In this document: positions 1 through 64,000 of the stretch, piece after piece
How the letters are laid out: the number at the start of each line of letters is the position of its first letter
How positions within the stretch are numbered: position 1 is the first letter of the stretch
From: Thermoleophilaceae bacterium
GTDB taxonomy: Bacteria; Actinomycetota; Thermoleophilia; Solirubrobacterales; Thermoleophilaceae
DNA length: 64,000 nt
Assembly: GCA_036389835.1 (NCBI GenBank)
Contig: DASVWC010000017.1
Location: forward strand, 10,877-74,876
Direction of reading: 5' to 3'
Program-made: the position numbers and the translations under genes
Notes under the pieces: generated by a model
Seen by the model: the letters and a program-made list of their open reading frames with translations, nothing else
The model's database searches: none
Told to the model about the DNA's origin: nothing

Positions 1-30
1 GCTGGCCGCCTCGGGGATCGAGCGAACTGC

Positions 31-76
31 GGCTGGGTAAGGGGGCGGGACCTCCCGTAGACCGCCCTACCCAGCC
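31..76. terminator. Imperfect GC-rich hairpin downstream of dprE2
   Basis: ggctgggta..gggcgg (31-48) pairs with ccgccctacccagcc (62-76), with one small bulge. It lies about 64 nt past the dprE2 stop (140-142, minus strand). There is no U-tract, so a terminator role is tentative. Confidence 0.3.
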
Positions 77-139
77 GCCGCTTGCGGGCCACGCCCGGCC
101 CGGGAGCCGCGCCGAGCGGAGCGGGCGCGCCGGCCGGAG

Positions 140-898
140 CTACAGGTCGAGCTTGCGGAACAGCGGGCGCGGCAGGTGCCGCAGGCCCGACATCACCGCG
201 CGCAGCGGCGCCGGCGCCCAGACCGTGTGCGCGCCCGTGCGCAGGCCGGCCGCGATCGCCTCGGCCACCGAGTCGGCGTCGGTGGAGAGCGGCGCGGGCT
301 CGAGCCCCTCGGTCATCTTCGTCTTCACGAAGCCCGGGCGGACCACCATCACGCGCACCCCGCTGCCCTCGAGCGAGTCGCCGAGCCCCTGCGCGAACGC
401 GTCCATCCCGGCCTTGGTCGAGCCGTAGACGAAGTTCGACGCCCGCGCGCGCTCGCCGGCCACCGACGACAGGTAGACGATCGTCCCGTGGCCCTGGGCG
501 CGCATCCGCTCGACCAGCGGGATGCTCACCGAGACCACGCCGGTGTAGTTGACCTGCGCCGACTGGACGGCGGCGTCGTGGTCCCGGGCGAGCCGCTCCT
601 GGTCGCCCAGCACGCCCCACGCGACGAGCACGAGGTCGACGTCGCCGAAGCGGTCGAAGACGTCGCCGACGAACCCGGCGTGAGACTCGAAGTCGAGCGC
701 GTCGAACGCGACCGCCTCGACGTCGGCGCCGAGCTCGCGGAGGTCACCCGCCGCCGTCTCGGCGGCCGCGGGATCGCGAGCCGCGAGAATCACGCGCTTC
801 GCGCGCTCGCGGACGAGCCGCCGGGCGGTCGCCAGCCCGATCTCGGACGTCCCGCCCAGCACCAGCACCGACTGCACGGCGCCCGTCGCGTCCCTCAC
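140..898 (-). CDS. dprE2: Decaprenylphospho-2-keto-ribose reductase (short-chain dehydrogenase), DprE2-like
   Basis: C-terminal 252 aa of ORF 140..1585. It has the SDR glycine motif [12 protein letters not shown] and the catalytic YGSTK. The GTG start at 898 overlaps the dprE1 stop (GTGA). The upstream part of the ORF is Arg/Pro junk. Confidence 0.85.
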
Positions 899-2256
899 GC
901 GAGCGCCAGCCTGCGGGCGAGGTCGGAGCGCATCACGCCGCCGGGGTCGACCCGCTCGCGCGCGGCGCGCCACTCGCCGAGCCGGCCGTACATGGCCTCG
1001 AGCACGTCGGGGCGCAGCCGCGAGTCCTTGGCGAGGTACACGCGCCCGCCGGCGCCGGCCACGATCTCGTCGAGGCCGTCGAGCAGCGGCGTCAGGCCCG
1101 GGAGGGCCGCCGGGATGTCGAGCGCGAGCGTCCAGCCCTTCATCGGGAACGAGATCATGCCCGTTCGCTGCTCGCCGAAGCGCTTCAGCACCGCCAGGAA
1201 CGACGGCGTGCCCGCCGCGCTGAGGCGCTCGATCGACTCGCGCAGCGCGTCCTCGGCCCCGTACGGCACGACGAGCTGGTACTGGAGGAACCCGCTCGGC
1301 CCGTAGATCCGGTTCCACGAGCCGACGGCGTCGAGCGGGTAGAAGAACTCGCGCACGCCCTCGACCCGGCCGGTCTCGTGCCTCGGCGCGGCGCGGTAGT
1401 AGGCCTCGTTGAAGGCGCGGATCGTCGAGCGCCGCAGGAGCCCTGGCGGCGTCCACGCCGGAGCCGACAGGCGGACGCCGCCGAGCACCCCGTTCCCCGC
1501 GGAGCCGTTGCCGCCCTCGGCGTGGTCGCCGCGGATCAGGACCGAGCGCCCGAGCGAGCCGCCGCGGGCGAGGCAGTCGATCCACGCGACCGAGTAGCGG
1601 TACTCGTCGTCGCGCTCGGACATGCGCGCCATCACGTCGTCGAGGTCCGACGCGCGCTCGCGGTCCACGACCATGTACGGCGAGCCGACCCTGAGCATCC
1701 GGATCGTCGCGGACGCGATCACCCCGGTCAGGCCCATGCCGCCGGCCGTCGCGTCGAACAGCTCGTCCCCGGGCTCCACCGTCACCCGCTCGCCCGCCGG
1801 CGTGACCAGCTCGAACGAGAGGACGTGGTCGCAGAACGAGCCGTCGGCGTGGTGGTTCTTGCCGTGCACGTCGGCGGCGATCGCGCCGCCGATCGTCACG
1901 TGCCAGGTCCCGGGCGTGACGTGCACGAACAGGCCGAGCGGCAGCAGCGCGCGCGTGAGCGCCTCGATGCTCACCCCCGCGTCGGCGGTCACGACCCCGC
2001 TCGCGAGGTCCACGTCGTGCACGCGCGCGAGGCCCTCCATCAGCAGCACCCGGCCGCCCGCGTTCTGCGCGGCGTCGCCGTAGCTGCGCCCCAGCCCGCG
2101 GGCGAGCACGCCGCGCGGCCCCGGCTCCGCGAGCGCCGCGGCGATCGCCTCGCCGTCGGCGTCGATCACCTCCGCGCGGCTCGGAGCGGTCCTGCCCCAG
2201 CCCGTGAGGACCGCCTCGCGGGCGCGGCTCGGCGCGGCCTCAGAGGAAGTAGACAC
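895..2256 (-). CDS. dprE1: FAD-dependent decaprenylphosphoryl-beta-D-ribose 2-oxidase, DprE1-like
   Basis: 453 aa. It contains GLGRSYGD and an FAD-binding PCMH-type domain. The C-terminus [13 protein letters not shown]...[11 protein letters not shown]...DLARRL is collinear with mycobacterial DprE1. Confidence 0.9.
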
Positions 2257-3190
2257 CGGCCCCGAACAGGACGATCCAGACCCCCGCGAGAGCGGCGAGG
2301 ATCCGGTCGCCGAGCACCACGTCCTCGGGCGCCTCGCCGTGGCCGGCCTCGAGCAGCATCGCGTAGCGCAGCATGAAGGTCACGAACGGGACTATCGACA
2401 GCTCGTAGAACGGGACGTCGCCCTCCTTCGGCGCCATCTCGAACGCCCACAGGCAGTAGGCGGCGATCGTGACGCCGGACGCCATCGTCCAGACGTACTT
2501 GAGGTAGTCGCGCGAGTAGGCCGCGAGCGTCGCGCGCACCTCGCCGCGCGCCTCGTCGAGGTCGATGTGCTCGCCGTGGCGCTTGCCGGCGACGATGAAC
2601 AGCGAGCCGAACGAGGCGACGATGATGAACCAGCGCGAGAGCGGGACGTCCGCCGCGGCGCCGCCTGCCACGGCGCGCAGGATGAAGCCGGACGCGATCG
2701 CGACGATGTCCACGACCTCGACGTGCTTCAGCCAGAGCGTGTAGCTGGTCGTGAGGACCATGTAGGAGGCCACCACGATCAGCAGCTCGACGCGCACGAC
2801 CAGCGCCAGGCCGAGGCCGGCCACGATCAGCACCCCGGCCAGCGCCAGCGCCAAACCGACCGGCACGATGCCCGCCGCGATCGGGCGGTTGCGCTTGCGC
2901 GGGTGGAGGCGGTCGGCCTCCACGTCGCGCGAGTCGTTCAGCAGGTAGGTGCCGCTCGAGACCAGGCAGAACGCGACGAAGGCGAGCGCGACGTCGAGCA
3001 GCACGTCGGACTCGGTGAGCACGCCCGCGGCCCCCGGGGCGGCGGCCACCAGCACGTTCTTGAGCCACTGCTTGGGCCGCAGCGCGCGCACGATGCCGCC
3101 GGCGAGCCCCTGCCTGGGGGCCGTGCCTGGAGCGAGCGTCGCCGTGTCGGCCGCGGCCGGCGCGGTCGCCGTGTCGAGTCCCTCCGCCAC
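2240..3190 (-). CDS. UbiA-family decaprenyl-phosphate 5-phosphoribosyltransferase
   Basis: 316 aa polytopic protein. The motif [25 protein letters not shown] (NDxxDxxxD plus HPxKxxRP) is typical of the Rv3806c type. It overlaps the dprE1 start by 17 nt. Confidence 0.85.
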
Positions 3191-3200
3191 GAGGGCCAGT

Positions 3201-4988
3201 CTACGTGCGCCCGTCCGCCCAGAGCACCGCTTGCACGGCTCCTACCGGCTCGCCGCGGGCGACCGCGCGCAGCCAGATCTCCGCGGTGAGCGGGCCGAGC
3301 GCGCAGCACATGGCCGGCACCCGCGCGTCCCAGTCCGCGCGGGCGACGCCGAGCGCCTCGCGCAGCAGCCCGTCGCGCAGGAAGTCCTCGCGCACGGCGC
3401 CGCCGAGGTAGCGCGCCACGTCGAAGCCGAAGCCGACCTTCTCGCGCGCGACCACGCCCGCCGGCAGCAGGCGCCGGCCCAGCTCGCGCAGCGGCGCCTT
3501 GCGCTCCGGCTCGACCCGCCGCTCGAGCGGCATGTTGAGCGCGAGCGCCACCACGTCCGGGTCGAGGAACGGGACCCGCGTCTCGACCGAGTGGCGCATC
3601 GTGGCCTTGTCCTGGCGGTTGAGCAGGTGCGGCAGGTAGGTCGACAGGTCGGCGGCCAGACCGGCCTCCAGGCGCCCGCGCGGGCCGGGATGGTGGGCGT
3701 ACGCGCGCAGCGCTCGCTCGAAGCGCTCGCGCTCGAACGCGCTGACCTCCGCGGACGGGCCCGGCAGCGGGTCGGGGATCGCGCGCCCGGCCAGCACGCC
3801 GCGGCGCTGGAGCGCGCGCAGCGCGGCCCGCGCGGCGGCCTCGGGGCGGCGGCGCGCGGCGAAGTCCGCGAACGCGTGGTGGTGGAGCCACGAGTAGCCG
3901 CCGAACAGCTCGTCCGCGCCCTCGCCGCTCAGCAGCACCTTGACCCCGCGCTCCCGCGCGAGCCGCGCTATGGCCGCCATCGGCACCGAGCTCTCGTGGG
4001 TGAGCGGGTACTCGACGTGGCGGACCACGTCCACGAGCTCCGCGCGCCATTCGGCAGCGGTCATCGTCACCGTGTGCAGCTCCACCCCCAGGTGCTCGGC
4101 CACCGCGGCCGCCCAGCGCCCCTCGTCCCACTCCGGCTGGTCGGCGATCCGCGCGTTGAAGGCGTGGACCGTGCCGGCCTCCGCCGCCAGCGCGGTGATC
4201 AGCCCGGAGTCGAGCCCCCCGGAGCACATCGTGCCGAGCGGGACGTCGGCCATCAGCCGCCTGCGCACCGACGCGCGCAGCGCGGCCTCGAGGTCGCCGG
4301 GCTCCTCGCCGACCGCGTCCAGCGGGTCGTACCAGCCGCGCTCGCGCGTGGCGAGCGTCTCGAGGTCCACCTCCACGAGCGTGCCCGGCATCACGCGCTC
4401 GATCGCGGCGAGCGGCGTCCGCGGCCCGTTGGCCCAGCCGCGCTCGACCGCGTGGGCGAGCACGTCGCGGCGCACCTCGCCGGGCACTCCGGCCGCCAGC
4501 AGCGCGCGCATCTCGCTGGCGAACCAGAGGGCGCCGCCGTGGCGGGCGAGGTAGAGCGGCTTGACCCCGAAGCGGTCGCGCACGAGCAGCAGCCGGCCGC
4601 GCTCGCGGTCGAGCGCGGCGTAGGCGAACAGGCCGTTGCAGCGCGGCACGGCGTCCGCGCCCCAGCGCGCGAGCGCCTCGACCAGCGTCTCGGTGTCGCT
4701 TCCCCCGCGCCACGCGACGCCCGGCAGCTCCTCGCGCAGCTCGAGGTGGTTGAAGACCTCGCCGTTGTAGGTGAGCAGCCAGCGGCCGCCGGCGTCGGCC
4801 ATCGGCGCGTGGCCGGCGGAGGTCGGGTCGACGATCGCGAGGCGGCGGTGGACGAGCCCGGCGGCGCCCTCGACCGCGATCCCCTCGTCGTCGGGCCCGC
4901 GGTGCTCGAGCGCGCGCGCCATGCGCTCGAGCGCGGCGCGGTCGGGCGCGTGCCCGGGCGCGGCGACGCACCCGGCTATGCCGCACAC
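3201..4988 (-). CDS. asnB: Asparagine synthase (glutamine-hydrolysing) / sugar amidotransferase-type AsnB
   Basis: 595 aa. The N-terminus MCGIAG keeps the Ntn Cys2 nucleophile, and the PP-loop is MCSGGLDSGL. Confidence 0.9.
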   Translation of the reverse strand: MCGIAGCVAAPGHAPDRAALERMARALEHRGPDDEGIAVEGAAGLVHRRLAIVDPTSAGHAPMADAGGRWLLTYNGEVFNHLELREELPGVAWRGGSDTETLVEALARWGADAVPRCNGLFAYAALDRERGRLLLVRDRFGVKPLYLARHGGALWFASEMRALLAAGVPGEVRRDVLAHAVERGWANGPRTPLAAIERVMPGTLVEVDLETLATRERGWYDPLDAVGEEPGDLEAALRASVRRRLMADVPLGTMCSGGLDSGLITALAAEAGTVHAFNARIADQPEWDEGRWAAAVAEHLGVELHTVTMTAAEWRAELVDVVRHVEYPLTHESSVPMAAIARLARERGVKVLLSGEGADELFGGYSWLHHHAFADFAARRRPEAAARAALRALQRRGVLAGRAIPDPLPGPSAEVSAFERERFERALRAYAHHPGPRGRLEAGLAADLSTYLPHLLNRQDKATMRHSVETRVPFLDPDVVALALNMPLERRVEPERKAPLRELGRRLLPAGVVAREKVGFGFDVARYLGGAVREDFLRDGLLREALGVARADWDARVPAMCCALGPLTAEIWLRAVARGEPVGAVQAVLWADGRT

Positions 4989-4994
4989 GGGTGG

Positions 4995-5396
4995 CTAGCT
5001 CGGCTCGGCGTCCAGGTCGAGCGCGGCGGAGTTGATGCAGTAGCGCTGGCCGGTCGGGTTCGGTCCGTCGTCGAAGACGTGCCCGAGGTGGCCGCCGCAG
5101 TTCGCGCAGACGACCTCGGTGCGGACCATGCCGTGGCTGCGGTCCTCGCGCACCTCGACGCCGCCCTCGTCCATCGGCTCGTAGAAGCTCGGCCAGCCGG
5201 TGCCGGAGTCGAACTTCGTGTCCGAGCTGAACAGCGGCGAGCCGCACGCGGCGCAGTTGTAGGTGCCGCTCTCCTTGGTGTAGACGTACTCGCCGGTGAA
5301 CGGGGGCTCCGTCCCCTGGCGCCTGAGGATCTCGTACTGCTCCGGCGTGAGCTGCTCACGCCACTCCTGCTCGCTCTTGTCGACCTTGGGGCTCAT
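4995..5396 (-). CDS. msrB: Peptide-methionine (R)-S-oxide reductase
   Basis: 133 aa starting at the ATG at 5396. It has two CxxC pairs ([21 protein letters not shown]) and GWPSF. The rest of ORF 4995..6347 is off-frame junk. Confidence 0.95.
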
Positions 5397-5407
5397 GCCC
5401 CTCAGTC

Positions 5408-7108
5408 TCACATACCGCGTCGGCGCAGCACGTGCGGCACCGTCCGCAGCAGGATCTTCAGGTCGAGCCAGAGCGACCAGTTGGCGCGGTAGAGGTAGTC
5501 GATCGTGACCATGTCGGTCATCGGCACCCGCGAGGAGCCGAGCACCTGCCACGCGCCGGTCATGCCAGGCGTGACCTCGAGCCGGCGGCGCGACCAGCCC
5601 TCGATCCGCGCGTCCTCCTCGTCGATCAGCGGGCGCGGCCCCACGAGGCTCATCTCGCCGCGCAGCACGTTCAGGAGCTGCGGCAGCTCGTCGAGCGACG
5701 TGCGGCGCAGCAGCCGCCCTACCGGCGTCACGCGCGGGTCGTCGGCGATCTTGAAGAAGCCGTCGGCCTCGTTGCGGTGCAGCAGCTCGGCCTTCTGGCG
5801 GTCGGCCCCGTCGTACATCGTGCGGAACTTGAACATGTCGAACGCCGCGCCGGCGCGCCCGACCCGCTTCTGACGGAACAGCACCGGCCCCGGCGAGGTC
5901 AGCTTGATCGCCAGCGCCGCCGCGGCGAACAGGGGGGCGAGCAGCACCAGCCCGGCGCTGGCGGCGCCCAGGTCGAGCGCTCGCTTGAGGAACGCGGAGG
6001 ACTTCGTGAGGTCGTAGCGGCGGATGCCGAGCAGCGTGAGGCCGCCGAGGTCGTCGAACTCCACCGAAGAGCCGACCACCTCGAAGAGGCGCGGGACGAC
6101 GCTGACCTTGACGCCCAGTCCCTTGACGGTGCGGATCGTGTCCAGCATCTCGCTCGAGCTCTCGCCGTGGGGGCAGATCACGACGCGGTCGATCCGGTCG
6201 CGGCGCAGGACGAAGTCGAGCTCCGCGAGGATCCCCCTGACGTCCTCGCCGCGCTGGGCCTGCGGCTCGTGCTCGACCGGCACGCGGCCGACGATCTCCG
6301 CCTTCACCGGCGAGACGTTGGCGAGCTTCTCCTGGATCCGGCGGCACTCCTGCGAGCTGCCCAGCACGAGGATCCGCTCAGCGGTCGCGGCGCGCAGCGC
6401 GACGCGGCGGGCGACCGAGCGCGTGGCGCCCATCAGCAGGACGAGCGAGGCGACGGTGAAGAGCACCTCGGGCTTTCCGAAGGCGGTGGTCGCGAGGTGG
6501 TCGTCCACGAACCAGGCGACGATCGCGAACGTGAGCGCGACGTGGAAGAGCTTGGGGATCTCGTCGAGCGTCGTCTTGTGGAGGACGTGCTCGTCGCGGT
6601 CGTAGAGCCCGACGACCTTGCTGATCAGGACGATCAGCGGCAGGATCAGGAAGAGCGCGTAGCGGGGCGTGGCGTCGTTGAGGACGATGGCCGCGCTGAG
6701 GACGACCGCGGCGGACGCCATGTCCGCCACGCCGAGCGCGCGACGGTGGAGGGCATCGCGGTCGACCGTCGCGGCGGCGCGCTCGCCCTCGCGGATCGGC
6801 CTGGCGGTGGTGCGGGCATCGGCGAGCTCGGAGAGCTCGCGCGCGGCGCGGCGCACGGCGGGGAGCTGGAGCGCGTCGAGCGTCGCGACGGCGCCGCCGG
6901 AGTGACCGTTGCCGTTGCCGTTCGCGTTGCCGTTGCCGTTCGCGTGGCCGTTGCCGTTCGCGTGGCCGTTGCCGTTGCCGTTCGCGTGGCCGTTGCCCCT
7001 GACGAACCGCCGGCCGTTGCCGCTCGGCCGCGCGTCATGCGCAGGCGGCGGCGAACTCGGTGCTCCGGCCTCAACAGCCGGTGCGTCGACAACTCCCCCC
7101 TCACTCAT
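5408..7108 (-). CDS. Polyprenyl-phosphate glycosyl-phosphotransferase (bacterial sugar transferase, WbaP/EPS priming type)
   Basis: 566 aa with several TM helices. The C-terminal domain is [22 protein letters not shown]...[10 protein letters not shown]. The N-terminus carries an Asn/Gly/His repeat. Confidence 0.9.
6904..6998 (-). repeat. In-frame tandem about 18-nt repeat encoding (H/N)ANGNG units
   Basis: The unit gccgttgccgttcgcgtg is repeated about 5 times. On the minus strand it translates to [32 protein letters not shown] in the N-terminal cytoplasmic tail of the priming transferase. Confidence 0.8.
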
Positions 7109-7398
7109 GCCTCACAGCCCCCCCGGTCGCGTAGCCCGGATCAGATTCGGAGCGAGTACCGCACCAACGGTCGCTCCTCGCCGCCTCCTGCGGATACACC
7201 CCTCATCCCCTGAAAGGTGGGCGGAAAAACCGTTTGTTCGGCGATCACCCTGCCGCCGCCAGCTTAGCGTCGAAATTCGTCCGTGGCGCCACTCGCTCCC
7301 GGCGTGGGCGGGCCCGTCACCGCGCTGACACGCTCGCGGCCGAGGCGGGAGCCGCGCGGGTCGCACGGTCGCCGCCTCAACGCATATCGTTGCGGCCC

Positions 7399-8118
7399 GT
7401 GGATCTCAAGGAGCGAGTCGACGCGCGCGGCTGGTACCACACCATCGAGCTCGCGCCGGGCGTCACCACCAAGGGCTGGTTCGACCTGCGCCCGTTCATG
7501 CACGCCTACGGGCTGCCGGAGCGCCTCGACGGGAAGCGCGCGCTCGACGTGGGCACCTGGGACGGCTTCTGGGCGTTCGAGATGGAGCGCCGCGGAGCCG
7601 AGGTGGTGGCCCTCGACCTCGACGACGAGCGCGACCTCGACTACCCGCCGCGCCGCCGCCCCAGGGAATTCCCCGACGAGCCGCGCGGGCAGGGCTTCCA
7701 CATCGCCAGGGAGGCGCTCGACTCGAAGGTCGAGCGGGTGAACCTCAGCGTCTACGACGCGACGCCCGAGGAGCTCGGCAGCTTCGACCTCGTCTTCTGC
7801 GGCAGCGTGCTGATCCACCTGCGCGACCAGCTGCTCGCGCTCGAGCGGATCGCCGGCCTCTGCACGGGCACGTTCATCTCGGCCGAGGAGTACGACCGCG
7901 CCTCCAACCTCATCCCGTTCCCGGTCTCCCGCTACCGGGCCGACCGCGACAAGGCGGTCGTGTTCTGGCTGCCATCGATCCGCACCTGGCGGCGCATGCT
8001 GTGGACGGCGGGGTTCGACCGGATCGAGAACCGCGGCAAGTTCAAGCTGAAGTCCACCGAGGGCTTCGACGTGCCGCACGTCGTGCACCACGCGCACAAG
8101 GACGGTGGCGGCGGCTAG
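7399..8118 (+). CDS. Class I SAM-dependent methyltransferase
   Basis: The motif ALDVGTWDGFWAFEMERRGAEVVALD is SAM motif I, and DLVFCGSVLIHL is also present. The start is uncertain: GTG 7399 or TTG 7390. The ORF opens at 7234 but its first about 55 aa are Arg/Ala-rich. Confidence 0.75.
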   Translation: MDLKERVDARGWYHTIELAPGVTTKGWFDLRPFMHAYGLPERLDGKRALDVGTWDGFWAFEMERRGAEVVALDLDDERDLDYPPRRRPREFPDEPRGQGFHIAREALDSKVERVNLSVYDATPEELGSFDLVFCGSVLIHLRDQLLALERIAGLCTGTFISAEEYDRASNLIPFPVSRYRADRDKAVVFWLPSIRTWRRMLWTAGFDRIENRGKFKLKSTEGFDVPHVVHHAHKDGGGG

Positions 8119-9106
8119 CCGGTCGGGCGCACCGCGGCCGGACGCGCCCGAGCTGTCGGTCGTGGTGCCCTCGCACGAGCGCCCGGTGCGGCTGCGCTGG
8201 CTGCTCAACGCGCTCGAGGAGCAGACGCTGGAGCGCGACCGCTGGGAGCTCGTGGTGGTGCACGACTCCGGCGAGGACACCGAGCGGCTGCTGCGCGAGC
8301 ACCCGCTCGCCGCCGCGGGCGTGCTCCGGCACGTGCGGCTCGCGCGCGGCACCGGCTCGGCCGCGCGCCAGCGCAACGTGGGCTGGCGCGAGGCGCGCGC
8401 TCCCCTGATCGCCTTCACCGACGACGACTGCCGGCCCGAGGCGGACTGGCTCGAGCGGATGCTCGAGGCGGCTCGGACGAACCCGGGCGCCGTGATCCAG
8501 GGACGCACCAAGCCGGACCCGTACGAGGCCGAGATCATGGACTGGGCCCCGCGGCCGCGGTCGATCGACATCGACCCACCCACTCCGCACGCCCAGACCT
8601 GCAACATCCTCTATCCGCGCGCGGCGCTCGAGCGCGTGGACGGCTTCGACGAGTCGATCCGCACCGCCGGCGAGGACTGGGACCTCGCCGCCCGCGCGCA
8701 GAAGGCGGGGGCGGGCTACGTCGGGGAGCCGCGGGCGACCGTCTACCACGCCGTCGACACGTTCTCGCTGCTGGGCCTGATGCGCTTCAACAGCCGCTGG
8801 CAGACGCTCGCGCTCGTGCTCAAGCGACACCCGGAGCAGCGCGGGGTGCTCGCGCACGGGCTGTTCTGGAAGCGCCGCCACGCGCTGCTGGTCCCGGCGC
8901 TGGCCGGGGTCGCGCTGTCGCGCCGGTCCCCCGCGCTCGCGCTGCTCGCCGTCCCGTACGTGCGCGACGCGATGCCCTACCACGGCGGCGGGCCGCTCGG
9001 GCGGGCCCGCGCCGCGGTCGAGCTGACGGGCCGCGCGGCGGTCGACCTCTCGGAGCTGTGGGCGATGGTCCGGGGCAGCGCGCGGTTCGGGACGCTCGTC
9101 CTTTGA
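8105..9106 (+). CDS. Glycosyltransferase family 2
   Basis: 333 aa with LSVVVPSHERP at the N-terminus and a FTDDDC DxD motif. A membrane-associated C-terminal region follows. Confidence 0.85.
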   Translation: MAAASRSGAPRPDAPELSVVVPSHERPVRLRWLLNALEEQTLERDRWELVVVHDSGEDTERLLREHPLAAAGVLRHVRLARGTGSAARQRNVGWREARAPLIAFTDDDCRPEADWLERMLEAARTNPGAVIQGRTKPDPYEAEIMDWAPRPRSIDIDPPTPHAQTCNILYPRAALERVDGFDESIRTAGEDWDLAARAQKAGAGYVGEPRATVYHAVDTFSLLGLMRFNSRWQTLALVLKRHPEQRGVLAHGLFWKRRHALLVPALAGVALSRRSPALALLAVPYVRDAMPYHGGGPLGRARAAVELTGRAAVDLSELWAMVRGSARFGTLVL

Positions 9107-10221
9107 GCGCCGGGCGGCCGCGCGTGGCGCTGCTCCACCCGTGCTTCTTCCCCGAGGTCAGGCGCGGGAGCGAGCGGATCATCCGCGACCTCGCCACGTC
9201 CCTGCTCGAGCTCGGCCACCGGCCGCGGCTGATCACCAGCCACCCCGCGGCGCCGAGCCGCACGGTCGAGGACGGCCTGCCGATCGTGCGCCACTGGCGG
9301 CCGCCGGAGCGCCGGCTCACGCGCCGGCTGATCCCGGAGTACTCGACGCACGTGCCGTTCGCGTACGCGTCGCTGCGCGCCGGCGGCGACGACCTCGCGC
9401 ACGCCTTCCACTTCACCGACGCGGCGGCGACGCTGCGCTGGCGCGAGCGGACCGGCCGCCCCGCCGTCTTCTCGTACATGGGGCTGCCGGAGCGTCCGGC
9501 GCTCGCCAACCGGCGCGGGAAGCTGCGCCTGCTCACGGCCGCGGCGACCGAGAGCGACGCGGTGCTCGTGCTCTCGCACGCGGCGGCCCGCGCGATGGAG
9601 CGCTGGCTCGGCGTGACGCCGCGCGTGATCCACCCCGGCGTGGACCTCGCCACCTTCACGCCCGGCGGCGCGCGCGACCCCGAGCCCGCGATCCTCTGCA
9701 CCGCGGCGCCAGACGACCCGCGCAAGCGCGTGGACCTGCTGGCGGCCGCGTTCGCCCTCGTGCGGCGCGAGCGGCCGGGCGCGCACCTGATCGCGCTGCG
9801 CCCGCACGCCCCTGGCGGCGTGGCGCGGGCCGGCCTCGACCAGGACGGCGTGGAGCTCTTCGACGCGGTCGACGACCCGGCGCTGCTGGCGCCGCTGTAC
9901 CGGCGCGCCTGGGTCTCGGCGCTGCCGTCGCGCGCCGAGGCGTTCGGCGTGGTGATGCTCGAGTCGCTCGCCTGCGGCACCCCCGTCGTGGCGAGCCAGG
10001 ACGCAGCCGCGCCGGAGGTGATCGACGACTCCGGCGTGGGCGTGCTCTTCGGCGATCCGTCGCCCGAGGCCGTCGCGCGCGCGCTGCTGGAGGCGCTCGA
10101 CCTGGCGGAGGACCCCGCTACGGCGGACGCGTGCCGGGCGCGCGCGGGCGAGTTCTCGACCGGCCGGACCGGGCGCGAGCACGCCGCGCTGTACAGCGAG
10201 CTGCTGGACCGCGCCGCGTGA
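9103..10221 (+). CDS. Glycosyltransferase family 4 (GT-B)
   Basis: The N-terminus is VALLHPCFFPEVRRGSER, and the EX7E-type C-terminus is SRAEAFGVVMLESLACGTPVV. The start is TTG 9103 (overlapping the previous stop) or GTG 9124. Confidence 0.8.
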   Translation: MSAGRPRVALLHPCFFPEVRRGSERIIRDLATSLLELGHRPRLITSHPAAPSRTVEDGLPIVRHWRPPERRLTRRLIPEYSTHVPFAYASLRAGGDDLAHAFHFTDAAATLRWRERTGRPAVFSYMGLPERPALANRRGKLRLLTAAATESDAVLVLSHAAARAMERWLGVTPRVIHPGVDLATFTPGGARDPEPAILCTAAPDDPRKRVDLLAAAFALVRRERPGAHLIALRPHAPGGVARAGLDQDGVELFDAVDDPALLAPLYRRAWVSALPSRAEAFGVVMLESLACGTPVVASQDAAAPEVIDDSGVGVLFGDPSPEAVARALLEALDLAEDPATADACRARAGEFSTGRTGREHAALYSELLDRAA

Positions 10222-11408
10222 CGCCGCTGCGGCTGACCGTCCTCGCCGACCAGTTCCCCGAGCTCTCGGAGACGTTCGTCGCGTCGGAGCTGCACGCGCT
10301 GCGCGACATGGGGCACGCGCTGACGGTGGAGGCGGCGTGGCACGCGAAGAACCCGCACCCCTCGGCCGCGGAGGGGCTCGAGGTGCGTTACCGCGAGGGC
10401 GAGGGGCGGCGCGCGCGGGCCACCGCCCTGGCGTGGCTGGCCGCCCGGCACCCGCTGCGCGCGCTGCGCGACGTCGTGGACCGAAGCCGCTGGCGCCGCG
10501 AGGAGGGCGTGCGGCCGCTCTGGGAACTCGCCCCGGCCGCGCGGCGGATCGCCCGCCACGGCGCGACGCACCTGCACGCGCACTTCGGCGCGGGCGCGGC
10601 GCTCGACGCGATGCGGATCGGACGGCTGCTGGGGCTCCCCTACAGCTTCGCCACGCACGGCTACGACATCTTCATGCTGCCCGCAAACCTGCGCGAGAAG
10701 CACGAGCGCGCCGCGTTCGCGGTGAGCGACTGCGACTACAGCGTCGAGCACCTGCGCGAGCTGATCGGCGCCGAGGCCGGCGCCCGCCTGCACCGGATCG
10801 TGCTCGGGGTCGACGGCGAGCGCTTCCGCCGCCGCGCGCCGTACCCCGGCGGCGGCACCGTCCTCGCGGTCGGGCGGCTCGTGGAGAAGAAGGGGCTGCG
10901 CTATCTCGTCGAGGCCGCCGCCGAGCTGGGCGCGGACGGCCCGCTCGAGCGAGTGCTGATCGTCGGCGAGGGGCCGCTGCGCGGTGAGCTCGAGGGCCTG
11001 ATCGCCGGAACGGGCGCCCCGGTCGAGCTGCTGGGAGCGCGTGCGCCCGAGGCGGTGCGCGAGCTGCTCGAGGCGGCGGCGCTGCTGGCGATGCCGTGCG
11101 TGGTCGCCGCCGACGGCGACCGCGACACGATGCCCGTGGTGGTGAAGGAGGCGCTCGCGATGGAGGTTCCCGTGGTCGCGACCGACGAGGTGGGCCTGCC
11201 CGAGGTCGTGAAGCCGGGCTGGGGCCGCCTGGTCGCGCCGCGCGACCCGGCCGCACTCGCGGCCGCGCTCCGCGAGCTCCTGGAGCTAGCGCCCGAGCGG
11301 CGCGCGGAGATGGGCCGCGCCGGCCGCGAGTTCGTGCTCGAGCACGCCGAGATCAGGCGGGAGACGGGGCGGCTGGTCGAGCTGATCCGGCGCTGCGGCG
11401 GCGCCTGA
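10218..11408 (+). CDS. Glycosyltransferase family 4 (GT-B)
   Basis: The GTG at 10218 overlaps the previous stop (GTGA). The protein has LRLTVLADQFPELSETFV, GRLVEKKG and MPVVVKEALAMEVPVVAT. Only the last 396 aa of ORF 9141..11408 look protein-like. Confidence 0.85.
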   Translation: MTPLRLTVLADQFPELSETFVASELHALRDMGHALTVEAAWHAKNPHPSAAEGLEVRYREGEGRRARATALAWLAARHPLRALRDVVDRSRWRREEGVRPLWELAPAARRIARHGATHLHAHFGAGAALDAMRIGRLLGLPYSFATHGYDIFMLPANLREKHERAAFAVSDCDYSVEHLRELIGAEAGARLHRIVLGVDGERFRRRAPYPGGGTVLAVGRLVEKKGLRYLVEAAAELGADGPLERVLIVGEGPLRGELEGLIAGTGAPVELLGARAPEAVRELLEAAALLAMPCVVAADGDRDTMPVVVKEALAMEVPVVATDEVGLPEVVKPGWGRLVAPRDPAALAAALRELLELAPERRAEMGRAGREFVLEHAEIRRETGRLVELIRRCGGA

Positions 11409-12678
11409 GCGCGCCGGCGGCGGCGAACGCCGCCGAGCACGCGAAGATCGCGCAGACCGGCTCGAGCGGCTGGCGGTAGCGGGTCCCGCCGTCGGAGGTG
11501 TAGACGACGGACACGGCGAGGGCGGTGACCAGCAGCGGGACGACCAGGGCCCGCCGGCGCCTCGCCAGCCACAGGCCGGCCACGGTGAACGGCAGCATCA
11601 GCGTCCACGAGATGTACGCGAGCGTCGCGATCGTCCGCTCGCGCCCGTCCACCGGCGCCGGCTCGATGACGCGCTCGGGGCGCTGGAGCCCCCAGACCCG
11701 CACCACGCCGTTCCAGAAGAAGGCCTTCGGCACCGACGACGGGTGCTCGCGTATGTAGTCGAATCCCTTCTCGCGCAGGCGCTCGCGGAACTCGCCGTCG
11801 CTCAGCGGCGGTCCGCTGCGGATGTCGTCGATCGACGCGGGCACCGCCCGCCACGCCCACGGGCGCTTCTCGTCGTTCGCCGCGTCGTCGTTGAACGTCC
11901 CGTAGAGCGCCGCGTCCTGGATCGAGATCGGGACGAGGTGGTCCGGGTCCACGGAGTGGTTGCGCAGCGTCCAGGGCACCACGATCAGGACGGCCAGCCC
12001 GACGGCCGCCGCCGAGTGCAGCAGGCCGCGGCGCCAGCCGCCGACCATCGCCCACGTCGCGACCACGGTCGCGAACAGGAACACCGCCGAGGGCCGGATC
12101 AGCAGGCTCACGCCCAGCAGCGCGCCGACGGCGATCACGCGGCCGCGCGACGGCCCGCGCTCGAGCACGACCAGAAGCAGGATCAGCATCAGCGGCGTGG
12201 CCAGCGCCTCCGAGTAGAGGCGCACGTCGAATTGCCACGCGCTGGGGGCGACGGCGACGACGAACGCCGCCGCGAGGCCGACGGGCGGCGCGAAGAGCCT
12301 GCGCCCGAGCAGCCAGGTCAGCCCGACCGGGACGAAGCCCATCAGCGCCTGGATGGCCAGGACGCGGTCGGGGTTCTTGCCGAGCAGCGTGTACCAGACG
12401 CCGACCCAGACGGGATAGCCGGGCGCCTTCTGCATCGACTCGTGCTCGACGCCGAAGGTCTCGGTCCAGAGCCACTTCCCGTCGGCCGCGAAGCTTCCCT
12501 CCTTGTGGTACTCGGGCTCGTCGCCGGCGAGCTGGTGGTCGTCGGTGATCAGCACGTAGGCGAGTCGCAGCGCGACCGCGAGGCCCGCCGCCACCAGCAC
12601 GAGGAGAAGCTCGCGCCGCTCCGGCCGCGGCTCACCGGCGACACGCGCGGCCCGCTCGCTGAGTCCCCCGTCCGCCAT
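11353..12678 (-). CDS. GT-C fold membrane glycosyltransferase (PMT_2/ArnT-like, GT39/83-type)
   Basis: 441 aa with about 9-10 TM helices. The first loop has DDHQLAGDEPEYH and KAPGYPVWV. It is a paralog of 14661..15935. Confidence 0.8.
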   Translation of the reverse strand: MADGGLSERAARVAGEPRPERRELLLVLVAAGLAVALRLAYVLITDDHQLAGDEPEYHKEGSFAADGKWLWTETFGVEHESMQKAPGYPVWVGVWYTLLGKNPDRVLAIQALMGFVPVGLTWLLGRRLFAPPVGLAAAFVVAVAPSAWQFDVRLYSEALATPLMLILLLVVLERGPSRGRVIAVGALLGVSLLIRPSAVFLFATVVATWAMVGGWRRGLLHSAAAVGLAVLIVVPWTLRNHSVDPDHLVPISIQDAALYGTFNDDAANDEKRPWAWRAVPASIDDIRSGPPLSDGEFRERLREKGFDYIREHPSSVPKAFFWNGVVRVWGLQRPERVIEPAPVDGRERTIATLAYISWTLMLPFTVAGLWLARRRRALVVPLLVTALAVSVVYTSDGGTRYRQPLEPVCAIFACSAAFAAAGALRRRRSAGSARPAAPSPA

Positions 12679-12751
12679 GCCGGCGGCAATGTACGGGACC
12701 GCCCGCTCGTGCTGCGGCGATCGGCGTCGTGCGTCAAGGTACCGCCGCGCA

Positions 12752-14698
12752 GTGGCCGTAGTCGCCTATCACGTCCTCTTCGCCGTCGCGGCCGGGTCGC
12801 TGCTGGCCGCGGCGCTGCGGCTGGCCTCCACGATCGCCGAGCGCGGCGCGGAGCGGTTCCTCGCCGCGGCCGTCTTCGCGGCCGCGGCCGCTGTCGCCGA
12901 GGCGCTCGTCCTCGGGCTCGCTCGCCTCGGCGACGAGCCGGCGGCCCTCACGGCCGCCGCCGTCGCGACCTGGCTCCTCGCGTGGCGGCTGCTTCCGGCG
13001 CCCACCGTGCGGCCAGCGAGCGAGTTGCCCGAGTGGCTCGCCGGCAGATCGCGCGCCGAGTGGCTGGCGATCGCGGGGGGGGTGGGTCTCGGCGCCGCCT
13101 GGCTCGCGTGGTGGCTCCTGCGGCCCGCGGTCGGCGCCGACAGCGTCCAGTACCACCTTCCCGAGGTCCTGACCTGGATCCACGAGGGCGACACCGGCGC
13201 CGTGCACGACCTGCATCCGCTCTACCCGATCGGCAATTACCCGGTCACGAACGAGGTGCTGGTCGCATGGTCACTCGGGATCGCGCGCAGCTTCGCGCCG
13301 CTGCCGTTCCTGAGCATCGGGACGATGCTGTTGCTCGTCGTCGGCGGCCTCTCCGGGCTGCGTGCCCTCGGGGTGGGCCGGCTCCCAGCCGCGCTGGCGG
13401 TGGCCGCGGTCGCGGCCTCGCCGCTCGCGGTCGCCCAGACGATCGGCCCCAACACCGACCTCCCCGCCCTGGCCTGGCTCGTGTGCTGCGCGAGCCTGGT
13501 CGCCTCGTCGCGCGCCAACCGCCCGCTGCTCGCGCCCGCGGTCGTGGCGGCCGGGCTGGCACTGGGCACCAAGACGACCCCGGCGCTCTTCGTGCTCGTC
13601 GTGCTCGGCCTGGGCGCGTGGGCCGCGCGCGGCGACCGGCGGCTGCGGGTGCCGGTCGCTCTGGCGACGCTCGCAGCCGTCGCGGTCGGCGGGACCTGGT
13701 ACCTACGCAACCTGCTCGACCACGGCTCGCCGCTGTGGCCGTTCGCCTCGGGGCCGTGGGGCGACGCCGCGCCGTCGTTCGTCGACGAGACCGCGAGGAC
13801 CGGGCTCGCCGAGCGCCCGCGCGCGACCCTCGACGGACAGCTCGGCGCGTACGAGGACTTCCTCGCCGGCGCGCTCGTAATGGTCCCGGCCGCGCTCGCC
13901 GCAGCGCTGGTCGCACGCGTCCGGCCGGTCCTCGCGGCCGCCGCGGCAACCGCCGCCGGGCTCGCGCTGTGGACGATGGCCCCGTTCACCGGGATCCCCG
14001 CGGACGTACCGGACCAGTGGGTGCCCGCGCTGACCGGCCTCGCCGTGAACGCGAGCCGCTACCTGCTCCCGGTGATCGCCGCGTCGGCGCTGACCGTCGC
14101 GCTCGCGTCTAGGTGCGGCGGCGCTGCGCTCCGCGCCGCCCTCGCCGTACTCGGCGTCGCGCTGCTCTGGGACCTGGTCCGGGTCGCGGACGCGTCGAAC
14201 GCGGCGGCGCCGCCGGCGCCCGCGCTGCTGGCGGGGGCCGCCGCCGGAGTGCTCGCGGGAGCCGCCGTCGCGCCGCGGCTCGTCGCGCGGGCGATCCCGG
14301 GCTGGTCGGGGCCGGCGGCGCTGGTCGTGCTCGTCACCGTCCTGTCGGTTGCCGCGCCCGGCTTCATGGACCGGCACGCGCGGGTCGACCTGGGGTTCAC
14401 GCCCGGCTACGAGGGCCTGCTCACCGCGCTCGGCGACCGAGCCGGCTTCGACGACGACGAGCGGCCGGTCGCGTTCGCGCCGATCGTGCTCGGCACGCTG
14501 AGCGGCGACCGGCTGCGCCATCCGGTCGAGCTCATCCCGGCCGACGAGCCGTGCGAGCGCACGCGGGAACGGACCCGGACGCAGTGGGTGGTCGTCTACG
14601 ACGGGTACTTCTTCGAGCCCTACAACGCGCGCGGCTGCTTCGCGGGCGTCGCGCCGGCCCTCAGCTCGGGGGCGCTGAGGGTGTACGGCGGCGGCTGA
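12752..14698 (+). CDS. Large polytopic membrane protein, GT-C-like (function unknown)
   Basis: About 648 aa with more than 10 hydrophobic segments and a soluble C-terminal domain (WVVVYDGYFFEPYNARGCF). The start is uncertain. The ATG at 12677 would overlap the divergent gene start, so the GTG at 12752 is preferred. Confidence 0.6.
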   Translation: MAVVAYHVLFAVAAGSLLAAALRLASTIAERGAERFLAAAVFAAAAAVAEALVLGLARLGDEPAALTAAAVATWLLAWRLLPAPTVRPASELPEWLAGRSRAEWLAIAGGVGLGAAWLAWWLLRPAVGADSVQYHLPEVLTWIHEGDTGAVHDLHPLYPIGNYPVTNEVLVAWSLGIARSFAPLPFLSIGTMLLLVVGGLSGLRALGVGRLPAALAVAAVAASPLAVAQTIGPNTDLPALAWLVCCASLVASSRANRPLLAPAVVAAGLALGTKTTPALFVLVVLGLGAWAARGDRRLRVPVALATLAAVAVGGTWYLRNLLDHGSPLWPFASGPWGDAAPSFVDETARTGLAERPRATLDGQLGAYEDFLAGALVMVPAALAAALVARVRPVLAAAAATAAGLALWTMAPFTGIPADVPDQWVPALTGLAVNASRYLLPVIAASALTVALASRCGGAALRAALAVLGVALLWDLVRVADASNAAAPPAPALLAGAAAGVLAGAAVAPRLVARAIPGWSGPAALVVLVTVLSVAAPGFMDRHARVDLGFTPGYEGLLTALGDRAGFDDDERPVAFAPIVLGTLSGDRLRHPVELIPADEPCERTRERTRTQWVVVYDGYFFEPYNARGCFAGVAPALSSGALRVYGGG

Positions 14699-15935
14699 CC
14701 TCGCCGCCGCGAACGCGGTCGATCAGCGCGACGGCCCCGAGTGCCGCGAGCATCACGACGAACGGGTCGACCGGCGCGCGGAAGCGAAGGTAGCCGACGA
14801 CGAACACCGTGGCGACCATCGACAGGGGCACGAGCCAGACCCACCACGGGGCGCGGCGTGCCGCCGCGGTCGCCGCGCCGCCGATCGCGAGCGCGGCGAG
14901 CAGCCAGAACGTGACCAGCTCGACGACGGCGAGCTTCGCGGTCGCGGTGATGCCGAGCTCGGAGCGAATCCAGTCGACGCCCGCGGCGTCGAAGTCGCGG
15001 CGGAGGTTCCACCAGGCGACCTTCACCACGTAGCCCGGGTGCTCGCGGGCGTAGTCGATCGCGTGCGAGCGCAGCGCGTCGCTCCACTCGGGCTCGGCGT
15101 TCTCCATGCCGCGGAGCGCCTCGAGGTTCTCCGGGACGTCGAACCACACGACCCACGCGGCCGGCCAGCGCTCCTGGTCGCGGGCCATGTCGTTGTAGGT
15201 GCCCGCCAGCGTGAACCCGTCCTGGGTGCTCACGGGAACGAAGGCATCCACCGCCGCGGCGTTGCGGATCGTCCACGGCGCGATCGTGAGCAGGGCGGCG
15301 GCGGCGGCGAGCGCCGCGGGCGCGTACCGTCGGGCCGTGCGGCGCTCCCCCCGCGGCGGGAGCGCTGCGATCACGAGCGGGACGAGCATGAGGAGGGCGT
15401 TCTGGCGAGTGAGCGTCGCCAGGCCGGCGAGCACCCCCGCGAGCACGATCCACCTCAGCCGCGGGTCACGCAACCGGTAGTGGAGCGCCGCCGCGACGGC
15501 GCCGAGCACGAGGGGCGTCAGCAGCACCTCGGAGAGCAGGGCGTTGCCGATCATCCACATCGACGGGTAGACCGCCGCGAGGGCCAGCGCCGCGAGCCCC
15601 ACGCGTCGACCGAAGAGCTGCCGCGCCACGAGGCTGGTCAGCGCCACCGTCAGCGTGCCGAGCAGGGCCTGGGCGACCCGCGCGACGTCCACCGAGTGCC
15701 CCGGGGTGACCGTGTAGACCGCGGCGAGGAAGACCGGGTAGCCCGGCGGGCGGTAGGCGGTCTCTCCCTTGAAGGCGGGGGTCGGCGGCGGGTAGCGCCC
15801 TTCGTCGGAGAGCGCGACCGCGTGGCGCTGGTAGTCGCCCGGGTCGGCGTACAGCTTGTAGTCAGGCGTGGTGGCGATCACGGCCAGGCGGACCACAAGC
15901 GCCAGCACGAGCAGCGCCAGGACCGCCTTCCTCAC
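14661..15935 (-). CDS. GT-C fold membrane glycosyltransferase (PMT_2/ArnT-like)
   Basis: The GTG at 15935 overlaps the wzx-type stop (GTGA). The 424-aa protein has YADPGDYQRHA and YRPPGYPVFLAAVY, and is multi-TM. The upstream part of ORF 14661..17093 is junk. Confidence 0.8.
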   Translation of the reverse strand: MRKAVLALLVLALVVRLAVIATTPDYKLYADPGDYQRHAVALSDEGRYPPPTPAFKGETAYRPPGYPVFLAAVYTVTPGHSVDVARVAQALLGTLTVALTSLVARQLFGRRVGLAALALAAVYPSMWMIGNALLSEVLLTPLVLGAVAAALHYRLRDPRLRWIVLAGVLAGLATLTRQNALLMLVPLVIAALPPRGERRTARRYAPAALAAAAALLTIAPWTIRNAAAVDAFVPVSTQDGFTLAGTYNDMARDQERWPAAWVVWFDVPENLEALRGMENAEPEWSDALRSHAIDYAREHPGYVVKVAWWNLRRDFDAAGVDWIRSELGITATAKLAVVELVTFWLLAALAIGGAATAAARRAPWWVWLVPLSMVATVFVVGYLRFRAPVDPFVVMLAALGAVALIDRVRGGEVSRRRTPSAPPS

Positions 15936-17431
15936 GCGGGGACGACCTCCGGCGTGGGCCGCCCGCGCACGTAGTTCCAGATCTCGCGCATGAGGCGGCG
16001 CTCGATCAGCAGGGTGAAGGCGATGGTCGCGATCGAGTACAGCGCCAGCTCGGCGATCGCGCGCGCGAGCGTTCGGTCGCCGGGGATCAGTCTCACCAGC
16101 AGTGCGAGCGCCGCGGCCGGGACACTCGGGAGGACCGCCCGCCCGAGGTGTCGCAGCATCTTGAAGCCCTCGAACAACCGCCGCAGGTAGTACGCCCTGG
16201 TCGCGAGGCTGATCGCCGTCATCGCTCCGAACCCCAGCGGGAAGCCGGTGAGCCCGAGCCAGACGATCAGCGGGACGCAGATGACCAGGAAGCCGACCAG
16301 GTTGACCACCGCCGTGATGAAGATCGGGCGTGTGTCGTTCACCGCCCGGAAGAACAGCGACCAGTTCCACGCCACCTGCCGGAACGCGGCGATCATCCCG
16401 TACGCGGCGAGCAGCCCGACCGCGACCCGCCAGCGCTCGCCGAGCACGAATGTGACCAGGTCGTCGGCGAACAGCGCGAGGCCGACGCCGAATGGCATGC
16501 CCCAGATCAGCGACAGGCGATTCGACTTGACGAAAGCCTCGAAGAGCTTGTCCCGCTGTTCCGCGACACGGCAGACGGCCGGGTAGATCGTCTGGCTGAT
16601 GATGTTGTCGACGCGGTCCGCGAAAGCCGCCACGCCGGTGGCCAAGCCGACCGCGCCGAGGCCCGCGACCCCGACCACCCGGTTGCCGACCAGCAGCGTC
16701 CCCTGCACGACGAGCAGGTTGCTCATGCCGTACCCGACCAGCGGCCAGGAGAAGCTCACGTATGAGCGCATCGTCGCGCTGTCGTACCGGTAGCGAACCG
16801 GGTACGGGCCGACCGCGAGCGCGACGGCCGCCGCCGCCGCCGCGCCGACGAGCGTGCCGAGCACGAGCGCCCAGTAGCCGAACCCACTCGCCGCGAGAGC
16901 GAAGATCACGATCGTCCCGAGGATCGGGTCGACCGCGCTGATGGCCCGCTGGCGGACGAAGTCCATGCGGCGGTAGAAGGTCCACAGCGGAGCCTGGAAC
17001 GCCGTCATCAGGACGCTGAGCCCCAGCACGATTCCCGGCGCGATGATCTCCTCCTGGCCGTAGGCGATCGCGTAGAGGGGCAGCGCGACGCACACGAACG
17101 CGACGAACGCCAGTGAGACGAGCAGCTCGAGCGTGAACGCCCGCTGGAATGCGAGCTCCTGGTCGTCCTCGCGCTGCTGGATGTACTTGTCGGCGATGCC
17201 GACCTGCTTCAGCCAGGAGAGCGTGATGAGCGTGGTGACCAGGATGGTCCAGATGCCGAACTCGGCGCGTGTGAGGAAGGCCGCGACCAGCGTGCGCTGG
17301 AGCAGCCCGAGGCCGGCAAGGCCGACGTTGAAGCCGGTGTTGATGATCGTTCCGCGCGCGGTGTGCTCGCGGAGCGTCCGGCCTCCGAGTGGCACGTCGT
17401 CGCGATTCGTCCGATCGGTGCTCGTGCTCAT
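15932..17431 (-). CDS. MOP-superfamily polysaccharide flippase (Wzx-type)
   Basis: 499 aa with about 12-14 TM helices. Typical polysaccharide_synt N- and C-terminal regions are present (LLQRTLVAAFLTRAEFGIW). Confidence 0.85.
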   Translation of the reverse strand: MSTSTDRTNRDDVPLGGRTLREHTARGTIINTGFNVGLAGLGLLQRTLVAAFLTRAEFGIWTILVTTLITLSWLKQVGIADKYIQQREDDQELAFQRAFTLELLVSLAFVAFVCVALPLYAIAYGQEEIIAPGIVLGLSVLMTAFQAPLWTFYRRMDFVRQRAISAVDPILGTIVIFALAASGFGYWALVLGTLVGAAAAAAVALAVGPYPVRYRYDSATMRSYVSFSWPLVGYGMSNLLVVQGTLLVGNRVVGVAGLGAVGLATGVAAFADRVDNIISQTIYPAVCRVAEQRDKLFEAFVKSNRLSLIWGMPFGVGLALFADDLVTFVLGERWRVAVGLLAAYGMIAAFRQVAWNWSLFFRAVNDTRPIFITAVVNLVGFLVICVPLIVWLGLTGFPLGFGAMTAISLATRAYYLRRLFEGFKMLRHLGRAVLPSVPAAALALLVRLIPGDRTLARAIAELALYSIATIAFTLLIERRLMREIWNYVRGRPTPEVVPA

Positions 17432-17450
17432 CCCGAGGTAAAGGTGCCGG

Positions 17451-18410
17451 TCAGGCGACGATCGTACGCCGACTGACGCTCCCGTACAGCAGCGCTGCCG
17501 CGCCGGCGGCGTCGGCGATCACCTCCACCGCTGCCACCAGCGGAGCGCGGCGGCGGTACGGCAGCGCGCGCCGGGCGACCTGGCGCGCATACGGCACCGC
17601 CGCCGCGAGCGGAAGCGGCGAGTGCGTCAGCCGGGCGGCCGCGACCCCGGCGAGCGCGGCGTCGAACGCGGCCGTGCGCCGGGTGAGGAACCAGCGCGCA
17701 AAGAGGAACTGCCCGCGCAGCTCGGGGATGCGCTCGACCATGGCCGGGAAGTGACGCCGGCGGAGGTTCTCCGCCACATACGCGCGCGCGCCGCGCGGCA
17801 GGACGGCGTGCTCGACGACCGCCGCGGCGCAGAACGCCGTCCGCGCCCCACCCCGCCGCGCGCGCCACCCGAGCCACGTGTCCTCGCTGAGCGGCCGGCC
17901 GCGATCGTGGATCCAGGCCTCGAACCCGCCGAGGCGCTCGAACAGCTCGCGCCGCAGGAAGACGTTCGCGGTCTCGTAGAGCCCGGTCTCCCGCTCGACG
18001 GTGAGGCTGCGCTCGAACGGCCCGCACTCCACCCCCGGCTCGGGCCGGACGGCGCCCACGATCAGGTCGGCGTCCGCGAGGCAGCGGAGCCCGGCCGCCA
18101 GCCAGTCGGGCGCGGGGAAGCAGTCGGCGTCCGTGAACGCCAGCACCGCGCCGCGGGCCTCGGCCGCGCCGCGATTGCGGGCGGCCGCGGCACCGCCCGG
18201 CGAGGGCTGCTCCACAAGGCGCACCGGCCCGCCGGCGGACGCGACGACGGCCGCCGTGCCGTCGCTCGAGCCGTCGTCGACCACGACCACCTCGTAGGGC
18301 TGGTCGAGCCGCTGCCGGGCGAGCGAGTCGAGGGTCCGCCCGATCGTCGCCTCGGCGTCGTGCGCCGGGACGACCACCGTGACCGCCGGAGATCGCGAGT
18401 CGGGCGGCAC
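17451..18410 (-). CDS. Glycosyltransferase family 2
   Basis: 319 aa with VTVVVPAHDAE, VVVVDDGSSDGT and a FTDADC DxD motif. Confidence 0.85.
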   Translation of the reverse strand: MPPDSRSPAVTVVVPAHDAEATIGRTLDSLARQRLDQPYEVVVVDDGSSDGTAAVVASAGGPVRLVEQPSPGGAAAARNRGAAEARGAVLAFTDADCFPAPDWLAAGLRCLADADLIVGAVRPEPGVECGPFERSLTVERETGLYETANVFLRRELFERLGGFEAWIHDRGRPLSEDTWLGWRARRGGARTAFCAAAVVEHAVLPRGARAYVAENLRRRHFPAMVERIPELRGQFLFARWFLTRRTAAFDAALAGVAAARLTHSPLPLAAAVPYARQVARRALPYRRRAPLVAAVEVIADAAGAAALLYGSVSRRTIVA

Positions 18411-18414
18411 GCGG

Positions 18415-19836
18415 CTACATGTAGCCGAGCAGCTTCATGCGCTCCTCGAGATCGCGGACCTCGTCCGCGTCGGGAGCGGGGGCGGTGGCGGCGACCGCGT
18501 CGACGTCGAACGTGGCCGTGGCGGCCGGGTGCTCGAGCGCGGCGCGCAGCCGGGCGAAGTCGTCGGGCCGCGCGCGCTCCAGGTCGGCTCCGGGCGGCTG
18601 GGGGGCCGTCTCGCCCGGATCCGCCTCCAGGTCGTAGAGGCGTTCGGCCGCACCCACGCGCAGCAGCTTGCGGCGGCCATCAGTCGCGCTGGTGAGCGGT
18701 GTCGTCAGGACCGACAGGCCCTCGCCCCACCCCCACTTCTCGGCGGTCGCGCGGAGCTCGTGCTCGGGCCCGGCGACAGCGGGATCGCACTGGGACACCG
18801 CCACGCCCGCGGGCAGGTCGTCCTCGCGCCAGGGACCGTCGACGCCCGTGGCCTCCGCCACGAGGCGCGGCAGGGCGGCGAGGCTGAGCACCGAGTCCGC
18901 GGGCGGCGCGCCGGGCCCAGCCGTCACGAACGGCACGGAGATCAACCGCTCGTCGAGCGACATCATGTGAGCGAGCCGGCCGTCCTCGCCGAGGTTCTCG
19001 CCGTGGTCGGAGAGGACGATCACCAGGGTGTCGTCGAGCACGCCGGCCCCGTCCATCGCCTCGAGCAGAGACGCGAGCCAGTCGTCCAGATAGCTCACCG
19101 AGCGCGCGTACAGGTGGCGCATCCGCTCGAGCGCGCCCTCCGGGACCCTCAGCTTCCCCACGGCGGCGTCCCAGATCCCGTCGAGCTTCATGTAGGCGCG
19201 GTTGTCGTTCGCCGCGCGGATGCGCTCGCGCAGCGGCAGGTCGTTGTAGGGGCGCGGCGGCAGGTAGGGCGAGTGGCACTCCACGAGGTTCACGAACCAG
19301 AAGAACGGGCCGGCCGGCTCGCGCAGCCAGCTCCTCATGACCTCCCCCGCCTCGCGCGCGCCGTCGTCGACGCGGGCCCGCGCCGCCTCGAGGAGCCAGC
19401 GCGCGTGGCTGCGCCGGTCGCGCCTGTGCAGGTTCGCCTGGCGCCCCGAGTTGATCGACACGAAGTCCTCGAACCCGGTGTCGAAGCCGGTCTCGCGCCC
19501 GACCCAGGTGTTCGCGCTCACCGCGCGCGTGGAGTACCCGGCCCGCCGTAGCACCTCGGGGAGGACCCGGTCCCGGTGCGACTCGAGGATCGGGCGTACG
19601 GCGTGCGGCCCGCCCTCGCGCACATCCGCGAGCCCGGCGGCGCGCGGCAGCAGGCCCGTGAACATCGCCGCGTGCGAGGGCAGCGTCCAGCACCCCGCCG
19701 CGTACACATGAGGCAGCGCGGCGCCCCGGCGCGCGAGGTCCATGATCGCCGGCGTGGAGGCGCTCGGCGCGCCGTACGGCTCGAGGGCGTCCCGCCGCGC
19801 CGCATCGAGCACCACGCAGAGGACATTGGGCCGCAT
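18415..19836 (-). CDS. Alkaline-phosphatase-superfamily enzyme (sulfatase/NPP-like, Thr-type nucleophile motif)
   Basis: 473 aa with VVLDAARRD, GCWTLPSHAAMFTGLLP and VIVLSDHGENLGEDG. The formylglycine motif C/S-x-P-x-R is absent. Confidence 0.8.
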   Translation of the reverse strand: MRPNVLCVVLDAARRDALEPYGAPSASTPAIMDLARRGAALPHVYAAGCWTLPSHAAMFTGLLPRAAGLADVREGGPHAVRPILESHRDRVLPEVLRRAGYSTRAVSANTWVGRETGFDTGFEDFVSINSGRQANLHRRDRRSHARWLLEAARARVDDGAREAGEVMRSWLREPAGPFFWFVNLVECHSPYLPPRPYNDLPLRERIRAANDNRAYMKLDGIWDAAVGKLRVPEGALERMRHLYARSVSYLDDWLASLLEAMDGAGVLDDTLVIVLSDHGENLGEDGRLAHMMSLDERLISVPFVTAGPGAPPADSVLSLAALPRLVAEATGVDGPWREDDLPAGVAVSQCDPAVAGPEHELRATAEKWGWGEGLSVLTTPLTSATDGRRKLLRVGAAERLYDLEADPGETAPQPPGADLERARPDDFARLRAALEHPAATATFDVDAVAATAPAPDADEVRDLEERMKLLGYM

Positions 19837-19892
19837 GCCCGTCCAGTCTATGGCGGGCTCAGACTGCGAAGTGTCGGTTAGGCTGCTCGGCC

Positions 19893-20801
19893 ATGCTCAA
19901 GCGTGGTCGGCGCGGCGACGTCCCAGAGGCCGGCCTGGCGCCAGCGGCCGCGGCGCGCCCGACTCCGCCGCCCGGCGCCCGCAACCTGGTCTTCGTCGTC
20001 CTCGACAGCCTGCGTTACGACTCGTGGACCGCGGCGCAGCCGGAGGTGCTCGCCAGGCTCGGCACCGTCGAGCGGCGCTGGAGCTACGCCACCTGGACCG
20101 CGCCCTCGCACTACAACCTGCTGATGGGGCTCCTGCCCCACACGAGCCCGCCCGAGGTCTACGCCTCCGAGTACTACAAGCAGGACTTCCTCAAGTACGC
20201 CGAGCGGCTCAACGTGCCCGGGATGGAGTTCCGAAAGGTCCTCCCGTCGATCTTCCTACCGACCTACCTGCACGGCCAGCTCGGCTACCTGACGCACGCC
20301 CGCGTTTCCATGCCGGTGCTGAACGAGCACACCGTCATCAACCGCGACTTCGACAGCTACAAGCTGATGCCGAAGCACAACGACATGGCGGCGATGCTCG
20401 ACGAGATGACGTTCGACGCGAGCCGCCCGTCGTTCTGGCTGCTGAACGTCGGCGAGACGCACTACCCGTACGCGCTGCCGGACGAGGACCCGCGCGAATG
20501 GCCCCACATCTCGGGCGTGCACGGCGTCTTCAAGAAGCTCGACGAGCAGAAGGACCAGCCCGGGATGACCGACTTCTTCGACGCTACCGCGCTGCGCCGG
20601 CTCCAGGACCGCCAGGTCGACGCGGTCCGCTATCTCGACACCGTGTTCGCGCGGCTGTTCGACATGCTGCCGAGCGACACCTGGGTGGTCGTGACCTCCG
20701 ACCACGGCGAGCTGTTCGGCGAGGACCGCTACTTCGGCCACGGCCCGGTGCAGCACGAGAAGGTCATGGAGGTCCCCTTCGTGGAGGGGATCGTCCCCTA
20801 G
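19893..20801 (+). CDS. Alkaline-phosphatase-superfamily enzyme, paralog of 18415..19836
   Basis: 302 aa with VVLDSLRYD, ATWTAPSHYNLLMGLLP and VVVTSDHGELFGEDRYFGHG. It is divergent from its paralog across 56 bp. Confidence 0.8.
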   Translation: MLKRGRRGDVPEAGLAPAAAARPTPPPGARNLVFVVLDSLRYDSWTAAQPEVLARLGTVERRWSYATWTAPSHYNLLMGLLPHTSPPEVYASEYYKQDFLKYAERLNVPGMEFRKVLPSIFLPTYLHGQLGYLTHARVSMPVLNEHTVINRDFDSYKLMPKHNDMAAMLDEMTFDASRPSFWLLNVGETHYPYALPDEDPREWPHISGVHGVFKKLDEQKDQPGMTDFFDATALRRLQDRQVDAVRYLDTVFARLFDMLPSDTWVVVTSDHGELFGEDRYFGHGPVQHEKVMEVPFVEGIVP

Positions 20802-20804
20802 CGC

Positions 20805-21668
20805 GTGGCGCCCGAGGTAAGCGTCGTCATACCGGTCCGCGACGGGGCCGACTCGATCGGGGCGCTGCTCTGCAGCCTCGAGCGCCAGACGCTCGCCCGC
20901 GAGCGCTTCGAGGTCGTGGTGGTGGACAACGCGTCGCGCGACGCCACCGCCGACATCGCCCGCGGGCGCGGCGCGACCGTGGTGCACGAGCCGGTCCCCA
21001 ACCGCTCGCGTGCTCGCAACGCGGGCGTCGCCGCGACGGCGGCGGACCTGATCGCGTTCACCGACGCGGACTGCTTCGCGCACGAGCGCTGGCTCGAGGA
21101 GCTGCTCGCCTGCGCGGGTCGGGCGCCGCTCGTGGCCGGCGAGGTCGTCACGAGCACGAGCGACCCGCCCAACGCGATCGAGCGCTTCGAGCTGCTGTCG
21201 CGCTTCGGCCAGGGCGCGTGGGTCGAGCAGCAGGGGTGGGCCGCGACCGCCAACCTGCTCGTGCGCCGCGAGGCCTTCAACGCGGTCGGCGGCCTCGATC
21301 CGAGCTGGCGCCACATCGGCGAGGACGTGGACTTCTGCCTGCGCGCCCGCGACGCGGGTTTCGGGCTGGCGTTCTGCCCGGACGCGGTCGTCGAGCACCA
21401 CGCCGAGCGGCGGCTGCGGCCGATGCTGAGCCGCTCGTACCGTCACGGCTACTCGGTCAACCAGGCCTGGCACCGGTTCGGCGGCGGCTACCGAGCCTGG
21501 CGCCACCCGGGCGGCGTCCTGAGCGGCCCGCGCGCGTTCCGCCGGCTCGGGCTCGACACCGCCGCGCTGCGCGGCCCGGACGGTCGCCGGCTCGCCGCTC
21601 TGGCCCGCGCCAGCTACGGCGCGCGCATCGTCGGCTCGGTGTGGGCCGAGCTGAGGCGCGCCCGATGA
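20805..21668 (+). CDS. Glycosyltransferase family 2
   Basis: 287 aa with VSVVIPVRDG, VVVVDNASRD and FTDADC. Confidence 0.85.
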   Translation: MAPEVSVVIPVRDGADSIGALLCSLERQTLARERFEVVVVDNASRDATADIARGRGATVVHEPVPNRSRARNAGVAATAADLIAFTDADCFAHERWLEELLACAGRAPLVAGEVVTSTSDPPNAIERFELLSRFGQGAWVEQQGWAATANLLVRREAFNAVGGLDPSWRHIGEDVDFCLRARDAGFGLAFCPDAVVEHHAERRLRPMLSRSYRHGYSVNQAWHRFGGGYRAWRHPGGVLSGPRAFRRLGLDTAALRGPDGRRLAALARASYGARIVGSVWAELRRAR

Positions 21669-22633
21669 CCCCGGCCGCCCCGCTCGCCTCGGTCATCGTC
21701 TGCACGCGCAACCGCGCCGACTACCTCGAGGGCGCCCTCGACAGCATCCTCGCCGACTCGCCGGGGGTCGGCTGGGAGCTGATCGTGGTCGACAACGCCT
21801 CGACGGACGGCACGCGCGCCGTGGTCGAGGCACGGCAGGCCGAGGCGAAGGACGTCCCGGTCGAGTACGCCCTCGAGGAGCGGCTCGGCCACAGCCACGC
21901 GCGCAACCGCGGGATCGCGGACGCGCGCGGGGAACTCATCGTGTTCACCGACGACGACGTGATCGTGGAGGCGGGCTGGCTCGACGCGCTCTGCGCCGGG
22001 TTCACCGAGCCCGACGTGATGGCCGCGGGGGGCAAGATCGTCCCGCGCTGGCCCAGCGCGCCGCCGGGCTGGATGTCCGCCCGCCTGTCGGGGGTGCTCG
22101 CCGTGACCGATTACGGCGAGGAGGCGCGCGACCTGACCGGCGACGAGTACCCGGTCGGGGCGAACATGGCGATCCGCCGCTCGGCGCTGGGTGACGCGGC
22201 GAGCGCGTTCGACACGCGGCTCGGGCACCGCGGCGGCGGCTACTTCGGCTTCGATGAGCACGAGCTCTTCGCGGCGCTGCGCGAGCGCGGTCGGCTCGTC
22301 TACCGGCCGGACGCCGTCGTGCACCACCGCATCCTCCCGGACCGCATGACCTGGGAGGGGATGCGGCGCGCGTCGCTGCACAACGGGTACGGCTCGATGC
22401 GCGCCGACCGCCTGCGCGAGGGCACGCGGGTGCCGCTGCGATCCGCCGTGCCGGAGGCGACGCGCGCCCTGTTCCAGGCACTCCGTCGGCGCCGGCGCAA
22501 CGGCGGGCGCGACGACGTCGACCCCGAGGCCGCGTTCGACGAGTTCCACGCCTACTGGGTGGTCGGGCGCTGGATCGAGATCCTGTTCGGGGAGTCGGCC
22601 GCCGCGCGCTGGCTGCTGAGCCGGCTCGTCTAG
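21665..22633 (+). CDS. Glycosyltransferase family 2
   Basis: The ATG at 21665 overlaps the previous stop (ATGA). The protein has ASVIVCTRNRADYL, LIVVDNASTDGT and FTDDDV. Only the last 322 aa of ORF 19742..22633 are protein-like. Confidence 0.85.
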   Translation: MTPAAPLASVIVCTRNRADYLEGALDSILADSPGVGWELIVVDNASTDGTRAVVEARQAEAKDVPVEYALEERLGHSHARNRGIADARGELIVFTDDDVIVEAGWLDALCAGFTEPDVMAAGGKIVPRWPSAPPGWMSARLSGVLAVTDYGEEARDLTGDEYPVGANMAIRRSALGDAASAFDTRLGHRGGGYFGFDEHELFAALRERGRLVYRPDAVVHHRILPDRMTWEGMRRASLHNGYGSMRADRLREGTRVPLRSAVPEATRALFQALRRRRRNGGRDDVDPEAAFDEFHAYWVVGRWIEILFGESAAARWLLSRLV

Positions 22634-23397
22634 TTGCGCCGGCGGAGCCGTCTCCGCACGGCCTCCGCGGCGGCCGGCCGGGCCATCCCGAGCACCTCGC
22701 GGAACGAGCGCTCCCTGGCGACCTCGTCGCGGGCGCGGCGCCACTCGTGAGTGCGTGAGAGGTACAGGTAAGGGTGGATGACCGCCAGCTGCTCCCGGCG
22801 CGTGCTCTCGTGGAGGTCGCGCAGCCGGGGGCGGCCGGCCACGGCCTCGCGCTCGCACATCAGCAGCATGTTCTGCCGGTACCACCACGCCACGTCGTCG
22901 TCGCCCCACAGCGCCGGCCGGAGCGCGTCGACCGCGACGAACCCGTGCTCGCCGAAGAGCCGGACCCAGTAGTCGGGGAACTGCTCGTTCAGGTGGCCGT
23001 CACCGCCCTGGTCCGGCACCGCGGCGGAGAACAGCACGACCGGGCCGAGGCTCACGAGCGACTCGACGAGCGTCGCCGCGGCCCGCTCCTCGACGTGCTC
23101 CGCCACCTCGAGGCTGATCACCAGGTCGAAGCGGCGGTCGAGGCGCAGCGGCGTCGCGAGGTCGTGGGTGCGGAAGCGCTCCGCCGGGATCGCGAGCGAG
23201 CCGGCCGGCGTGAAGCCGTCGACGCCGAGGTAGTCGGAGACGCCGAGCCGCTCGGCCTCGGCCAGCCAGGCGCCGGAGCCGCAGCCCACGTCGATCACCG
23301 AGCCGGGCTCGACCAGCTCGAGCACGAGCGGCAGAACGCTGCGCGCGGAGCGCTCGGCTCCCGCGTGGTGCTTCGCGAAGAAGTCGGGCCCGTACAC
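22630..23397 (-). CDS. Class I SAM-dependent methyltransferase
   Basis: About 255 aa from the GTG at 23397. VIDVGCGSGAWL is motif I, and FDLVISLEVAEHV is also present. Confidence 0.8.
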   Translation of the reverse strand: MYGPDFFAKHHAGAERSARSVLPLVLELVEPGSVIDVGCGSGAWLAEAERLGVSDYLGVDGFTPAGSLAIPAERFRTHDLATPLRLDRRFDLVISLEVAEHVEERAAATLVESLVSLGPVVLFSAAVPDQGGDGHLNEQFPDYWVRLFGEHGFVAVDALRPALWGDDDVAWWYRQNMLLMCEREAVAGRPRLRDLHESTRREQLAVIHPYLYLSRTHEWRRARDEVARERSFREVLGMARPAAAEAVRRRLRRRN

Positions 23398-23402
23398 GAG
23401 GC

Positions 23403-24098
23403 CTAGCCCTTCTGGAAGAACGCGACGTTGGCCGCCGTCTGGATCCGGTGGGGCAGCGAGCGGCGGCCCAGGAACTCGTGCACGGCGATCGTGCAGCCCT
23501 CCCAGACGTGGTAGTCGTCGATGACGACGAGTCCGCCGGGGGCGACCTGGTCGTACAGGGTCTCGAGGCAGGTGATGACAGAGTCGTGCCAGTCGCAGTC
23601 GAGCCGCAGCAGGGCGATCGTGCCGATCTCGTCGCGGTGGGCGGGCAGCGTCTCCTCGAACCAGCCCTTCACGATCCGGGTGCGGCCGGCCACGCCGAGC
23701 CGCTCCGCGCTCGCGAGAACGTCCTCCACGTCGGCCCGGCAGTTGTCGAAGTACCACGGGTTGTCCGGGTTGGCCGCCCATTCCGCGGCCCTCGCGCCGT
23801 CGACCTCCTCGGGCGGCGGAAGCCCCTCGAACGAGTCGAACATCCAGACCGTGCGGTCGTCGCCGCGCGCCTCGAGCAGCTCCGCCATGAGGAACGAGGA
23901 ACCGCCGCGCCAGACGCCGCACTCGACTACGTCGCCGGGCACGCCGGCGTCCAGTACCGAGCCGAGCCGGTGCGCGAGGTCGCGCAAGGTGTGCTCCTGC
24001 ACCATCGACAGCTCGCGGGCGCGCTCGATCATCGGCCCGAGCTGCGCCTCGTCTCGGCGCGCGCGGCGACGGTAGGCGAGCGCTCCGGCGATCTTCAC
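23403..24098 (-). CDS. TylF/MycF-family (macrocin-type) sugar O-methyltransferase
   Basis: 231 aa with GDVVECGVWRGGSS, WMFDSFEGLP and LLRLDCDWHDS, which are metal- and SAM-binding signatures. Confidence 0.85.
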   Translation of the reverse strand: MKIAGALAYRRRARRDEAQLGPMIERARELSMVQEHTLRDLAHRLGSVLDAGVPGDVVECGVWRGGSSFLMAELLEARGDDRTVWMFDSFEGLPPPEEVDGARAAEWAANPDNPWYFDNCRADVEDVLASAERLGVAGRTRIVKGWFEETLPAHRDEIGTIALLRLDCDWHDSVITCLETLYDQVAPGGLVVIDDYHVWEGCTIAVHEFLGRRSLPHRIQTAANVAFFQKG

Positions 24099-24136
24099 GC
24101 GCGCACCGTATCCGCTGCCCGGACGTCGCGCGCTGA

Positions 24137-25357
24137 ATGCGGCGCTCGGGGCCGCGGGTCACCGGTACCCTCGCCGCGATGCGGACCCCGGCAGCTACGG
24201 GTCGGTACAACGACCTCGACGCGCTGCGCGCGTTCACGATCCTCGTGGTGGTCGCGTTCCACGTCGGCGGCGTCTCGTACACGCTGCCGGTGGACGGCGG
24301 CCGCCCGGTCGAGCTGTGGCTGACGTGGTGCGTCAAGACGGCGGACCAGTTCCAGATGCCGGTCTTCTTCGTCATGTCCGGCTTCTTCGGCGCGCTGGCC
24401 GTGCGGCGTCGCGGCTCGCTCGCGTTCCTGCGCGGGCGCCTCGAGCGGATCGGGATCCCCCTGCTGGTGGCCTGGCTCGTGCTGGGGCCGCTCCTGAACC
24501 TGATAGCGATCTACGGGCAGCACGTCCGCGGCCGGCCGCAGCAGCCGATCGCCTTCGACACGCTGGTCGCTCCGAAGCTCCACCATCTCTGGTTCCTCGC
24601 GTACCTGCTGCTGTTCTGCGCGGCGGCGCTCGTCCTCCGCGCGGCGCTCGCGTGGTCGCCGCGGCTCGCGTCCCTCGGGCGCCGCGCGTTCGAAGCGGTC
24701 GCGCGCACGCCGGCACGACTCGCGGTGCTCGTGCCGATGACCGCTCTTCTCAGCTGGAACGCGCAGGCTCCGACGACGACCGGCGGCAACGAGTTCATCC
24801 CCGACCTGGGGACGATTGCACGCTTCGGCCCGTTCTTCGCGTTCGGCTGGATCCTCTACGGAAGTCGCGAGCTCCTGCTGCCGCGCCTCCGCGCGGCCCC
24901 GGGGGCGCACATCGCCGTCGCGTTAGCGGCGTCGATCCTCCTCACGGCGGTGGTGGATCAGACCCCCGGCGACGAGCGCACCACCAAGGCGCTTCTCAAC
25001 GGCCTCGGCGCGATCGTGGCCTGGACCGCCACGCTGGGCCTGATGGGCCTCTTCCACCGCTGGTTCAATCGTCCCGGCGAGCGCGTGCGCTACGGCGCCG
25101 ATGCGGCCTACTGGATCTACCTCGGTCACCTGCCGCTCGTGAACGCCCTCTCCTATGCGCTGGTGGACGTCGGGGCACCCTTCGCGCTGCGCATCCTGCT
25201 GGTCCCGGCGATCACGGTCGGCCTGCTGCTGCTCGCGTACGATCGGCTGGTCCGCTACACGCCGGTCGGGAGCGTCCTGCACGGACGCCGGTCGCGCTAC
25301 GGCGCGTCGTCGAGGCCGGGTACCGGCTCGCCCGCCTCGTCGGCCGCCCAGGCCTGA
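24137..25357 (+). CDS. Acyltransferase-3 family membrane O-acyltransferase
   Basis: 406 aa with DALRAFTILVVVAFH and about 10 TM helices. An alternative ATG start lies at 24179. Confidence 0.8.
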   Translation: MRRSGPRVTGTLAAMRTPAATGRYNDLDALRAFTILVVVAFHVGGVSYTLPVDGGRPVELWLTWCVKTADQFQMPVFFVMSGFFGALAVRRRGSLAFLRGRLERIGIPLLVAWLVLGPLLNLIAIYGQHVRGRPQQPIAFDTLVAPKLHHLWFLAYLLLFCAAALVLRAALAWSPRLASLGRRAFEAVARTPARLAVLVPMTALLSWNAQAPTTTGGNEFIPDLGTIARFGPFFAFGWILYGSRELLLPRLRAAPGAHIAVALAASILLTAVVDQTPGDERTTKALLNGLGAIVAWTATLGLMGLFHRWFNRPGERVRYGADAAYWIYLGHLPLVNALSYALVDVGAPFALRILLVPAITVGLLLLAYDRLVRYTPVGSVLHGRRSRYGASSRPGTGSPASSAAQA

Positions 25358-26289
25358 AGGAACGCGTCGGCCAGCTCCTGCCGGAACACCAGGTCGGCGC
25401 GGCTCCAGACGTAGTCGCCGAGCACCGGCGTGCGCGGCGGCACCCAACGCGCCGCGGTGACCGACCTGCCGCGCAGCCGCTCGCGCCGCGCCGCGTCGGT
25501 GAACAGCCGGTGGAAGTAGGGCTCCGCGTCGCCGGGGTGCATCGCGAGGAACCGCCGCTCGGCGACCGCCAGCCGCACGACCCGCCGGCGCCACATGTCG
25601 AGATCCATCCGGTGCAGGTGCTCCGCGCGCGCGGCCGGGTTGTAGAGCAGGCGAAAGCCGACGCGTGACATTCGCAGCGCCAGGTCGAGGTCCTCGTTGC
25701 CGAACGGAAGCGACTCCTCGTCGAACCCGCCCACTCGCTCGAGCATCGCGCGCTTGACCGACGCGTTCGCCGTGTAGAAGCGGCCCCAGCCGGCGTCGGC
25801 TCCGGGCTCGATGCGCGGGTAGTCGAACTGGATTCCCCGCTCGAGCCAGCGCATGAACGGCGTGACCTCGAGCTCGTCGGCCCAGCGGACGAGGCCCAGC
25901 ACGCCGACCTCCGGCTCGGCGTGGCGCTCGTGCCAGCTCAGGTGCTGGGCGACGAGCTCGCGCTCCGGCATCACGTCGTCGTCGAGGAACAGGACCAGCG
26001 GCGTCTCGGCCGCCCGCCAGCCGGCGTTGCGCGCCGCCGAGGCCCCCGGACGCTCGCCGCGCAGCACACGCAGCGCGTAGGGCCGCTCTCCGGCGAGCTC
26101 CGCGACGCGTCCGCCGTCCTCGGCTGCTGCGTCCGTCACCACGTACACGGCGAGCTCCGCCGGCGCGATCGTCTGACTCTCGAGCCGATCGAGCACGCGG
26201 GCCAGCGAGTCGCGCCGCCCCAGCGTCGGGATGACCGCGGTGATCGCCGGCACGCGTGGGGTCGGCCGGCCTCCGATCTCGGGGCGCAT
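25297..26289 (-). CDS. Glycosyltransferase family 2
   Basis: 330 aa from the ATG at 26289, with ITAVIPTLGRRD and FLDDDV. It overlaps the convergent acyltransferase by 61 nt. Confidence 0.8.
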   Translation of the reverse strand: MRPEIGGRPTPRVPAITAVIPTLGRRDSLARVLDRLESQTIAPAELAVYVVTDAAAEDGGRVAELAGERPYALRVLRGERPGASAARNAGWRAAETPLVLFLDDDVMPERELVAQHLSWHERHAEPEVGVLGLVRWADELEVTPFMRWLERGIQFDYPRIEPGADAGWGRFYTANASVKRAMLERVGGFDEESLPFGNEDLDLALRMSRVGFRLLYNPAARAEHLHRMDLDMWRRRVVRLAVAERRFLAMHPGDAEPYFHRLFTDAARRERLRGRSVTAARWVPPRTPVLGDYVWSRADLVFRQELADAFLQAWAADEAGEPVPGLDDAP

Positions 26290-26382
26290 CCGCGCGCAGT
26301 CTAGGCACGGCTCGCGCCGCCGGCGGTCGGTTACGCTGCCTGCGATGCTGGGCCGGCGGGGACGAAGGAAGGCACCCGGGGA

Positions 26383-28839
26383 TTGAGCATCGCAAGGCTC
26401 GAGGCGAGCTCGTCGAGGCGCGGCTGGGGAGACGCCGCGGCCCTCGCAGTCTTCGCCGTTGCCGTCGCCTGGCTCTTCTCGGCTTCGCTCTTCGGAGGCA
26501 GGGTCCTCACGCCGGCCGACCTGAGCCTCTTCGGCGCGCCATGGGCCGGGCACCTCGACCCAGCGGCTTCCCCGGCCGCCGGCTACTTCGGTGACCCGGT
26601 CCACTTCGTCCAGCCCGACCTCTACGCGGCGCGCACACAGATCCGAGGGGGACACGTTCCGGCCTGGAACCCCGCGATCAGTGGCGGGCGGCCGCTGTTG
26701 GCCTCGCAACAGGCCGCGCCGCTGTATCCGGTCAACGGACTGGCGCACGTGTTCCCGTTTTGGCAATCACTGGCGTGGATCGCGGCCCTCAAGGTCCTGC
26801 TGGCCGCGGTCGGCGCTTACCTCCTGTGCCGTGCCTACGCGCTCTCGCGCTGGGCGGCGACGCTCGGGGGGCTCGCGTTCGGGATGGGCCACGGATTCGT
26901 GCTGTGGCTCGAGCATCCGCACGCGGCCGTCTGGGCTCTCCTGCCGTGGGCGCTCCTGACCGGCGAGCGCCTGGTCGTCCGCGCGCGCGCTGCCGACGCC
27001 GCCCTGCTCGGCATCGTGACCGGCTGCGCGCTCCTCGGTGGGCATCCGGAGAGCTTCTTCGTCCTCCTGCTCGCGCTCGTCGGCTACCTTGCCGTGCGAA
27101 TCCGGCAGCTAGCGCGCCGGAGGGGCATGATCGTCAGGCGACGGCTCGCTCTCGCCTTCGCCGCCCTCTTCCTCGCGTGGTTGATCGGCGGCGTCGCGAC
27201 ATTGCCGTTCCTCGAGGCGCTGGTGCAGTCGGACGACGTCCGCCGGCCGCAGTTCTCCGATCCTCTGAGGATTCTCTACGGCGCGTTCTTCCCCGACAAG
27301 TGGGGGCGACCGGATCGCGGCGTCGACCACGGGGGTCCCGGCGTCGGATACTCGGCGCGCGCACTGTACGTCGGCGCGCTTCCACTCGTCCTGGCGTTCG
27401 CGGGCGCCCTGCGGCGGCTCCCGCCCGAGCGGCGCGACGTGAAGCGCTTCTTCGTCGGGTTGACCGTGTGCGCCCTGCTGCTGACCGTGGACCTTCCGCC
27501 GCAGGATCTCATCGTCCATGTACCGCCGTTTTCGCTGATGATCATGCACTGGTTCGTGTGGCCCGCGTTCCTCGGCATCGCCGTACTCGCGGCCTTCGGG
27601 CTCGACGGGATGCTCGCGGCGGACGGGCGCGACCGGCGGCGGCTCCTCGTCGCAGCGGGCGCAGCGGCGGTGGTACCGGTCCTCTGGGAGCTCCGCCACC
27701 CGTCGCTGCTAGGCCACCTGGGTGACGCGATCGGCCAGCTCCCCGACCTCGACGAGAGTCGCCCGAGCTTCGCCGTCACGTCCGCGACGGCCGCCCTCCG
27801 CTGGACGGTGCTCGCGTGCGGTGGCGGGGTCGTGGCCTGGCTGCTGTCACGCAAGCGAGGTCGCGCCCTCGGCGCGGCTCTGGTGATCGCCCTGACGGTG
27901 GCCGACCTCGTGCTCGTGAGCCGCGGCTATCACCCAGCGATCCCGGAGCGCTCGGCGGCTCCGCCGGACCCTTCGACGCTGCGCTTCGTGAAGGAGCGCG
28001 TCGGCTCGGCGCGCGTCGGCGGCGTCGCGAACGCCTTCTCCCCGAACGTCGCGGCGTTTCATGGCTTGCGGGACCTGCGCGGCGAGGGGCTGCCCAGGTT
28101 GAGGCGCCACTCGCAGCTTTACGAGGCCCTCGACGGCACCACGAACAGGTCGGTGGGTCGCAACCTCTACGAGCCGCGGTCGGACCGCGCAGTGCGGCTG
28201 CTCGACGTGTTCGCCGTCCGCTACGTGTTCGAAGCCGAGCCGACACTGCCCGCGCGGCCCGGCTTCCACACGATCGCGGACGCCAGGGGCGACCGGCTCG
28301 TTGAGAATCGGTCAGCCGTGCCGCGAGCGTGGGTCGCCCACGATTGGCGAGTTGCGAAGGACTTCGACGACGCGCTCGACACCACCGCGGGCTCGACTAC
28401 GGCCGAGCTGCGACGCGCGCCCGTCATCGAGGGCTCTGCTCGCCCTCGGCGGGATTCCGGGATAGGTCGAGGCGCGCCGCCTTCGACCGCGCGGATCCGC
28501 CGCGACGAGCCTTCGGAGGTCAGGATCGAGTACACGTCCCCAGCGTCGGGTTGGCTGGTTCTCGCCGACACGCACTATCCCGGCTGGAAGGCCGAAGTCG
28601 ACGGCCAGCGAGCATCAATCCACCCCGCCAACGCGGCCTTCCGCGCCGTCGCAGCGCCGGCGGGCCGTCACACCGTGACGTTCCGCTACCGATCGGCCTC
28701 GGTGACGGCCGGCGTCGCGATGACGGTCGCGGGGATCCTCACGGCCGCGCTCCTGCTCGCTGTTCCACGCGCGAGGCGTCAGGCGTCGGAGCGCGTCGAG
28801 CCCACCACGCGCGCCGGCGCGCCCACGGCGACCGAGTAG
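26383..28839 (+). CDS. YfhO-family membrane protein (GT-C type glycosyltransferase)
   Basis: 818 aa. The N-terminal half is polytopic. The C-terminus ADTHYPGWKAEVDGQRASIHPANAAFRAV plus a final TM is characteristic of YfhO. Confidence 0.8.
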   Translation: MSIARLEASSSRRGWGDAAALAVFAVAVAWLFSASLFGGRVLTPADLSLFGAPWAGHLDPAASPAAGYFGDPVHFVQPDLYAARTQIRGGHVPAWNPAISGGRPLLASQQAAPLYPVNGLAHVFPFWQSLAWIAALKVLLAAVGAYLLCRAYALSRWAATLGGLAFGMGHGFVLWLEHPHAAVWALLPWALLTGERLVVRARAADAALLGIVTGCALLGGHPESFFVLLLALVGYLAVRIRQLARRRGMIVRRRLALAFAALFLAWLIGGVATLPFLEALVQSDDVRRPQFSDPLRILYGAFFPDKWGRPDRGVDHGGPGVGYSARALYVGALPLVLAFAGALRRLPPERRDVKRFFVGLTVCALLLTVDLPPQDLIVHVPPFSLMIMHWFVWPAFLGIAVLAAFGLDGMLAADGRDRRRLLVAAGAAAVVPVLWELRHPSLLGHLGDAIGQLPDLDESRPSFAVTSATAALRWTVLACGGGVVAWLLSRKRGRALGAALVIALTVADLVLVSRGYHPAIPERSAAPPDPSTLRFVKERVGSARVGGVANAFSPNVAAFHGLRDLRGEGLPRLRRHSQLYEALDGTTNRSVGRNLYEPRSDRAVRLLDVFAVRYVFEAEPTLPARPGFHTIADARGDRLVENRSAVPRAWVAHDWRVAKDFDDALDTTAGSTTAELRRAPVIEGSARPRRDSGIGRGAPPSTARIRRDEPSEVRIEYTSPASGWLVLADTHYPGWKAEVDGQRASIHPANAAFRAVAAPAGRHTVTFRYRSASVTAGVAMTVAGILTAALLLAVPRARRQASERVEPTTRAGAPTATE

Positions 28840-29363
28840 TCGGGGATCTCGCCGCGCACGACGCTGTTCGCTCCGATGGTGCAGTGCTTGCCGATCGTGG
28901 CCCCGCGCAGCACGGAGACCCTGTCGCCGAGCCAGGTCCCGCGCCCGATCCGGATCGGCGCCGTCTCGACCGGGTTGTAGAGCACGTTGTCGTGCGGGTT
29001 CTGGTGCGTGTGGTCGGAGTCGATCACGGTGCAGCCGGTGGCGAGGATCACGTGGTCCTCGATCACGATCGACTCCGACGCGGAGATCGCGCAGTTCGGC
29101 CGCATGCCCACGCCGGTCCCGATGCTGAGCACCGGCGCGGGGCGACCCCAGGCCGGCTTCTCGACGGCGAGCCACGCCCCCTCGAGGATCATCACGTCGT
29201 CCCCGATCGCGATCTGGTGCGGCCCGTAGAGCCACGCCGGCCGGTCGAGCACGGAGTGCGTGCCGAACGAGTGGAAGCGCCGGCGCCACCACGGCCCCAT
29301 CAGGCGCGAGCGCAGCTGCGCCCGCAGCGCCGGCTCGCGGATGTACTCGCGCAGCGGGGTCAT
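28779..29363 (-). CDS. Left-handed beta-helix (hexapeptide) acyl/acetyltransferase
   Basis: 194 aa from the ATG at 29363. Hexapeptide repeats are present (IGDRVSVLRGATIGKHCTIGANSVV). Confidence 0.8.
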   Translation of the reverse strand: MTPLREYIREPALRAQLRSRLMGPWWRRRFHSFGTHSVLDRPAWLYGPHQIAIGDDVMILEGAWLAVEKPAWGRPAPVLSIGTGVGMRPNCAISASESIVIEDHVILATGCTVIDSDHTHQNPHDNVLYNPVETAPIRIGRGTWLGDRVSVLRGATIGKHCTIGANSVVRGEIPDYSVAVGAPARVVGSTRSDA

Positions 29364-30028
29364 CGAGCGCTTGTGCGCTGCGCGAGCTCCGGCGGCTCCT
29401 GGCCGGGCGGCCCGAAGTAGTCGATCGGGCGCGCGGGGACGCCGGCGGCCAGGGTGTACGGCGGGATCGGCTTCGTCACCACCGCGTTCGCGCCGATCAC
29501 GCAGCGGGTGCCGAGGTTCGCGACGATCGTGCACTTCGAATGGACCTGGGCGCCGTCCTCGATCGTGATCGGCCGGTAGTCGTAGCCCTGCGAGAGGAAC
29601 GGCTTGTCCAGGTCGCGATAGCGGTGGCTCCCGTCGGCGACGAAGGTCGCCTGCCCGAGCCCGACCCGCTCCCCGATGTCGATCGACGTCGAGCAGGCGA
29701 GGATCACGTCGTAGGTCAGATACGACCCGTAGCCGATCGTGATCCGCCCGGTCCCCGTGATCTCCGCGCGGAAGTTGCGCCGGAACTCGACTCCGTCGGC
29801 GGCGATGAAGGTGCCGGGGCCCGGGATGTGGAGGTTGAAGCCCGGCCCGAGGTAGCAGTGCCTTCCGAACTCGATCGTCGCGTGCGGATGCCTGGCCTTG
29901 ACCCACGCCTTGCGAACCTCCGACATGAGCAGCGGCCCGTACCGGTATCCGAGCTTCTCCGGCAGGTAGCGCAGGAAGCCGCGCACGCGCTGGATCAAGG
30001 AACGTCTGCCCGTGCCCCCGTCGTCCAT
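29360..30028 (-). CDS. Left-handed beta-helix (hexapeptide) acyl/acetyltransferase
   Basis: 222 aa from the ATG at 30028, with IEDGAQVHSKCTIVANLGTRCVIGANAVV. Its stop overlaps the start of the downstream LbH gene. Confidence 0.8.
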   Translation of the reverse strand: MDDGGTGRRSLIQRVRGFLRYLPEKLGYRYGPLLMSEVRKAWVKARHPHATIEFGRHCYLGPGFNLHIPGPGTFIAADGVEFRRNFRAEITGTGRITIGYGSYLTYDVILACSTSIDIGERVGLGQATFVADGSHRYRDLDKPFLSQGYDYRPITIEDGAQVHSKCTIVANLGTRCVIGANAVVTKPIPPYTLAAGVPARPIDYFGPPGQEPPELAQRTSAR

Positions 30029-30039
30029 GGCCGCCGACC

Positions 30040-31038
30040 CTACTGCGCCCCCACCGCGCGCGCCGCCCGTTCGTCCGCCGCCAGGATCGTGCGCCGCGAG
30101 CGCATCCCCGCGCGGTGCACCCCCATCCACCAGCGCGCGCGGTCGCGCAGGGGCCCGTAGCGCGCCGGCCCGATCCGAGCGAGCGGCGCGTAGAGCGCCA
30201 GCCGCGCGGCCATCGCCGCGTAGCCCACGCCCGCAGTGGCCCACGTGCGCAGCAGCCCGCGGCGGCGCAGCATGAACGCGTAGGTCGCACCCATCCGCAC
30301 CTGCGTGCGGTCGTCGCCGAACTTCGCGAGCGTGGCCGCGCCGCCCTTGTGCAGCACGCGGGCGCTCGGCTCGTACCAGACCCTCCAGCCGCGCTCGCGC
30401 AGTCGCCAGGCCAGGTCCACGTCGTCGGCGTAGAGCCACATCTCGCGGTCGAAGCCGCCGGCGGCGTCGAAGGCCTCGCGGCGGATCAGCGCGAACGCGG
30501 CGAACACCCACGGCACGTGCCGCGGGCGGTCGGGGTTCCAGTGGCCCTCGAGGCAGAGCCTGTCGCCCAGGCCCGGGACGAGGCGGTGCAGGCCCAGCTC
30601 GCGCGCCAGCGTCGTGAGGAAGAACGGGAACGGGTAGACGGTGTGCTGGGTCGAGCCGTCCGGCAGGATCAGCCGCGGCGCGACGATCGCCGCCTCGGGG
30701 TGGCGCTCGGCGGCCTCGATCAGCGCCTCGAGCGCGCCCGGCGTGAGCTCGACGTCCTCGTTCGCGGTGGCGAGCCACTCGCCGCCGGTGCGGTCGGCGA
30801 TCAGGTTGACGGCCTGCGGGAAGCCGAGGTTCTCCGCCGACGCGATCAGCTCCACCCAGGGGAACTCCTCGCGCACCATCTCCGCCGACCCGTCCTCGGA
30901 CGCGTTGTCCGCGACCCAGACCTCGACCCGGCCGGCGTCGCGCTCCGGCTTCAGCGAGCGCAGGCACGCGGCGAGCAGCTCGCGCGCGTTCGTGTTGATG
31001 ACCGCCACGGTGATGGGGCTCGCCACGCGCGGCATCAT
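30040..31038 (-). CDS. Glycosyltransferase family 2
   Basis: 332 aa from the ATG at 31038, with ITVAVINTNARE, WVADNASEDGS and LYADDVDLAWR. Confidence 0.85.
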   Translation of the reverse strand: MMPRVASPITVAVINTNARELLAACLRSLKPERDAGRVEVWVADNASEDGSAEMVREEFPWVELIASAENLGFPQAVNLIADRTGGEWLATANEDVELTPGALEALIEAAERHPEAAIVAPRLILPDGSTQHTVYPFPFFLTTLARELGLHRLVPGLGDRLCLEGHWNPDRPRHVPWVFAAFALIRREAFDAAGGFDREMWLYADDVDLAWRLRERGWRVWYEPSARVLHKGGAATLAKFGDDRTQVRMGATYAFMLRRRGLLRTWATAGVGYAAMAARLALYAPLARIGPARYGPLRDRARWWMGVHRAGMRSRRTILAADERAARAVGAQ

Positions 31039-32234
31039 GCCAGCGGCGCCCGCGGGCGCGGTGCGGCCGCGGCGGCCTCGATCGCCGCGGCGATCGCCTC
31101 GTTGTAGGCGGCCTCGGTGAACGGCGCCGCGGTGCGCAGCCCGCCCTCGCGCAGGCGCTCGCGCAGCGCGCGGTCCCCGGCGAGCCGGCTCAGCGCGCGC
31201 GCCAGCGCCGCGGCCGAGTCGCGCGGCTCGAACAGCAGGCAGTTCTCCCCGTCGCGCAGGTACTCGGCCGAGCCGCCGGTGCCGGTCGCGACCACCGGCC
31301 GCCCGACCGTCATCGCCTCGAGCGGCACCAGCCCCCACGGCTCCTCCCAGCGCACCGGGAACGCGACGGCGTCGTGGCCGGCGTAGACCTCGCCGAGCCG
31401 CTCGCGCGGCTCCGCGCCGAGGCGCACGCGCTCCTCCAGCCCCAGCTCGCGCACGCGCGCGCGCAGGTCCGCCACGTAGCCGGGGTCGCCCGACCCCTGG
31501 AGCGTGAGCGTCGCCTCCGCGGGGAGGTGCGCCATGGCCTCGACGGCGGTGTCGACCCCCTTGCGCGGGTCGAGGCGCCCGACGTAGAGGACCCGCCAGC
31601 CCCACTCGCGCGCCGGCGCCGCGCGGAACAGCGACGCGTCCACGCCGGGGTGCGCGACCTCACCGCGGGCGAACGTCCACCCCGCGGCCGCCGACGCGCG
31701 GCGCGTGTGGTCGCTGTTGAAGAGCCAGGTGGCGGCGGAGCCGAGCTCCACCCGCGCGGGCAGCCCGGTCAGGCGCTCGGCGGCGGCGGCCAGCCGCGGA
31801 CGCGACCGCAACGGCCGCAGCCACGCGTCCATCCGCGGGCCCCAGGCCATCCACTCGTCCCCGACCACCCCGACGGCCGGAAGGCCGGCCCGGCGGACGC
31901 GCTCCACCAGGCCGAGCGACATCCCGCCCATCGCCCACCAGTTGACCACGTCGGGCCGGTGCTCGCCCAGGTGGCGGTCGAGCACCGCGGCGTTGTGGCG
32001 CTCGAGCGCGACCCGCTCGCGCCAGCCGCGGCGCGGGAAGGCGTGGTCGCGCCAGTACCAGCGCAGCTCGCGGTGCACGCCCGGGTCCTCCGGCTCCCCG
32101 GCCGCCTCCGGCGCGCGGTGGTCGGTCGTGAGCACCCGCACGTCGTGGCCGCGCTCGCGCAGGTGGCCGACCGCCGCCCGCCAGGTGGCCTCGTAGCCGC
32201 CGCGCAGGTCGTGCGGCGGGTACATGCTCCCCAC
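31035..32234 (-). CDS. Glycosyltransferase family 4 (GT-B)
   Basis: About 399 aa with GRLDPRKG and WEEPWGLVPLEAMTVGRPVVAT. The start is GTG 32234 or ATG 32225, directly after the upstream stop. Confidence 0.8.
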   Translation of the reverse strand: MGSMYPPHDLRGGYEATWRAAVGHLRERGHDVRVLTTDHRAPEAAGEPEDPGVHRELRWYWRDHAFPRRGWRERVALERHNAAVLDRHLGEHRPDVVNWWAMGGMSLGLVERVRRAGLPAVGVVGDEWMAWGPRMDAWLRPLRSRPRLAAAAERLTGLPARVELGSAATWLFNSDHTRRASAAAGWTFARGEVAHPGVDASLFRAAPAREWGWRVLYVGRLDPRKGVDTAVEAMAHLPAEATLTLQGSGDPGYVADLRARVRELGLEERVRLGAEPRERLGEVYAGHDAVAFPVRWEEPWGLVPLEAMTVGRPVVATGTGGSAEYLRDGENCLLFEPRDSAAALARALSRLAGDRALRERLREGGLRTAAPFTEAAYNEAIAAAIEAAAAAPRPRAPLA

Positions 32235-32251
32235 GCTGAGGACGCGCAGGG

Positions 32252-33115
32252 CTACCGCCGCACCTCGTTCGGGATCAGGCGGCCGAGCTCCATCGCCCAC
32301 TGGGTCCCGAGGTCGGCCATGGCCAGCCGCGCCTCCTCGCGCTCGCCGCGCGCGTAGCGCGCCGCGGACGCGGCCGAGCTCTGGAGCGTCCACTTCACGA
32401 GGCCGGGCCAGCTCCCGCGCCCGGGCGCCGAGCCCGGATACGCCCGGTCGAGCCAGCCGGCCCCCGACCCGTGCCGCATCCGCTGGCGCAGCAGCCGGCG
32501 GAGGGTGTCGCGGTTGCGGTGGACCACGACCGCCCGCTCGCGCGACTCGAGCTCCCAGCCCGCCGCGCGGAGGCGAAAGCACAGGTCGGCGTCGCCCCCG
32601 GAGCGGATGTCGTCGCGGAAGCCCCCGACCGCCTCGAACGCGCTACGGCGCACCGCGCAGCTCGCGGTCTGGGCGTACGCCCAGCGCCCGCGCAGGGTGT
32701 TGCGGTGGTCGAGCGTGCCACGCGCCGCCGAGTAGCGCAGCGCGAACGGAGCGCCGTCCGGCGGCGGCTCGTCCACGATCGCGCCGGCCAGCACGGCCGT
32801 GCGCGCGCCCGGCTCGGGGTCGAAGTAGCGCTCGAGCAGGTCCGGCTCGGGAAGCACGTCCGCGTCGAGGAAGACGATCCAGTCGGCGGACCCGGCCGCG
32901 GCGCCGACGTTGCGCGCGTGGTAGGACGAGCGCACCCGCGGCGCGGGCACGACACGGACGCCGGCCGCCGCGCCCGCGGCCCCCGGGCGGTTGTCGGCCA
33001 CCGTCACGCTGTCGCCGTCCGCCAGCGCCAGCCCGGCGAGCGTCGCCCGCACGCGGGCCAGCTCGTCGTCCGTCCCCGCGAACGGCGTCACGACGTCGAC
33101 CGGTGGCCTCCCCAT
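32252..33115 (-). CDS. Glycosyltransferase family 2-like
   Basis: 287 aa from the ATG at 33115, with VDVVTPFAG and a FLDADV DxD motif. Confidence 0.75.
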   Translation of the reverse strand: MGRPPVDVVTPFAGTDDELARVRATLAGLALADGDSVTVADNRPGAAGAAAGVRVVPAPRVRSSYHARNVGAAAGSADWIVFLDADVLPEPDLLERYFDPEPGARTAVLAGAIVDEPPPDGAPFALRYSAARGTLDHRNTLRGRWAYAQTASCAVRRSAFEAVGGFRDDIRSGGDADLCFRLRAAGWELESRERAVVVHRNRDTLRRLLRQRMRHGSGAGWLDRAYPGSAPGRGSWPGLVKWTLQSSAASAARYARGEREEARLAMADLGTQWAMELGRLIPNEVRR

Positions 33116-33126
33116 GCGCCGCGAAC

Positions 33127-33146
33127 CGTAACGCCGCCGCGTTACG
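33127..33146. promoter_or_regulatory. Perfect 8-4-8 inverted repeat in a divergent intergenic region (candidate operator)
   Basis: The sequence is cgtaacgc-cgcc-gcgttacg. It sits in the middle of the 40-bp gap between the divergent starts at 33115 (-) and 33156 (+). Confidence 0.35.
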
Positions 33147-33155
33147 CTCAGGCCG

Positions 33156-33956
33156 GTGCCCGAGCCGCGCGTCAGCGTCGTCATCCGCACGAAGGACGAG
33201 GCGAGGGACCTCGGCGGCGTGCTCGAGAGCCTCGACGCGCAGACCGTGGGACGCGACGACGTGGAGACGATCGTCGTGGACTCGGGCTCGGCCGACGGCA
33301 CCGTCGCGATCGCGCGCGAGCGCGGCGCCCGCGTGATCGAGATCGCACCCGAGTCGTTCACGTTCGGCGGCGCGCTCAACACCGGCGCGGAGGCCGCGCG
33401 GGCGGCGGTGATCCTCGCGCTCTCCGGGCACGCCTACCTCCCGGACGACGCCTGGCTCGAGCGGCTGCTCGCCCACTTCGAGGACGAGCGCGTGGCCTGC
33501 GCCACCGGCGCTGGCGACGGGCCCGACGGCGCCGCGCTGACCGAGCCGGTGCTCCAGGACGCCGAGCTGGCCCGGCGCAACCCGTACTGGGGCTACTCGA
33601 ACGCCGCGGGCGCCTTCCGCGCCGGCCTCTGGCGCGAGCGCCCGTTCCGCGAGGACATGCCGGGCACCGAGGACAAGGAGTGGGCCTGGCACTGGCTGAT
33701 GCGCGGCCGCGTCGTCGCGATCGACCCGCGGCTGATCACGCACCACGACCACTCGCACGACCCGCCGGCCGACTGCTACCGGCGCGCGCACCGCGAGTGG
33801 GTCGGCTTCGGGATGTACCTCGACGTGGGTCCCGCCGGCGTGGGCGAGATCGTCCGCAAGGGGCTCGCCAACCCGTACTGGAAGATGCGCCTCCACCCGA
33901 GCGCCTGGGCCGCCCTGGCCGGCGAGTACGCGGCACGGAGGCGGTTCCGGCGCTGA
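33156..33956 (+). CDS. Glycosyltransferase family 2
   Basis: 266 aa with VSVVIRTKDEA and IVVDSGSADGT. Confidence 0.8.
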   Translation: MPEPRVSVVIRTKDEARDLGGVLESLDAQTVGRDDVETIVVDSGSADGTVAIARERGARVIEIAPESFTFGGALNTGAEAARAAVILALSGHAYLPDDAWLERLLAHFEDERVACATGAGDGPDGAALTEPVLQDAELARRNPYWGYSNAAGAFRAGLWRERPFREDMPGTEDKEWAWHWLMRGRVVAIDPRLITHHDHSHDPPADCYRRAHREWVGFGMYLDVGPAGVGEIVRKGLANPYWKMRLHPSAWAALAGEYAARRRFRR

Positions 33957-35131
33957 TGCGCGTCGCGATCCTGCTCACGGTCGAGTCGTTCGAGCACTTC
34001 TTCGAGGACCAGCTCGGCGTGGACGCGGCGGCCTACGTGGAGGGCTACCGCAACGACTGGGCGTGGGACTACTGCGCCGCGCTCGCCGCCCGCGGCGCCG
34101 AGCCGCTCGTATACGTCCCCTCGCTGCGGGAGTCGGGGCTCCGGCCGACGCCGGACGGCTACGCGGTGCGGTTCGTCCCGCTCGGGCGCGGCTACCGCCC
34201 GTGGGTGCGCTTCCCGGTGCTCAAGCGCAGCCCGCTCGGGCGCTACGCCGCCCAGGCCGCCAGCGCCGCGACGATGCTCGCCCCGCTGCGCGCCGGCCTC
34301 GCCGAGGACCGCGTCGACGTGCTGCTCGTGCAGGAGTACTGGACGGCGCGCTTCGACCTCTTCGCCGCGCGGCTCGAGACGCCGATCGTCGCCGTGGACC
34401 AGGGCCTCCCCGACAGGCGCGAGCTGAAGGCGCTGAAGCGCAGGACGCTGCCGCGCGCCGCACGCGTCGTCGTCCAGACCGGCGCGGAGGCCGAGAAGGT
34501 GCGCCGCTACGGCGGCGACCCGGTCCAGATCCCGAACGGCGTGGACACCGACCGCTTCGCCCCCGACCCCGCGGTCGAGCGCGAGCCGGGGCTGGTCGTC
34601 TGCGCGGCGCGCCTCGCCGACGCGCACAAGCGCCAGTCCGACCTGATCCGCGCGATCGCGCGGCTGGACGAGCCCTGGCGCCTCGAGCTGCTCGGCATCG
34701 GCCCCGACGAGCAGCTCCTCCGCTCGCTCGCCGCCGAGCTGGGCGTGGCCGGCCGGGTCGAGTTCGCGGGCTTCGTCTCCGACAAGGACGAGCTGCGCGA
34801 GCGCTTCCGCCGCTGCTCGGTCTTCGCGCTGCCGTCCGCGTTCGAGGGCCTGCCGGTCGCGCTGCTCGAGGCGATGAGCGCCGGCGCGCCGGCGGTCGGC
34901 TCCGACATCCCGCCGATCGCCGAGGTGGTCGAGGACGGCGTGAACGGGCGCCTCGTCCCGGTCGCCAGCCCCGCGGCCCTGGCCGACGCGATCGCCGCGG
35001 TCGGCGCCGCCCATGAGCCATACTCGGCGCGGGCTCGCGAAGCCATCGTCCGGCGCTTCGGATCCGCGCGGATGGGGGCCGAGCTCGAGCGCGTGATCGC
35101 CGCTGCAACGGAAACTGCTACGAGCGCATGA
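33956..35131 (+). CDS. Glycosyltransferase family 4 (GT-B)
   Basis: The ATG at 33956 overlaps the previous stop (TGATG). The 391-aa protein has ARLADAHKRQ and PSAFEGLPVALLEAMSAGAPAV. Confidence 0.85.
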   Translation: MRVAILLTVESFEHFFEDQLGVDAAAYVEGYRNDWAWDYCAALAARGAEPLVYVPSLRESGLRPTPDGYAVRFVPLGRGYRPWVRFPVLKRSPLGRYAAQAASAATMLAPLRAGLAEDRVDVLLVQEYWTARFDLFAARLETPIVAVDQGLPDRRELKALKRRTLPRAARVVVQTGAEAEKVRRYGGDPVQIPNGVDTDRFAPDPAVEREPGLVVCAARLADAHKRQSDLIRAIARLDEPWRLELLGIGPDEQLLRSLAAELGVAGRVEFAGFVSDKDELRERFRRCSVFALPSAFEGLPVALLEAMSAGAPAVGSDIPPIAEVVEDGVNGRLVPVASPAALADAIAAVGAAHEPYSARAREAIVRRFGSARMGAELERVIAAATETATSA

Positions 35132-35167
35132 CGGAGGTGCCATTCTGAGCGCGGGAAACGCCTGGAA

Positions 35168-36160
35168 ATGAAGGACCCCGGGACACAGCCGACCAGCTCC
35201 GACGCGGCGCAGCGCGCCCGCGAGGCCGCCGTGCGGCAGCTCAGGACCGTCACGCGCACGCCGGACCCGGTCGAGGAGCCGACCCGCCCGATCCCCATCG
35301 ACCCCGCCACCAACGGGCACTCCGAGCCCGTCCCCGCCGCCGGCGACGGCGACGGGGGGCGCACGCGGATCGTCGGCCCGCTCGAGGCCGTCCTGCGCCA
35401 TCCCCTCCTCGCCCTGATCCCGCTCGTCCTGCTCGTGGCGGGCGGCGCCTATCTCGCCAGCGCCCGCACGCCCGAGTACACGGCGAAGGCGCGCGTGAAC
35501 GTCGGCCGCGCCGACATCCCCGCCTACGTCCTCCAGAACGCGAGCTACGGCAACCAGGTGGTCGCCGCCAGCTACGCGCGCAGCATCGACGCCGCGCCCG
35601 TCGTCCAGGCCGCCGCCCAGCAGACCGGGCTGCCGGTCGGCACCGCGCGCGACCGGCTGAGCGCCACCACGATCCCGGACAGCACGCTGATCCAGGTCGA
35701 GGCCACCGGCCCCTCGTCCAACGACGCGAGCGGCCTCGCGAACGCCGGCGCGCGCTCGCTGATCGCCTACCTCAAGCGGATCACCCGCAGCGACGAGGGC
35801 GCGCGAGCGCTGCGCCGCTACCGCGACGCCCAGGCGGTCCTACGGCGGCTCGAGCTTCGGCTCGACCGGCTGCGGAGGTCGAACGCCAACGCCCGCCGCG
35901 TCGCGCGCGCGCAGCTCGCGGTCGACGCCGCCGGCCTCGAGGCCTCGCAGTACGCGAACCTCTACCGCCAGGCCGAGACCGCCGAGGGATCCTCCAGCGC
36001 GCCGTTGACGCTGCTCGCCCCGGCCGCGAAGGCCGACTCCGACCGGCGCAGCGTGCTCGAGCAGACGATCGTCATCGCCCTCGCCGCCGGGCTCGTGCTC
36101 GGCGTCGGGCTCGCGCTGCTCGCCGCCAACTGGCGGACGCTGCGCGCCCTCCGGGAGTGA
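35168..36160 (+). CDS. Wzz-like polysaccharide co-polymerase / chain-length determinant (no kinase domain)
   Basis: 330 aa. One N-terminal TM (LLALIPLVLLVAGGAYLA) and one C-terminal TM flank a coiled-coil-rich periplasmic-type domain. Confidence 0.7.
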   Translation: MKDPGTQPTSSDAAQRAREAAVRQLRTVTRTPDPVEEPTRPIPIDPATNGHSEPVPAAGDGDGGRTRIVGPLEAVLRHPLLALIPLVLLVAGGAYLASARTPEYTAKARVNVGRADIPAYVLQNASYGNQVVAASYARSIDAAPVVQAAAQQTGLPVGTARDRLSATTIPDSTLIQVEATGPSSNDASGLANAGARSLIAYLKRITRSDEGARALRRYRDAQAVLRRLELRLDRLRRSNANARRVARAQLAVDAAGLEASQYANLYRQAETAEGSSSAPLTLLAPAAKADSDRRSVLEQTIVIALAAGLVLGVGLALLAANWRTLRALRE

Positions 36161-37554
36161 CCGCCCGCCAGACCCTCGCCCTGCGCCTGGCGGTCGTGCC
36201 GCTGATGGCGCTGCTCGCCTACGCGGGTGCCGAGGCGGCGGCGGCCCCCACGCCCGACGAGGGCTTCACCCGGGCGTTCGCGATCGTCGCGGGCACCGGC
36301 CTGTTCGTGGCGGCGGCGCTGGTGCGGCCGTCGTGGACGATCACGGCGGGGCTCGTGCTGAGCCTCTTCTCGAGCCACTGGGAGAAGATGGACGTCCCGC
36401 TCGACCTCGACCGGATGATGCTCGGCGTGGGCGTCCTGTCGCTGCTCTACCGCGAGTGGCGCCACCGCGACGGGCGGCTCCAGACGCGGCCGGTGGACTG
36501 GGTCCTGTTCGTGATCGCGCTCTACGCGCTCGTCTCGGCGGGGCTGGCCGGCGAGCTCGACGTGCGCAGCTCGCGCTTCGGGCTGATCGACCGCTTCGGG
36601 CTGATCCCGTTCATCCTCTTCTTCGCCGCCCCGTTCGCGTTCAGGACCGAGCGCGATCGCCGCATCCTGCTCGCGGCGATAGTCGGGATCGGCGCCTACC
36701 TGTCGGTCACCGCGGTCCTCGAGACGACCGGCCCGGAGGCCGTGATCGTCCCGCACTACATCACCGACGACAGCGTGGGCATCCACGCCGATCGCGCGCG
36801 CGGGCCGTTCCTCGACGGCGCCGCCAACGGAATCGCGCTGTTCGGGTGCGGGATCGCCGCGGTGATCGCGTTCGGGCGCTGGCGCGACAGGCGCTGGCGC
36901 GCGTTCGCGCTCGTCGTGGCCGGGCTGTGCGCGCTCGGGGTCCTGCTCGCGCTCACGCGGGTGGTCTGGCTCTCGGCGCTGATCGGAGCGCCGGTCGCGA
37001 TGGCGTGCGCGCGCGAGACCCGGCGCTTCCTCGTCCCGGCCGCGGGGGCGGCGTTCGTGGTGATCGCGGTCGCGCTGGCCGCGGTCCCGGGGCTGCGCGA
37101 GAAGGTCGACGACCGCACGAACGACAAGCAGCCCGTCTACGACCGCCGCAACTCCAACAGCGCCGCGCTGCGGATGATCGACGACCGGCCGCTGTTCGGC
37201 TTCGGCTGGGGCACGTTCGAGGAGGAGAGCAAGCCCTACTACCGGCAGGCGGAGGAGTACCCGCTGACGCTGGTGCGCGACCTCCACAACGTCTACCTCT
37301 CGAACGCCGTGGAGCTCGGGCTGGTCGGCACGCTGCTCTGGATGGCCGCGCTCGTCTACGCGATCGGGGGCGCGATCGTGCGCCGCGGCCCCCCGGAGCT
37401 GCGCTGGTGGAAGATCGGGCTGGTCGCCTACGCGGTCGGCCTGGCCGTCTCGTGGACCTCGAACCCGGCCGACTACGCGCTGCCCACGCTGCTGCTCTGG
37501 CTCTGGGCGGGCGTGGCCTGGGGCGGGCGCGAGCACACCGCTCCGGCCACCTGA
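36157..37554 (+). CDS. O-antigen ligase/polymerase family membrane protein (Wzy_C type)
   Basis: 465 aa with about 10-12 TM helices and the large-loop motif RARGPFLDGAANGIALF. Its start overlaps the wzz-like stop. Confidence 0.75.
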   Translation: MTARQTLALRLAVVPLMALLAYAGAEAAAAPTPDEGFTRAFAIVAGTGLFVAAALVRPSWTITAGLVLSLFSSHWEKMDVPLDLDRMMLGVGVLSLLYREWRHRDGRLQTRPVDWVLFVIALYALVSAGLAGELDVRSSRFGLIDRFGLIPFILFFAAPFAFRTERDRRILLAAIVGIGAYLSVTAVLETTGPEAVIVPHYITDDSVGIHADRARGPFLDGAANGIALFGCGIAAVIAFGRWRDRRWRAFALVVAGLCALGVLLALTRVVWLSALIGAPVAMACARETRRFLVPAAGAAFVVIAVALAAVPGLREKVDDRTNDKQPVYDRRNSNSAALRMIDDRPLFGFGWGTFEEESKPYYRQAEEYPLTLVRDLHNVYLSNAVELGLVGTLLWMAALVYAIGGAIVRRGPPELRWWKIGLVAYAVGLAVSWTSNPADYALPTLLLWLWAGVAWGGREHTAPAT

Positions 37555-37555
37555 G

Positions 37556-38917
37556 TCAGAGCGCGTTCGAGTAGACGACCGTCACGCAGCCGGCGAGCTG
37601 GAGCACGCTGAGCGCAGCCATCGCCGCGAGCGCCCGCCGGCGCGCCGGCCCCTCGCGTGCCGCGCCGCCGCGCCCGGCGAGGACGATCGCGGCGAGCAGC
37701 GCGAGCACCGCGAGCACGGTCGGCTCGAAGTAGCGCTGGTAGGTCCTGTTCGTGCTGGTCTGGGCGAGGACGAGCGACGCGAGCACGACCATGAGCACGA
37801 GCGCCGGCCGCGTCATCGCGGCGCGCTCGGCCGCCCGCCACAGCGCCACCAGCAGGACCGCGCCGGCTGGTGCGAGCACCGCGATCACCAGCGAGCGGTC
37901 GGCCACCACCGGCCCGAGGTCGACGAGCTTCCAGAGGCCGCCGCCGGTCCGCCGGCCCTCGAGCTCGGCGGACTCGGAGGTGGGAACCGCGAGCGCGAAG
38001 GCCAGCGCCGCCGCCGCGGCCACGCGCGGCGCGCGCCCGCGCAGGAGGTCGGAGCGATCGACCACCGGCACCGCGAAGAACGCCCCGAAGATGCCCACCA
38101 GGCCGAGCGTGAACGGGGCGGCGGCGGGGCTGAAGCCACCCTGCTGGACGGTCGGCGGCGTCGTCTGGCCCCAGGCCGCGAACAGCGCGGCGAGGCTGGC
38201 GAGCGCGGGAATCAGGGCCGCGCCGGCCAGGACGACCGGGCGCAGGCTCCGCCGGCCGCCCGCGGCCGGCGCGAAGCCGGGGATCAGCCCGCCGGCGAGC
38301 GCCGCCGCGAAGGCGAACGGCCCCGCGACCCAGAGCGCGAGCTGGCGCACCCAGATCGCCAGGAAGACGAACGCGCCACCGGTCGCGAAGCCGCGCCCGC
38401 TCTCCTGGAGGCGCAGCGACAGCCCGATCGCCAGCAGGATGAACAGCATCGCGGCGTTGTCGGTGTTGATCCAGGCCGCCGACTGGAGCACGTAGTGCGA
38501 GAGCAGGATCGGGAGCGTGAGCGCGAGCGCGAGCCAGCGATCGACGTAGCGGCACATCAGCCAGAACGCGACCAGCACCATCGCCAGCGAGAAGGTCGCG
38601 CCGAACGCCTCGAGGGCGGCGCGCTCGGGCGTCAGCAGCCGCGCGAACACGCTCAGCACCAGGTGGTAGCCGGGCGTCGTCGCGGTCGGGATGTTCACGA
38701 GATCCGGCGTGGGCAGCTCGTAGCCGATCTTGAGCGCCGTCGGCAGGTGGAAGCCGCGCTCGTCGACGGCGCCAGCAGTGCCCGCCCCGCCCGACACGAT
38801 CACCGGCGTGACCAGCGCCACGAAGACCGCGGTCAGCAGGAGCTCGGGCGCGCGCTTGCGCGCCGCCGCGGACAGCCGCCCGAGGAGCGGCGCGCGCAGG
38901 GGCGGGGACGCTCTCAC
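37556..38917 (-). CDS. Polytopic membrane protein, GT-C-like
   Basis: 453 aa with more than 10 TM helices. The first loop is DERGFH...TTPGYHLVL, which recalls the PPGYP loops of the two PMT_2-like paralogs. It lies 30 nt downstream of the lasso-leader/LPXTG gene on the same strand. Confidence 0.7.
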   Translation of the reverse strand: MRASPPLRAPLLGRLSAAARKRAPELLLTAVFVALVTPVIVSGGAGTAGAVDERGFHLPTALKIGYELPTPDLVNIPTATTPGYHLVLSVFARLLTPERAALEAFGATFSLAMVLVAFWLMCRYVDRWLALALTLPILLSHYVLQSAAWINTDNAAMLFILLAIGLSLRLQESGRGFATGGAFVFLAIWVRQLALWVAGPFAFAAALAGGLIPGFAPAAGGRRSLRPVVLAGAALIPALASLAALFAAWGQTTPPTVQQGGFSPAAAPFTLGLVGIFGAFFAVPVVDRSDLLRGRAPRVAAAAALAFALAVPTSESAELEGRRTGGGLWKLVDLGPVVADRSLVIAVLAPAGAVLLVALWRAAERAAMTRPALVLMVVLASLVLAQTSTNRTYQRYFEPTVLAVLALLAAIVLAGRGGAAREGPARRRALAAMAALSVLQLAGCVTVVYSNAL

Positions 38918-38947
38918 CGGCGGTCAGTCTCGCAGGACGGGTGGCGG

Positions 38948-39415
38948 TCAGTCGGGCCGGCGCCGCGCGAACCGGCGCAGCGCGCCGCCCGCCACGGCCA
39001 TTCCGGATCCGAGCGCGGCCGCGGCCGCCGCGACGAAGCCCGTGAACGGCAGGTTCCCGCCGGAGCCGCCTCCGGAGCCGCCTCCGGAGCCGCCCCCCGA
39101 GCCGCCGCCGGAACCGCCGCCCGACCCGCCGCCCGAACCAACGCCGCCGCCGTCGTCCGGGTCGCCGCCACCGCTGTCCACGTCCGCGATCCCCTGGCCG
39201 TCGACCGTCGGGACCGTGTCGACCGATCCCGGGCCCCCGGGGCCGGCCACGAAGCCGGGGTCGCCGCCGGAGCCGGGGCCGCCCGTGGGCGAGCTGAAGC
39301 TCAGGTCGCCCGCCCCCGCCTGCGCGAGGAACAGGTGTGCCGCACTGGTCATCTCGACTAGGTCGCCGAAGTCCGTGACCACCGGCGGCACGTAGCTACG
39401 CCGCACCCCGTCCAT
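38948..39415 (-). CDS. Lasso-RiPP-leader-containing protein with a Gly/Ser-rich spacer and a C-terminal LPXTG-type sorting signal
   Basis: 155 aa. The ATG at 39415 is preceded by an AAGGTG SD. Residues 8-24, YVPPVVTDFGDLVEMTS, match Y-x2-P-x-[LV]-x3-G-x5-T-x. The C-terminus is NLPFTG, about 20 hydrophobic residues, then RRFARRRPD. Confidence 0.75.
   Translation of the reverse strand: MDGVRRSYVPPVVTDFGDLVEMTSAAHLFLAQAGAGDLSFSSPTGGPGSGGDPGFVAGPGGPGSVDTVPTVDGQGIADVDSGGGDPDDGGGVGSGGGSGGGSGGGSGGGSGGGSGGGSGGNLPFTGFVAAAAAALGSGMAVAGGALRRFARRRPD
39056..39154 (-). repeat. In-frame 12-nt tandem repeat encoding (GGGS)n
   Basis: ggagccgcc-type units are repeated about 7 times and translate to GSGGGSGGGSGGGSGGGSGGGSGGGSGG, directly before LPFTG. 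Confidence 0.85.
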
Positions 39416-39483
39416 GTCACCTTAGACTCTACGCCAGAGCAGGCGAAATCGCGCCGAGTCCTCAGTAAGCTGCCGCCCGCGCG

Positions 39484-40581
39484 ATGACCGACACCGGGGC
39501 CATACCGCTGTCGGTCGTGATCCCCGCCTACAACCGGGAGACGATGATCGCGCGCGCCGTGGCCAGCGCCTGGGGCCAGCACCCGCGCCCGCCCGCCGAG
39601 GTGATCGTGGTGGACGACTGCTCCACCGACCGCAGCGGCGCCGTGGCGGCCGAGCTCGGCGCGCGGGTGATCCGCCACGAGCAGAACCGCGGCCTGGGCG
39701 CCTCGCGCAACACGGGCATCCGCGCGGCCACGCAGCCGTGGATCGCCCTGCTCGACTCCGACGACGAGTGGCTACCGCACCTCCTCGACGCGCTCTGGCG
39801 GCTGCGCGACGACCACATTCTCGTCGGCCTCGCGTCGCTCAACTGCGGGGACGACCCGGCGTACGACCGCTTCGCGGGCCCCACCGGGCGCCGGCCGGTC
39901 GTCCTCGAGTCGCCGGCCCGGCTCCTCTACCCGGAGAACTACATCGCCGCCAGCGGCACGATGGTGCGCGCCGACGCGGTGGCGGCGGTCGGCGGCTACC
40001 GCGAGGACCTCAGCCACGGCGAGGACCTCGACCTGTGGCTGCGCGTGCTCGAGCACGGCAGCGGCATCGTCGCGCCGATGGTGGGCGTGATCTACCACCT
40101 GCACGCGGGCCAGGTCACCCGCGACCAGGTCACGATGGCGGCCCGGCAGCTCGACGTCCTGCGCTCGTACTCGGACAGGAGCTGGTGGTCGTCGGCCCGC
40201 GTGGAGGCGTGGCGGGCCGGCAGCGCCTGGGACGAGCTGCGCCGCGGCGACGGGCGCACGGTCGCGCGCTGCGCCGCGTTCATCGCCCGCCACCCGTCGC
40301 GGATCGCCGGGCTCGGCGGCCTGCTCCTGAGGCGCTGGCGCCTGCGCCGGCGGAGCGCCTCGGTCACGCGCGCCGGGACGCCGACGGTCGCCGTCCTCGC
40401 GGGCCGGCGGGTTCCGCTCGCCGGCCTCGTCTCGCTCGTGCGGCGCCCGCCGGGGGTCGCCGTGGTGGACTCGCCGGCGCAGCGCGCGCTGGTGCGCGCG
40501 CTCGGCATCCGGCCGGCCCGGCAGTCCGAGCTGCCCGACCTGGTGCGGCGGCCGTGGTCTCCGGACGGGACGCTCTCGTGA
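39484..40581 (+). CDS. Glycosyltransferase family 2
   Basis: 365 aa with LSVVIPAYNRE, VIVVDDCSTD and LLDSDDEW. Confidence 0.85.
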   Translation: MTDTGAIPLSVVIPAYNRETMIARAVASAWGQHPRPPAEVIVVDDCSTDRSGAVAAELGARVIRHEQNRGLGASRNTGIRAATQPWIALLDSDDEWLPHLLDALWRLRDDHILVGLASLNCGDDPAYDRFAGPTGRRPVVLESPARLLYPENYIAASGTMVRADAVAAVGGYREDLSHGEDLDLWLRVLEHGSGIVAPMVGVIYHLHAGQVTRDQVTMAARQLDVLRSYSDRSWWSSARVEAWRAGSAWDELRRGDGRTVARCAAFIARHPSRIAGLGGLLLRRWRLRRRSASVTRAGTPTVAVLAGRRVPLAGLVSLVRRPPGVAVVDSPAQRALVRALGIRPARQSELPDLVRRPWSPDGTLS

Positions 40582-41822
40582 GCCGGCTGCGCTGCGCCTA
40601 CCTGGTCGCCCGCCACCCCGCGGTGACCCAGACCTTCATCTCGCACGAGATCCGCGCCCTCCGCGCGCGCGGCGCCGAGATCGCGACGGCCTCGATCCGC
40701 CGCTCGGCCCGCGGCGAGGCGCTCTCCCCGGCGACCGAGCGCGAGCGGCGCGAGACCTACGCGCTGCTGCCCACCTCTCCCTGGCGCCTCCTGCGCGCGC
40801 ACGCCGCCGCCTTCGCCCACTCCCCGGGCGCCTACCTGCACACGCTCGCCGCCGCGCTGTGGATGGGGCCCGCCGGCGCCCGCAACCGGCTCTGGCAGGT
40901 CTTCTACTTCGCGGAGACGATGCTGCTCTGGCACTGGCTCGCGCGCGAGGACATCCGCCACGTGCACGTGCACTTCGCGAACGTGGCGAGCGACGTGGCG
41001 ATGCTGTGCACGCGCTTCGGCAACCGCTCGGCCCGCGACGGCCGCCGCTGGAGCTGGAGCCTGACGGTGCACGGGCCGACCGAGCTGCTCGACATGAAGG
41101 CGCACAAGCTCGAGCGCAAGGTCCGCTCGGCCGACGCCGTGATCTGCACCAGCGACTTCGTGCGCAGCCAGCTCCTCAGCCTCGTCCCGAGCCCGCAGGG
41201 GACCGAGCTGCTCACGCTGCGCTGCGGCATCGACCGCTCGATCTTCCACCCGGCCGCCGAGCGCGACCCGAACGACCGCGTCGAGATCCTGAACGTCGCC
41301 GGGATGTCCGCCCGCAAGGGCCATCGCTTCCTGCTCGAGGCGCTGGAGACCCTCCACGCCCGCGGAGTGGACTTCCACGCCCGGCTGGTGGGCGACGGCC
41401 CCGAGCGCGACGGGCTCGAGGCCCTCGTCCGCGAGCGCGGGCTCGCGGACCGGGTCGAGTTCATGGGCGCGCTCGGCGAGCACGTCGTGCCCGACCTCTA
41501 CCGCCAGGCCGACGTCTTCTGCCTGCCGTCGTTCGCGGAGGGGGTGCCGACCGTGCTCATGGAGGCGATGGCCACCGGGCTGCCGGTGGTCGCGACGCAC
41601 ATCATGGGGGTGCCGGAGCTGGTCCGGGATGGCAGGACCGGCCTCGTGGTGCCGCCCGCCCGGGCCGACGCCCTCGCCGACGCCCTCGAGGCGCTCGCCC
41701 GCGATCCGGAGCTGCGGCGCAGGCTGGGCGACGCCGCCCGCGAGTGCGTGACCTCGGAGTACGACCTGAATCGCGCGGCGGAGGCCCTCGAGGCCGTCCT
41801 GGCTCGGCTCGCCGAGCGCTGA
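40578..41822 (+). CDS. Glycosyltransferase family 4 (GT-B)
   Basis: The GTG at 40578 overlaps the previous stop (GTGA). The 414-aa protein has AGMSARKGH and PSFAEGVPTVLMEAMATGLPVVAT. Confidence 0.85.
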   Translation: MSRLRCAYLVARHPAVTQTFISHEIRALRARGAEIATASIRRSARGEALSPATERERRETYALLPTSPWRLLRAHAAAFAHSPGAYLHTLAAALWMGPAGARNRLWQVFYFAETMLLWHWLAREDIRHVHVHFANVASDVAMLCTRFGNRSARDGRRWSWSLTVHGPTELLDMKAHKLERKVRSADAVICTSDFVRSQLLSLVPSPQGTELLTLRCGIDRSIFHPAAERDPNDRVEILNVAGMSARKGHRFLLEALETLHARGVDFHARLVGDGPERDGLEALVRERGLADRVEFMGALGEHVVPDLYRQADVFCLPSFAEGVPTVLMEAMATGLPVVATHIMGVPELVRDGRTGLVVPPARADALADALEALARDPELRRRLGDAARECVTSEYDLNRAAEALEAVLARLAER

Positions 41823-41876
41823 GCGGCACGCTTGCAACCGGTGGCGCGCGCCCATGCGCTGTGCTCCAATAACGCG

Positions 41877-42578
41877 GTGACAGGCACCCTGACGCCGGAG
41901 AGCGACCTCGTCCGCGCGGCGACGGCCCCGCCGCTGGCGCTCGACGGGATCGTCAAGCGCTGGCCCGGCGCCCCGCCCGTGCTCGAGGGCGTGAGCCTCA
42001 GGCTCGAGCCGGGCCAGGCCGTCGCGATCTGCGGGCGCAACGGGGCCGGCAAGACCACGCTGCTGCGGATCGCGGCCGGGCTCTTCGGCCCCGACCAGGG
42101 CAGCGTCCGCCTCGACGGCCTCGACCCCGAGCACGACCGGACCGAGTTCCAGCGCCGGCTCGGCTTCCTGTCCGCCGGCAACAGCGGCCTCTACGCCCGG
42201 CTCAAGCCCGAGCATCACCTCGAGCTGTGGTCGCGGCTGGCGCTCGTGCCGAAGCGCCGGCGCGAGGCCGCGATCGCCGGCGCGGTCCGCGCCTTCGAGC
42301 TCGACCCGCTCTGCGGGAAGCGCGTCGACCGCCTCTCGATGGGCCAGCGGCAGCGGCTCCGCCTCGCGCTCGCGTTCCTGCACGAGCCGACCGTCGTCCT
42401 GCTGGACGAGCCGGGCACGAGCCTCGACGACGAGGGCATCGCGATGATCGGGGCCGCGCTCGAGCGCCTCAAGTCGCGCGGCGGCGCCGCCGTCGTTTGC
42501 CTGCCCTCCGGCTGGGAGGCCGTCCCCGCGGTCGACGCGGGCTTCGTCCTCGCGAACGGCCGCCTGGAGCCGGCGTGA
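41877..42578 (+). CDS. ABC transporter ATP-binding protein
   Basis: The Walker A is GRNGAGKTT, the signature is LSMGQRQRL and the Walker B is VVLLDEP. The start is uncertain: GTG 41877 or TTG 41832. Confidence 0.85.
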   Translation: MTGTLTPESDLVRAATAPPLALDGIVKRWPGAPPVLEGVSLRLEPGQAVAICGRNGAGKTTLLRIAAGLFGPDQGSVRLDGLDPEHDRTEFQRRLGFLSAGNSGLYARLKPEHHLELWSRLALVPKRRREAAIAGAVRAFELDPLCGKRVDRLSMGQRQRLRLALAFLHEPTVVLLDEPGTSLDDEGIAMIGAALERLKSRGGAAVVCLPSGWEAVPAVDAGFVLANGRLEPA

Positions 42579-43387
42579 GGTCGGCCGCGGCACTCGCCGG
42601 CGCGGCCGGCGCCATCTGCAAGCGCGACCTGCTCGTCCTGCTCAGCTACCGCACCCGCACGTTCACGATCGTCTTCGGGACGGCGTTCAGCCTCACGCTC
42701 TTCTACTACGTCTCCCGTCTCGTGTCCTCGCCGCGGATCGGCTCGCCGGACGACTACTACGCGTTCGTCGTGGTCGGGCTCGTGATCTTCGGCCTCGTCA
42801 GCTCCACGCTCTCCGCGCCGGTCACGACCCTGCGCGCGGAGCTCCAGGCCGGGACGTTCGAGCGGATGGTGCTCTCGCCCTTCGGCCCCGTCCGGTCGAT
42901 CGCCTCGCTGCTGCTGTTCCCGCTGATCCAGGCGGTCGTGCTGGGGGTCCTGTCGCTCGCCTTCGCCGCGCTCGCGTTCGGGCTCGACGTGCGCTGGTCC
43001 ACGGCCGCGCTGGTCGTGCCGGTCGGGGCCCTCGCTGCGGGCGCGTTCGCGCCGTTCGGGCTGCTGATGACCGCGGCCGCCGTGCTCTTCAAGCAGACCA
43101 GCGCCGGCGCCACCTTCATCATCACCGGGATCACGCTGCTGGCGGGCGTGTACTTCCCGGTCGAGCTGCTGCCGGGCTGGATCCGCTGGGCGTCCGAGGT
43201 GCAGCCGTTCACGCCGGCCGTCGACGTGCTGCGCAACGTGCTCGTCGGCACGCCGCTGCGCAACCCCGCCTGGGAGGACCTCGTCAAGCTCGCGGGCTTC
43301 GCGCTGGCGCTGCTGCCGGTGTCCGCGCTGACGCTGCGCGCGGCCGTCGCTCGCAGCCGCCGGACCGGCACGATCATCGAGTACTGA
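42575..43387 (+). CDS. ABC-2 type transporter permease
   Basis: The GTG at 42575 overlaps the ATPase stop (GTGA). The 270-aa protein has 6 TM helices and the typical ABC-2 region FERMVLSPFGP. Confidence 0.85.
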   Translation: MRSAAALAGAAGAICKRDLLVLLSYRTRTFTIVFGTAFSLTLFYYVSRLVSSPRIGSPDDYYAFVVVGLVIFGLVSSTLSAPVTTLRAELQAGTFERMVLSPFGPVRSIASLLLFPLIQAVVLGVLSLAFAALAFGLDVRWSTAALVVPVGALAAGAFAPFGLLMTAAAVLFKQTSAGATFIITGITLLAGVYFPVELLPGWIRWASEVQPFTPAVDVLRNVLVGTPLRNPAWEDLVKLAGFALALLPVSALTLRAAVARSRRTGTIIEY

Positions 43388-43695
43388 TGGCCGGCTCTCC
43401 TACACCGGGGGACTCGCTCCTGAACGCCCGCGTGCGCGTGCCCGAGCACGTCGTCTACCGCGACTTCGGCGACGAGACGGTGATCCTCAACCTCGACAGC
43501 GGCATGTACCACGGCCTCAACCACACGGCCGCCGCGATGCTCTCCACGCTGGGCGAGAGCGAGTCGGTGGCCGCGGCGATCGACCGGCTCGTCGGCGAGC
43601 TCGGCCAGCCGCGGGAGGTGATCCAGCCCGACGTGCTGGACCTCTGCCACGCACTCGCCGACCGCGGGCTGATCGAGCACGATGGCGGCGACTGA
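43387..43695 (+). CDS. PqqD-family RiPP recognition element (lasso B1)
   Basis: 102 aa with VVYRDFGDETVILNLDSGMYHGLNHTAAAML...LCHALADRGLI. The ATG overlaps the permease stop (TGATG). Confidence 0.85.
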   Translation: MAGSPTPGDSLLNARVRVPEHVVYRDFGDETVILNLDSGMYHGLNHTAAAMLSTLGESESVAAAIDRLVGELGQPREVIQPDVLDLCHALADRGLIEHDGGD

Positions 43696-44662
43696 GCCCG
43701 AGGCCGGCCGGCCCGAGCGCCGCCGCGCGTACGCCTTCGGGCTCGACCTCGACCTCTCGTTCCCGGCGCCCGGCCTGCCGGAGGCGAGCGGCGCGACCGG
43801 CGGGCGCCCCGCGCGCGCCGACCTGGTGGAGCCCGGTGCGATCGACCGCGACTGGCCCGCCGGAGAGGCCGAGGAGGTGCTCGCCGAGCGCTTCGACGAC
43901 GGCGCGGTGGCGCGCACGATCCACGCGCACCCCGAGGCTGGCTACCGGCTCTACGCCCGCCACTTCGGCCTCGCACGCCTGTCGCCGGACGGCGCGCGCA
44001 TCGCCTGCTCGCCGCCCGACGTCGAGCCCTGGAGCTGGCAGCGCTTCCTCGTGGGCCGGATCCTGCCGTGGGCGGCGGTGCTGCGCGGGCTCGAGGCGTT
44101 CCACGCGAGCGCGGTCGAGACCGGCGGCCGCGCCGTGGCGTTCGTGGGCGCGACCGGCGCGGGCAAGACCTCGCTCGCGATCCAGCTCGTGGGCCGCGGC
44201 GCGAGCTTCCTGACCGACGACGTGCTCGCACTCGAGCGCCGCGGCGGCGTGCTCTGGGCGCACCCCGGGGCGGGCATCGCGAGCGTGCGGCCGGCCGAGC
44301 GCGAGACGATCTCCGGCCCGATCTGGGAGCGCCTCGGCTCGGTGCTCGGCGAGAGCGGCAAGACGTACCTGGAGGTTCCGCGCCGCGACGGCCCGGTGCC
44401 GCTCGCGGCGGTGTACTACCTGCGCCCGGGCGGCGACGCCGCGATCGAGCCGTTCGAGCGCCCGGACCCGCGCCTGCTGCTCGCGAGCACCTTCGTGCTC
44501 GGCGTCCGGACCCCGGAGCGGCTCGCCAACCAGCTCGACGTCTGCTCCGCGCTCGCCCGGACCGTCCCCGTGTTCTGGCTCAGGGTGGACGCCGGCGAGG
44601 GCTCGGCGCGGCTCGCCGCCGCCGTCGACGACCACGTGCGGGCGCTGGAGCCGGTCGCGTGA
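43682..44662 (+). CDS. HPr-kinase-related serine kinase (lasso-precursor kinase type)
   Basis: 326 aa with HASAVETGGRAVAFVGATGAGKTSLAIQLVGRGASFLTDDV, which is an HprK C-terminal-domain P-loop. It overlaps the PqqD gene by 14 nt. Confidence 0.8.
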   Translation: MAATEPEAGRPERRRAYAFGLDLDLSFPAPGLPEASGATGGRPARADLVEPGAIDRDWPAGEAEEVLAERFDDGAVARTIHAHPEAGYRLYARHFGLARLSPDGARIACSPPDVEPWSWQRFLVGRILPWAAVLRGLEAFHASAVETGGRAVAFVGATGAGKTSLAIQLVGRGASFLTDDVLALERRGGVLWAHPGAGIASVRPAERETISGPIWERLGSVLGESGKTYLEVPRRDGPVPLAAVYYLRPGGDAAIEPFERPDPRLLLASTFVLGVRTPERLANQLDVCSALARTVPVFWLRVDAGEGSARLAAAVDDHVRALEPVA

Positions 44663-45057
44663 GGCCGACGCCCGCGAACGTCGCGCTCGCCGCCGAGGTG
44701 GTGGCCTCGTACGTCCGCGCGCGGCGGAAGCTGCGGCACGCGGACCTGCGCGTCGCGCTCGCGGACCTGCGCGCGGTGGACTCGCCGCGGCTGCGGCCGC
44801 CCGCCGATCCGATCGACGGCGGGCGCCGGCTCGGCCGCGCGGTCGCGCGCACGCTCGCGCTGCTTCCCGGCGACACCCGCTGCCTGACCCAGTCGCTCGT
44901 GCTCACGCGACTGCTCGCGGCCCGCGGCATGGAGTCGCGGCTCGTGATCGGCGTCCGGCCCGGCGAGCGCTTCGCCGCGCACGCCTGGGTCGAGCACGAC
45001 GGCGTCCCGCTCCTGCCGCCCGGCGCGGACCACTTCGAGGAGCTCGTGACGCTCTGA
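44659..45057 (+). CDS. Lasso peptide leader peptidase B2 (transglutaminase-like Cys protease)
   Basis: The GTG at 44659 overlaps the kinase stop (GTGA). The 132-aa protein has Cys (CLTQSLVL), His (AHAWVE) and Asp (HDG) in the canonical order. Confidence 0.85.
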   Translation: MRPTPANVALAAEVVASYVRARRKLRHADLRVALADLRAVDSPRLRPPADPIDGGRRLGRAVARTLALLPGDTRCLTQSLVLTRLLAARGMESRLVIGVRPGERFAAHAWVEHDGVPLLPPGADHFEELVTL

Positions 45058-45110
45058 CCGCCGCGTTCGCAGGGCGCTACGGACCGGAGGGTCCCGACGC
45101 GGAGGCCCTG

Positions 45111-46832
45111 GTGCGGTCGCTGCGCCGCGACGGTGCGGCCGGCGCGGCGCGGGCCGGGCCGCTGGCGATCGCCTCGACGAGCGGCGTGCACGCGCCGGCA
45201 GGCGGCCCGCTCTGCGTAGTGGACGGCCGTCTCGACGCCGGCCCGCTGGCCCGCGCCGCCGGGCTCGACCCCGCCCTCCCCGCCGCGGAGCTGGTCGCGG
45301 CGGCCTACGCGCGCCTCGGGCCCGCGGCGCTCGACCGCCTCGAGGGGGAGTTCGCGCTGGCCGTCTGGGACGAGCGCGCCGGCCGCGGCGCGCTCGCCCG
45401 CGACCGCCTCGGCGCGCGCCCGGTCTTCCTCGCCGAGCACGCCGGCGCGCTGCTGTTCGCCTCCGAGGTGCGCAACCTGCTCGCGCTGCTGCCGTCGCGC
45501 CCGGCGCCCGACGAGACGGCGATGGCCCACTGGCTGGCGCGCGCGCCGCTCCCGCGCGGACGCACGCTCTACAGCGGCATCCGGCCGCTCCCCGGCGGGC
45601 ACGCGCTCGAGCTGGCCGGCGGCCGCTGGCGCGAGCGGCGCGTGTGGCGCCCGCGCCACGCCGCCGCGCGGCGGCTCGGCGAGCGCGAGGCCGCCGAAGC
45701 CGTGCGCGCCTGCCTCGGCGCCGCCGTCGAGCGCAGCCTGCGCGGCGCCGAGCGCCCGGCGATCCTCCTGAGCGGCGGGCTCGACTCGGCCGCGGTCGCC
45801 GCGGCCGCGAGCGCCGCCGGCACGCGCCCGGCCGCGTACTCGGCGCTGTTCCCCGAGCACCCGGAGGTGGACGAGTCGCAGCGGATCCGGTCGGTGCGCG
45901 AGCGGCTCGGCCTCGACGGCGTCGAGGCCGACCTGGGCGGCGGCAGCGCGATCGAGCGCGCTCGCGAGTTCACGCGCGAGTGGGAGCTGCCGTCGGTCTC
46001 CCCGAACCGCTTCGTCTGGGCCCCGCTCCTGGCCCGGGCGCGCGACGACGGCGTCGACGTCGTGCTCGACGGGGCGGGCGGCGACGAGCTGTTCGGCTGC
46101 GCGCGCTACCTGGTCGCCGACGAGCTGCGCCGCGGCGCCCCGCTCGCGGCCGTGCGGGTCGCCCGCCGGCTGCCGGGCATGGGCTCGAGCCCGCCGCCGC
46201 GCTGGATCGCGCGCGCGCTGGCGACCTACGGGCTGCGCGCCGCGCTCCCCCACCGGCTGCACGAGCGGCTGCGCGCCGCGCGCGGCCGCTCGGGCGGACC
46301 GGACTGGCTCGCGGCCGGGGTGACCCACGACCGCTGGAGCTGGAAGCGCGAGCCCGGCCCGCGCTGGTGGGCGCAGCTCGTGCACCTGCTGACGAGCGAC
46401 GAGCTGGGCGTGGCCGACCAGCTCAGGCGCGAGGCGGCGATCCACGGGCTCGAGCTGAGGCACCCGCTGCGCGACCCGGCCCTGATCGACCTCGTGCTCG
46501 AGCTGCCGCCCGAGCTCGGGTTCGACCCGGACCTCGACCGGCCGCTGCTGCGCCGCGCGCTGGCGGGCGAGCTGCCCGACGCCGTCCTGCGCGAGGTCCG
46601 CAAGCCCGCCTTCAACCCGCTGCTGGAGGCCGCGCTGGCGGGCCCTGACCGCCGGGGACTGGCGGCCCTGCTGGCCGCTCCGCCCCCGGAGCTGACCGCC
46701 CTCGTGAGGCCCGGATCCGGCGCCTTCGAGCCATTCGAGGCCGGAAACCGGGCGCCGGGGCGCGCCCTCGAGCTGTGGCGGCTGGTCACGCTCGCGGTCT
46801 GGCTGGACCATCAGGGGGACGGTTCTGCTTGA
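45111..46832 (+). CDS. Lasso peptide macrolactam synthetase C (asparagine-synthetase-like, no Cys nucleophile)
   Basis: The PP-loop is ILLSGGLDSAAV, with DGAGGDELFG also present. The first canonical start is the GTG at 45111. The frame stays open back to a CTG at 45054 that overlaps the B2 stop, and the extra residues TAAFAG mimic the CGIAG N-terminus. Confidence 0.85.
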   Translation: MRSLRRDGAAGAARAGPLAIASTSGVHAPAGGPLCVVDGRLDAGPLARAAGLDPALPAAELVAAAYARLGPAALDRLEGEFALAVWDERAGRGALARDRLGARPVFLAEHAGALLFASEVRNLLALLPSRPAPDETAMAHWLARAPLPRGRTLYSGIRPLPGGHALELAGGRWRERRVWRPRHAAARRLGEREAAEAVRACLGAAVERSLRGAERPAILLSGGLDSAAVAAAASAAGTRPAAYSALFPEHPEVDESQRIRSVRERLGLDGVEADLGGGSAIERAREFTREWELPSVSPNRFVWAPLLARARDDGVDVVLDGAGGDELFGCARYLVADELRRGAPLAAVRVARRLPGMGSSPPPRWIARALATYGLRAALPHRLHERLRAARGRSGGPDWLAAGVTHDRWSWKREPGPRWWAQLVHLLTSDELGVADQLRREAAIHGLELRHPLRDPALIDLVLELPPELGFDPDLDRPLLRRALAGELPDAVLREVRKPAFNPLLEAALAGPDRRGLAALLAAPPPELTALVRPGSGAFEPFEAGNRAPGRALELWRLVTLAVWLDHQGDGSA

Positions 46833-46857
46833 AGAGGGCGTTTCAGATGCGTATATT
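46829..46857 (+). promoter_or_regulatory. Sigma-70-like promoter in front of the precursor gene
   Basis: TTGAAG (46829-46834), a 17-nt spacer, then TATATT (46852-46857). It sits in a locally AT-richer patch of an otherwise very GC-rich region, about 45 nt upstream of the precursor ATG. Confidence 0.45.
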
Positions 46858-46901
46858 CCGGCGATCTACACGGGGGGCTGCTTTGTGAAGGAGGAGGTGT
46901 A

Positions 46902-47036
46902 ATGGACTACGAGACCCCAATCGTTCTTGACTACGGGACGCTTACGGACCTGACCGCGGGTCAGACCGACGGCAACTTCCTGGACGCGGACTTCCCGTCC
47001 GGAACCCCGAAGGACGAGCTCACCTTCTCCAACTAG
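46902..47036 (+). CDS. Lasso peptide precursor (44 aa; not in the ORF track)
   Basis: The translation is MDYETPIVLDYGTLTDLTA|GQTDGNFLDADFPSGTPKDELTFSN. The strong SD GAAGGAGGAGGTG ends 2 nt before the ATG. The leader motif is Y3-P6-V8-G12-T18 with Thr at the penultimate leader position. The core has Gly1 and Asp9. Confidence 0.8.
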   Translation: MDYETPIVLDYGTLTDLTAGQTDGNFLDADFPSGTPKDELTFSN

Positions 47037-47045
47037 CCCGACCGC

Positions 47046-47071
47046 GGTGCGGCCCGTGAGGCGGCCGCACC
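47046..47071 (+). promoter_or_regulatory. 9-bp perfect hairpin immediately after the precursor stop
   Basis: ggtgcggcc (47046-47054), an 8-nt loop, then ggccgcacc (47063-47071). No U-tract follows. It sequesters the GTG at 47047, the candidate start of the next gene. Confidence 0.5.
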
Positions 47072-48966
47072 ATGGCCGATCGACGCTCGACGCCGCCGTC
47101 GAGCCCGCGGTCGCCCTGGCCGGCTGCGCCGAGCGGCGCGCGGAGCTGCGCGGCGCGGTGCGCCACGCCCTGTCGCGCGCGGACCTCACGCGCCTGGCCG
47201 CCCGGCTCGCGAGCCGCCGCCTGCTGCCGCTGATCGGAACGCGGGCGCTCGAGGCGGCCGGCGACGTCTGCCCGCCCGAGTTCGAGGCGACGGTCACGGG
47301 CGCGCTCGGCGTCGCGAGGGCCCGCGCGCTCGCGGTCGAGGCCGCCACCCGTGACGTGACGGCGACCCTCGCCGGGCACGGCATCGCGGCACTGCCGCTC
47401 AAGGGGCCGCTGCTCGCGGAGGCGCTCTACGGCGACACCGGCCTGCGCGAGACCGCCGACGTGGACCTGCTCGTCCCGCGCGAGCGGCTCGCCGGCGCCG
47501 CGGCGCTGCTGCGCCAGGACGGCTACGCGGCTCCCGCCGACCCGCTGCGCGCCGACGGCCTGCCCGACCTTCACCTCGCGCTCGACCATCCCCGGCGGCC
47601 GTCGGTCGAGCTGCACTGGCGCGTCCACTTCTACGAGGACGAGTTCGCGCGCGACATGCTCGAGCGGGCCGAGCCGGGGCCCGACGGGCTGCTGCGCGCG
47701 CGCCCGGCCGACCTGCTCGCGTCGCTGCTGCTGTTCTACGCGCGCGACGGCTTCTACGGGCTGCGGCTGGCGGCCGACATAGGCGCGTGGTGGGACCGCT
47801 ACGGCCGCGCCGGCGACCGGCCGCTCGAGGAGCACGCGCGCCGCTACCCGCGCCTCGCCCCGGCGCTCACCGCGGCGGCGGTCGCCGCCGAGCGCGTGAC
47901 GGGCGCCCCGGCGGCCGGCTGGCTCGGCGGCGCCGCGGCGCACGGCCGCCGGACCGCCATGGCGGCCGGGCTGGCCAACCCCACCTACAGCGGCGAGCGC
48001 GACCAGCTCGCGGCCAACATCTCGCTCGCGGACGCGCTGCTCGCCCCGCCTGGCACGGTCGCCGAGTTCGCCCGGCGCGAGCTGGTGCCGCGCTCGGGCC
48101 CGGCGGCCCCGCACGCCGCCAAGATGCTCGCCCGCTACGGCGCGGCGGCGTGGCGCGTGCGCGGCGGCCGCGAGTGGGCGGCGGGGCCGGCGGGCGGCGG
48201 GCCCGCCGTCGAGCTGCTCGGGCTGCGGCTCGACCGCGTGAGCGAGGCCGAGGCGATCGATCACGTGATCGGCGCCCTGGACGCCGGGCGCGGCGGCTGG
48301 CTGCTCGCGATGAACCTCGACACGCTGCGCCAGTACGCGCGCTCGGAGGAGCTGCCGGCGCTGTTCGAGCGGGCGGACCTGATCGTGGCCGACGGCATGC
48401 CGCTGATCTGGGCGAGCCGCCTGGCGGGGACGCCGCTGCCCGCGCGGGTCGCGGGGTCGGACCTGATCTGGTCGCTCACGGCGGAGGCGGCGCGGAACGG
48501 GCGGTCGGTGTTCCTGCTCGGCGGGGCGCCGGGCGTCTGCGAGCGCGCCGCCGACGCCCTGCGCGCGCGCTCTCCCGGCCTGGCCGTGGCCGGCACCCAC
48601 TCGCCGCCGTACGGCTTCGAGAGCGACGCCGCCGAGCTCGACGCGATCCGCGCGCGCCTGCGCGAGGCGCGCCCCGACGTCGTCTACGTCGGGCTCGGCT
48701 TCCCCAAGCAGGAGCGCCTGATCGCGCAGCTCAGAGACGAGCTGCCGCGCTCCTGGTTCGTGGGCGTGGGCATCTCGTTCAGCTTCGTGACCGGCGACGT
48801 GCCGCGGGCACCCGCCTGGCTCCAGCGGATCGGCCTCGAGTGGGTCCACCGGCTGACGAAGGAGCCGCGGCGGCTGGCGCGCCGCTACCTCGTCGACGAC
48901 CTGCCGTTCGCCGCCCGGCTGGCCGCCCACAGCCTCGCGCGGCGGGCGCGCGGCGGTCGCGGCTAG
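47047..48966 (+). CDS. Fusion protein: NTP_transf_5-type nucleotidyltransferase (N-terminal) plus WecG/TagA/CpsF family GT26 glycosyltransferase (C-terminal)
   Basis: 639 aa. The N-terminal half has LPLKGPLLAEALYGDTGLRETADVDLLV...VELHWRV. The C-terminal half, from about nt 48220, has LLGLRLDRVS...ADGMPLIWASRL...VYVGLGFPKQE...GVGISFSF. The start is uncertain. Confidence 0.8.
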   Translation: MRPVRRPHHGRSTLDAAVEPAVALAGCAERRAELRGAVRHALSRADLTRLAARLASRRLLPLIGTRALEAAGDVCPPEFEATVTGALGVARARALAVEAATRDVTATLAGHGIAALPLKGPLLAEALYGDTGLRETADVDLLVPRERLAGAAALLRQDGYAAPADPLRADGLPDLHLALDHPRRPSVELHWRVHFYEDEFARDMLERAEPGPDGLLRARPADLLASLLLFYARDGFYGLRLAADIGAWWDRYGRAGDRPLEEHARRYPRLAPALTAAAVAAERVTGAPAAGWLGGAAAHGRRTAMAAGLANPTYSGERDQLAANISLADALLAPPGTVAEFARRELVPRSGPAAPHAAKMLARYGAAAWRVRGGREWAAGPAGGGPAVELLGLRLDRVSEAEAIDHVIGALDAGRGGWLLAMNLDTLRQYARSEELPALFERADLIVADGMPLIWASRLAGTPLPARVAGSDLIWSLTAEAARNGRSVFLLGGAPGVCERAADALRARSPGLAVAGTHSPPYGFESDAAELDAIRARLREARPDVVYVGLGFPKQERLIAQLRDELPRSWFVGVGISFSFVTGDVPRAPAWLQRIGLEWVHRLTKEPRRLARRYLVDDLPFAARLAAHSLARRARGGRG

Positions 48967-50360
48967 CGGTCGCGGTCCGGGTCGTCCACGCAGCCCCTGC
49001 CGCGCGGCTGCGCCAGGGCCTGGAGCTTTCGCCACGGGAAGTTCGCGAGCACACCCTGGCTGTCGGGCGACCTGCCCTCGAAGATCTCCACGTACGGGTC
49101 GTAGCCGAGCGGCGTCGGGTCCTCGGCGGCGAACCCGATCTCGGTCGAGGCGTCGGTCACGACCAGGCCGTATCGCTGTATGGCGCGCGCGATCGTGAGC
49201 GCGTAGCGCGACAGCGGGTGGCGCGGGTCGCTCGCGTAGGCGGCGAGGTCGAAGCGCGCCGGGAAGCGGAAGCGGGCGCCCGCCGGGATCGACTGCGGCG
49301 CGCGGCTCGAGCGCTCCGGGTCGGTCCGCTGCGCGGGCCAGCACCAGCCGTCGCGGCCGCCCCTGCCGATCACGACGAGGCCGATCGCGTGCTCCACCGC
49401 GCCGCGGCGCAGCTCCTCGATCCGCTGGAGCCCCGACATCAGCGCGATCGAGGTGGCCGACGCGCCGTACTGCGGGCCCGGCGGATCCACGAAGTGGCCC
49501 TCGTTCTGCGAGACGTGCGGCATCCGGCCGCCGTAGCGGGCGCGCCAGGTGCCGAACAGCGGGTCCTTCGACAGCCCCCAGAACTCCCAGAGCGTGTCCG
49601 TCGCGGGCTGCCAGAGGATCAGGTTCCCGTCGGTGCCCGCGGCCGGTCGCGCGTCGGCGGGCAGCGGGACCGCGTCCCACTGCCGCTGGAGCGCGGGCGC
49701 GCCCTCGGGCGCCGCGACCCGTACCGCCGGCTGGTCCGGACCGACGGTGTAGATCGGCGAGCTGTACTGCGTGGTGCCGATCAGCGCGCCGCGCGGGCGG
49801 CTGCGCACCTGCGAGCGGATCTCCGCGACCATCGCCGCCGAGTTGCCCGCCAGCGGAGCGTTCTTCTTCAGCCGCTTGTTGCGCCAGCCGCCGGGCGAGA
49901 ACGGCTCCGCGACGAGCGTCATCGTGTCGATCCAGGCGCTGCGCTGGCAGGTGAGGCTCGAACCGGACCCCTCGACGATCCCCACGGACACCGCGTGCGG
50001 CCCCGCCGGCACCGACAGGCGCGCGCCGAGCTCGCCGTAGCCCGCTCCCGCGAGGCCCACGAAGCGCTCCACGCCGTCGACCTTGATCGACACGGTGGGC
50101 AGCCCGAAGCAGTCGTTCCCCCGAACGCGCGCGAAGACGTGGACCGACGTGCGCGTGGTGGTCATCACGCCCTCGGCGGCGCTCCCGGCGGCGATGCGCA
50201 GCGCCCGCCCGCTCGAGGCATTCGCATCGGGCTCGACCGCGCCGGGGCCGACCGGGGTGAGCAGCTCGCCCTCGATCGTCACGTCGGCCGCGCCCGCGGG
50301 CGCGGCGAGAAACGCGAAGGCGGCCGCGGCCGTGGCGAGCACGCGGCGCACGTCGGGCAT
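48963..50360 (-). CDS. Secreted protein of unknown function (signal peptide plus beta-sandwich-like N-domain)
   Basis: 465 aa from the ATG at 50360. MPDVRRVLATAAAAFAFLAAPAGAADV looks like a Sec signal with an AXA cleavage site. I recognise no family for the remainder. Confidence 0.65.
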   Translation of the reverse strand: MPDVRRVLATAAAAFAFLAAPAGAADVTIEGELLTPVGPGAVEPDANASSGRALRIAAGSAAEGVMTTTRTSVHVFARVRGNDCFGLPTVSIKVDGVERFVGLAGAGYGELGARLSVPAGPHAVSVGIVEGSGSSLTCQRSAWIDTMTLVAEPFSPGGWRNKRLKKNAPLAGNSAAMVAEIRSQVRSRPRGALIGTTQYSSPIYTVGPDQPAVRVAAPEGAPALQRQWDAVPLPADARPAAGTDGNLILWQPATDTLWEFWGLSKDPLFGTWRARYGGRMPHVSQNEGHFVDPPGPQYGASATSIALMSGLQRIEELRRGAVEHAIGLVVIGRGGRDGWCWPAQRTDPERSSRAPQSIPAGARFRFPARFDLAAYASDPRHPLSRYALTIARAIQRYGLVVTDASTEIGFAAEDPTPLGYDPYVEIFEGRSPDSQGVLANFPWRKLQALAQPRGRGCVDDPDRDR

Positions 50361-50454
50361 CGACTGCACGGTGAAATGGTCGCACTTCCACGCCGGTCGG
50401 CGCGCGGTCGCGCTGCTCCGGCACCCGCGGCCGAACCGGTAGCGTCCGGCAACC

Positions 50455-51969
50455 GTGGCTCGGCGAGCGTCGTATTCCGAAGGCGTGGCGTTCGCGGTGC
50501 TGAGCTTCGCCTCGATCGCGGTCGTCGGGCTGGTCAGCAGCATCTTCGTGGCCCGGGCCTACGGCATCGAGCCGATCGGCGAGCTCGCGATCGCGCTGGC
50601 GCCGTCGCTCGCGCTCGCGACGCTGTCCCAGCTCCGCGAGCAGGCCGCCCTCGTGCGCGAGCTGACCCTGCTCGCGCCGCGCGCGCCCCGGGTGACCGGC
50701 CTGTTCGCCGCGGTCATGGCGTTCTCGTTCGGGCTCACGCTGCTGGTCGCGATCCCCGTGACGGCCGCGACCTGGTTCGTCCTGTCCGGCCCGGTCGGCC
50801 GCGACGACCTGTTCGTCCCGGCGCTCGCGCTGATCGGCATCTACACGCTCGTCGAGAACACCTGCTGGAACCTCGACGTCGTGTTCCAGGCCTTCCGCGC
50901 CGGGCGGCCGCTGTTCTGGGTGCGGCTCGACTACGGCGTGACCTACGTGGCGTACGCGCTCGCCATCAACTTCACGTTCGGCGACGACGTCTGGGGGCTC
51001 GTCGCGGCCGCGGGGCTGTCGATCGCGACGTCGCTGGTGCACCGGCTCGTGCTCGTCCGCCACTTCATGCGCTTCCGGGTCCCGCGCGCGGAGATCCGGG
51101 CCGGCTTCCGGACGCTGCCGGCCCTGGTCCGGTTCGGCGCGAAGGTCGCGCCGGGGCAGATCGCCGACGGCGTCTCGCGCCAGGCGAGCGTCTGGGTCCT
51201 GTCGATCACGAGCTCGGTCGCCGCCGTGGGCGCCTACAACCGGGCCTGGATGCTCGCCACGCGCTTTCTCGAGCTCGGTCACCGGGTGGTCGAGATGCTG
51301 TTCCCGACCCTGGTGGAGCGGCGCGCGAACGGCGACTCCGAGGGCTTCGACCGGGCGTCGATCGACACGGTGCGCTACTGCGTGGCCGGCCTGCTGCTGC
51401 CAGCGGCCGCGGGCGGTGGCGCGGCCGACGGGCTCATGGACCTGTTCGGGGACGGGTTCGACCGCGCCGCGGACGCGCTGGCGCTGCTGCTGCTCGCGCC
51501 CGGCCTCGCCGCCGTCGTCTCGATCCTCACGAGCATCCTGTGGACCGACGACCGGCTCTGGCTGAGCACGATCATCACCTCGGTCCGCGCCGCGCTCACG
51601 GTCGGGCTGACGATCGTGCTCGCGATCGAGTACGGCATCACGGGGGCGGCCGTCGCGATCGTCGCGGCGTACCTGGTCGAGTCGGTCTGGTGCTTCGCCG
51701 TGATGCCGCGGCACTGGTCCACCCCGGTGCGGACGCTGTGGCCCTACCGCGGCATGGCCGCGCTCGCGGCCGGATACGCGGCCGGATTCGCCGCGGCGCG
51801 CAGCGTCGACGCGGCTCTCTACGGGGAGGTCGGCACCGCGTGCGCGGTCGCGGCCGGGGCGGTCGTGTACCTGGCGATCGCGGTCGGCGGCGGGCTCCAG
51901 GAGCGCGATCGCGAGCGGCTGGCGGCGATCCGGGGAAGACGCGCCCAGGCACTGCCGACCGAGGGTTAG
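50455..51969 (+). CDS. MOP-superfamily flippase (second Wzx-type protein)
   Basis: 504 aa with about 12-14 TM helices and the polysaccharide-biosynthesis-protein pattern (FGAKVAPGQIADGVS). Confidence 0.75.
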   Translation: MARRASYSEGVAFAVLSFASIAVVGLVSSIFVARAYGIEPIGELAIALAPSLALATLSQLREQAALVRELTLLAPRAPRVTGLFAAVMAFSFGLTLLVAIPVTAATWFVLSGPVGRDDLFVPALALIGIYTLVENTCWNLDVVFQAFRAGRPLFWVRLDYGVTYVAYALAINFTFGDDVWGLVAAAGLSIATSLVHRLVLVRHFMRFRVPRAEIRAGFRTLPALVRFGAKVAPGQIADGVSRQASVWVLSITSSVAAVGAYNRAWMLATRFLELGHRVVEMLFPTLVERRANGDSEGFDRASIDTVRYCVAGLLLPAAAGGGAADGLMDLFGDGFDRAADALALLLLAPGLAAVVSILTSILWTDDRLWLSTIITSVRAALTVGLTIVLAIEYGITGAAVAIVAAYLVESVWCFAVMPRHWSTPVRTLWPYRGMAALAAGYAAGFAAARSVDAALYGEVGTACAVAAGAVVYLAIAVGGGLQERDRERLAAIRGRRAQALPTEG

Positions 51970-52016
51970 CGCTTTATGCTGGGCCTGTGGCGCCGCGGGC
52001 ACGCAGCCGACCCGAC

Positions 52017-53276
52017 GTGAGCAAGCTCCTGCGCAAGGGCAAGGTCGACGCCCTGCGCGAGGCCCTGCACTACCGCGACCTGGGGGCGGCCGGCAACGGC
52101 GCGGGGCACGACGCCGGCGCGCCCGTGCGCGCCGAGGCGCTCAGGGCGCTGGTGTCGCTCGGCGGCCCGACCGTCCCGGGCGACCTGAGCGCCGCGCTCG
52201 AGGACCCCGACCCGTCGGTGCGGATCGCGGCGATCGACGGCATCGCGGCCATGGGCGCCCCCGTGGCCGGCCAGGCCGAGCAGCTCGTGCGCGCCGCCGT
52301 GGCGCGCGAGGAGGGCGCCGGCGACGTCTCGGCCCGAGCGCTCGACCTGCTGGTGGACTGGGCGGCCCAGGGGGTCGCGGAGATGTTCGTGGAGGCCCTG
52401 CTCGACCCCGGCGCGCCCGAGCCCGACGAGGGCCACGCGGCCAGCCTCGAGCTGCTGTTCGTCACCGACACCCGCGGGGATGGGGCGCGCACGGCGGTCG
52501 CCGACCTGCTCATCGCGCGGCTGCACCAGGCCCCTGACGAGCGCTCGGAGCGGGCGGTCGAGCGCGTGCTGGGCTGGCTCGGGCCGTCGGCGCTCGAGAG
52601 CGTGCTGGCCGAGCTCGAGAGCGGCACTTCCACCCCGGCGCTGCTGCGCGCGGCCGGCTCGCTGGGCGACGCGCGTGCGGTCGCGCCGGTCGTCCAGGGA
52701 CTCGAGAACCCGGATCCGGACGTGCGGGTGGCGGCGGCCACGGCGGCTCGGACGCTCAACCACACCCGCGCCGTCCCGGCGCTGCTCACGGCCACGCAGG
52801 ACGACGAGCAGGCGGTGCGCGACGCCGCCTCGGCGGCGCTCGACCGGATGGGGACGGCGGCGGTGATCGCCGGCCTGGCGACCGTGGTGGACACGCGCCT
52901 GCAGGCGGCGCTGCCGGCGGTCCTCGAGGGCGACGGGGCCGAGCAGCTCGGCTCGCGCGGCGGCGCGGAGCAGCTCGCCGAGGGCCGGGCGGAGCCGGAT
53001 GTGGGGCCGGCGCCGGGCGCGGAGCCGGCGCCGGGCGCGGAGCCGGAGCCGGGCGCGGAGCCGGCGCCGGGCGCGGGGCCGGCGCCGGGCGCGGGGCCGC
53101 AGCCGGCGCAGCAGCCGCAGCCGGCAGCGCCCCAGCCCGTGCGGTCCGGACCCGCCGAGCCGATCCAGCCGACGGTGCCCTCGGCCCTCCCCGCCCAGCC
53201 CGGGCCGGCCCTCCCCGGCCAGCCCCGGCCGCGCCGCGGCGGCCTGCTCGACCGGCTGCTCGGCCGCGACTACTAG
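52017..53276 (+). CDS. HEAT-repeat (PBS-lyase type) protein with a Pro/Ala-rich repetitive tail
   Basis: A GTG at 52017 starts the protein. It contains repeated L.DPDP.VR.AA motifs (EDPDPSVRIAAIDGI, ENPDPDVRVAAATA, DDEQAVRDAASAAL). Only the last about 419 aa of ORF 47787..53276 are real. Confidence 0.7.
   Translation: MSKLLRKGKVDALREALHYRDLGAAGNGAGHDAGAPVRAEALRALVSLGGPTVPGDLSAALEDPDPSVRIAAIDGIAAMGAPVAGQAEQLVRAAVAREEGAGDVSARALDLLVDWAAQGVAEMFVEALLDPGAPEPDEGHAASLELLFVTDTRGDGARTAVADLLIARLHQAPDERSERAVERVLGWLGPSALESVLAELESGTSTPALLRAAGSLGDARAVAPVVQGLENPDPDVRVAAATAARTLNHTRAVPALLTATQDDEQAVRDAASAALDRMGTAAVIAGLATVVDTRLQAALPAVLEGDGAEQLGSRGGAEQLAEGRAEPDVGPAPGAEPAPGAEPEPGAEPAPGAGPAPGAGPQPAQQPQPAAPQPVRSGPAEPIQPTVPSALPAQPGPALPGQPRPRRGGLLDRLLGRDY
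53004..53099 (+). repeat. In-frame 18-nt tandem repeat encoding (EPAPGA)-like units
   Basis: The unit gagccggcgccgggcgcg occurs about 5 times with small variants. It translates to GPAPGAEPAPGAEPEPGAEPAPGAGPAPGAGP. Confidence 0.8.
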
Positions 53277-54172
53277 CCGCTCGGCTCGACCACGTTCGAC
53301 GGGTCCGGCTTACCGGCGGCCGGCGCCTGGCTGTAGTCGCCGAACGGGCCGTCGCGCTCCGCGATCGCCGCGCCCACGCCCTCGGCCTGCGCCAGCTCGA
53401 TCCAGCGCTTCGCGTCCGGCGTGTTGCGCATCAGGCCGTCCAGGATCGGCCCGAGCACCTGCGTCGAGCCGACGCCCATGTTCTCGTAGGCGTGGTTGAC
53501 GACGAGCTTCATCGCCGCGAGCTGCGACAGCGGGACCGACGCGAGCCGCCCGGCCAGCTCCGCCACCTCGGCCTCGAGCCGCTCGAACGGCACCGACACG
53601 TTGACGAGCCCGACCTCCGCGGCCTCGGCGCCCGAGAGCGGCTGGCCGGTCAGCGCGTGCCACTTCACCCGCGCCAGCCCGAGCCGGTAGATCCACATCC
53701 CGGTCAGGTAGCAGCCCCACATGCGCGCGTACGGCGTTCCGATGCGCGCGTCGTCGGAGACGACGACGAGGTCCGCGCAGAGGGCCATGTCGCTGCCGCC
53801 GCCCACGCACCAGCCGTGCACCTGCGCGATCACCGGCTTCGGCGAGCGCCAGAGCGACATGATCTTCGGCACCGGCCCGGTCGCGGGCGAGGTGCCGAGC
53901 ATGAAGTCCTTGCCGGGGTCCCACTCGCCGCCGGTGGTGAGCTCCTCGTCCCAGTGGTGGAAGCCGCCGCCGAAGTCGAAGCCGGCGCAGAACGAGCGCC
54001 CGGCGCCGCGCAGCACGATCACCTTGACCGCGTGCTCGCGCACCGCGCGGTGCACCGCCGCCTCGATCTCGTCGGGCATCGGCGGCACGATCGTGTTGAG
54101 GGTGTCGGGGCGGTTCAGCGTGATCGTCGCGATCGCGCCGTCGGCCTCGTAGAGCAGGGTCTCGTAGTCCAT
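53273..54172 (-). CDS. Enoyl-CoA hydratase/isomerase (crotonase) family protein
   Basis: 299 aa with ITLNRPDTLNT, LRGAGRSFCAGFD and HGWCVGGGSDMAL. Confidence 0.85.
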   Translation of the reverse strand: MDYETLLYEADGAIATITLNRPDTLNTIVPPMPDEIEAAVHRAVREHAVKVIVLRGAGRSFCAGFDFGGGFHHWDEELTTGGEWDPGKDFMLGTSPATGPVPKIMSLWRSPKPVIAQVHGWCVGGGSDMALCADLVVVSDDARIGTPYARMWGCYLTGMWIYRLGLARVKWHALTGQPLSGAEAAEVGLVNVSVPFERLEAEVAELAGRLASVPLSQLAAMKLVVNHAYENMGVGSTQVLGPILDGLMRNTPDAKRWIELAQAEGVGAAIAERDGPFGDYSQAPAAGKPDPSNVVEPSG

Positions 54173-54188
54173 CCGGCTCCTTCCTTCG

Positions 54189-55073
54189 CTATTCGATGCC
54201 CAGTCTGTCGAGCAGCGCGTCGTCGCGGCGCCAGCCCTTGCGCACGCGCACCGAGAGGTCGAGGTGCACGCGGCGGCCGAGCAGCGCCTCCATCTCCTTG
54301 CGGGCCGCGCTGCCGATCGAGCGGACCATCGCGCCGCCGGCGCCGATCAGGATCCCCTTCTGCGACTCGGTCTCCGCCCAGGCGCGCGCCACCACCACGA
54401 GCAGCCCGTCGTCGCGCTCCTCGACCTCGTCGACCTCGACCTCCACCGCGTGGGGGATCTCGTCGCGGGTGCGGGCGAGGATCTGCTCGCGGACCAGCTC
54501 CGCGAGGCGCACGTCCTCGGGCAGGTCCGTGCGGTCCTCCGGCGGATACATGAACGGCCCCTCTGGCAGCAGCGCCACGAGGGCCTCGACCAGCTCGGCG
54601 ACGCCCGCGCCGCGCAGCGCGCTGACCGGGTAGACCTCGCCGTCGAGCTCGAGCGACGCGGCCTGCTCGAGCGCGTCGAGCACCTGCCTGCGGTCGAGCA
54701 CGTCGACCTTGTTGACGGCGATCGCGTGCGGCACCCCGGCGTTCGCGATCGCCCGCGCGATGAAGCGGTCGCCCGGACCCGCGCCCTGCTGGCCGTTCAG
54801 GATCAGCAGCGCGGCGTCGGACTCGCGCAGCTCCTGCTCCATCCGGCGCTGCATCCGCTCGGTGAGCGGGTCGCGCGGGCGCTGCACGCCCGGCAGGTCC
54901 ACGAGCACAAGCTGCGCCTCGTCGAGCGTCGCGATCCCGCGGATCGCCCGCCGCGTCGTCTGCGGCCGGTTCGACACGATCGCGACCTTCTCGCCGACCA
55001 GGGCGTTAAGCAGCGTCGACTTGCCCACGTTCGGCCGCCCGGCAAGCGCCACGAAGCCGCTGCGCGTGCTCAC
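54189..55073 (-). CDS. era: GTPase Era
   Basis: The GTG at 55073 overlaps the ybeY stop. The protein has G1 GRPNVGKST, G3 DLPG and G4 NKVD, plus a KH domain at the C-terminus. Confidence 0.9.
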   Translation of the reverse strand: MSTRSGFVALAGRPNVGKSTLLNALVGEKVAIVSNRPQTTRRAIRGIATLDEAQLVLVDLPGVQRPRDPLTERMQRRMEQELRESDAALLILNGQQGAGPGDRFIARAIANAGVPHAIAVNKVDVLDRRQVLDALEQAASLELDGEVYPVSALRGAGVAELVEALVALLPEGPFMYPPEDRTDLPEDVRLAELVREQILARTRDEIPHAVEVEVDEVEERDDGLLVVVARAWAETESQKGILIGAGGAMVRSIGSAARKEMEALLGRRVHLDLSVRVRKGWRRDDALLDRLGIE

Positions 55074-55426
55074 GCGAGCCCCTCCACGACCCGGTCCTGG
55101 AGGGCGAGCATCTCGCCGCCGTCGGCCTCGTGGTCGTAGCCGCACAGGTGCAGCACCCCGTGGACCACCGCCTCCACGACGTCCTCGGTGTGCTCGGGGC
55201 AGATCACGACGTCGCCGAGCTCGCGCGGGCCCGGCGCCGGCCCGGCGCCGTCGACGGGAAACGAGAGCACGTCGGTGGGCGCGTCGCGGCCGCGGTGCTC
55301 GCGGTTGAGCGCGCGGATCTCCTCCTCGCCGACGAGCACGACGGCCACGTGGCCGGCGTCCACCCCGGCGGCCAGCGCCGCCGCCCGGGCCGCCGCCTCC
55401 AGGCGCCCGTCTCCGGTCCCGTGCAC
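55070..55426 (-). CDS. ybeY: rRNA maturation endoribonuclease YbeY
   Basis: HGVLHLCGYDH is the zinc motif, and TDVLSFP is also present. The N-terminus may start earlier at a non-canonical codon, because upstream in-frame codons read SLDIEV. Confidence 0.85.
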   Translation of the reverse strand: MHGTGDGRLEAAARAAALAAGVDAGHVAVVLVGEEEIRALNREHRGRDAPTDVLSFPVDGAGPAPGPRELGDVVICPEHTEDVVEAVVHGVLHLCGYDHEADGGEMLALQDRVVEGLA

Positions 55427-55550
55427 CTCTATGTCGAGCGAGTCGGCGACCGCCCGAGTATGGCGGCGCGCCCTACCAGACGTACGGCCAGCCGCCCGAG
55501 TCCCAGCCCAGGTAGTTGATGCCGAGGAACGACTGCCCGGCCAGGCGCGA

Positions 55551-56495
55551 TCAGGGCGACTTGCGCGCGTGCCGGTCGTACGCCGCCACGATGCGCTGCA
55601 CGAGCTTGTGGCGCACCACGTCCTCGCCGCCGAAGCGCACGAACTCGATCCCCTCGACCTCGCCGAGGATGTCGCCGATCACGATCAGCCCGGAGCGCCG
55701 GTCGCCCTCGAGGTCGATCTGGGTGATGTCGCCGGTAACGACCATCTTCGAGTTGAACCCGAGCCGCGTGAGGAACATCTTCATCTGCTCGGGGCTCGTG
55801 TTCTGGGCCTCGTCGAGGATGATGAACGAGTCGTTCAGCGTCCGGCCGCGCATGAACGCGAGCGGCGCGACCTCGATCGTGCCGCGGTCGAGGTACTGGT
55901 TGACCTTCTCGGGCTCGAGCATGCTGTAGAGCGCGTCGAAGAGCGGCCTCAGGTACGGGTCGACCTTCGCCATCAGGTCGCCCGGCAGGAACCCGAGGCG
56001 CTCGCCGGCCTCGACCGCCGGCCGCGTGAGCACGATCCGGTTGACCTCGCGCCGGGACAGCGCGGCGACCGCCATCGCTACCGCGAGGAACGACTTGCCG
56101 GTGCCCGCCGGGCCGATGCCCACGGTGATCGTCTCGTTGCGGATCGCGTCCACGTAGCGCTTCTGGTTCACGGTCTTCGGGGCGACCTTCAGCCCGCGGT
56201 GGCGCCAGACGACGTCCTCGAGGATCGCGCTCGGGCTCTCCTTCTGGTCGAGCGCGCTGGTGATGGCGGCGATCGTCCCGGGGGCGATCTCGTGGCCCTG
56301 GCGCACGAGGTCCGACACCTCGCGCACGACCTCCTCGGCCGCGGCCACGTCGCCCTCCTCCCCCTCGAGCGTGAGGATGTTGCCGCGCAGGAAGATCTCC
56401 GCGCCGAGGTGGCCCTCGAGCGTCTTCATGATCGCGTCGCCGGGACCCGCCAGCTCGCTGGCGACGTCGTTCGTCAGCTCGACCTGCGTGCGCAC
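55551..56495 (-). CDS. phoH: PhoH-like ATPase (YbeZ)
   Basis: 314 aa with GPAGTGKSFLAVAMAV and IILDEAQNT. Confidence 0.9.
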   Translation of the reverse strand: MRTQVELTNDVASELAGPGDAIMKTLEGHLGAEIFLRGNILTLEGEEGDVAAAEEVVREVSDLVRQGHEIAPGTIAAITSALDQKESPSAILEDVVWRHRGLKVAPKTVNQKRYVDAIRNETITVGIGPAGTGKSFLAVAMAVAALSRREVNRIVLTRPAVEAGERLGFLPGDLMAKVDPYLRPLFDALYSMLEPEKVNQYLDRGTIEVAPLAFMRGRTLNDSFIILDEAQNTSPEQMKMFLTRLGFNSKMVVTGDITQIDLEGDRRSGLIVIGDILGEVEGIEFVRFGGEDVVRHKLVQRIVAAYDRHARKSP

Positions 56496-56935
56496 TACGG
56501 CGTGAGCTTCTCCTTGACCAGCGCGCTCACGCGCTTGCCGTCGGCGCGGCCCTGCACCCGCGGCATGACCATCGACATCACGCGGCCGATCTCCTTCGGC
56601 GAGGCGGCCCCGGTCTCGGCGACGGCGTCGCCGACGATCGCGGCCAGCTCGTCGTCGGACATCTGCTCGGGCAGGTACTCGCCGATCAGCTCGGCCTCGC
56701 GCTCCTCGCCCGCGGCGAGGTCGTCGCGGCCGGCGTCGCGGTAGGCCCCGGCCGACTCGAGCCGGCGCTTGCGCTCGCGCTGGAGCACGGCGACCTCGTC
56801 GGCCTCGGAGCCGGCCGCGTCCTTGTGCGCCTTCTGGAGCTCGGACACGATCAGGCGCAGCGCGCCCACGCGGTCGCGCTCGCCGGCCTTCAGCGCGGCG
56901 GTGGTGTCGGCCTGAACCCGTTCGAGGAGCGACAT
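56495..56935 (-). CDS. GatB/YqeY domain protein
   Basis: 146 aa from the ATG at 56935, with LKAGERDRVGALRLI...EIGRVMSMVMPRVQGRADGKRVSALVKEKL. Confidence 0.85.
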   Translation of the reverse strand: MSLLERVQADTTAALKAGERDRVGALRLIVSELQKAHKDAAGSEADEVAVLQRERKRRLESAGAYRDAGRDDLAAGEEREAELIGEYLPEQMSDDELAAIVGDAVAETGAASPKEIGRVMSMVMPRVQGRADGKRVSALVKEKLTP

Positions 56936-56946
56936 CCCGGTCCAGT

Positions 56947-58566
56947 CTAGGGCGAGCCGCCCGGCCGCCGGAGCTCCCAAACCCACTCGAGCGGCGAGCG
57001 GTGCACGAGCCGTGCGCGCGGGAGCAGCGCGCGCCGCAGCCGCGCCGCCTTGGCGCACTGGTCGCCGCCGCCGCAGGTGGAGAACTCGTCCGCGCCGGGA
57101 TCGAACGCCTCGCGGCTGACCAGCACCCGCCCGCGCCAGAGCGACACCTCCTCGAGCGCCCCCTCGACCGCCACGTCGCCCGGATCGACCACCTGCACGC
57201 CGGCGAAGTAGCGGATGTACTTCGCCTCGAGGTAGTTGTTCACGAGCACCAGGTCGCCGGGCCGCGCGTTGTCGGCGTACCAGCGCGTGCGCGCCCGCCA
57301 GTAGTCGTCGCCGTCGTCGCCCGCGGGGATCATGCTGCCGGCGAGGTTCACGACGGCGAGCAGGCCCACCAGCGCACCGGTCAGCAGGCGGTCGCGGCGG
57401 GCGCCCCCGCCGCGCAGCGGGATCGCGAGCAGGATCGCGAGCGGCACCCAGGTCGCGATCCAGAACTCCACGTTGATCGGCTCCCACCAGGTGAAGAAGG
57501 CGGCATAGGTGACCGCCCAGCAGGCGCACAGGATCGCGAGCGCGCGGGCGGGGGCGTCGAGGGCGCGCCGTGCCCGCCAGGCGCGCACGGCGGCGGCGAG
57601 CGCGAGCGCCGCGATCGCCGCGGTGAGCGCGAGCAGGACGGCGGCCAGGCCGGTGGGGTAGTCGCGCATGAAGTACAGCTCCTCGCGCGGGTTGCGCCCG
57701 CCGCGGCTCCCGAAGGCGTCGGCCGTGGCGTCGATCGCGAACGCGGAGTGGCCGCCGACGAGCGTCCGCCCCGCGCCGATCGCGCCGTTGGGGACCATCT
57801 TCGGCTCGAGGTTGCCCCACGGGCCGGAGACCGCGTAGCTGCTCAGCCAGTCGTATGCCTGGGCGGGGCTCTCGCGCCCGTTCGCGAGCGCCGCCGCGGC
57901 GTAGGATGGGACGGTGACCGCCACCGCCACGAGGCCGTAGGCCAGCCCGCGCCGCGCGAGCTCCCCGAGCGGCGCGTCGCCGCGCGAGAGGAGCAGGGCG
58001 GCGAGCACCGGGACCGCGAACAGCACGTTCGTGTCGTGGGTGAGCACGGCCAGGCCGTTGGCGAGGCCGAGCAGCGCGAACGCCCGGACGCTCGGCCGCA
58101 GCGCCGCGCGGTGGGCGAGCGCGAGGCAGGCGATCAGCAGCGTGGCCGAGAGGACGTAGACCTCCGACTCGCCGCTGTAGAACCAGTAGCCGTAGGAGAA
58201 GCCGAGCACGCCGCAGGCCATCGCGCAGCCGAGCCGGTCCCAGCCGAGCGAGCGCAGCCACCACCAGAGCAGGCCGACGCCGGCCGCCCCCACGAGCGCG
58301 TTCTGGAACTGGATCGCGCCGAGCGCCCCGCCGTCGTAGCCGAGCGCCAGGGCGAGGTTGTGCGCCACCCACGCCAGCGCTCCCCAGAGCACGTGGTGCG
58401 GGTGCAGGACCGACGCGGCGTCGCCGTCCCTGATGCCGGCCGCGTAGCCCACCGCGTCCTCGGCCTCGCCGTGGTTCGCGGTGAGCGTCAGGAGGTAGAG
58501 GACCGCGAATGCCGTCGCGAGCAGCGCCGCCTCCCGGCGGGCGGCGCGGGCGTCCACGGAGCTCAC
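56947..58566 (-). CDS. Polytopic membrane protein, GT-C-like (function unknown)
   Basis: 539 aa with more than 10 TM helices and a soluble C-terminal domain. It lies downstream of a membrane GT2 in the same orientation. Confidence 0.65.
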   Translation of the reverse strand: MSSVDARAARREAALLATAFAVLYLLTLTANHGEAEDAVGYAAGIRDGDAASVLHPHHVLWGALAWVAHNLALALGYDGGALGAIQFQNALVGAAGVGLLWWWLRSLGWDRLGCAMACGVLGFSYGYWFYSGESEVYVLSATLLIACLALAHRAALRPSVRAFALLGLANGLAVLTHDTNVLFAVPVLAALLLSRGDAPLGELARRGLAYGLVAVAVTVPSYAAAALANGRESPAQAYDWLSSYAVSGPWGNLEPKMVPNGAIGAGRTLVGGHSAFAIDATADAFGSRGGRNPREELYFMRDYPTGLAAVLLALTAAIAALALAAAVRAWRARRALDAPARALAILCACWAVTYAAFFTWWEPINVEFWIATWVPLAILLAIPLRGGGARRDRLLTGALVGLLAVVNLAGSMIPAGDDGDDYWRARTRWYADNARPGDLVLVNNYLEAKYIRYFAGVQVVDPGDVAVEGALEEVSLWRGRVLVSREAFDPGADEFSTCGGGDQCAKAARLRRALLPRARLVHRSPLEWVWELRRPGGSP

Positions 58567-58579
58567 GCGGCGGAGCCTA

Positions 58580-59734
58580 TTACCGGGGCGTGCGCACCCA
58601 CGCCGACGGGCCGCGACCGGCGAGCGCCTGCGCGTACACGCGCAGCTTGAAGGTCACCAGCAGCGGCGCGCTCAGGAGCGCGCGCCACACGGGCGCCGGC
58701 GCCCGCACCAGCGCGAGGCCGCCGAGCACGTAGGCCGCCTGCGCCGTCAGGCTGGCCGCGGCGAGCCGGGCGGTGCGCGGGAGGCGCAGCGCGCCGGCCA
58801 GCGCGCCCAGGGCCAGCGACCCGGCGGCGAGGACCGACTGGGGCGGGAGCAGCGGCTCGAGCCCCGCGTGCACCCGGCGCGGGTCGCCCGCCCGCAGCCC
58901 GCGCGCGGCGACGGCGGCGCCGCGCCGGCCCGTGGCCAGGCGCCCGGCCTCCCAGCGCTGCTGCTGCGACTCGCTCGCGGCGAACGAGGCCGGCATCGGC
59001 GACTCGACCGACGCCTCCGGCGCGAACACGACCCGCTCGCCCGCCGCGACCAGCCGCAGGTGCTGCTCGGCGTCCTCGGTCAACCCGTGGGCCCGCCACG
59101 GGACGCGCCTGAGCAGGTCGAGGCTGAACGCCATCCCCGACCCGAACAGGCCGCACGAGAGCCCGAGCGACGTCTTCCCGCGCGGCCGGACGTCGTTCAT
59201 CAGCGCGAACCCCGCCCAGCGCAGCGCCGCGGCCGGCGAGGCCCCGGGGTCGGCCACGCGATAGGCCGCCTGGACGGCGCCGGCGCCGGCTCGCATGCGC
59301 CGCCCGCACGCCTCGAGCAGGTTCGGCGAGGGGTGGCAGTCCGCGTCGAGCAGCACGACGCCGTCCGACCCCGCCCGCTCGCGCAGGACCCGCTCCAGCG
59401 CCCACTCGAGCGCCTCGCCCTTGCCCGGCCGCTCCGGGTCGTCGCGCTCCCACACGGTGGCCCCGGCGCCCGCGGCCCGCTCGGCGGTCGCGTCGGAGCA
59501 GTTGTCCGCCACGACGATCGCCTCGGCGCCGAGGGCCACGGTCGCGGCCACGGTCGGCGCGATGACCTCCTCCTCGTCGTGCGCGGGGATCAGCACGACG
59601 AAGCGCATCGGCGCGCCGGCGCGGCCCGGCCGCGACGGCCGGACGGCGGCCGCCAGCAGGACGAGCAGGTACCCGTTCGCCAGCGCGAGGACGGCGGCCG
59701 GCAGAGCCAGGATGGTGTCGAGCGTGCGCCTCAT
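58580..59734 (-). CDS. Membrane-bound glycosyltransferase family 2 (processive/CESA-like type)
   Basis: 384 aa with an N-terminal TM. It has VVLIPAHDEE, LLDADC and the QQRWEAG motif (Q(Q/R)xRW-like), plus C-terminal TM helices. Confidence 0.8.
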   Translation of the reverse strand: MRRTLDTILALPAAVLALANGYLLVLLAAAVRPSRPGRAGAPMRFVVLIPAHDEEEVIAPTVAATVALGAEAIVVADNCSDATAERAAGAGATVWERDDPERPGKGEALEWALERVLRERAGSDGVVLLDADCHPSPNLLEACGRRMRAGAGAVQAAYRVADPGASPAAALRWAGFALMNDVRPRGKTSLGLSCGLFGSGMAFSLDLLRRVPWRAHGLTEDAEQHLRLVAAGERVVFAPEASVESPMPASFAASESQQQRWEAGRLATGRRGAAVAARGLRAGDPRRVHAGLEPLLPPQSVLAAGSLALGALAGALRLPRTARLAAASLTAQAAYVLGGLALVRAPAPVWRALLSAPLLVTFKLRVYAQALAGRGPSAWVRTPR

Positions 59735-59769
59735 TGCGCCGTGCGGGCGGCGAGTCTAGGCTGCCGCGC

Positions 59770-60453
59770 GTGCGTCCCGCGTGGGCAACGTTCGACTGCT
59801 ACGGCACCCTGATCGACTGGGAGGGCGGCTTCGGGTCGTTCCTGTACGCGCGGGCGCTGCGCCAGGGCGAGGACGACCCCGCCGCCGGCGACGAGCTGCG
59901 CGAGCGCTTCGAGGCGATCCAGTTCGAGCTGATCGGTGGCGACTACCGACCGTACGGGGACGTCCTCGCCGAGACCCTGCGGCGCTTCTGCGACGAGTTC
60001 GGCTGGCCGCCGCCGGACGCCGCCGAGGAGGCGGAGCTCGTGCGCGCGATGCGGAGCTGGCAGCCGTTCCCCGACACGCGACCGGCGCTCGAGCGCACGC
60101 GCGCGGCGGGCATGCGGCTGATGATCGTCTCGAACACCGACCGCGACATCATGGCCCACAGCCTCAAGCACATAGGCGTGCCGTTCGACCAGGTGCAGGT
60201 GGCCGAGGACGTGGGCGCCTACAAGCCGGCCGACGAGGTCTTCGCCGCCGCCCTCGAGCGGATCGGCGAGCCGCCCGAGAACGTGCTCCACGTGGCGTTC
60301 GGGTTCAAGTACGACATCGCGCCCGCCGCCCGCGCCGGGATGCGCACGGCCTGGGTCAACCGCCACCAGGCGCCGCCCCCCGGCGACGCGCCGTTCGACC
60401 ACGAGTGGCGCGACCTCTGGGGCCTCGCCGAGCTGGCCGGCTCAGCGGGTTAG
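59770..60453 (+). CDS. HAD-superfamily hydrolase (haloacid dehalogenase type II-like)
   Basis: FDCYGTLIDW is the DxYGT motif I, with VSNTD and YKPA also present. The start is uncertain. The GTG at 59770 is preferred over the TTG at 59734, which would overlap the divergent gene start. Confidence 0.75.
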   Translation: MRPAWATFDCYGTLIDWEGGFGSFLYARALRQGEDDPAAGDELRERFEAIQFELIGGDYRPYGDVLAETLRRFCDEFGWPPPDAAEEAELVRAMRSWQPFPDTRPALERTRAAGMRLMIVSNTDRDIMAHSLKHIGVPFDQVQVAEDVGAYKPADEVFAAALERIGEPPENVLHVAFGFKYDIAPAARAGMRTAWVNRHQAPPPGDAPFDHEWRDLWGLAELAGSAG

Positions 60454-60960
60454 CCAGACCGCCGCGTCCCACAGCGACGCCGCCACGTGCTCGACCGGCG
60501 TCGCCGGCGGGCCGGCGCCGATCATCACCAGGCGGCAGCCGGCGGCGGCCCCCGCCTGCATGTCGCTCTCGGAGTCGCCGATCATCACGCTCGCGGCGAG
60601 GTCCACGTCCGGCAGGTCGCGGGCGGCCTGGAGCAGCATGCCGGGCTTCGGCTTGCGGCAGTCGCACGAGTCGTGCGCGTGGGGGCAGTAGTAGACCGCG
60701 TCGAGCGCGGCGCCGCGGGCCTCGAGCTCGGCGGTCATCCGGCGGTGGATGTCCTCGACGGCCGCGGCGGTCATCTTCCCGAGCGCCACGCCGCGCTGGT
60801 TGGTGACCACGACCGCGCGCATGCCGCTGCGGCGCAGCAGGGCGATCGCCTCGGGCGCGCGCGGGAGGAAGCGGAACTCGTCCCACGACTCGATGTACTC
60901 GCCGGGCGCGGCCGGGCGGTTGATCGTGCCGTCGCGGTCGAGGAAGGCGACGGGGGTCAC
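60442..60960 (-). CDS. HAD-IIIA phosphatase, D,D-heptose 1,7-bisphosphate phosphatase-like (GmhB-type)
   Basis: 172 aa from the GTG at 60960. It has AFLDRDGTIN and VVTNQ, a Zn-finger-like CPHAHDSCDCRKP, and GDSESD. Confidence 0.8.
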   Translation of the reverse strand: MTPVAFLDRDGTINRPAAPGEYIESWDEFRFLPRAPEAIALLRRSGMRAVVVTNQRGVALGKMTAAAVEDIHRRMTAELEARGAALDAVYYCPHAHDSCDCRKPKPGMLLQAARDLPDVDLAASVMIGDSESDMQAGAAAGCRLVMIGAGPPATPVEHVAASLWDAAVWLTR

Positions 60961-61002
60961 GCCGCGGACACTACCCACGGCGCGGGCGATATCTATGGAA
61001 CG

Positions 61003-62136
61003 GTGCACCGCGTCCCGTTCCTGCCCGCGTCGGTCCTCTACGTCGCCGCGGGCGCGCTCGTCGCGGTCGTGCTGGCGGCGCTGGACGTCGCCCCGCTCGA
61101 CCCCGAGGGCGACCACGATCTGCTCGAGCGGCTGACCGAGCTGGCCCTGGTCGTGGCGGTGTTCGCCGCCGGCCTGACGATCGAGCGCCACGTGCGCCGC
61201 CGGTCGTGGGTCTCGCTCGCGCTCCTGCTCCTGGTCGTGATGCCGCTGACGATCCTCGCGATCGCGCTCTTCGGGATGTGGGCGATGGGCCTCTCGTTCG
61301 CGGCCGCGCTCCTGCTCGGCGCGATCCTCGCCCCCACCGACCCCGTGCTGGCCGGGGACGTGGGGCTGTCGGCGCCCGGCGGCGAGGTCTACGGCGAGCC
61401 GCGGCTCTCGCTCCACACCGAGGCGGGGTTCAACGACGGCCTGGCGTCGCCGTTCGTCGTGCTCGGCCTGTTCGTGGCCGGCGAGGGCGGATCCGGCTGG
61501 GTCGGCGAGTGGCTCGCCTCCGACCTGCTCTGGGGCGCCGGCGCCGGGCTGCTGATCGGGGCCGCCGCCGGCTACGGCGGCGCGGCCCTGCTCACGCGGA
61601 TCGGCGGCCTCGCGGGCGGGCTGGTCACGCTCGGCGCGGCGTTCGGCCTCCACTTCGCCTGCGAGGCGATCGGGACGTACGGCCTGCTCGCGGTGTTCGC
61701 CGCCGGGTTCACGTTCCGCCGCTACGAGTTCGACCACCACATCCACCGGCCGGTGCACCAGGCCGCGGACGTGGCCGGCGGCGCGCTCGAGCTGCTGGTG
61801 CTGGTCATGCTCGGCACGATGCTGACGACCGCCGGGCTCGACGCCCCCGGCGTCGAGGGCTGGCTCCTCGCGCCGCTGCTGCTGGTCGCGGTCAGGCCGC
61901 TGCTGGTGTTCGCGACCGCGGGGAGCTTCATGGACCTCCGCGCCCGGCTGTTCCTCGCGTGGTTCGGCGTGCGAGGCGTCGCCGCCCTCTTCTACGCCAC
62001 CGTGGTGGTCGGGGCGGACGTCCTTCCGCCGGACGAGCAGCACGTGGTGGTCTGGACGACGATCGCGTGCGTCGTCTGCTCGATCGTCGTGCACGGCCTC
62101 AGCGCGGCGTCGCTGACCCGGCGCTGGCTCGGCTGA
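61003..62136 (+). CDS. Cation/proton antiporter (CPA1, Na+/H+ exchanger family)
   Basis: About 377 aa from the GTG at 61003, with APTDPVLA and HTEAGFNDGLA motifs and about 10-11 TM helices. Confidence 0.8.
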   Translation: MHRVPFLPASVLYVAAGALVAVVLAALDVAPLDPEGDHDLLERLTELALVVAVFAAGLTIERHVRRRSWVSLALLLLVVMPLTILAIALFGMWAMGLSFAAALLLGAILAPTDPVLAGDVGLSAPGGEVYGEPRLSLHTEAGFNDGLASPFVVLGLFVAGEGGSGWVGEWLASDLLWGAGAGLLIGAAAGYGGAALLTRIGGLAGGLVTLGAAFGLHFACEAIGTYGLLAVFAAGFTFRRYEFDHHIHRPVHQAADVAGGALELLVLVMLGTMLTTAGLDAPGVEGWLLAPLLLVAVRPLLVFATAGSFMDLRARLFLAWFGVRGVAALFYATVVVGADVLPPDEQHVVVWTTIACVVCSIVVHGLSAASLTRRWLG

Positions 62137-62148
62137 CAAGCTAGCCGC

Positions 62149-63939
62149 GTGCACGAGGGCGAACTGATCCTGATCGGCGCGGCGATGCTCGCCGGCGGCC
62201 TCGGCGCGTCGCTGATGGCGCGGCGGCTGCGGCTGCCGAGCCTGCTGCTGTTCCTCGCGCTCGGGATGGCGGTGGGCTCCGAGGGCGCCGGCTGGCTCCC
62301 GTTCGACGACTACGAGATGGCCCGCGCGGTCGGAGTGATCGCGCTGGCGCTGATCCTCTACGAGGGCGGGATGTCGGCGGGCTTCGACGAGATCCGCCCG
62401 GTCCTGCGGCCGGCGGCGGGCCTCGCGCTCCTCGGGACGCTGGCCACCGCGGCGATCGTCGGGCTCTCGGCGGCGTGGCTGTTCGACCTCACGACCGTGG
62501 AGGGCCTGCTGATCGGCGCCGTGGTCTCGGCCACCGACGGCGCCGCGATCTTCGCGCTGCTGCGCAACTCCACGCTCGAGCGCCGGCTCGCGCGAACGCT
62601 CGAGGGCGAGTCGGGGCTGAACGACCCGATCGCCGTGCTGCTCGTGCTCGGGTTCATCGAGTGGCTCGAGCAGCCGGATTACGGGGTGGTGGACATGCTC
62701 GGGCTGTTCGCCGAGCAGCTCGGCATCGGGCTGGCGATCGGTGCGCTGGTGGGCTCCGGCGCCGTGTACGCGTTCCGGCGCGCGCAGCTCGACACCGCCG
62801 GCCTCTACCCGGTCGCCTCGCTCGCCACCGCCGGCCTGGCCTTCGGCGCGGCCGACGTGCTCGGCGGCTCCGGCTTCTTGGCGGTGTACCTGGCCGGACT
62901 GATCGTCGGGACCGCCACGATCCCGGCCAAGCGAACGATCGTCACCTTCCACCAGGGGCTCGCGTGGGTCGCGCAGATCGCGATGTTCCTCGTGCTCGGG
63001 CTGCTGATCTTCCCGAGCGAGCTTGGCGAGGTCTGGTTCGACGGGATCGTGCTGGCGCTGATCCTCGTGTTCGTGGCGCGGCCGGCGGCCGTGTTCGCGG
63101 CCACCGCGCTCGATCGCTTCAGCGCGCGCGAGCGGGTGCTGCTCGGGTGGGCCGGGCTGCGCGGCGCCGTGCCGGTGGTGCTGGCCACCTTCCCGGTAAT
63201 CGCGGAGGTGCCCGACAGCCGCGAGTACTTCAACATCGTCTTCTTCGCGGTCGTGATCTCCACGCTGCTCCAGGGAACGACCTTCGAGCCGCTCGCCAAG
63301 TGGCTCGGCCTGACCACGAGCCAGCCGGCGCTGCCGAGCCCGCTGGCGGAGGCGGGCACGATCCGCCGGCTCGGCGCCGAGGTGCTCGAGTACCCCGTCG
63401 GGCCCGACGACGCGATCGTGGGCGCCCGCGTGCGCGACCTCGGCCTGCCGCGCGAGGCGGTCGTGAACGTGATCGTGCGCGGCGACCAGGCGATCCCGCC
63501 GCGCGGCTCGACCCGCCTGCGCGCCGGCGACCGCGTGCACGTGCTGATGCGCCGCGAGGCGGCGCGCCGCGTGCCGGCGCTGATGACCTTCTGGCGCGAG
63601 GGCCCGATCGGCCCGCGCCCGCGCCCGCCGCGGTCGCCCGAGGGCCGCGAGCCGATCATGACGGCGCGCCCCTGGACCGACTCCGACGGCGACCCGGCCC
63701 AGCCCGGCATGATCGCCGGGCGCCGCGTGGTCGAGCAGCTGCGCGTGCGCCGCGACTGCCCCGGCGGCCTCTTCGTCCTCGACGACGGCCGCTACGCCCT
63801 CGGCGGCCCGGTGCTCGCCGTCGGCGGCCGCACCCAGATGTCCGCCTGGGCCCGCCGCCGCATGAGCCGCGTCAGCCAGGACGAGCGCGCCTGGCTCCAG
63901 ACCGTGATCGGAGCGCTGGCCACGGAGGTCCCGGAGTAG
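62149..63939 (+). CDS. K+/H+ antiporter NhaP2/CvrA-type with a C-terminal TrkA-C (RCK_C) domain
   Basis: 596 aa with SATDGAAIF and EGESGLNDPIAV. The C-terminal part has VLEYPVGPDDAIVGARVRDLGLPREAVVNVIVRGDQAIPPRGSTRLRAGDRVHVL. Confidence 0.85.
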   Translation: MHEGELILIGAAMLAGGLGASLMARRLRLPSLLLFLALGMAVGSEGAGWLPFDDYEMARAVGVIALALILYEGGMSAGFDEIRPVLRPAAGLALLGTLATAAIVGLSAAWLFDLTTVEGLLIGAVVSATDGAAIFALLRNSTLERRLARTLEGESGLNDPIAVLLVLGFIEWLEQPDYGVVDMLGLFAEQLGIGLAIGALVGSGAVYAFRRAQLDTAGLYPVASLATAGLAFGAADVLGGSGFLAVYLAGLIVGTATIPAKRTIVTFHQGLAWVAQIAMFLVLGLLIFPSELGEVWFDGIVLALILVFVARPAAVFAATALDRFSARERVLLGWAGLRGAVPVVLATFPVIAEVPDSREYFNIVFFAVVISTLLQGTTFEPLAKWLGLTTSQPALPSPLAEAGTIRRLGAEVLEYPVGPDDAIVGARVRDLGLPREAVVNVIVRGDQAIPPRGSTRLRAGDRVHVLMRREAARRVPALMTFWREGPIGPRPRPPRSPEGREPIMTARPWTDSDGDPAQPGMIAGRRVVEQLRVRRDCPGGLFVLDDGRYALGGPVLAVGGRTQMSAWARRRMSRVSQDERAWLQTVIGALATEVPE

Positions 63940-63987
63940 GCGTGTGTGCGTTTTCACCCCCTATAGGGGGGTCAAACGCACACACGC
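63940..63987 (+). terminator. Long perfect-arm hairpin right after the antiporter stop codon
   Basis: gcgtgtgtgcgttt (63940-63953) pairs perfectly with aaacgcacacacgc (63974-63987). An inner ccccc-TATA-ggggg stem-loop sits between the arms. No clear U-tract follows. Confidence 0.55.
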
Positions 63988-64000
63988 TCGAGCAGCAGCG

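Follow-up and report, generated by a model that had tools for sequence, protein, structure and literature searches.

RiPP leaders are seen as labels used in the production of small, diffusible natural products. In lasso peptide pathways, the C-terminal Ser of a linear precursor is the residue phosphorylated by HprK-like kinases, and an NTP transferase attaches a hexose to the phosphate (PMC8498205). A related system, the linear polyphosphorylated peptides (LPPs), comprises non-lasso linear precursors of 35-200 aa from Bacillota, which carry a lasso-like YxxP leader and are polyphosphorylated on a single Ser; their clusters lie in capsule loci and encode an HprK-like kinase together with an NTP transferase (Popov et al., Nat Commun 2026, PMC13381572). 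According to that paper LPPs occur in Bacillota only, and as of 2026 neither they nor phosphorylated lasso peptides were credited with a known biological role (PMC13381572).

In the window, by which we mean the whole 64-kb stretch of DNA analysed here, a gene on the minus strand (38948..39415) starts with ATG and encodes a 155-aa product in which a lasso-type leader is followed, in this order, by a conserved Ser motif, an acidic Gly-rich spacer, the pentapeptide LPFTG, a transmembrane segment and an Arg-rich tail. We refer to it as the anchored protein, after its predicted C-terminal anchor. With a GC content of 74.8% and many long spurious ORFs in the window, the reading frame might be thought a product of chance, but we regard this as next to impossible. 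The codon-position GC is 0.77/0.68/0.91 over the entire ORF and 0.70/0.40/0.87 over its first 30 codons, with the normal GC1>GC2 and a GC3 of 0.91, and it is the plus-strand ORFs overlapping the gene that show an atypical GC1<GC2. Moreover, the gene was called by gene callers in several independent assemblies, and the chance-ORF reading is refuted because of the conservation described below, with matches over the full length of the protein; the ORF is thus real and not an artefact of a GC-rich frame.

A Shine-Dalgarno-like AAGGTG (39418..39423, minus strand), reported in the initial annotation, is indeed present 2 nt before the ATG by direct reading of the sequence, and the start is consistent with the homologues, which begin 3-8 residues ahead of a conserved Tyr. 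The 68 bp that separate the gene from the divergent GT2 gene at 39484, and the 30 nt between it and the following minus-strand gene (37556-38917), were also verified in the sequence, and a promoter and terminator scan around the anchored-protein gene found neither. In the AlphaFold2 model of the 155-aa protein only residues 19-32 and 126-151 are helical, with higher confidence at both ends and low confidence in the middle.

By sequence comparison, the anchored proteins are a conserved, previously undescribed and unnamed family. An exhaustive HMMER search with the full-length family alignment returned 187 cluster representatives at E<=1e-10, all of 110-200 aa and matched end to end, with both ends conserved and the middle variable, and a word-indexed search returned 16 homologues; the named family members come from Thermoleophilaceae metagenome-assembled genomes only. 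Four parts are common to the members, namely the lasso-type leader, a conserved Ser, an acidic Gly-rich spacer, and a near-invariant LPFTG with 20 hydrophobic residues and an Arg-rich tail. The architecture first read from the window protein, a lasso-type leader joined to a Gly-rich spacer and an LPXTG-like tripartite signal without a lasso core, is therefore kept across a large family. The anchor pattern was found in 38 genome-contig and 194 metagenome-contig stretches, of which 1 and 2, respectively, passed a tblastn check, probably because the protein is mostly of low complexity. The column counts given below were taken over 189-196 members, with denominators varying by column.

As shown by sequence statistics, residues 1-24 (39344..39415, minus strand) are homologues of the leaders found on lasso precursors whose genes lie within a few kb. 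The lasso-leader motif described in the initial annotation has its exact spacing, with Y8, P11, V13, G17 and T23 in place, i.e. at -17, -14, -12, -8 and -2 if cleavage occurred after S24. The family leader consensus is Y-x2-P-x-[VI]-x-D-[YH]-G-x-L-x3-T-x, with Y in 186/192, P and G each in 194/194 and T in 192/194 sequences, and the leader is kept in 188/196 members. A profile of 27 columns built from the family N-termini alone and searched against 2082 six-frame ORFs retrieved the lasso precursors of the window (E 6e-8, which bears out the likeness to the 44-aa precursor at 46902), of L005 (1e-7) and of L006 (2e-9), and beyond these three the next match had E>1. The lasso-leader model NF033521 matched 41 of 60 family N-termini (best E 1.2e-5), but the window protein itself scored 14.5-14.7 bits, below the 19-bit cutoff, so that scoring with this model upholds the leader for the family and falls short for the window protein. 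The N-terminus is not hydrophobic, and the sole predicted hydrophobic segment spans residues 124-142; the absence of an N-terminal Sec signal peptide was thus correctly noted, and it holds across the family. If the RRE were shared, the leaders of the anchored protein and of the lasso precursor would be expected to co-vary within a locus; the identities within loci were no higher than those between loci.

The leader is followed by a conserved segment, residues 25-43 (AAHLFLAQAGAGDLSFSSP; 39287..39343, minus strand, from the alignments). Read as a lasso core, it would be AAHLFLAQAGAGD, with A7, Q8 and A9; because it has no Asp/Glu at positions 7-9, this segment is not a lasso core, as had been proposed from the window sequence. 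Further, the first acidic residue of the would-be core lies at a variable position, about 11-17 residues across the family, and anything between 14 and 25 residues separates the Ser motif from the leader Thr, which leaves no fixed ring size. A 13-residue macrolactam closed onto D37 was considered and rejected, since the ring would have from 11 to 17 residues depending on the family member.

No column after the leader is more highly conserved than that of Ser41, the second Ser of DLSFS (codon 39293..39295, minus strand) and, on the basis of this conservation, the candidate phospho-acceptor. Ser occurs here in 170 of 194 members, it is preceded by F or V in 140/194, and Pro stands two residues after it in 123/189. 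The co-located lasso precursors share a terminal F-S, as in ELTFSN, ELTFSG, DLTFSN, DLTFSG, QLTFS and QGFSV. The [DE]-L-[ST]-F-S motif that had been suggested to link the two kinds of protein is confined to them: the regular expression [DE]L[ST]FS gave seven matches in six-frame ORFs totalling 391,310 residues, and all seven fell in anchored proteins or lasso precursors. A subfamily with an adjacent kinase gene (L007, L013 and L016) has AAVS-P in place of DLSFS.

Residues 44-120 (39056..39286, minus strand) form an acidic, Gly/Pro-rich spacer that lacks Lys and Arg. It contains a 12-nt tandem repeat (39057-39133, 6.4 copies by TRF), and of the seven GGGS units counted previously six are perfect, while the seventh is GVGS. 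The composition is a family trait, with means of 34% Gly and of 6.9 Asp/Glu vs 1.4 Lys/Arg; the AlphaFold2 pLDDT of the spacer is 52-60. The LPFTG pentapeptide (residues 122-126; 39038..39052, minus strand) follows, and each of its five residues is invariant in a 17-sequence alignment; LPFTG is found in 171/196 members, with a few LPFSG or LAFTG variants. It is succeeded by a 20-aa hydrophobic segment (residues 127-146), in which G136 and G143 are also invariant, and by the tail RRFARRRPD (147-155; together 38951..39037, minus strand). Across the family a median of 20 uncharged residues comes after LPFTG, and then a mean of 4.8 Lys/Arg; the helix predicted at 126-151 has a pLDDT of about 82. 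The tripartite sorting-signal layout of the initial annotation, NLPFTG (residues 121-126), exactly 20 uncharged residues and RRFARRRPD, was accordingly found as described.

This layout is one side of the wall-anchored reading; on the other, the curated LPXTG anchor models (TIGR01167 and Pfam Gram_pos_anchor) gave no match to the whole window protein at E<=10, and TIGR01167 matched 2 of 40 family C-terminal fragments, that of the window not among them. Neither the scanned genes of the 64-kb window nor the annotation of any compared locus yielded a sortase domain, and a search of all six-frame ORFs for a TLxTC-like sortase catalytic motif gave nothing credible, the sole match in a real gene being a TylF methyltransferase. 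The module of Gly-rich stretch, LPFTG, transmembrane segment and RR is not limited to leader-bearing proteins: it recurs in other small proteins that begin with an ordinary Sec signal peptide (P0212, P0213 and P0216), of which P0213 is located in a polysaccharide locus, and it may hence be a general signal. A profile search with the C-terminal module returned 5 proteins, among them P0216; so few were returned probably because the candidate list was taken up by poly-Gly words. A topology in which the protein is tail-anchored and its N-terminus lies inside was rejected, as the Arg-rich tail would need to cross the membrane.

On the plus strand of the window lie the genes that may act on this protein. 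An HPr-kinase-like kinase with the Walker A motif GATGAGKTS (43682..44662; weak matches to Pfam Hpr_kinase_C and NCBIfam HprK_rel_B/A) is proposed as its modifying enzyme. It is preceded by a PqqD-type RRE, the lasso B1 protein (43387..43695; Pfam PqqD), which matches the solved lasso RRE TbiB1 (5v1u) at E 2.7e-7; its matches to NCBIfam PqqD-related models, like those of the kinase to the HprK-related ones, are weak. The lasso module (44659..47036) consists of a B2 protease (44659-45057), an Asn-synthase-type cyclase (45111-46832) and the 44-aa lasso precursor (46902-47036), whose leader and C-terminal ELTFS motif are both common to the anchored protein; for this module NF033537 gave 73 bits and NF033521 gave 21.6 bits, over the 19-bit cutoff. 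Directly downstream, a fusion of NTP_transf_5 with a WecB/TagA/CpsF-type glycosyltransferase (47047..48966; Pfam, NCBIfam) is the proposed phospho-Ser glycosylation module. An ABC ATPase and an ABC-2 permease (41832..43387; Pfam) go with the lasso module and are not universal partners.

Recurrent partners of the family in the window are a Wzy_C (O-antigen ligase/polymerase family) membrane protein (36157..37554, plus strand; Pfam, 67.5 bits), a HEAT-repeat protein whose start codon is uncertain (51966..53276, plus strand) and which shares 41% identity over 300 aa with the HEAT protein of L007 (tblastn, E 4e-36), and a secreted protein with a probable start at Met62 (48963..50543, minus strand), which has homologues in other loci and for which no Pfam or PDB match was found. 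The 453-aa membrane protein encoded next to the anchored-protein gene (37556-38917, minus strand) had been labelled GT-C, a label for which we find no support: it has no Pfam match and no similarity to the PMT_2 proteins of the window, its single-sequence AlphaFold2 model (pLDDT 46) is too poor to be searched for a fold, and tblastn found no homologue in five related loci.

We compared the window with 10 other loci, counting partners within 10 kb of the family gene. An HprK-like kinase was present in 10/11 loci, with its gene directly following that of the anchored protein in L007, L013 and L016; in L014 (P0204) no kinase was found in the 10 kb downstream or in the 3.8 kb upstream held by the contig. 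L013 and L016 have a second kinase-like gene inside the lasso operon, and the window kinase is 43% identical (160 bits) to the anchored-protein-adjacent kinase of L013 and 37% identical (132 bits) to the one of its lasso operon, a gap too small to assign it to either. NTP_transf_5 and a PqqD-type RRE were each found in 8/11 loci, in L007, L008 and L012 WecG is encoded nearby by a gene of its own, and a B2 protease and a cyclase adjoin the family gene in 7/11. HEAT genes adjoin the family gene or lie close to it in L005, L007, L008, L012 and L016, the secreted protein has homologues in L005, L006 (where it adjoins the family gene) and L007, and Wzy_C homologues occur in L004, L007, L008, L012 and L015; in most loci Wzy_C, Wzx and many glycosyltransferases surround the family gene. 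The constant co-occurrence envisaged at the outset comes closest to holding for the kinase, is partial for PqqD and NTP_transf_5, and within the compared loci is not seen for a sortase. Of particular value are L007 and L008, in which profile searches found no PqqD, B2 protease, cyclase or short precursor within 10 kb and which have no ABC transporter in this range, but which retain the kinase, NTP_transf_5, WecG and HEAT genes. The lack of the RRE, B2 protease and cyclase in these two loci implies that the family does not depend on lasso formation.

Judging from gene neighbourhood and analogy, we consider it probable that the anchored protein is a linear substrate that is phosphorylated, and perhaps glycosylated, at S41 and displayed on the envelope within a polysaccharide locus. 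Leader-guided phosphorylation or glycosylation was among the readings first offered, and it fits the neighbourhoods given above. The leader would recruit the HPr-kinase-like kinase of the cluster in the cytoplasm, via the PqqD-type protein where one is present, and the kinase would phosphorylate the conserved Ser41 of DLSFS. The NTP_transf_5 enzyme, fused here to a TagA/WecG-type glycosyltransferase, could then add one or more sugars to the phosphate, as reported for pseudomycoidin, and in loci that have a B2 protease, this enzyme may cut the leader off after S24. Charge and topology rules predict that the acidic stalk, without Lys or Arg, crosses the membrane, while the hydrophobic segment holds the protein in place and the Arg-rich tail is kept inside. 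In the least certain step, LPFTG would be cleaved by a sortase whose gene lies elsewhere, and the stalk would be joined to peptidoglycan; alternatively, the protein may stay membrane-anchored. The outcome would be a flexible, ~100-residue stalk whose tip is phospho-glycosylated and which forms part of the surrounding polysaccharide system.

Some observations speak against this preferred reading. The documented lasso kinases target a C-terminal Ser, and the Ser of the anchored protein is internal; the reader of the leader is left unexplained in the two loci without an RRE; and, with no signal peptide, an unusual membrane route would be needed, particularly once a bulky glycan had been attached. 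Also counting against it are the NF033521 score of the window protein below the cutoff, the AAVS-P motif of the kinase-adjacent subfamily, the P0204 locus in which no kinase was found, the negative sortase searches, the poor TIGR01167 matches and the leader identities that are no higher within loci than between them.

TagA/WecG-type transferases normally act on lipid-PP-GlcNAc. It is conceivable, if rather doubtful, that polysaccharide assembly is primed here by a protein and not by a lipid, namely by the phosphorylated (possibly diphosphorylated) Ser at the stalk tip, and that the completed polymer is covalently tethered to the wall via the sortase-anchored stalk. Ser-P(P)-sugar would then mimic undecaprenyl-PP-sugar, which would explain why a TagA/WecG-type transferase is fused to or stands beside the NTP transferase, and the co-encoded phosphorylated lasso peptide could be a soluble counterpart bearing the same glycan.

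Among the alternatives, the one that we take most seriously, though still as an unlikely one, keeps the kinase and sugar chemistry but regards LPFTG as a juxtamembrane contact for a Wzy_C or HEAT-type partner in a single-pass membrane protein. The lack of a sortase in the scanned window genes and in every locus, the near failure of the LPXTG model to recognise the family, an invariant Phe at X that is unusual for generic sortase substrates, and the invariant G136 and G143, which suggest a specific helix-packing role, all fit it well, but it has to contend with the motif, 20-residue hydrophobic stretch and basic tail, which together are the exact architecture of a sortase signal, and with the same module following Sec signal peptides elsewhere. 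Pro or Ala at motif position 2 is what separates LPXTG from actinobacterial LAXTG signals, and the LAFTG variants in the family recall this difference. The Wzy_C family includes protein O-oligosaccharyltransferases, and such an enzyme might instead transfer a lipid-carried Wzx/Wzy polysaccharide to stalk Ser residues outside the cell, with the leader concerned with delivery or timing only. The polysaccharide genes around the family gene are in keeping with this, as is the Sec-signal LPFTG protein, which also sits in a polysaccharide locus and, once exported, is beyond the cytoplasmic kinases; we nonetheless find it improbable, since it leaves unexplained the F-S motif common to the lasso precursors, the kinase gene directly after the family gene in three loci and the cytoplasmic-type leader of nearly all members.

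In the window, one PqqD and one ABC-2 transporter are common to the anchored protein and a lasso precursor with a very similar leader, which could make the protein a decoy or regulator competing for the RRE, or its leader an ABC-2 export signal, and both ideas had been raised in the initial annotation. Because L007 and L008 have the protein, the kinase and NTP_transf_5 without these partners within 10 kb, export and decoy are disfavoured, and we hold them to be very improbable; for a decoy, the conserved Ser motif, the stalk and the anchor would be needless as well. Less credible still is an unusual lasso or macrocyclic precursor with a long C-terminal follower removed later. The lasso-type leader with Thr at -2 and the B2 protease and cyclase adjoining in most loci would suit it; the missing Asp/Glu at core positions 7-9, the shifting first acidic residue and the occurrence of the family in two loci without any cyclase would not.

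If the preferred reading is true, lasso-tailoring chemistry is tied to the building of the cell's sugar coat: a lasso-type leader here heads a protein predicted to be built for retention at the cell surface. That the kinase and sugar enzymes are kept without the lasso-forming enzymes suggests that the former have an independent part in envelope biology as modifiers of proteins, and the family provides a testable hypothesis, that of a phospho-glycan at the end of a wall-anchored stalk in a polysaccharide locus. Should the stalk tip indeed prime polysaccharide assembly, tailored lasso peptides and LPPs would gain a function in envelope and biofilm construction. In practical terms, lasso genome-mining tools may misread part of such clusters.

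PEP-CTERM proteins are small and of low complexity, bear a C-terminal motif, a transmembrane segment and an Arg cluster, and are tied to exopolysaccharide loci and an exosortase. The likeness of the anchored family to them is an analogy only, for the motif and the type of cell envelope differ and no exosortase gene is seen. With sortase substrates the family has in common the pentapeptide, the 20-residue hydrophobic segment, the basic tail and a low-complexity stalk before the motif, but it differs in having no Sec signal peptide, an invariant Phe at X, poor TIGR01167 scores and no sortase gene seen nearby. Paeninodin and pseudomycoidin, a phosphorylated and a phosphoglycosylated lasso peptide, resemble it in leader type, RRE, HprK-like kinase and NTP_transf_5, and the 44-aa precursor of the window is of this kind, with a leader and an F-S motif common to the anchored protein. 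The anchored protein, in contrast, lacks the ring-forming acidic residue, does not need the cyclase and B2 protease, is 3-4 times longer, and has an internal Ser and an anchor.

LPPs are the closest known system to the anchored family. The initial annotation knew of no characterised case of a wall-anchored protein headed by a lasso-type leader; LPPs qualify this, as they are non-lasso precursors with a lasso-like leader, but none has an anchor (PMC13381572). The LPP paper names no LPXTG, sortase or transmembrane feature (PMC13381572), and the predicted C-terminal LPFTG anchor is particular to the anchored family. A SipW-type signal peptidase, the defining LPP gene, was not found in any of the 11 anchored-family loci, there being no Peptidase_S24/S26-type Pfam match in the scanned window genes or in the annotation of the other 10 loci. 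LPPs have an MsbA-like transporter and two discriminating RREs, whereas the anchored family has an ABC-2 type transporter or none and one RRE or none; the Tyr/Trp discrimination between leaders in Bacillota is inapplicable here, where anchored-family and lasso leaders both use Tyr. The extended leader consensus is DYGxLxxLTA vs VLxHQxIxFETxxS in LPPs, and of the full LPP consensus YxxPxVLxHQxIxFETxxS only YxxPxV and the Thr spacing are common to the anchored family. The candidate Ser lies ~18 residues past the leader Thr, in contrast to 3 for the LPP phospho-Ser, a position at which the anchored family has mostly Phe, Val, Leu or Ala and not Ser. What the two systems share is nevertheless substantial: both comprise non-lasso precursors with a lasso-like YxxPx[V/L] leader and the same Tyr-to-Thr spacing of 15 residues, combine an HprK-like kinase with an NTP transferase in the cluster, often occur near a phosphorylated-lasso cluster, and are set in polysaccharide loci. 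As LPPs are from Bacillota and the anchored family is from Actinomycetota, the predicted LPP-like chemistry would be widened from the former phylum to the latter.

The minus-strand ORF at 38948-39415 encodes a 155-aa protein, here called the anchored protein, which runs MDGVRRS-YVPPVVTDFGDLVEMTS-AAHLFLAQAGAGDLSFSSP, then a Gly/Pro/Asp-rich part ending in GVGS(GGGS)6GG, then NLPFTG-FVAAAAAALGSGMAVAGGAL-RRFARRRPD, and which is covered by no Pfam or NCBIfam model. Long chance ORFs are abundant at the 74.8% GC of the window; however, we disfavour the reading of this ORF as an artefact, since conservation in related sequences, named in the initial annotation as the check, is found. A word-indexed search with the protein returned 16 homologues, two of them annotated as hypothetical proteins from Thermoleophilaceae genomes assembled from metagenomes. 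When the 17-sequence alignment was used for an exhaustive search with HMMER, 842 cluster representatives passed E≤1e-3 and 187 of them E≤1e-10; almost all are 110-200 aa long and matched end to end. Judged from these alignments, the family is conserved and not an oddity. The frame has a GC3 of 0.91 with GC1>GC2, and its codons 1-30 have the normal coding pattern (GC 0.70/0.40/0.87 by codon position). The sequence also bears out the AAGGTG upstream of the ATG, the 68 bp that separate the ORF from the divergent GT2 gene and the 30 nt to the next minus-strand gene.

Among 218 family sequences fetched, 196 carry both the leader and the anchor motif; 188 of these have Tyr at the third position ahead of the invariant Pro, and LPFTG is present in 171 (LPFSG or LAFTG are rare). 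After the anchor motif come a median of 20 uncharged residues and then, on average, 4.8 Lys/Arg. The middle segment is 34% Gly and acidic (6.9 Asp/Glu vs 1.4 Lys/Arg). An AlphaFold2 model of the anchored protein, with 64 homologues in the input, places helices at 19-32 and 126-151 only, with pLDDT of 72-88 at both ends and 52-60 in the middle. The stalk between leader and anchor ranges from 29 to 152 residues among homologues, and its length could vary through slippage of the tandem repeat encoding the GGGS run (39057-39133; 12-nt unit, 6.4 near-perfect copies).

A profile was made from columns 1-27 of the anchored-family alignment alone and run against 2082 six-frame ORFs from the window and five further loci. 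Outside the family it matched exactly three ORFs, all bona fide lasso precursors, namely that of the window (46902-47036, plus strand; E 6e-8) and those of L005 (E 1e-7) and L006 (E 2e-9), with the next match at E>1; extending the search to further loci did not change this. The lasso-type leader akin to that of the 46902 precursor, as first read from the sequence, thus stands, and the likeness between the two groups of leaders is statistically sound. If cleavage were to follow S24, the conserved residues would fall at Y-17, P-14, V-12, G-8 and T-2, the canonical lasso positions, and the window PqqD (43387-43695), the leader-recognition protein, is matched by TbiB1, a lasso RRE of solved structure (5v1u; E 2.7e-7). 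The curated lasso-leader model NF033521 scores the 44-aa window lasso precursor at 21.6 bits, above the 19-bit cutoff. It also recognises the N-termini of 41 out of 60 family members, with a best E of 1.2e-5; the window anchored protein itself, at 14.5-14.7 bits, stays below the cutoff. The L012 lasso precursor (15169-15306, minus strand; MNNDYETPEIKELGSLSDLTLLGTPKYVAETDGFSFQGVDIGNPT) has a divergent leader, with ELG in place of DYG, and the anchored-family profile gives no match to it at E<1; the two kinds of leader have drifted apart in that genome.

Beyond the leader there is no lasso core, as had been proposed: A, Q and A occupy core positions 7-9, and family members differ in how far downstream their first acidic residue is, which rules out a ring of fixed size. 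The most conserved post-leader position is Ser41 (Ser in 170/194 members); the residue before it is Phe or Val in 140/194, and Pro comes two residues after it in 123/189. Lasso precursors co-located with anchored genes end in ELTFSN (window), ELTFSG, DLTFSN, DLTFSG, QLTFS or QGFSV, and all seven occurrences of [DE]L[ST]FS in 391,310 residues of six-frame ORFs fall in anchored proteins and lasso precursors, which confirms the motif first noted as common to both. HprK-like lasso kinases are known to phosphorylate the C-terminal Ser of linear precursors, and a partnering nucleotidyltransferase adds hexose onto the Ser phosphate (PMC8498205). The conserved Ser of the window precursor is penultimate, that of characterised kinase substrates C-terminal; among these loci, only L016 has a precursor ending in LTFS.

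Gene neighbourhoods were compared in 11 distinct loci, mostly from metagenomes (the window, equal to L001/L002, L004-L008 and L012-L016). Within 10 kb, an HprK-like kinase occurs in 10, NTP_transf_5 in 8, PqqD in 8, the B2 leader protease plus cyclase in 7 and a HEAT-repeat protein in 6. The kinase gene directly follows the anchored-protein gene in L007, L013 and L016; L013 (5878-6618 and 10591-11496) and L016 (5187-6155 and 10652-11536) have a second kinase-like gene in the lasso operon, and this pairing suggests a dedicated kinase per substrate, as against one shared kinase in the window. Further recurrent partners are Wzy_C, a WecG-type transferase and a secreted protein (window 48963-50543, minus strand; about 465 aa after the signal peptide). 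Neither Pfam nor PDB gives a match to this protein, which has homologues in L005, L007 and L006, in the last of which its gene comes right behind that of the anchored protein. HEAT homologues of the window protein (about 51966-53276, plus strand; Pro/Ala/Glu-rich repeat tail PAPGAEPAPGAEPEPGAEP...) adjoin the anchored-protein gene in L007, L008, L012 and L016. The gene after the window lasso precursor (47047-48966, plus strand) fuses NTP_transf_5 to a WecB/TagA/CpsF glycosyltransferase. None of the other loci has this fusion; in them the two are separate genes or WecG is absent. By tblastn, the 453-aa membrane protein downstream of the anchored gene has no homologue in five loci.

Profile searches of the 10 kb around the L007 and L008 genes detected neither PqqD, B2 and cyclase nor a second ORF with such a leader nor an ABC-2 transporter, and kinase, NTP_transf_5, WecG, HEAT and Wzy_C genes are retained; the window locus therefore looks like such a lasso-less module with ABC-2, PqqD, B2, cyclase and precursor genes set in. 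The L014 member, P0204 (3863-4243), has leader and LPFTG in an unrelated context, with no kinase, NTP_transf_5 or PqqD in the surrounding 14 kb; about 1 kb from it is a gene for a rhomboid protease, along with one for a peptidase S11. This setting may be fortuitous; alternatively, P0204 may be an orphan copy on which the enzymes act in trans.

The full C-terminal architecture of a sortase-type sorting signal is present, in agreement with the initial annotation; a curated LPXTG model matches only 2/40 family C-termini, that of the window not included, and no sortase gene was found in the window or the other loci. The anchored protein has no signal peptide. Three small metagenome proteins, P0212, P0213 and P0216, have an ordinary Sec signal peptide, then a stretch rich in Gly and Ser, and at the end the LPFTG-TM-RR module of the family. 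The P0213 gene belongs to a polysaccharide locus, where a Wzz/BY-kinase-type gene lies on one side of it and GT2, GT4 and Wzx genes on the other; in these bacteria, polysaccharide loci may thus quite generally include a Gly-rich LPFTG protein. Membrane topology generally follows the positive-inside rule, and since the family stalk has acidic residues but hardly any Lys/Arg, with an Arg-rich tail, the stalk would lie outside. Both the Sec-signal proteins and the charge pattern support a probable extracytoplasmic sorting role. The scanned window genes, with neither sortase nor signal peptidase among them, all belong to a very large envelope-glycan island or are of unrelated function. The island takes up almost the whole 64 kb and, with most of its listed genes in 895-28839 and 56947-59755, includes UbiA and FAD/ALO oxidase genes (895-3241), a second Asn synthase (3201-4994), a Bac_transf priming transferase (5408-7111), two PMT_2-type enzymes (11353-12765 and 56947-58653), two Wzx flippases (15932-17518 and 50455-51969), two sulfatases (18415-20801), YfhO (26305-28839), a TylF methyltransferase, acyltransferase_3 and about ten GT2/GT4 genes.

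Cumulatively, our findings establish a conserved family with a leader homologous to that of lasso precursors, a common F-S motif and tight, cyclase-independent linkage to the kinase and NTP_transf_5. We hypothesize that the kinase is brought in by the leader, with PqqD as intermediary in loci that have it, and phosphorylates S41; NTP_transf_5, with WecG, would then put a sugar on the phosphate, and B2, where present, may trim the leader. The acidic stalk would be translocated and held by the C-terminal segment, and a sortase encoded elsewhere may join the protein to the wall. That the protein is a kinase-modified, surface-anchored linear substrate we regard as somewhat probable, and, granted this, the sortase step has about an even chance. 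The main rivals are an anchor in the membrane only and extracytoplasmic glycosylation by the Wzy_C enzyme, whose gene is among the recurrent partners. The leader has also been read as an export signal, and the protein as a decoy or an odd lasso precursor; the lasso-less loci and the conservation of the family count against all three, and we disfavour them.

Full-text literature searches combining lasso or RiPP leaders with LPXTG or sortase returned nothing relevant. The closest known system is that of the linear polyphosphorylated peptides (LPPs) described in Bacillota by Popov et al. (Nat Commun 2026; PMC13381572), whose 35-200-aa precursors carry the leader YxxPxVLxHQxIxFETxxS and whose genes are embedded in capsule loci, often beside paeninodin-type lasso clusters. 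LPPs are stated to be restricted to Bacillota and of unknown role, and that paper makes no mention of LPXTG, sortase or a transmembrane feature. By analogy, the anchored family would work like an LPP, yet it falls outside that group: no SipW-like peptidase was found in the 11 loci, the extended part of the leader is not the same, the Ser is at another place, the transporter in its loci is different or absent, and an anchor is added.

Follow-up and report, generated by a model that had tools for sequence, protein, structure and literature searches.

We describe a lasso peptide gene cluster in a soil actinobacterium (Thermoleophilaceae bacterium) whose product is predicted to be phosphorylated and glycosylated, and whose tailoring is, on balance, probably plugged functionally into an envelope-glycan locus. 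The window, i.e. the whole stretch of DNA analysed, spans 64,000 nt (GCA_036389835.1, contig DASVWC010000017.1, 10,877 to 74,876, forward strand); within it, a glycan locus of ~50 kb holds the lasso module (41832-48966, plus strand), with GT2 and GT4 genes directly upstream (Table 1). The module encodes an ABC ATPase, an ABC-2 permease, PqqD, an HprK-like kinase, B2 protease, an Asn-synthase-like cyclase, the precursor and an NTP_transf_5::GT26 protein. A recurrent enzyme fusion, neighbourhoods kept among relatives and a second leader-bearing protein support a link between lasso and glycan genes that appears both physical and evolutionary.

Table 1. Features of the lasso module and its flanks (window coordinates).
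Feature	Position	Strand	Evidence and remarks
Possible chain-length regulator (Wzz/PCP-like)	35168..36160	+	Pfam Wzz 18.2 bits, gathering 25.5; assignment weak
Wzy_C polymerase/ligase-like membrane protein	36157..37554	+	PF04932 67.5 bits
Polytopic membrane protein	37556..38917	-	~10-12 TM (hydropathy); directly downstream of 155-aa gene
155-aa leader-bearing surface protein	38948..39415	-	Divergent from plus-strand array
Divergent intergenic region	39416..39483		68 nt, between 155-aa gene and 10-gene plus-strand array; read from sequence
GT2 glycosyltransferase	39484..40581	+	PF00535 113.4 bits
GT4 glycosyltransferase (EpsE-like)	40578..41822	+	PF00534 143.1 bits; NF041876 228.8 bits, below cutoff
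ABC ATPase	41832..42578	+	PF00005 (ABC_tran) 94.5 bits; start TTG 41832 or GTG 41877
ABC-2 permease	42575..43387	+	PF01061 (ABC2_membrane) 61.1 bits
PqqD-type RiPP recognition element (B1)	43387..43695	+	PF05402 50.3 bits
HprK-like P-loop kinase	43682..44662	+	PF07475 (Hpr_kinase_C) 25.9 bits, gathering 33.3; HprK_rel_B 30 bits
Lasso leader peptidase B2	44659..45057	+	NF033537 77.6 bits (cutoff 33); PF13471 (Transglut_core3) 78.6 bits
Asn-synthase-like lasso cyclase C	45111..46832	+	PF00733 140.9 bits, GATase_7; NF033535 162.9 bits, below cutoff
Sigma-70-like promoter match	46829..46857	+	TTGAAG-17-TATATT; just upstream of precursor gene
Lasso precursor A, 44 aa	46902..47036	+	NF033521 21.6 bits, cutoff 19
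NTP_transf_5 nucleotidyltransferase-fold domain	47056..48180	+	PF14907 111.7 bits; AF2 model pLDDT 90.8
GT26 (WecG/TagA/CpsF) domain with C-terminal membrane-targeting tail	48202..48966	+	PF03808 202.9 bits
Secreted protein, CBM6/35-like module and C-terminal domain of ~300 aa	48963..50369	-	ORF open to 50543
Wzx-type flippase (Polysacc_synt)	50455..51969	+	PF01943 31.9 bits, gathering 28.2
HEAT-repeat protein	52047..53276	+	PF13646 69.2 bits; co-occurs with module in L082, L086, L142

Organisation of the lasso module

Profile searches matched the ABC, PqqD, B2, cyclase, NTP_transf_5 and WecG families, as a preliminary description of this DNA had assigned them, and on these matches we take all four lasso components (A, B1/PqqD, B2 and C) to be present. 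The kinase assignment stood in part: the P-loop (GATGAGKTS) is intact and the position conserved among relatives, but the Hpr_kinase_C score falls below the gathering threshold. PqqD and the kinase each occur once in the whole window, and the family matches support the earlier view of a kinase and NTP_transf_5 tailoring pair within a complete lasso cluster.

GT2, GT4 and the lasso module form a plus-strand array of 10 genes, and the proposed operon structure was borne out by the family matches and by overlaps read in the sequence (GTGA at 42575, TGATG at 43385-43389, 14 nt at 43682-43695 and GTGA at 44659), with a further GTGA at 40578 between GT2 and GT4. A suggested CTGA junction at 45054 is present, but the cyclase more likely starts at GTG 45111, which has GGAGG ahead of it. 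The operon does lie close behind the GT genes: the GT4 stop precedes the TTG start of the ABC gene, adopted in the public annotation of the source contig, by 9 nt, or the GTG start by 54 nt, and locus L096 has the same GT4-to-ABC junction. The expected GC-rich actinobacterial host with a distinctive gene order likewise proved correct (Actinomycetota). A promoter scan of the divergent intergenic region gave no consensus match; the sigma-70-like site ahead of the precursor gene, followed by a strong RBS (AAGGAGGAGG), is the only match in 37.4-50.7 kb (1 found versus 0.2 expected).

The ATPase and ABC-2 permease are likely the exporter of the lasso module, the permease being syntenic with lasso genes in all related loci. 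A Wzm/Wzt-type glycan exporter, offered earlier as an equal possibility, was ruled out because in all relatives, even at loci without adjacent GT genes, the pair accompanies the lasso genes.

The precursor comprises a YxxP leader with Thr at -2 (MDYETPIVLDYGTLTDLTA) and a core (GQTDGNFLDADFPSGTPKDELTFSN) with Gly1, Asp9 and Ser24. More than 30 related precursors were found in related loci; leader residues Y, P, D, G, L and Thr-2 are invariant in the family alignment, and every small precursor keeps Asp9 over two unrelated core types. Most of the ~18 copies of the dominant core, GQxDGxFTD-RxFPxNTPKxDLTFS, stop exactly at Ser, and in paeninodin and pseudomycoidin the kinase is known to act on a C-terminal Ser (PMC8498205, PMC6993621). 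The window copy, with C-terminal motif ELTFS, extends one Asn further, leaving Ser penultimate (TFSN). The core varies unusually little between loci, which is atypical for antimicrobial arms races.

A tailoring enzyme fused to a glycosyltransferase

The NTP_transf_5 (aa 45-282) and Glyco_tran_WecG (aa 443-614) matches share a single ORF (47047/47056-48966) with a codon third-position G+C (GC3) of 0.98, and 11 protein clusters with the same fusion, 47-66% identical, were recovered from JGI, ENA, Logan and NCBI, with invariant motifs retained by both domains. The NTP_transf_5 motif KGP..GD.G.R..D.DLLV is invariant, and Foldseek matched the modelled domain to MenT1, ANT(2'')-Ia and FKRP. The GT26 domain matched TagA 7mpk (E 7e-33), with equivalents of TagA D65, E210, W211, R214, R221 and R224 all conserved. 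Judged by sequence, we therefore accept the in-frame fusion, previously read as one gene, as real, with both active sites intact; it names GT26 as a candidate partner for a poorly understood nucleotidyltransferase. The membrane-targeting tail of GT26 is as compatible with a normal lipid-linked acceptor as with a peptide-linked one.

The window enzyme falls in a lasso-linked NTP_transf_5 clade, its gene immediately following the precursor. A sister clade occurs in glycan loci with neither lasso genes nor kinase nearby, so the enzyme may act primarily on a glycan and not on a phosphopeptide. The secreted CBM6/35-like protein is a conserved partner of the family, adjoining NTP_transf_5 in ~35 non-lasso loci as well as in lasso loci. 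Fusion enzyme and CBM protein could thus be primarily polysaccharide enzymes working on undecaprenyl-PP-linked intermediates, with NTP_transf_5 transferring or capping a finished or nascent lipid-linked glycan onto phospho-Ser in an LCP-type ligation; the peptide would then be an end-cap or anchor, not a primer. The large CBM-paired clade in glycan loci fits such a scheme, as do the retained GT26 tail and R214 equivalent (a proposed lipid-alpha binder), the Bac_transf genes adjoining NTP_transf_5 in L107 and the module in L056, and the structural proximity to FKRP, a phospho-alditol transferase acting on glycans. We nevertheless consider it quite unlikely, given that PsmN adds just one or two hexoses in E. 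coli lacking a cognate glycan locus (PMC6993621), and that the window enzyme sits in the lasso-linked clade, directly after the precursor and behind a promoter-like site.

Conservation of the glycan neighbourhood

The preliminary description placed Wzx, Wzy and Wzz genes around the module; Wzx and Wzy_C were confirmed, but the Wzz score is weak (18.2 against 25.5 bits), although two TM segments (aa 71-100 and 295-322) give that product a topology typical of chain-length regulators. Pfam and NCBIfam profile searches gave no match for the polytopic protein at 37556..38917. Comparison across relatives, suggested at the outset, upheld the lasso-GT association despite rearrangement: GT26 or Bac_transf stays beside the module in relatives with reordered genes. 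The architecture is inverted in L082 and L086, NTP_transf_5 is followed directly by GT26 in L133 or by Bac_transf in L107, and lasso genes and kinase precede Bac_transf and GT26 in L055-58, L076 and L079.

The two gene sets might still be neighbours only, with a phospho-lasso peptide (maybe hexosylated) serving competition or signalling, GT2, GT4, GT26, Wzx and Wzy making an unrelated polysaccharide, and fusion and synteny being tolerated accidents of a lineage in which both sets lie near Era, YbeY and PhoH. All syntenic relatives are indeed Thermoleophilia, and the Era/YbeY/PhoH housekeeping flank is conserved too, so shared ancestry, not selection, could account for part of the synteny. Moreover, a close relative, L083, carries an unfused enzyme with no GT26 within 10 kb, showing that the module does not require the fusion, and some lasso-linked NTP_transf_5 loci lack GT26 or Bac_transf in the available flank. 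This explanation is unlikely in our view: the fusion persists, its two active sites undamaged, among proteins 47-66% identical, the association outlasts inversion and reshuffling and holds for two unrelated lasso core families, Bacilli evolved the same embedding (PMC13381572), and a leader-bearing LPFTG protein connects the peptide machinery with the cell surface.

A second leader-bearing protein

That protein, of 155 aa, consists in order of a lasso-type leader (YVPPVVTDFGDLVEMT), DLSFS, a (GGGS)n spacer, NLPFTG, a TM segment and RRFARRR; a Sec signal peptide is absent. DLSFS, 13 aa past the leader Thr, mirrors the ELTFS of the lasso C-terminus. In six-frame translation of the window the leader motif matches exactly twice (0 in 100 shuffles), and [DE]L[ST]FS likewise has exactly two matches, which fall in those two ORFs. 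At least 22 cluster representatives belong to the family; leader and [DG][LM][STA]FS are found in all 22, 19 place the motif 13 aa beyond the leader Thr, and 14 end in LPFTG plus a 32-35 aa tail. Orthologues adjoin lasso modules in L082, L083, L086 and L107. By its leader, acceptor-like motif and LPXTG-type sorting signal, the newly recognised protein defines this family, giving substance to what had been a mere guess at a leader-bearing protein. A lasso tailoring enzyme fused to a sugar transferase, beside a wall-anchored protein that shares the leader and acceptor motif of the precursor, suggests that polysaccharide machinery probably decorates both small peptides and proteins of the cell surface.

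The conserved core could alternatively mean that the lasso peptide regulates the glycan pathway or signals to it (e.g. as a biofilm or capsule switch) and is linked to the GTs by co-expression only, and Paenibacillus lasso, LPP and EPS genes do rise together in stationary phase (PMC13381572). Such a role seems very improbable, leaving unexplained both the enzyme fusion and the leader and acceptor motif shared with a wall-anchored protein.

Proposed mechanism

For a phospho-glycosylated product tied to the glycan locus, we infer the modification chemistry of peptide and 155-aa protein from their sequences. PqqD would bind the leader, and the kinase would phosphorylate Ser of (D/E)L(T/S)FS on the linear precursor, like PadeK, PsmK and LppK; B2 would cleave after Thr-Ala, and C would then form the Gly1-Asp9 lactam. 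Phospho-Ser would receive a sugar or sugar-phosphate from the NTP_transf_5 domain, as with PsmN, and the tethered GT26 would use a UDP-sugar to add one more sugar, much as TagA extends GlcNAc-PP-undecaprenol, before export by the ABC-2 pair. The same RRE, kinase and transferases would also act on the 155-aa protein, their second and linear substrate, which sortase would finally anchor to the wall in phospho-glycosylated form. Coupling to a lipid-linked glycan is something that we purely infer.

Comparison with known systems

The closely comparable cluster of the phospho-glycosylated lasso peptide pseudomycoidin (psmCAKB1B2ND, Bacillus pseudomycoides; PMC6993621) shares A, B1, B2, C, an HprK-like kinase, the NTP_transf_5-type PsmN and an ABC exporter with the window; Ser at the peptide C-terminus is modified, and PsmN activity needs a D-x-D metal motif (DVD here). 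In contrast, its host belongs to Bacillota, PsmN stands alone rather than fused to GT26, gene order differs, a single psmD replaces separate ATPase and permease, ring acceptor and core are unrelated, and there is no second, LPXTG-type substrate. Paeninodin-family peptides (Paenibacillus; PMC8498205, PMC13381572) are likewise kinase-tailored and often encoded in capsule loci, some with a nucleotidyltransferase and sulfotransferase, but their RREs prefer WxxP rather than YxxP leaders, the family is stated as restricted to Bacillota, and B2 is an occasional fusion partner of the nucleotidyltransferase, whereas fusion to a GT has never been reported.

Linear polyphosphorylated peptides (LPP; PMC13381572) resemble the 155-aa protein in their long precursors (35-200 aa) with lasso-like YxxP leaders; an HprK-like kinase phosphorylates an internal Ser near the leader, an NTP transferase is present (LppN, inactive without an unidentified partner), and the clusters lie together with lasso clusters and polysaccharide loci. 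LPP synthesis has a dedicated RRE, kinase, SipW-like peptidase and MsbA-type pump, whereas in the window a single RRE and a single kinase appear to be shared by the two substrates, the genes listed for 10 kb on each side of the fusion gene include no signal peptidase, and the long precursor ends in an LPFTG sorting signal, of which the LPP paper reports none. TagA/WecG enzymes (PMC6493773, PMC8784642) share fold family, catalytic Asp and C-terminal tail residues with the GT26 domain, but TagA is stand-alone and acts on GlcNAc-PP-undecaprenol in teichoic acid synthesis, whereas the window GT26 makes up the C-terminal half of an enzyme that tailors a RiPP. Davasins (PMC11912497), like the predicted product, are lasso peptides glycosylated on Ser, but by direct O-glycosylation of the mature lasso by a dedicated GT, IgtG, with no kinase, nucleotidyltransferase or glycan locus. 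The claim that a hybrid RiPP/glycoconjugate pathway was undescribed thus yields to pseudomycoidin and to the Bacilli lasso and linear-phosphopeptide clusters inside capsule loci described in 2026 by Popov et al. (PMC13381572), but the module represents a new, actinobacterial variant of phosphoglycosylated lasso systems.

Organisation of the lasso operon

The window has a G+C content of ~75%, and genes were defined from third-codon-position G+C (GC3) together with the public gene calls on the source contig (JGI metagenome 3300034779). Pfam and NCBIfam profiles recovered every family named in the preliminary description, each in the place assigned to it. Matches to ABC_tran and ABC2_membrane identify the ATPase and permease pair of the module, which is accompanied by B1 (PqqD PF05402, 50.3 bits), the B2 leader peptidase (Transglut_core3; NF033537, 77.6 bits, cutoff 33) and an Asn_synthase-type cyclase C (PF00733, 140.9 bits). 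The kinase candidate scored 25.9 bits against PF07475 (Hpr_kinase_C), below the gathering score of 33.3, and 30 bits against TIGR04355, below 200; it carries the Walker A motif GATGAGKTS, and the position of this HprK-like P-loop gene is conserved across related loci. Cutoffs for the HPr-rel-A system were not reached, either for HprK-related kinase A (TIGR04352, 21.9 bits versus 200) or for its PqqD partner (TIGR04353, 18.8 bits versus 35).

The start/stop overlaps previously noted along the operon are real, except that the cyclase more probably starts at GTG 45111, which is preceded by GGAGG, than at CTG 45054. A GTGA overlap also joins the GT2 gene to the GT4 gene, which ends 9–54 nt before the ABC gene, so that ten co-directional genes follow one another with no gap >69 nt. 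Directly upstream of the precursor lies a sigma-70-like site, the only one in 13 kb (0.2 expected), followed by a strong ribosome-binding site. A scan for terminator-like sites returned none, no Rfam families were found within the window, and the (GGGS)n coding repeat was its only DNA repeat of note. The preliminary description allowed that the ABC-2 pair could equally be a Wzm/Wzt-type glycan exporter. Its best NCBIfam matches are of the DrrA/DrrB and CcmA types, and synteny leads us to reject the glycan-exporter reading: in relatives the pair does not track glycan genes, but always forms one block with PqqD, kinase, B2 and C, irrespective of which glycosyltransferase genes are nearby.

Coordinates of features in the window and in related loci (L-numbers) fetched for comparison
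Sequence	Feature	Position	Strand
Window	Large glycan region	~0.1–53 kb	
Window	Short-chain dehydrogenase, FAD_binding_4/ALO oxidase and UbiA prenyltransferase genes	140–3199	−
Window	AsnB, MsrB and Bac_transf genes	3201–6997	−
Window	Two divergent sulfatase/phosphodiesterase-superfamily genes	18415–20801	
Window	453-aa membrane protein	37556–38917	−
Window	155-aa leader-bearing protein	38948–39415	−
Window	12-nt tandem repeat	39059–39140	
Window	Ten co-directional genes	39484–48966	+
Window	Lasso module	41832–48966	+
Window	Sigma-70-like site	46829–46857	
Window	NTP_transf_5::GT26 fusion gene	47047 or 47056–48966	+
Window	CBM protein	48963–50369	−
Window	HEAT/PBS-lyase-repeat protein	52047–53276	+
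L056	Two-Cys precursor	7157–7336	
L056	LuxR-type regulator	7494–8207	
L056	GT26 gene	9938–10825	
L085	Two tandem precursor genes	877–1296	
L087	CBM-protein family member	8940–10004	

The lasso precursor and its relatives

The precursor, an ORF of 44 aa, scores above the cutoff of the NCBIfam lasso-leader model NF033521 (21.6 bits versus 19), and >30 related precursors were recovered from the fetched loci. All of 14 aligned leaders share Y, P, D, G, L and Thr-2. The core in the window begins with a small residue, Gly1, and places Asp9 within lactam positions 7–9; counted from the residue after Thr-x, Asp occupies position 9 in every small precursor found, those of an unrelated second core type with a pair of Cys included, which fits a nine-residue macrolactam. 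The family to which the window core belongs is strongly conserved (GQxDGxFTD-RxFPxNTPKxDLTFS, ~18 copies), and in most of its cores Ser is the exact end (...LTFS); that of the window ends ...TFSN, where one extra Asn leaves Ser penultimate. The C-terminal Ser is the phosphorylation site in both paeninodin and pseudomycoidin (PMC8498205, PMC6993621). Judged by its A, B1, B2 and C genes, the locus is a genuine lasso cluster with a predicted threaded product.

Two variations on the precursor were observed among related loci. L085 has two tandem precursor genes upstream of a fused NTP_transf_5::GT26 gene, differing at two core positions (QSDGRF versus QTDGNF). The two-Cys cores, (G/A)CLGG..GD....GCKS.., also with Asp9, occur in L056, L057, L151, L157 and L159; they adjoin Bac_transf and GT26, or an NTP_transf_5 gene of the non-lasso clade described below, and several of these loci have a second HprK-like kinase paralogue upstream.

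A natural fusion of nucleotidyltransferase and glycosyltransferase

A single ORF holds both NTP_transf_5 (PF14907, 111.7 bits) and Glyco_tran_WecG (PF03808, 202.9 bits). The same NTP_transf_5::GT26 arrangement was found in 11 protein clusters (47–66% identity) from four data sources, and an assembly artefact is ruled out because these eleven clusters carry it independently. Motifs of both halves are invariant, including D135 and D137 of the D-x-D motif (here DVD) in the NTP_transf_5 domain. The predicted structure of this domain (pLDDT 90.8) has a nucleotidyltransferase fold, nearest to MenT1, ANT(2'')-Ia and FKRP and in agreement with an earlier Phyre2 result for PsmN, the nucleotidyltransferase of the pseudomycoidin cluster; searches by sequence found no solved relative. 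The GT26 half matches TagA over its full length (E 7e-33), scores 146.4 bits against TIGR00696 (above 69), and retains equivalents of the catalytic D65 of TagA (here the Asp of ADGMPL) and of the tail residues that TagA needs (E210, W211, R214, R221 and R224). A scan of genome contigs with the whole fusion protein returned no full-length fusion, with matches mostly to the GT26 half and mostly in Planctomycetota; among its matches were six Solirubrobacterales loci that turned out to carry lasso modules.

A leader-bearing wall protein

Diverging from the same 68-nt intergenic region (39416–39483) as the plus-strand array is a gene for a 155-aa protein. From its N-terminus, this protein comprises a complete leader of the lasso type (YVPPVVTDFGDLVEMT), then, 13 residues beyond the leader Thr, DLSFS, followed by a (GGGS)n spacer and a classic sortase sorting signal made up of NLPFTG, ~20 hydrophobic residues and RRFARRR. 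It lacks a Sec signal peptide, as the N-terminus is the lasso-type leader and the sole hydrophobic segment spans aa 124–146. When all six frames of the window were translated, two occurrences each of the leader motif and of [DE]L[ST]FS were found, both in the same two ORFs, and the leader motif appeared in 0 of 100 shuffled windows. An exhaustive phmmer search yielded a family of 22 cluster representatives (a word-index search with the 60-aa N-terminus gave none): all 22 have the leader and the acceptor-like motif, 19 have it at the same 13-residue distance from the Thr of the leader, and 14 have LPFTG with a tail of 32–35 aa. Orthologues adjoin lasso modules in four related loci (L082, L083, L086 and L107). 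The protein was considered as a second lasso substrate and rejected, since neither Asp nor Glu occurs at its core positions 7–9; it is probably a linear second substrate of the module, one that the preliminary description had not recognised. The window encodes a single PqqD (RRE) and a single kinase; the genes called up to 10 kb to each side of the fusion gene include no peptidase of the S26/SipW-like type, and a motif scan of the window found no sortase gene.

The (GGGS)n spacer is encoded by five copies of a 12-nt tandem repeat, likely a length-variable region. Just 30 nt downstream of the 155-aa gene is the gene for a 453-aa protein that has ~10–12 TM segments and matches neither Pfam nor NCBIfam; it could be a GT-C-like membrane glycosyltransferase.

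Association of the module with glycan genes

Genes of the glycan region encode Bac_transf, a complete AsnB, numerous GT2 and GT4 enzymes, methyl- and acetyltransferases, proteins resembling sulfatases, two flippases and a Wzy_C protein. Across related loci the module is rearranged with respect to such genes: the fusion or the corresponding gene pair faces an inverted lasso module in L082 and L086, NTP_transf_5 is followed directly by GT26 in L133 and directly by Bac_transf in L107, and six Solirubrobacterales loci have the lasso and kinase module without NTP_transf_5, followed by LuxR, Bac_transf and GT26. What recurs beside the module is thus the pair of enzymes that initiate lipid-linked glycan assembly. 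When NTP_transf_5 sequences of 83 loci were placed in a tree, they fell into two clades. The window belongs to the lasso-linked one; members of the second are translationally coupled to a gene for a secreted CBM protein and lie in glycan loci that lack lasso genes, a kinase and any leader peptide. The CBM protein adjoining the fusion gene in the window belongs to that same family. In Bacilli, paeninodin-like lasso and LPP (linear polyphosphorylated peptide) clusters are likewise embedded in capsule loci (PMC13381572). Together, the fusion, synteny maintained despite rearrangement, the clade tree and the independent precedent in Bacilli point to a functional connection between the lasso module and the glycan region.

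Foldseek matched the CBM protein at its N-terminal CBM6/35-like module only; the C-terminal 300 aa had no match, and a profile search against the PDB gave only noise (hemopexin, E 0.35). The family is restricted to Thermoleophilia, with some members bearing a CBM6/35/60-like module, and was found in ~35 loci besides the window (e.g. L087); in many, its gene overlaps the NTP_transf_5 start by 4 nt, in glycan loci without lasso genes.

Elsewhere in the glycan region, the adjacent dehydrogenase, oxidase and UbiA genes resemble the DprE2/DprE1/UbiA set, which makes decaprenyl-phospho-arabinose in other Actinomycetota. The AsnB of the region is full-length and glutamine-dependent (Asn_synthase, 239 bits); it neighbours MsrB and a Bac_transf priming transferase, shares 35% identity with part of the lasso cyclase and is a second, polysaccharide-type amidotransferase in the window. 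The sulfatase/phosphodiesterase-superfamily pair may be phospho-substituent transferases. The HEAT/PBS-lyase-repeat protein has a Pro/Ala-rich tail and recurs beside lasso ABC genes in L082, L086 and L142. In L056, the genes for a LuxR-type regulator and GT26 encode identical first eight residues (MSKTGIAV), which hints at duplication of a 5' end or of a translation-initiation region.

Proposed modification pathway

Gene content, motifs, the fusion and synteny are direct observations; homology extends them to a putative pathway in which PqqD would bind the leader, Ser would be phosphorylated on the linear precursor, B2 would cleave the leader ahead of Gly1–Asp9 cyclisation, and the NTP_transf_5 domain would add a sugar on the phosphate. 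From the fusion, we infer that this sugar may then be extended by the GT26 domain. Polyprenyl-PP-sugar is the natural GT26 acceptor, and Ser-P(P)-sugar is its chemical mimic; candidate acceptors here are a polyprenyl-PP-linked sugar or, alternatively, peptide-P(P)-sugar. If the former, the glycan may be made first, with GT26 acting on the lipid-linked sugar and the nucleotidyltransferase joining glycan and phosphopeptide; the observations fit this model as they fit one with the peptide as primer. There is also a bolder idea that we regard as unlikely, in which the phospho-Ser of a leader-bearing peptide or protein replaces undecaprenyl phosphate as the primer of glycan assembly. The kinase would generate Ser-P, possibly Ser-P-P, to which NTP_transf_5 would add a first sugar or sugar-phosphate, and the resulting Ser-P(P)-sugar would stand in for lipid-PP-sugar. 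The fused GT26 would then carry out what is classically the second step when glycans are assembled on a lipid, and GT2 and GT4 from the adjoining genes would lengthen the chain. Were priming by the peptide true, the lasso peptide and the sortase-anchored wall protein would each bear a phosphodiester-linked glycan, and bacterial protein phosphoglycosylation would be directed by a RiPP leader.

Comparison with known systems

The preliminary description of a lasso operon in a glycan locus holds in its families, overlaps and fusion. Its interpretation stands in part: fusion and synteny support a link between module and glycan genes, and the Wzm/Wzt alternative falls away. The accompanying claim that such a hybrid pathway was undescribed has been partly overtaken by publications of 2019 and 2026; the locus brings a useful Rosetta-stone fusion and, in the wall proteins with a lasso-type leader, a new family. 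Thermoleophilia did not feature in any work on lasso peptides that the literature searches recovered, and the LPP paper makes no mention of a sortase or LPXTG signal (PMC13381572).

The locus bears on the role of NTP_transf_5 enzymes in phosphorylated lasso peptides and in linear phosphopeptides near capsule loci. PsmN adds hexoses to pseudomycoidin (PMC6993621), and LppN, its LPP counterpart, is silent without a partner. In a heterologous host the NTP transferase of the Bacilli clusters showed no activity, 'relying on a partner encoded outside the core BGC' (PMC13381572). The natural fusion nominates a TagA-type glycosyltransferase as that partner, and two further testable handles are offered by the conserved five-residue acceptor motif common to the lasso peptide and the wall-anchored protein, and by the sister NTP_transf_5 clade in peptide-free glycan loci. 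The locus also extends the system from Bacillota and Proteobacteria to deep-branching Actinomycetota. Should the coupling hold, machinery guided by a RiPP leader serves to build envelope glycoconjugates as well as antibiotics.

Among known systems, the lasso cluster probably works similarly to those of pseudomycoidin and paeninodin, and it includes a PsmN-like NTP_transf_5 enzyme with D-x-D. The Bacillota paeninodin clade has a WxxP leader and a Trp-selective RRE, whereas here the leader is YxxP and the host is of the Thermoleophilaceae (PMC13381572). The 155-aa protein shares with sortase-anchored LPXTG proteins the C-terminal sorting signal but not the Sec signal peptide, and resembles LPP precursors (Popov et al. 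2026, PMC13381572) in its length, lasso-like leader and candidate Ser acceptor close to the leader. LPP clusters, in contrast, have their own SipW-like signal peptidase, RRE, kinase and MsbA-type pump, where this locus has one PqqD, one kinase and an ABC-2 exporter. With YxxP in place of WxxP, another host phylum and exporter, and no dedicated peptidase, the system falls outside the pseudomycoidin, paeninodin and LPP clades of Bacillota.

Follow-up and report, generated by a model that had tools for sequence, protein, structure and literature searches.

A probable class II lasso peptide precursor with a conserved sub-terminal serine in a polysaccharide locus of Thermoleophilaceae

The phosphorylated lasso peptides paeninodin (PadeA), ThcoA and SyanA are produced by clusters with split B1/B2 proteins, an Asn-synthase-like cyclase and an HprK-like kinase with an H-K-D-D motif (PMC9266682, PMC5067487). 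In the paeninodin-type gene order, padeCAB1B2D, a precursor gene placed after the cyclase gene is usual (PMC5067487), and the characterised C-terminal-type kinases all act on a truly terminal Ser (PMC9266682). It has been reported that paeninodins are confined to Bacillota and that the RRE favours a WxxP leader (PMC13381572). In the pseudomycoidin system (PsmA/PsmK/PsmN), hexoses are attached to the phospho-Ser in a PsmN-dependent manner (PMC6993621). The BsfA/BsfK system of Bradymonas sediminis is also a lasso cluster with a kinase and an NTP transferase, and its precursor ends in Asp, not in Ser (PMC10368454).

The linear polyphosphorylated peptides (LPPs) of Bacillota are encoded together with an RRE, a kinase of HprK-like type, an NTP transferase and an exporter. 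Their precursors, 35-200 aa in length, carry a YxxP leader and are phosphorylated at an internal Ser, and the genes are co-localised with lasso clusters in polysaccharide loci (PMC13381572). Literature searches for Thermoleophilia lasso peptides and for the combinations of lasso with LPXTG and of lasso with WecG returned nothing relevant.

The window analysed here, that is, the whole stretch of 64,000 nucleotides, originates from a Thermoleophilaceae MAG of a soil actinobacterium and contains an operon in the order ABC-B1-kinase-B2-C-A-NTP transferase/WecG. The following genes were assigned:

41841..43387, plus strand: ABC-2 type exporter (ATPase 41841-42578, permease 42575-43387)
43387..43695, plus strand: B1 / RiPP recognition element, PqqD-like (PF05402, E 3e-13)
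43682..44662, plus strand: HprK-like peptide kinase, K (PF07475, E 8e-6, under the gathering score)
44659..45057, plus strand: leader peptidase B2, transglutaminase-like Cys protease (PF13471, E 7e-21)
45111..46832, plus strand: lasso cyclase C, Asn-synthase-like (PF00733, E 1e-40; GATase_7)
46902..47036, plus strand: predicted precursor gene A, 44 codons plus TAG, ATG start
47047..48966, plus strand: NTP_transf_5 (PsmN-like) and WecG/TagA fusion (aa 45-282 and aa 443-614)

B1 (PF05402), B2 (PF13471/NF033537) and C (PF00733) are thus all present in one operon with the precursor, whose gene directly follows the cyclase gene as in padeCAB1B2D (PMC5067487). B2 scored 73 bits with NF033537 against a cut-off of 33, and its GTG start overlaps the kinase stop. 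The cyclase scored 163 bits with NF033535, a value under the cut-off of that model; its SGGxDS motif was invariant among 34 homologues, and the protein is 100% identical to HEX8742439.1 of a Thermoleophilaceae MAG. Further traits in common with the paeninodin group are a predicted 9-residue Asp9 ring, the acidity of the tail and a conserved Ser positioned at the C-terminus or close to it (PMC9266682, PMC5067487). Unlike that group, the cluster has an exporter of the two-component ABC-2 type, and the Thermoleophilaceae source and the YxxP leader differ from the Bacillota origin and WxxP leader of paeninodins.

Residues H141, K162 (GAGKT) and D179-D180 of the kinase were aligned to HPrK 1knx, and their spacing is identical to that of H148/K169/D186-D187 in BsfK (PMC10368454), for which reason the kinase is predicted to be competent. 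Matches to solved structures (HPrK and shikimate-kinase P-loop) were weak, with E values of 0.01-0.9, and serve for motif alignment, not for membership. Several related loci have an additional paralogue of the kinase or of B1; in the window, tblastn for such paralogues gave self-hits only.

The protein encoded downstream of the precursor matched PF14907 (E 6e-32), PF03808 (E 4e-60) and the TagA structure 7mpk (E 4e-32). A PF14907-type NTP transferase and a kinase occur in the pseudomycoidin cluster as well, but PsmN is a stand-alone protein, while the NT domain is here fused to a TagA/WecG glycosyltransferase. On the source contig, the fusion is covered by one gene call of 639 aa; in another locus (L083), the NT and WecG domains lie in adjacent, different frames. 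The WecG domain could belong to the surrounding polysaccharide locus and not to the lasso pathway. Wzy, GT2, GT4 and flippase genes surround the cluster, which lies next to a longer leader-bearing protein, a setting that resembles that of the LPPs. However, LPP clusters have an SpI-type signal peptidase and no cyclase, whereas a cyclase and B2 are present in this operon, and no signal-peptidase Pfam match was found among the called genes from 35168 to 53312. An ORF at 40859-41872 was rejected as an out-of-frame artefact over a GT4 gene.

Translation of the ORF at 46902-47036 (plus strand) gave MDYETPIVLDYGTLTDLTAGQTDGNFLDADFPSGTPKDELTFSN, 44 aa, an exact match to the peptide given in a preliminary description of this DNA. 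The frame had there been called unlisted, which was correct for the ORF track then used, but gene calling in the public collection had picked up the 44-aa gene on the source contig and left it unannotated. Its start lies 69 nt past the cyclase stop at 46832, in agreement with the described position directly after the cyclase gene. The lack of a conserved small ORF at this place in homologous clusters had been named as a refuting observation; in 20 related loci, a small ORF with the leader motif was found directly 3' of the cyclase. With a GC content of 0.61, the ORF is poorer in G/C than the window as a whole (0.75) and the flanking genes (about 0.8). The dominance of G/C at third codon positions, noted previously despite the lower local GC, holds, as the values for codon positions 1, 2 and 3 are 0.56, 0.40 and 0.84. 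Features within and immediately before the gene were as follows:

46887..46899, plus strand: Shine-Dalgarno GAAGGAGGAGGTG, 4-7 nt 5' of the ATG
46902..46958, plus strand: leader peptide (residues 1-19, MDYETPIVLDYGTLTDLTA); B2 is predicted to cut after Ala19
46959..47033, plus strand: core peptide, 25 aa, GQTDGNFLDADFPSGTPKDELTFSN, conservation in 129 sequences
46959-46961, plus strand: Gly1 codon
46983-46985, plus strand: Asp9 codon (predicted ring acceptor)
47028-47030, plus strand: Ser24 (= Ser43) codon, conserved
47031-47033, plus strand: extra C-terminal Asn codon

The Shine-Dalgarno 9-mer AGGAGGAGG (46889-46897) ends 4 nt before the ATG. The window contains only one further copy, at 59566-59574 (minus strand), and AAGGAGG was counted four times against 2.4 expected. 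The site, previously ranked as the best Shine-Dalgarno in the window, is among the strongest, although "best" is not strictly provable.

Homologues of 44 aa were retrieved with E values of 1e-14 to 1e-18 from a database of 5.8 billion proteins, and 795 relatives, all unnamed or unannotated, were obtained by profile search. Compared with six homologues, the ORF showed dN/dS of 0.17-0.50 at dS of 0.75-1.25, a range (0.17-0.5) indicating that it evolves under purifying selection. DNA of 75% GC is rich in short ORFs, so a frame that is open by chance and never expressed was considered. The chance of this is close to nil: the match to a curated model exceeds its cut-off, the homologues number 795, dN/dS is far under 1 at dS near 1, synteny is conserved, and the strong Shine-Dalgarno and the codon-position GC pattern point the same way. 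This reading was considered refuted by the conservation.

The curated model in question is NF033521 (lasso_leader_L3), which matched residues 3-21 with 21.6 bits against a cut-off of 19 (E 1.6e-4). Because this model was matched above its cut-off, the identification of the 44-codon ORF as a genuine lasso peptide precursor is supported, and the earlier reading of the sequence is borne out in every element open to in silico testing. The leader motif Y3-x-x-P6-x-V8-x3-G12-x5-T18 has Thr at -2 and canonical spacing, and every residue of the full motif listed earlier (Y3, P6, V8, G12 and T18) was present. In an alignment of 20 relatives, Y3, P6, D10, G12, T18 and A19 were invariant, and each of the 113 parsed relatives had a leader ending in T-x, which was TA in 111. 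The Bsf leader differs in having Ile at -2, and the Ile/Val of the Bsf type at this position is replaced here by Thr18.

Conservation of the core was evaluated per position in 129 distinct sequences. Position 1 was Gly in 113, Ala in 13 and Gln in three sequences; Gly5, Asp9, Phe12 and Thr16 were found in 129/129 each, and the ring segment was always 9 residues long. High values were also obtained for Pro17 (128/129), Thr22 (126/129), Phe23 (127/129) and Ser24 (127/129). Since the family is conserved at the positions concerned, these data support the predicted Gly1-Asp9 ring and the predicted cleavage between Ala19 and Gly20, and the Gly1-Asp9 macrolactam proposed earlier agrees with them. The three family members with Gln at core position 1 are left unexplained by this reading, and we know of no precedent for Gln at this position of a lasso core. 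The description of the 25-aa core as strongly acidic was accurate: it contains five D/E against one K, has a pI of 4.05 and is without Cys. After dehydration, the core has a predicted monoisotopic mass of 2654.177 Da. The Phe residues of the tail, put forward earlier as steric plugs, are candidates for that role.

A different processing site would place cleavage after Asp23, with Thr22 at -2, yielding the core GNFLDADFPSGTPKDELTFSN with a 7-residue Gly1-Asp7 (Gly24-Asp30) ring. The first four sequences found differ at residue 20 (G/G/A/Q) but share T22-D23-G24 and D30, and rings of seven residues fall within the known range (PMC6993621). In the wider set of relatives, however, Thr22 is replaced by K, S, H, A and similar residues, Asp23 is variable, and Asp30 is A, S, T or E in most sequences, whereas Asp28 is retained in 129/129; the canonical G-x5-T-x spacing also indicates Thr18. 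The Asp23|Gly24 site with its 7-residue ring was rejected because Thr22 and Asp30 are not conserved and Asp28 is invariant, and it is regarded as very improbable.

The conservation of the ring residues also bears on whether the product is cyclised at all. Linear phosphorylated peptides from lasso-like machinery are documented (PMC13381572), and homologues of B1, K, B2 and NT occur in one related locus (L101) that lacks both a cyclase and a lasso precursor within 20 kb. By analogy, the product could be a linear phospho(glyco)peptide like the LPPs of Bacillota, the cyclase being inactive on this precursor or intended for another substrate. Against this, the cyclase gene lies only 69 nt upstream in the same operon with an intact SGGxDS motif, and Gly/Ala1 and Asp9 are kept in 126-129 of the 129 relatives, a conservation without rationale in a linear peptide; LPXTG proteins without a cyclase partner are also without an acidic residue at positions 7-9. 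A linear product is accordingly improbable, and the cyclised lasso product is preferred.

The peptide ends in TFSN, with Asn44 after Ser43, and does not terminate in the acceptor Ser as paeninodin-type precursors do. The caution expressed previously about the kinase target, on the ground that Ser43 is penultimate, was apt, as PadeA, ThcoA, SyanA and PsmA all have a C-terminal Ser (PMC9266682, PMC6993621). In PadeA, ThcoA and SyanA this Ser is strictly C-terminal, whereas in the present family it is followed by 0-8 residues (N, D, S, G, TP, GP or longer) and is itself the C-terminal residue in 8/129 members only. By this count, the family lacks the paeninodin-type "C-terminal Ser", and across the aligned sequences of this large family a sub-terminal Ser is usual, not peculiar to one peptide. 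An Asn ending in the database entry of PsmA was a sequencing error and PsmA ends in Ser; the Ser-Asn/Asp ending of the present family was found in 24 independent sequences.

By analogy with characterised systems, the most likely phosphorylation site is the serine of the (D/E)LTFS motif, Ser43 (Ser24 of the core), despite the Asn44 that follows. The residue is conserved in 127/129 sequences and is terminal, as in PadeA and PsmA, in 8/129 (PMC9266682). At core position 3, which corresponds to the Bsf/Lpp site, just 35% of the 129 relatives have Ser or Thr. Of 23 co-localised LPXTG proteins sharing the leader, 22 contain the motif D-L-(T/S)-F-S-x-P at an internal position, and the LPXTG proteins of L101 are served by homologues of B1, K, B2 and NT without a cyclase. 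Thr16 is as invariant as Ser24 and Thr22 of the core nearly so, and the assignment therefore draws on analogy and on the shared motif.

The same precursor may undergo other chemistry, in which the kinase targets precursor residue Thr22, Thr41 or Thr35, or Ser43 is made terminal by removal of Asn44, either before phosphorylation or after it. BsfK, with the same motif spacing as the kinase here, phosphorylates core Ser3 in the ring and accepts S3T, its precursor BsfA ending in Asp (PMC10368454), and LppK also acts on Ser3 (PMC13381572); the precursor studied has Thr at core position 3 (= Thr22), and core Thr16 and Thr22 are invariant and nearly invariant, respectively. With Ser/Thr in only 35% of relatives, however, core position 3 cannot be the conserved site of the family, in contrast to the conserved Ser/Thr of the Bsf type. 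For trimming, the variable residues past Ser24 are what would be expected of a dispensable or removable extension, but no carboxypeptidase gene was seen in the operon, and the Ser of DL(T/S)FS in the LPXTG proteins is followed by more than 100 residues, so that a free carboxylate cannot be required there. These variants are unlikely, though they deserve more weight than a linear product, and phosphorylation of Ser43 with Asn44 retained is favoured. If this presumed sub-terminal acceptor is correct, it would represent a third lasso-kinase regiochemistry, after C-terminal Ser and Ser3.

The longer leader-bearing protein of the window is encoded upstream of the operon:

38948..39415, minus strand: 155-aa protein with lasso-type leader, DLSFSSP motif, Gly-rich linker and LPFTG sortase signal

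This protein is a possible second substrate of the same B1/K/B2/NT enzymes. An LPXTG-anchored, B2-served partner of this kind was not described for the LPPs in PMC13381572. The enzymes serving the LPXTG proteins in L101 are close homologues of those in the window (B1 57%, K 44%, B2 66%, NT 53%); several contigs with LPXTG-family members were too short for context. A search of the window for a sortase gene by the TLxTC motif gave no convincing match.

A broader proposal, held only tentatively and judged unlikely as it stands, is that in Thermoleophilia the B1, kinase, B2 and NTP transferase mark a shared (D/E)L(T/S)FS Ser on both the lasso peptide and the LPXTG proteins, the (poly)phospho-Ser priming a glycan. 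The (poly)phospho-serine would act as a primer mimicking undecaprenyl-pyrophosphate, the NT domain would add the first sugar and the fused TagA/WecG domain would extend it, leaving the peptide or protein phosphate-linked covalently to the glycan of the surrounding polysaccharide locus. If true, the missing partner of PsmN/LppN would be identified, and phosphorylated lasso peptides would acquire a role in the cell envelope, not one as antibiotics.

Overall, the ORF is likely to be the A gene for a class II lasso peptide in a Thermoleophilaceae bacterium, a peptide that would be matured along the following route. The leader, the Cys-free acidic core and the place in the operon come from sequence and comparison, while the maturation steps derive from established lasso biochemistry and family conservation; ring formation, threading, phosphorylation and glycosylation are predictions. 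The leader would be bound by B1, and the linear precursor would be phosphorylated in a leader-dependent manner by the HprK-like kinase, likeliest at Ser43. Cleavage by B2 after Ala19 would follow, and the cyclase would link the Gly20 amine to the Asp28 side chain, forming a 9-residue macrolactam threaded by the 16-residue loop and tail (product 2654.18 Da). One or more sugars may then be put on the phosphate by the PsmN-like NT domain together with the TagA/WecG domain fused to it, a step proposed because of the PsmN precedent (PMC6993621), and the product would be exported by the ABC-2 transporter.

Taken by itself, the ORF is one more genome-mined lasso precursor, which antiSMASH/RODEO would probably flag, although it represents a large (795 profile hits), wholly unannotated family of soil Thermoleophilia. 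Its neighbours are more surprising. The PsmN-like NT-TagA/WecG fusion bears on the open question of the partner needed by the PsmN/LppN NTP transferase, and the occurrence of the leader and Ser motif on LPXTG cell-wall proteins in a polysaccharide locus bears on the purpose of phosphorylated lasso peptides.

Two further candidate expression signals were found around the precursor gene:

46829..46857, plus strand: promoter-like site TTGAAG-17 nt-TATATT (consensus match only; putative function)
47039..47078, plus strand: GC-rich hairpin just 3' of the precursor stop (putative attenuator or transcript stabiliser)

The promoter-like site lies within the 69-nt cyclase-precursor spacer (GC 0.55), overlapping the cyclase stop codon, and was found once against 0.0 expected from shuffles. 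The hairpin overlaps the GTG start of the next gene (47047). Its folding energy of -27.2 kcal/mol corresponded to z = -3.1 with dinucleotide shuffles (51 nt), but to z = -0.4 only with mononucleotide shuffles (60-nt window). As the significance of this hairpin varies with the choice of shuffle model, positional conservation was relied on instead: in most of the 16 loci tested, a strong hairpin of different sequence was present at the same position 3' of the precursor stop. Together, the promoter-like site, the very strong ribosome-binding site and the post-stop hairpin may raise the output of the precursor above that of the enzymes.

The open reading frame at 46902-47036 (+) starts with ATG, comprises 44 codons and encodes MDYETPIVLDYGTLTDLTAGQTDGNFLDADFPSGTPKDELTFSN, exactly as stated in the preliminary description. 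It belongs to a tightly packed set of genes, all on the same strand (41841-48966):

41841-42578 (+), ABC ATPase
42575-43387 (+), ABC-2 permease
43387-43695 (+), B1/PqqD leader recognition element
43682-44662 (+), HprK-like kinase
44659-45057 (+), B2 transglutaminase-like leader protease
45111-46832 (+), cyclase, Asn-synthase-type
46902-47036 (+), precursor, 44 codons
47047-48966 (+), PF14907 NTP-transferase and WecG/TagA glycosyltransferase fusion, 639 aa

The precursor starts 69 nt past the stop codon of the Asn-synthase-type gene, in agreement with the placement directly after the cyclase described previously. The source is a Thermoleophilaceae MAG, and HEX8742439.1 matches the cyclase with 100% identity. 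Alignment to HPr kinase gave the kinase motif residues H141, K162 (GAGKT) and D179-D180, with spacing identical to that of the H148/K169/D186-D187 motif reported for BsfK, a characterised lasso kinase (PMC10368454).

The ribosome-binding site, GAAGGAGGAGGTG, lies at 46887-46899. It had been called the best Shine-Dalgarno sequence in the window; with AGGAGGAGG occurring just twice and AAGGAGG four times within the 64 kb, it is among the strongest, but its being the best is not provable. The gene is situated in a GC trough (0.59-0.61; adjacent genes, about 0.8; whole window, 0.75), and the dominance of G/C at third codon positions noted despite this lower local GC was borne out: GC at codon positions 1, 2 and 3 was 0.56, 0.40 and 0.84, so the gene retains the coding signature of the genome. 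The lasso leader motif was likewise recovered, with a score of 21.6 bits on NCBIfam model NF033521 (lasso RiPP leader; curated cut-off 19 bits).

Searched on its own against 5.8 billion proteins, the peptide yielded three homologues of 44 aa (E 1e-14 to 1e-18), and a DNA-level metagenome scan added 14 further loci. With a profile built from 20 members, 795 proteins were matched at E<=1; the best 120 of these all had E<=4e-20 and were unnamed or designated 'hypothetical protein'. Comparison of the precursor with six homologues gave dN/dS of 0.17-0.50 at dS of 0.75-1.25, indicating purifying selection on the protein. The absence of any conserved small ORF from this site in homologous clusters had been named as counter-evidence; in 20 related loci, a short leader-motif ORF was found to start 60-400 nt past the cyclase gene. 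The 44-aa gene had also been called already, without annotation, by the gene caller of a public collection, on the 146-kb ENA contig k141_46039 that also carries HEX8742439.1. Judged by its sequence, the ORF is a real gene with every sequence-testable property of a class II lasso precursor.

Cleavage and ring formation were evaluated across 129 distinct family members, with core positions numbered from the residue following the leader-terminal T-x. Among the first four sequences, residue 20 was G, G, A and Q, while T22-D23-G24 was identical, which prompted a reading with cleavage between Asp23 and Gly24 and a Gly1-Asp7 ring. It was ruled out by the wider relatives, in which Thr22, Asp23 and Asp30 of the window peptide (core 3, 4 and 11) vary freely. 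Core 1 was Gly in 113 members, Ala in 13 and Gln in three; core 5 (G), 9 (D), 12 (F) and 16 (T) were invariant (129/129), and core 17 (P, 128), 18 (K, 123), 22 (T, 126), 23 (F, 127) and 24 (S, 127) nearly so. The ring segment comprised nine residues without exception. Together with the variability of core 3, 4 and 11, these patterns support the predicted cleavage between Ala19 and Gly20 and the Gly1-Asp9 macrolactam proposed earlier. The computed mass of the dehydrated core is 2654.177 Da. Gln at predicted core 1 (LTA|QQ...) instead of Gly or Ala was seen in related loci L001 (1103-1237), L002 (422-556, protein P0003), L083 (808-939) and L092 (293-424), corresponding to three distinct members; a Gln1 macrolactam would be unusual among lasso peptides.

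Two regiochemical types are distinguished among the lasso kinases characterised so far. In the first, PadeK, ThcoK, SyanK and PsmK act on a strictly C-terminal, 'extremely conserved' Ser, which they (poly)phosphorylate (PMC9266682, PMC6993621); in the second, BsfK and LppK, the latter from linear LPP systems, phosphorylate core Ser3 (PMC10368454, PMC13381572). The family of the window peptide matches neither, since core 3 is Ser/Thr in just 35% of the 129 members and the near-invariant Ser24 is C-terminal in just 8. Ser24 is followed by TP (52 members), GP (25), N (14), D (10), S (10) or a longer tail, at most eight residues in length. The apparent terminal Asn of pseudomycoidin was a sequencing error (PMC6993621); in the window peptide, by contrast, the Ser-Asn ending recurs among family members and is thus real, not an artefact.

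We infer that Ser43 (core Ser24), though sub-terminal, is still the predicted phosphate acceptor, because no other hydroxyl residue coincides with the classical terminal Ser, because it is terminal in some members, and because it lies in a motif that recurs in a putative second substrate class, LPXTG proteins. Core Thr16, as invariant as Ser24, and the nearly invariant core Thr22 are alternative acceptors, and the C-terminal extension is possibly trimmed.

The peptide would work like the phosphorylated and glycosylated lasso peptides paeninodin and pseudomycoidin. Strictly defined, the paeninodin family nevertheless does not include it, as that family has a strictly terminal Ser, a WxxP leader and Bacillota hosts, whereas here the Ser is sub-terminal, the leader YxxP and the host non-Bacillota. 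Thr at -2 and the unconserved core 3 likewise exclude it from the Bsf type. Taken by itself the peptide is moderately interesting; the size of the family, the sub-terminal position of the Ser, the NTP-transferase-WecG fusion and the LPXTG partners add to this.

The LPXTG proteins were recognised from a 155-aa ORF at 38948-39415 (-), obtained by a motif scan of the window. It carries a lasso-type leader (SYVPPVVTDFGDLVEMTSA), DLSFSSP 13 residues past the leader, then a Gly-rich linker and a sortase sorting signal (LPFTG, hydrophobic segment and basic tail). Its codon-position GC (0.77/0.67/0.91) is coding-like, and on the source contig it had been called as a gene. Its first 50 residues, used as query in an exhaustive HMMER search, returned 21 representative clusters. 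The family as analysed comprised 23 proteins, including the window protein and those of contigs L004 (16737-17588, -) and L101 (10001-10450). In 22 of the 23, the leader is followed after 12-15 residues by D(L/M)(S/T)FS and (S/G/A)P; LPxTG is present in 17, the remainder being mostly C-terminally cut off or incomplete. The lasso-precursor profile matched the leaders at E 1e-5 to 1e-9. The family is real and has both modules, leader and FS motif, in common with lasso precursors. Asp/Glu at positions 7-9 after T-x was found in none of the 23, which rules them out as lasso substrates, and no N-terminal Sec signal was evident in these proteins.

In L101, a 136-kb contig, the LPXTG-family gene is divergent from an ABC-ABC2-PqqD-HprK-like-B2-NTP_transf_5-GT2 operon, with neither cyclase nor lasso precursor within 20 kb of it; identities to the window enzymes were 57% (B1), 44% (kinase), 66% (B2) and 53% (NTP transferase). 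The same divergent arrangement was present on a second contig. This context points to enzymes shared with the lasso pathway, and the L101-type operon resembles a pathway derived from lasso biosynthesis that lacks the cyclase and acts on proteins anchored to the cell wall. In Actinobacteria it would correspond to the LPPs of Bacillota, B2 replacing their SpI peptidase and the substrates being those of sortase. No description of lasso-type leaders on LPXTG proteins or of such a pathway was found in the literature. For recognition of the leader plus an internally placed (D/E)L(T/S)FS serine by the enzymes, this family provides the strongest evidence to date.

The gene at 47047-48966 (+) joins a PsmN-like NTP_transf_5 domain to a TagA/WecG-family domain (7mpk, E 4e-32). 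The acceptor to which TagA/WecG enzymes attach ManNAc(A) is GlcNAc-pyrophosphoryl-undecaprenol. A Ser-(poly)phosphate-sugar on the peptide would resemble this acceptor, and hypothetically the TagA/WecG domain might act on it. Both domains are adjacent, in different frames, in L083 (1048-2965). Five further related loci (L087, L090, L095, L096, L012) have a WecG homologue no more than a few kb downstream of their precursor, and in L005 one lies on the opposite strand, about 5.5 kb downstream; the WecG gene may also be simply the first gene of the neighbouring polysaccharide locus. The fusion may serve as a 'Rosetta stone' for the partner of PsmN and LppN: PsmN is required for hexoses on the pseudomycoidin phospho-Ser, but whether it is the transferase or depends on a host glycosyltransferase was left open (PMC6993621), and an unidentified partner was proposed for LppN, inactive in a heterologous host (PMC13381572).

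A polysaccharide-type locus (35168-41822 and 48963-53312) surrounds the lasso operon. On its upstream side are a weak Wzz-like match, a Wzy_C ligase and the glycosyltransferases GT2 and GT4; on its downstream side, an unannotated 465-aa gene (-) and a Polysacc_synt flippase. This mirrors the paeninodin-like clusters of Bacilli, which are embedded in capsule loci (PMC13381572). In related loci, WecG, Wzz/ParA-like, epimerase and sugar-transferase genes adjoin the lasso clusters. Sister clusters in Solirubrobacterales/Thermoleophilia genomes (L003-L013) carry other precursor families 3' of the cyclase (e.g. ...GGYSVGISNPAAGCKSNP, ...HHVPPDPQPSSPSGP), ending in Ser-x-Pro-like tails, not Ser; two kinase paralogues are frequent, and some have two B1 genes. 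A second Asn-synthase-like match in the window, at 3885-4694 (-), with 35% identity to cyclase residues 59-334, may represent a conventional asparagine synthase or another amidotransferase.

The cyclase-precursor spacer contains a sigma-70-like TTGAAG-17-TATATT (chance expectation 0.0 sites). A GC-rich hairpin of -27 kcal/mol, with a z-score that varies with the shuffle model, starts 3 nt past the precursor stop and extends over the GTG codon with which the following gene begins. Of 16 loci examined, most have a strong hairpin, unrelated in sequence, 3' of the precursor stop. The promoter-like site, the hairpin and the strong Shine-Dalgarno sequence would be consistent with the usual pattern of more precursor than enzymes being made. 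In the 50-aa (TFSTP) subgroup, a conserved GTACTTTTTCAGGTCTT-like element precedes the precursor start by about 60-80 nt (L087, ~6905-6920; L089, ~4949-4964; L090, ~4178-4193; L096, ~6900-6917), and a near-identical ATATGCCGGTCTCC...GGAGACCGGCATAT hairpin comes after the stop codon; both may be regulatory.
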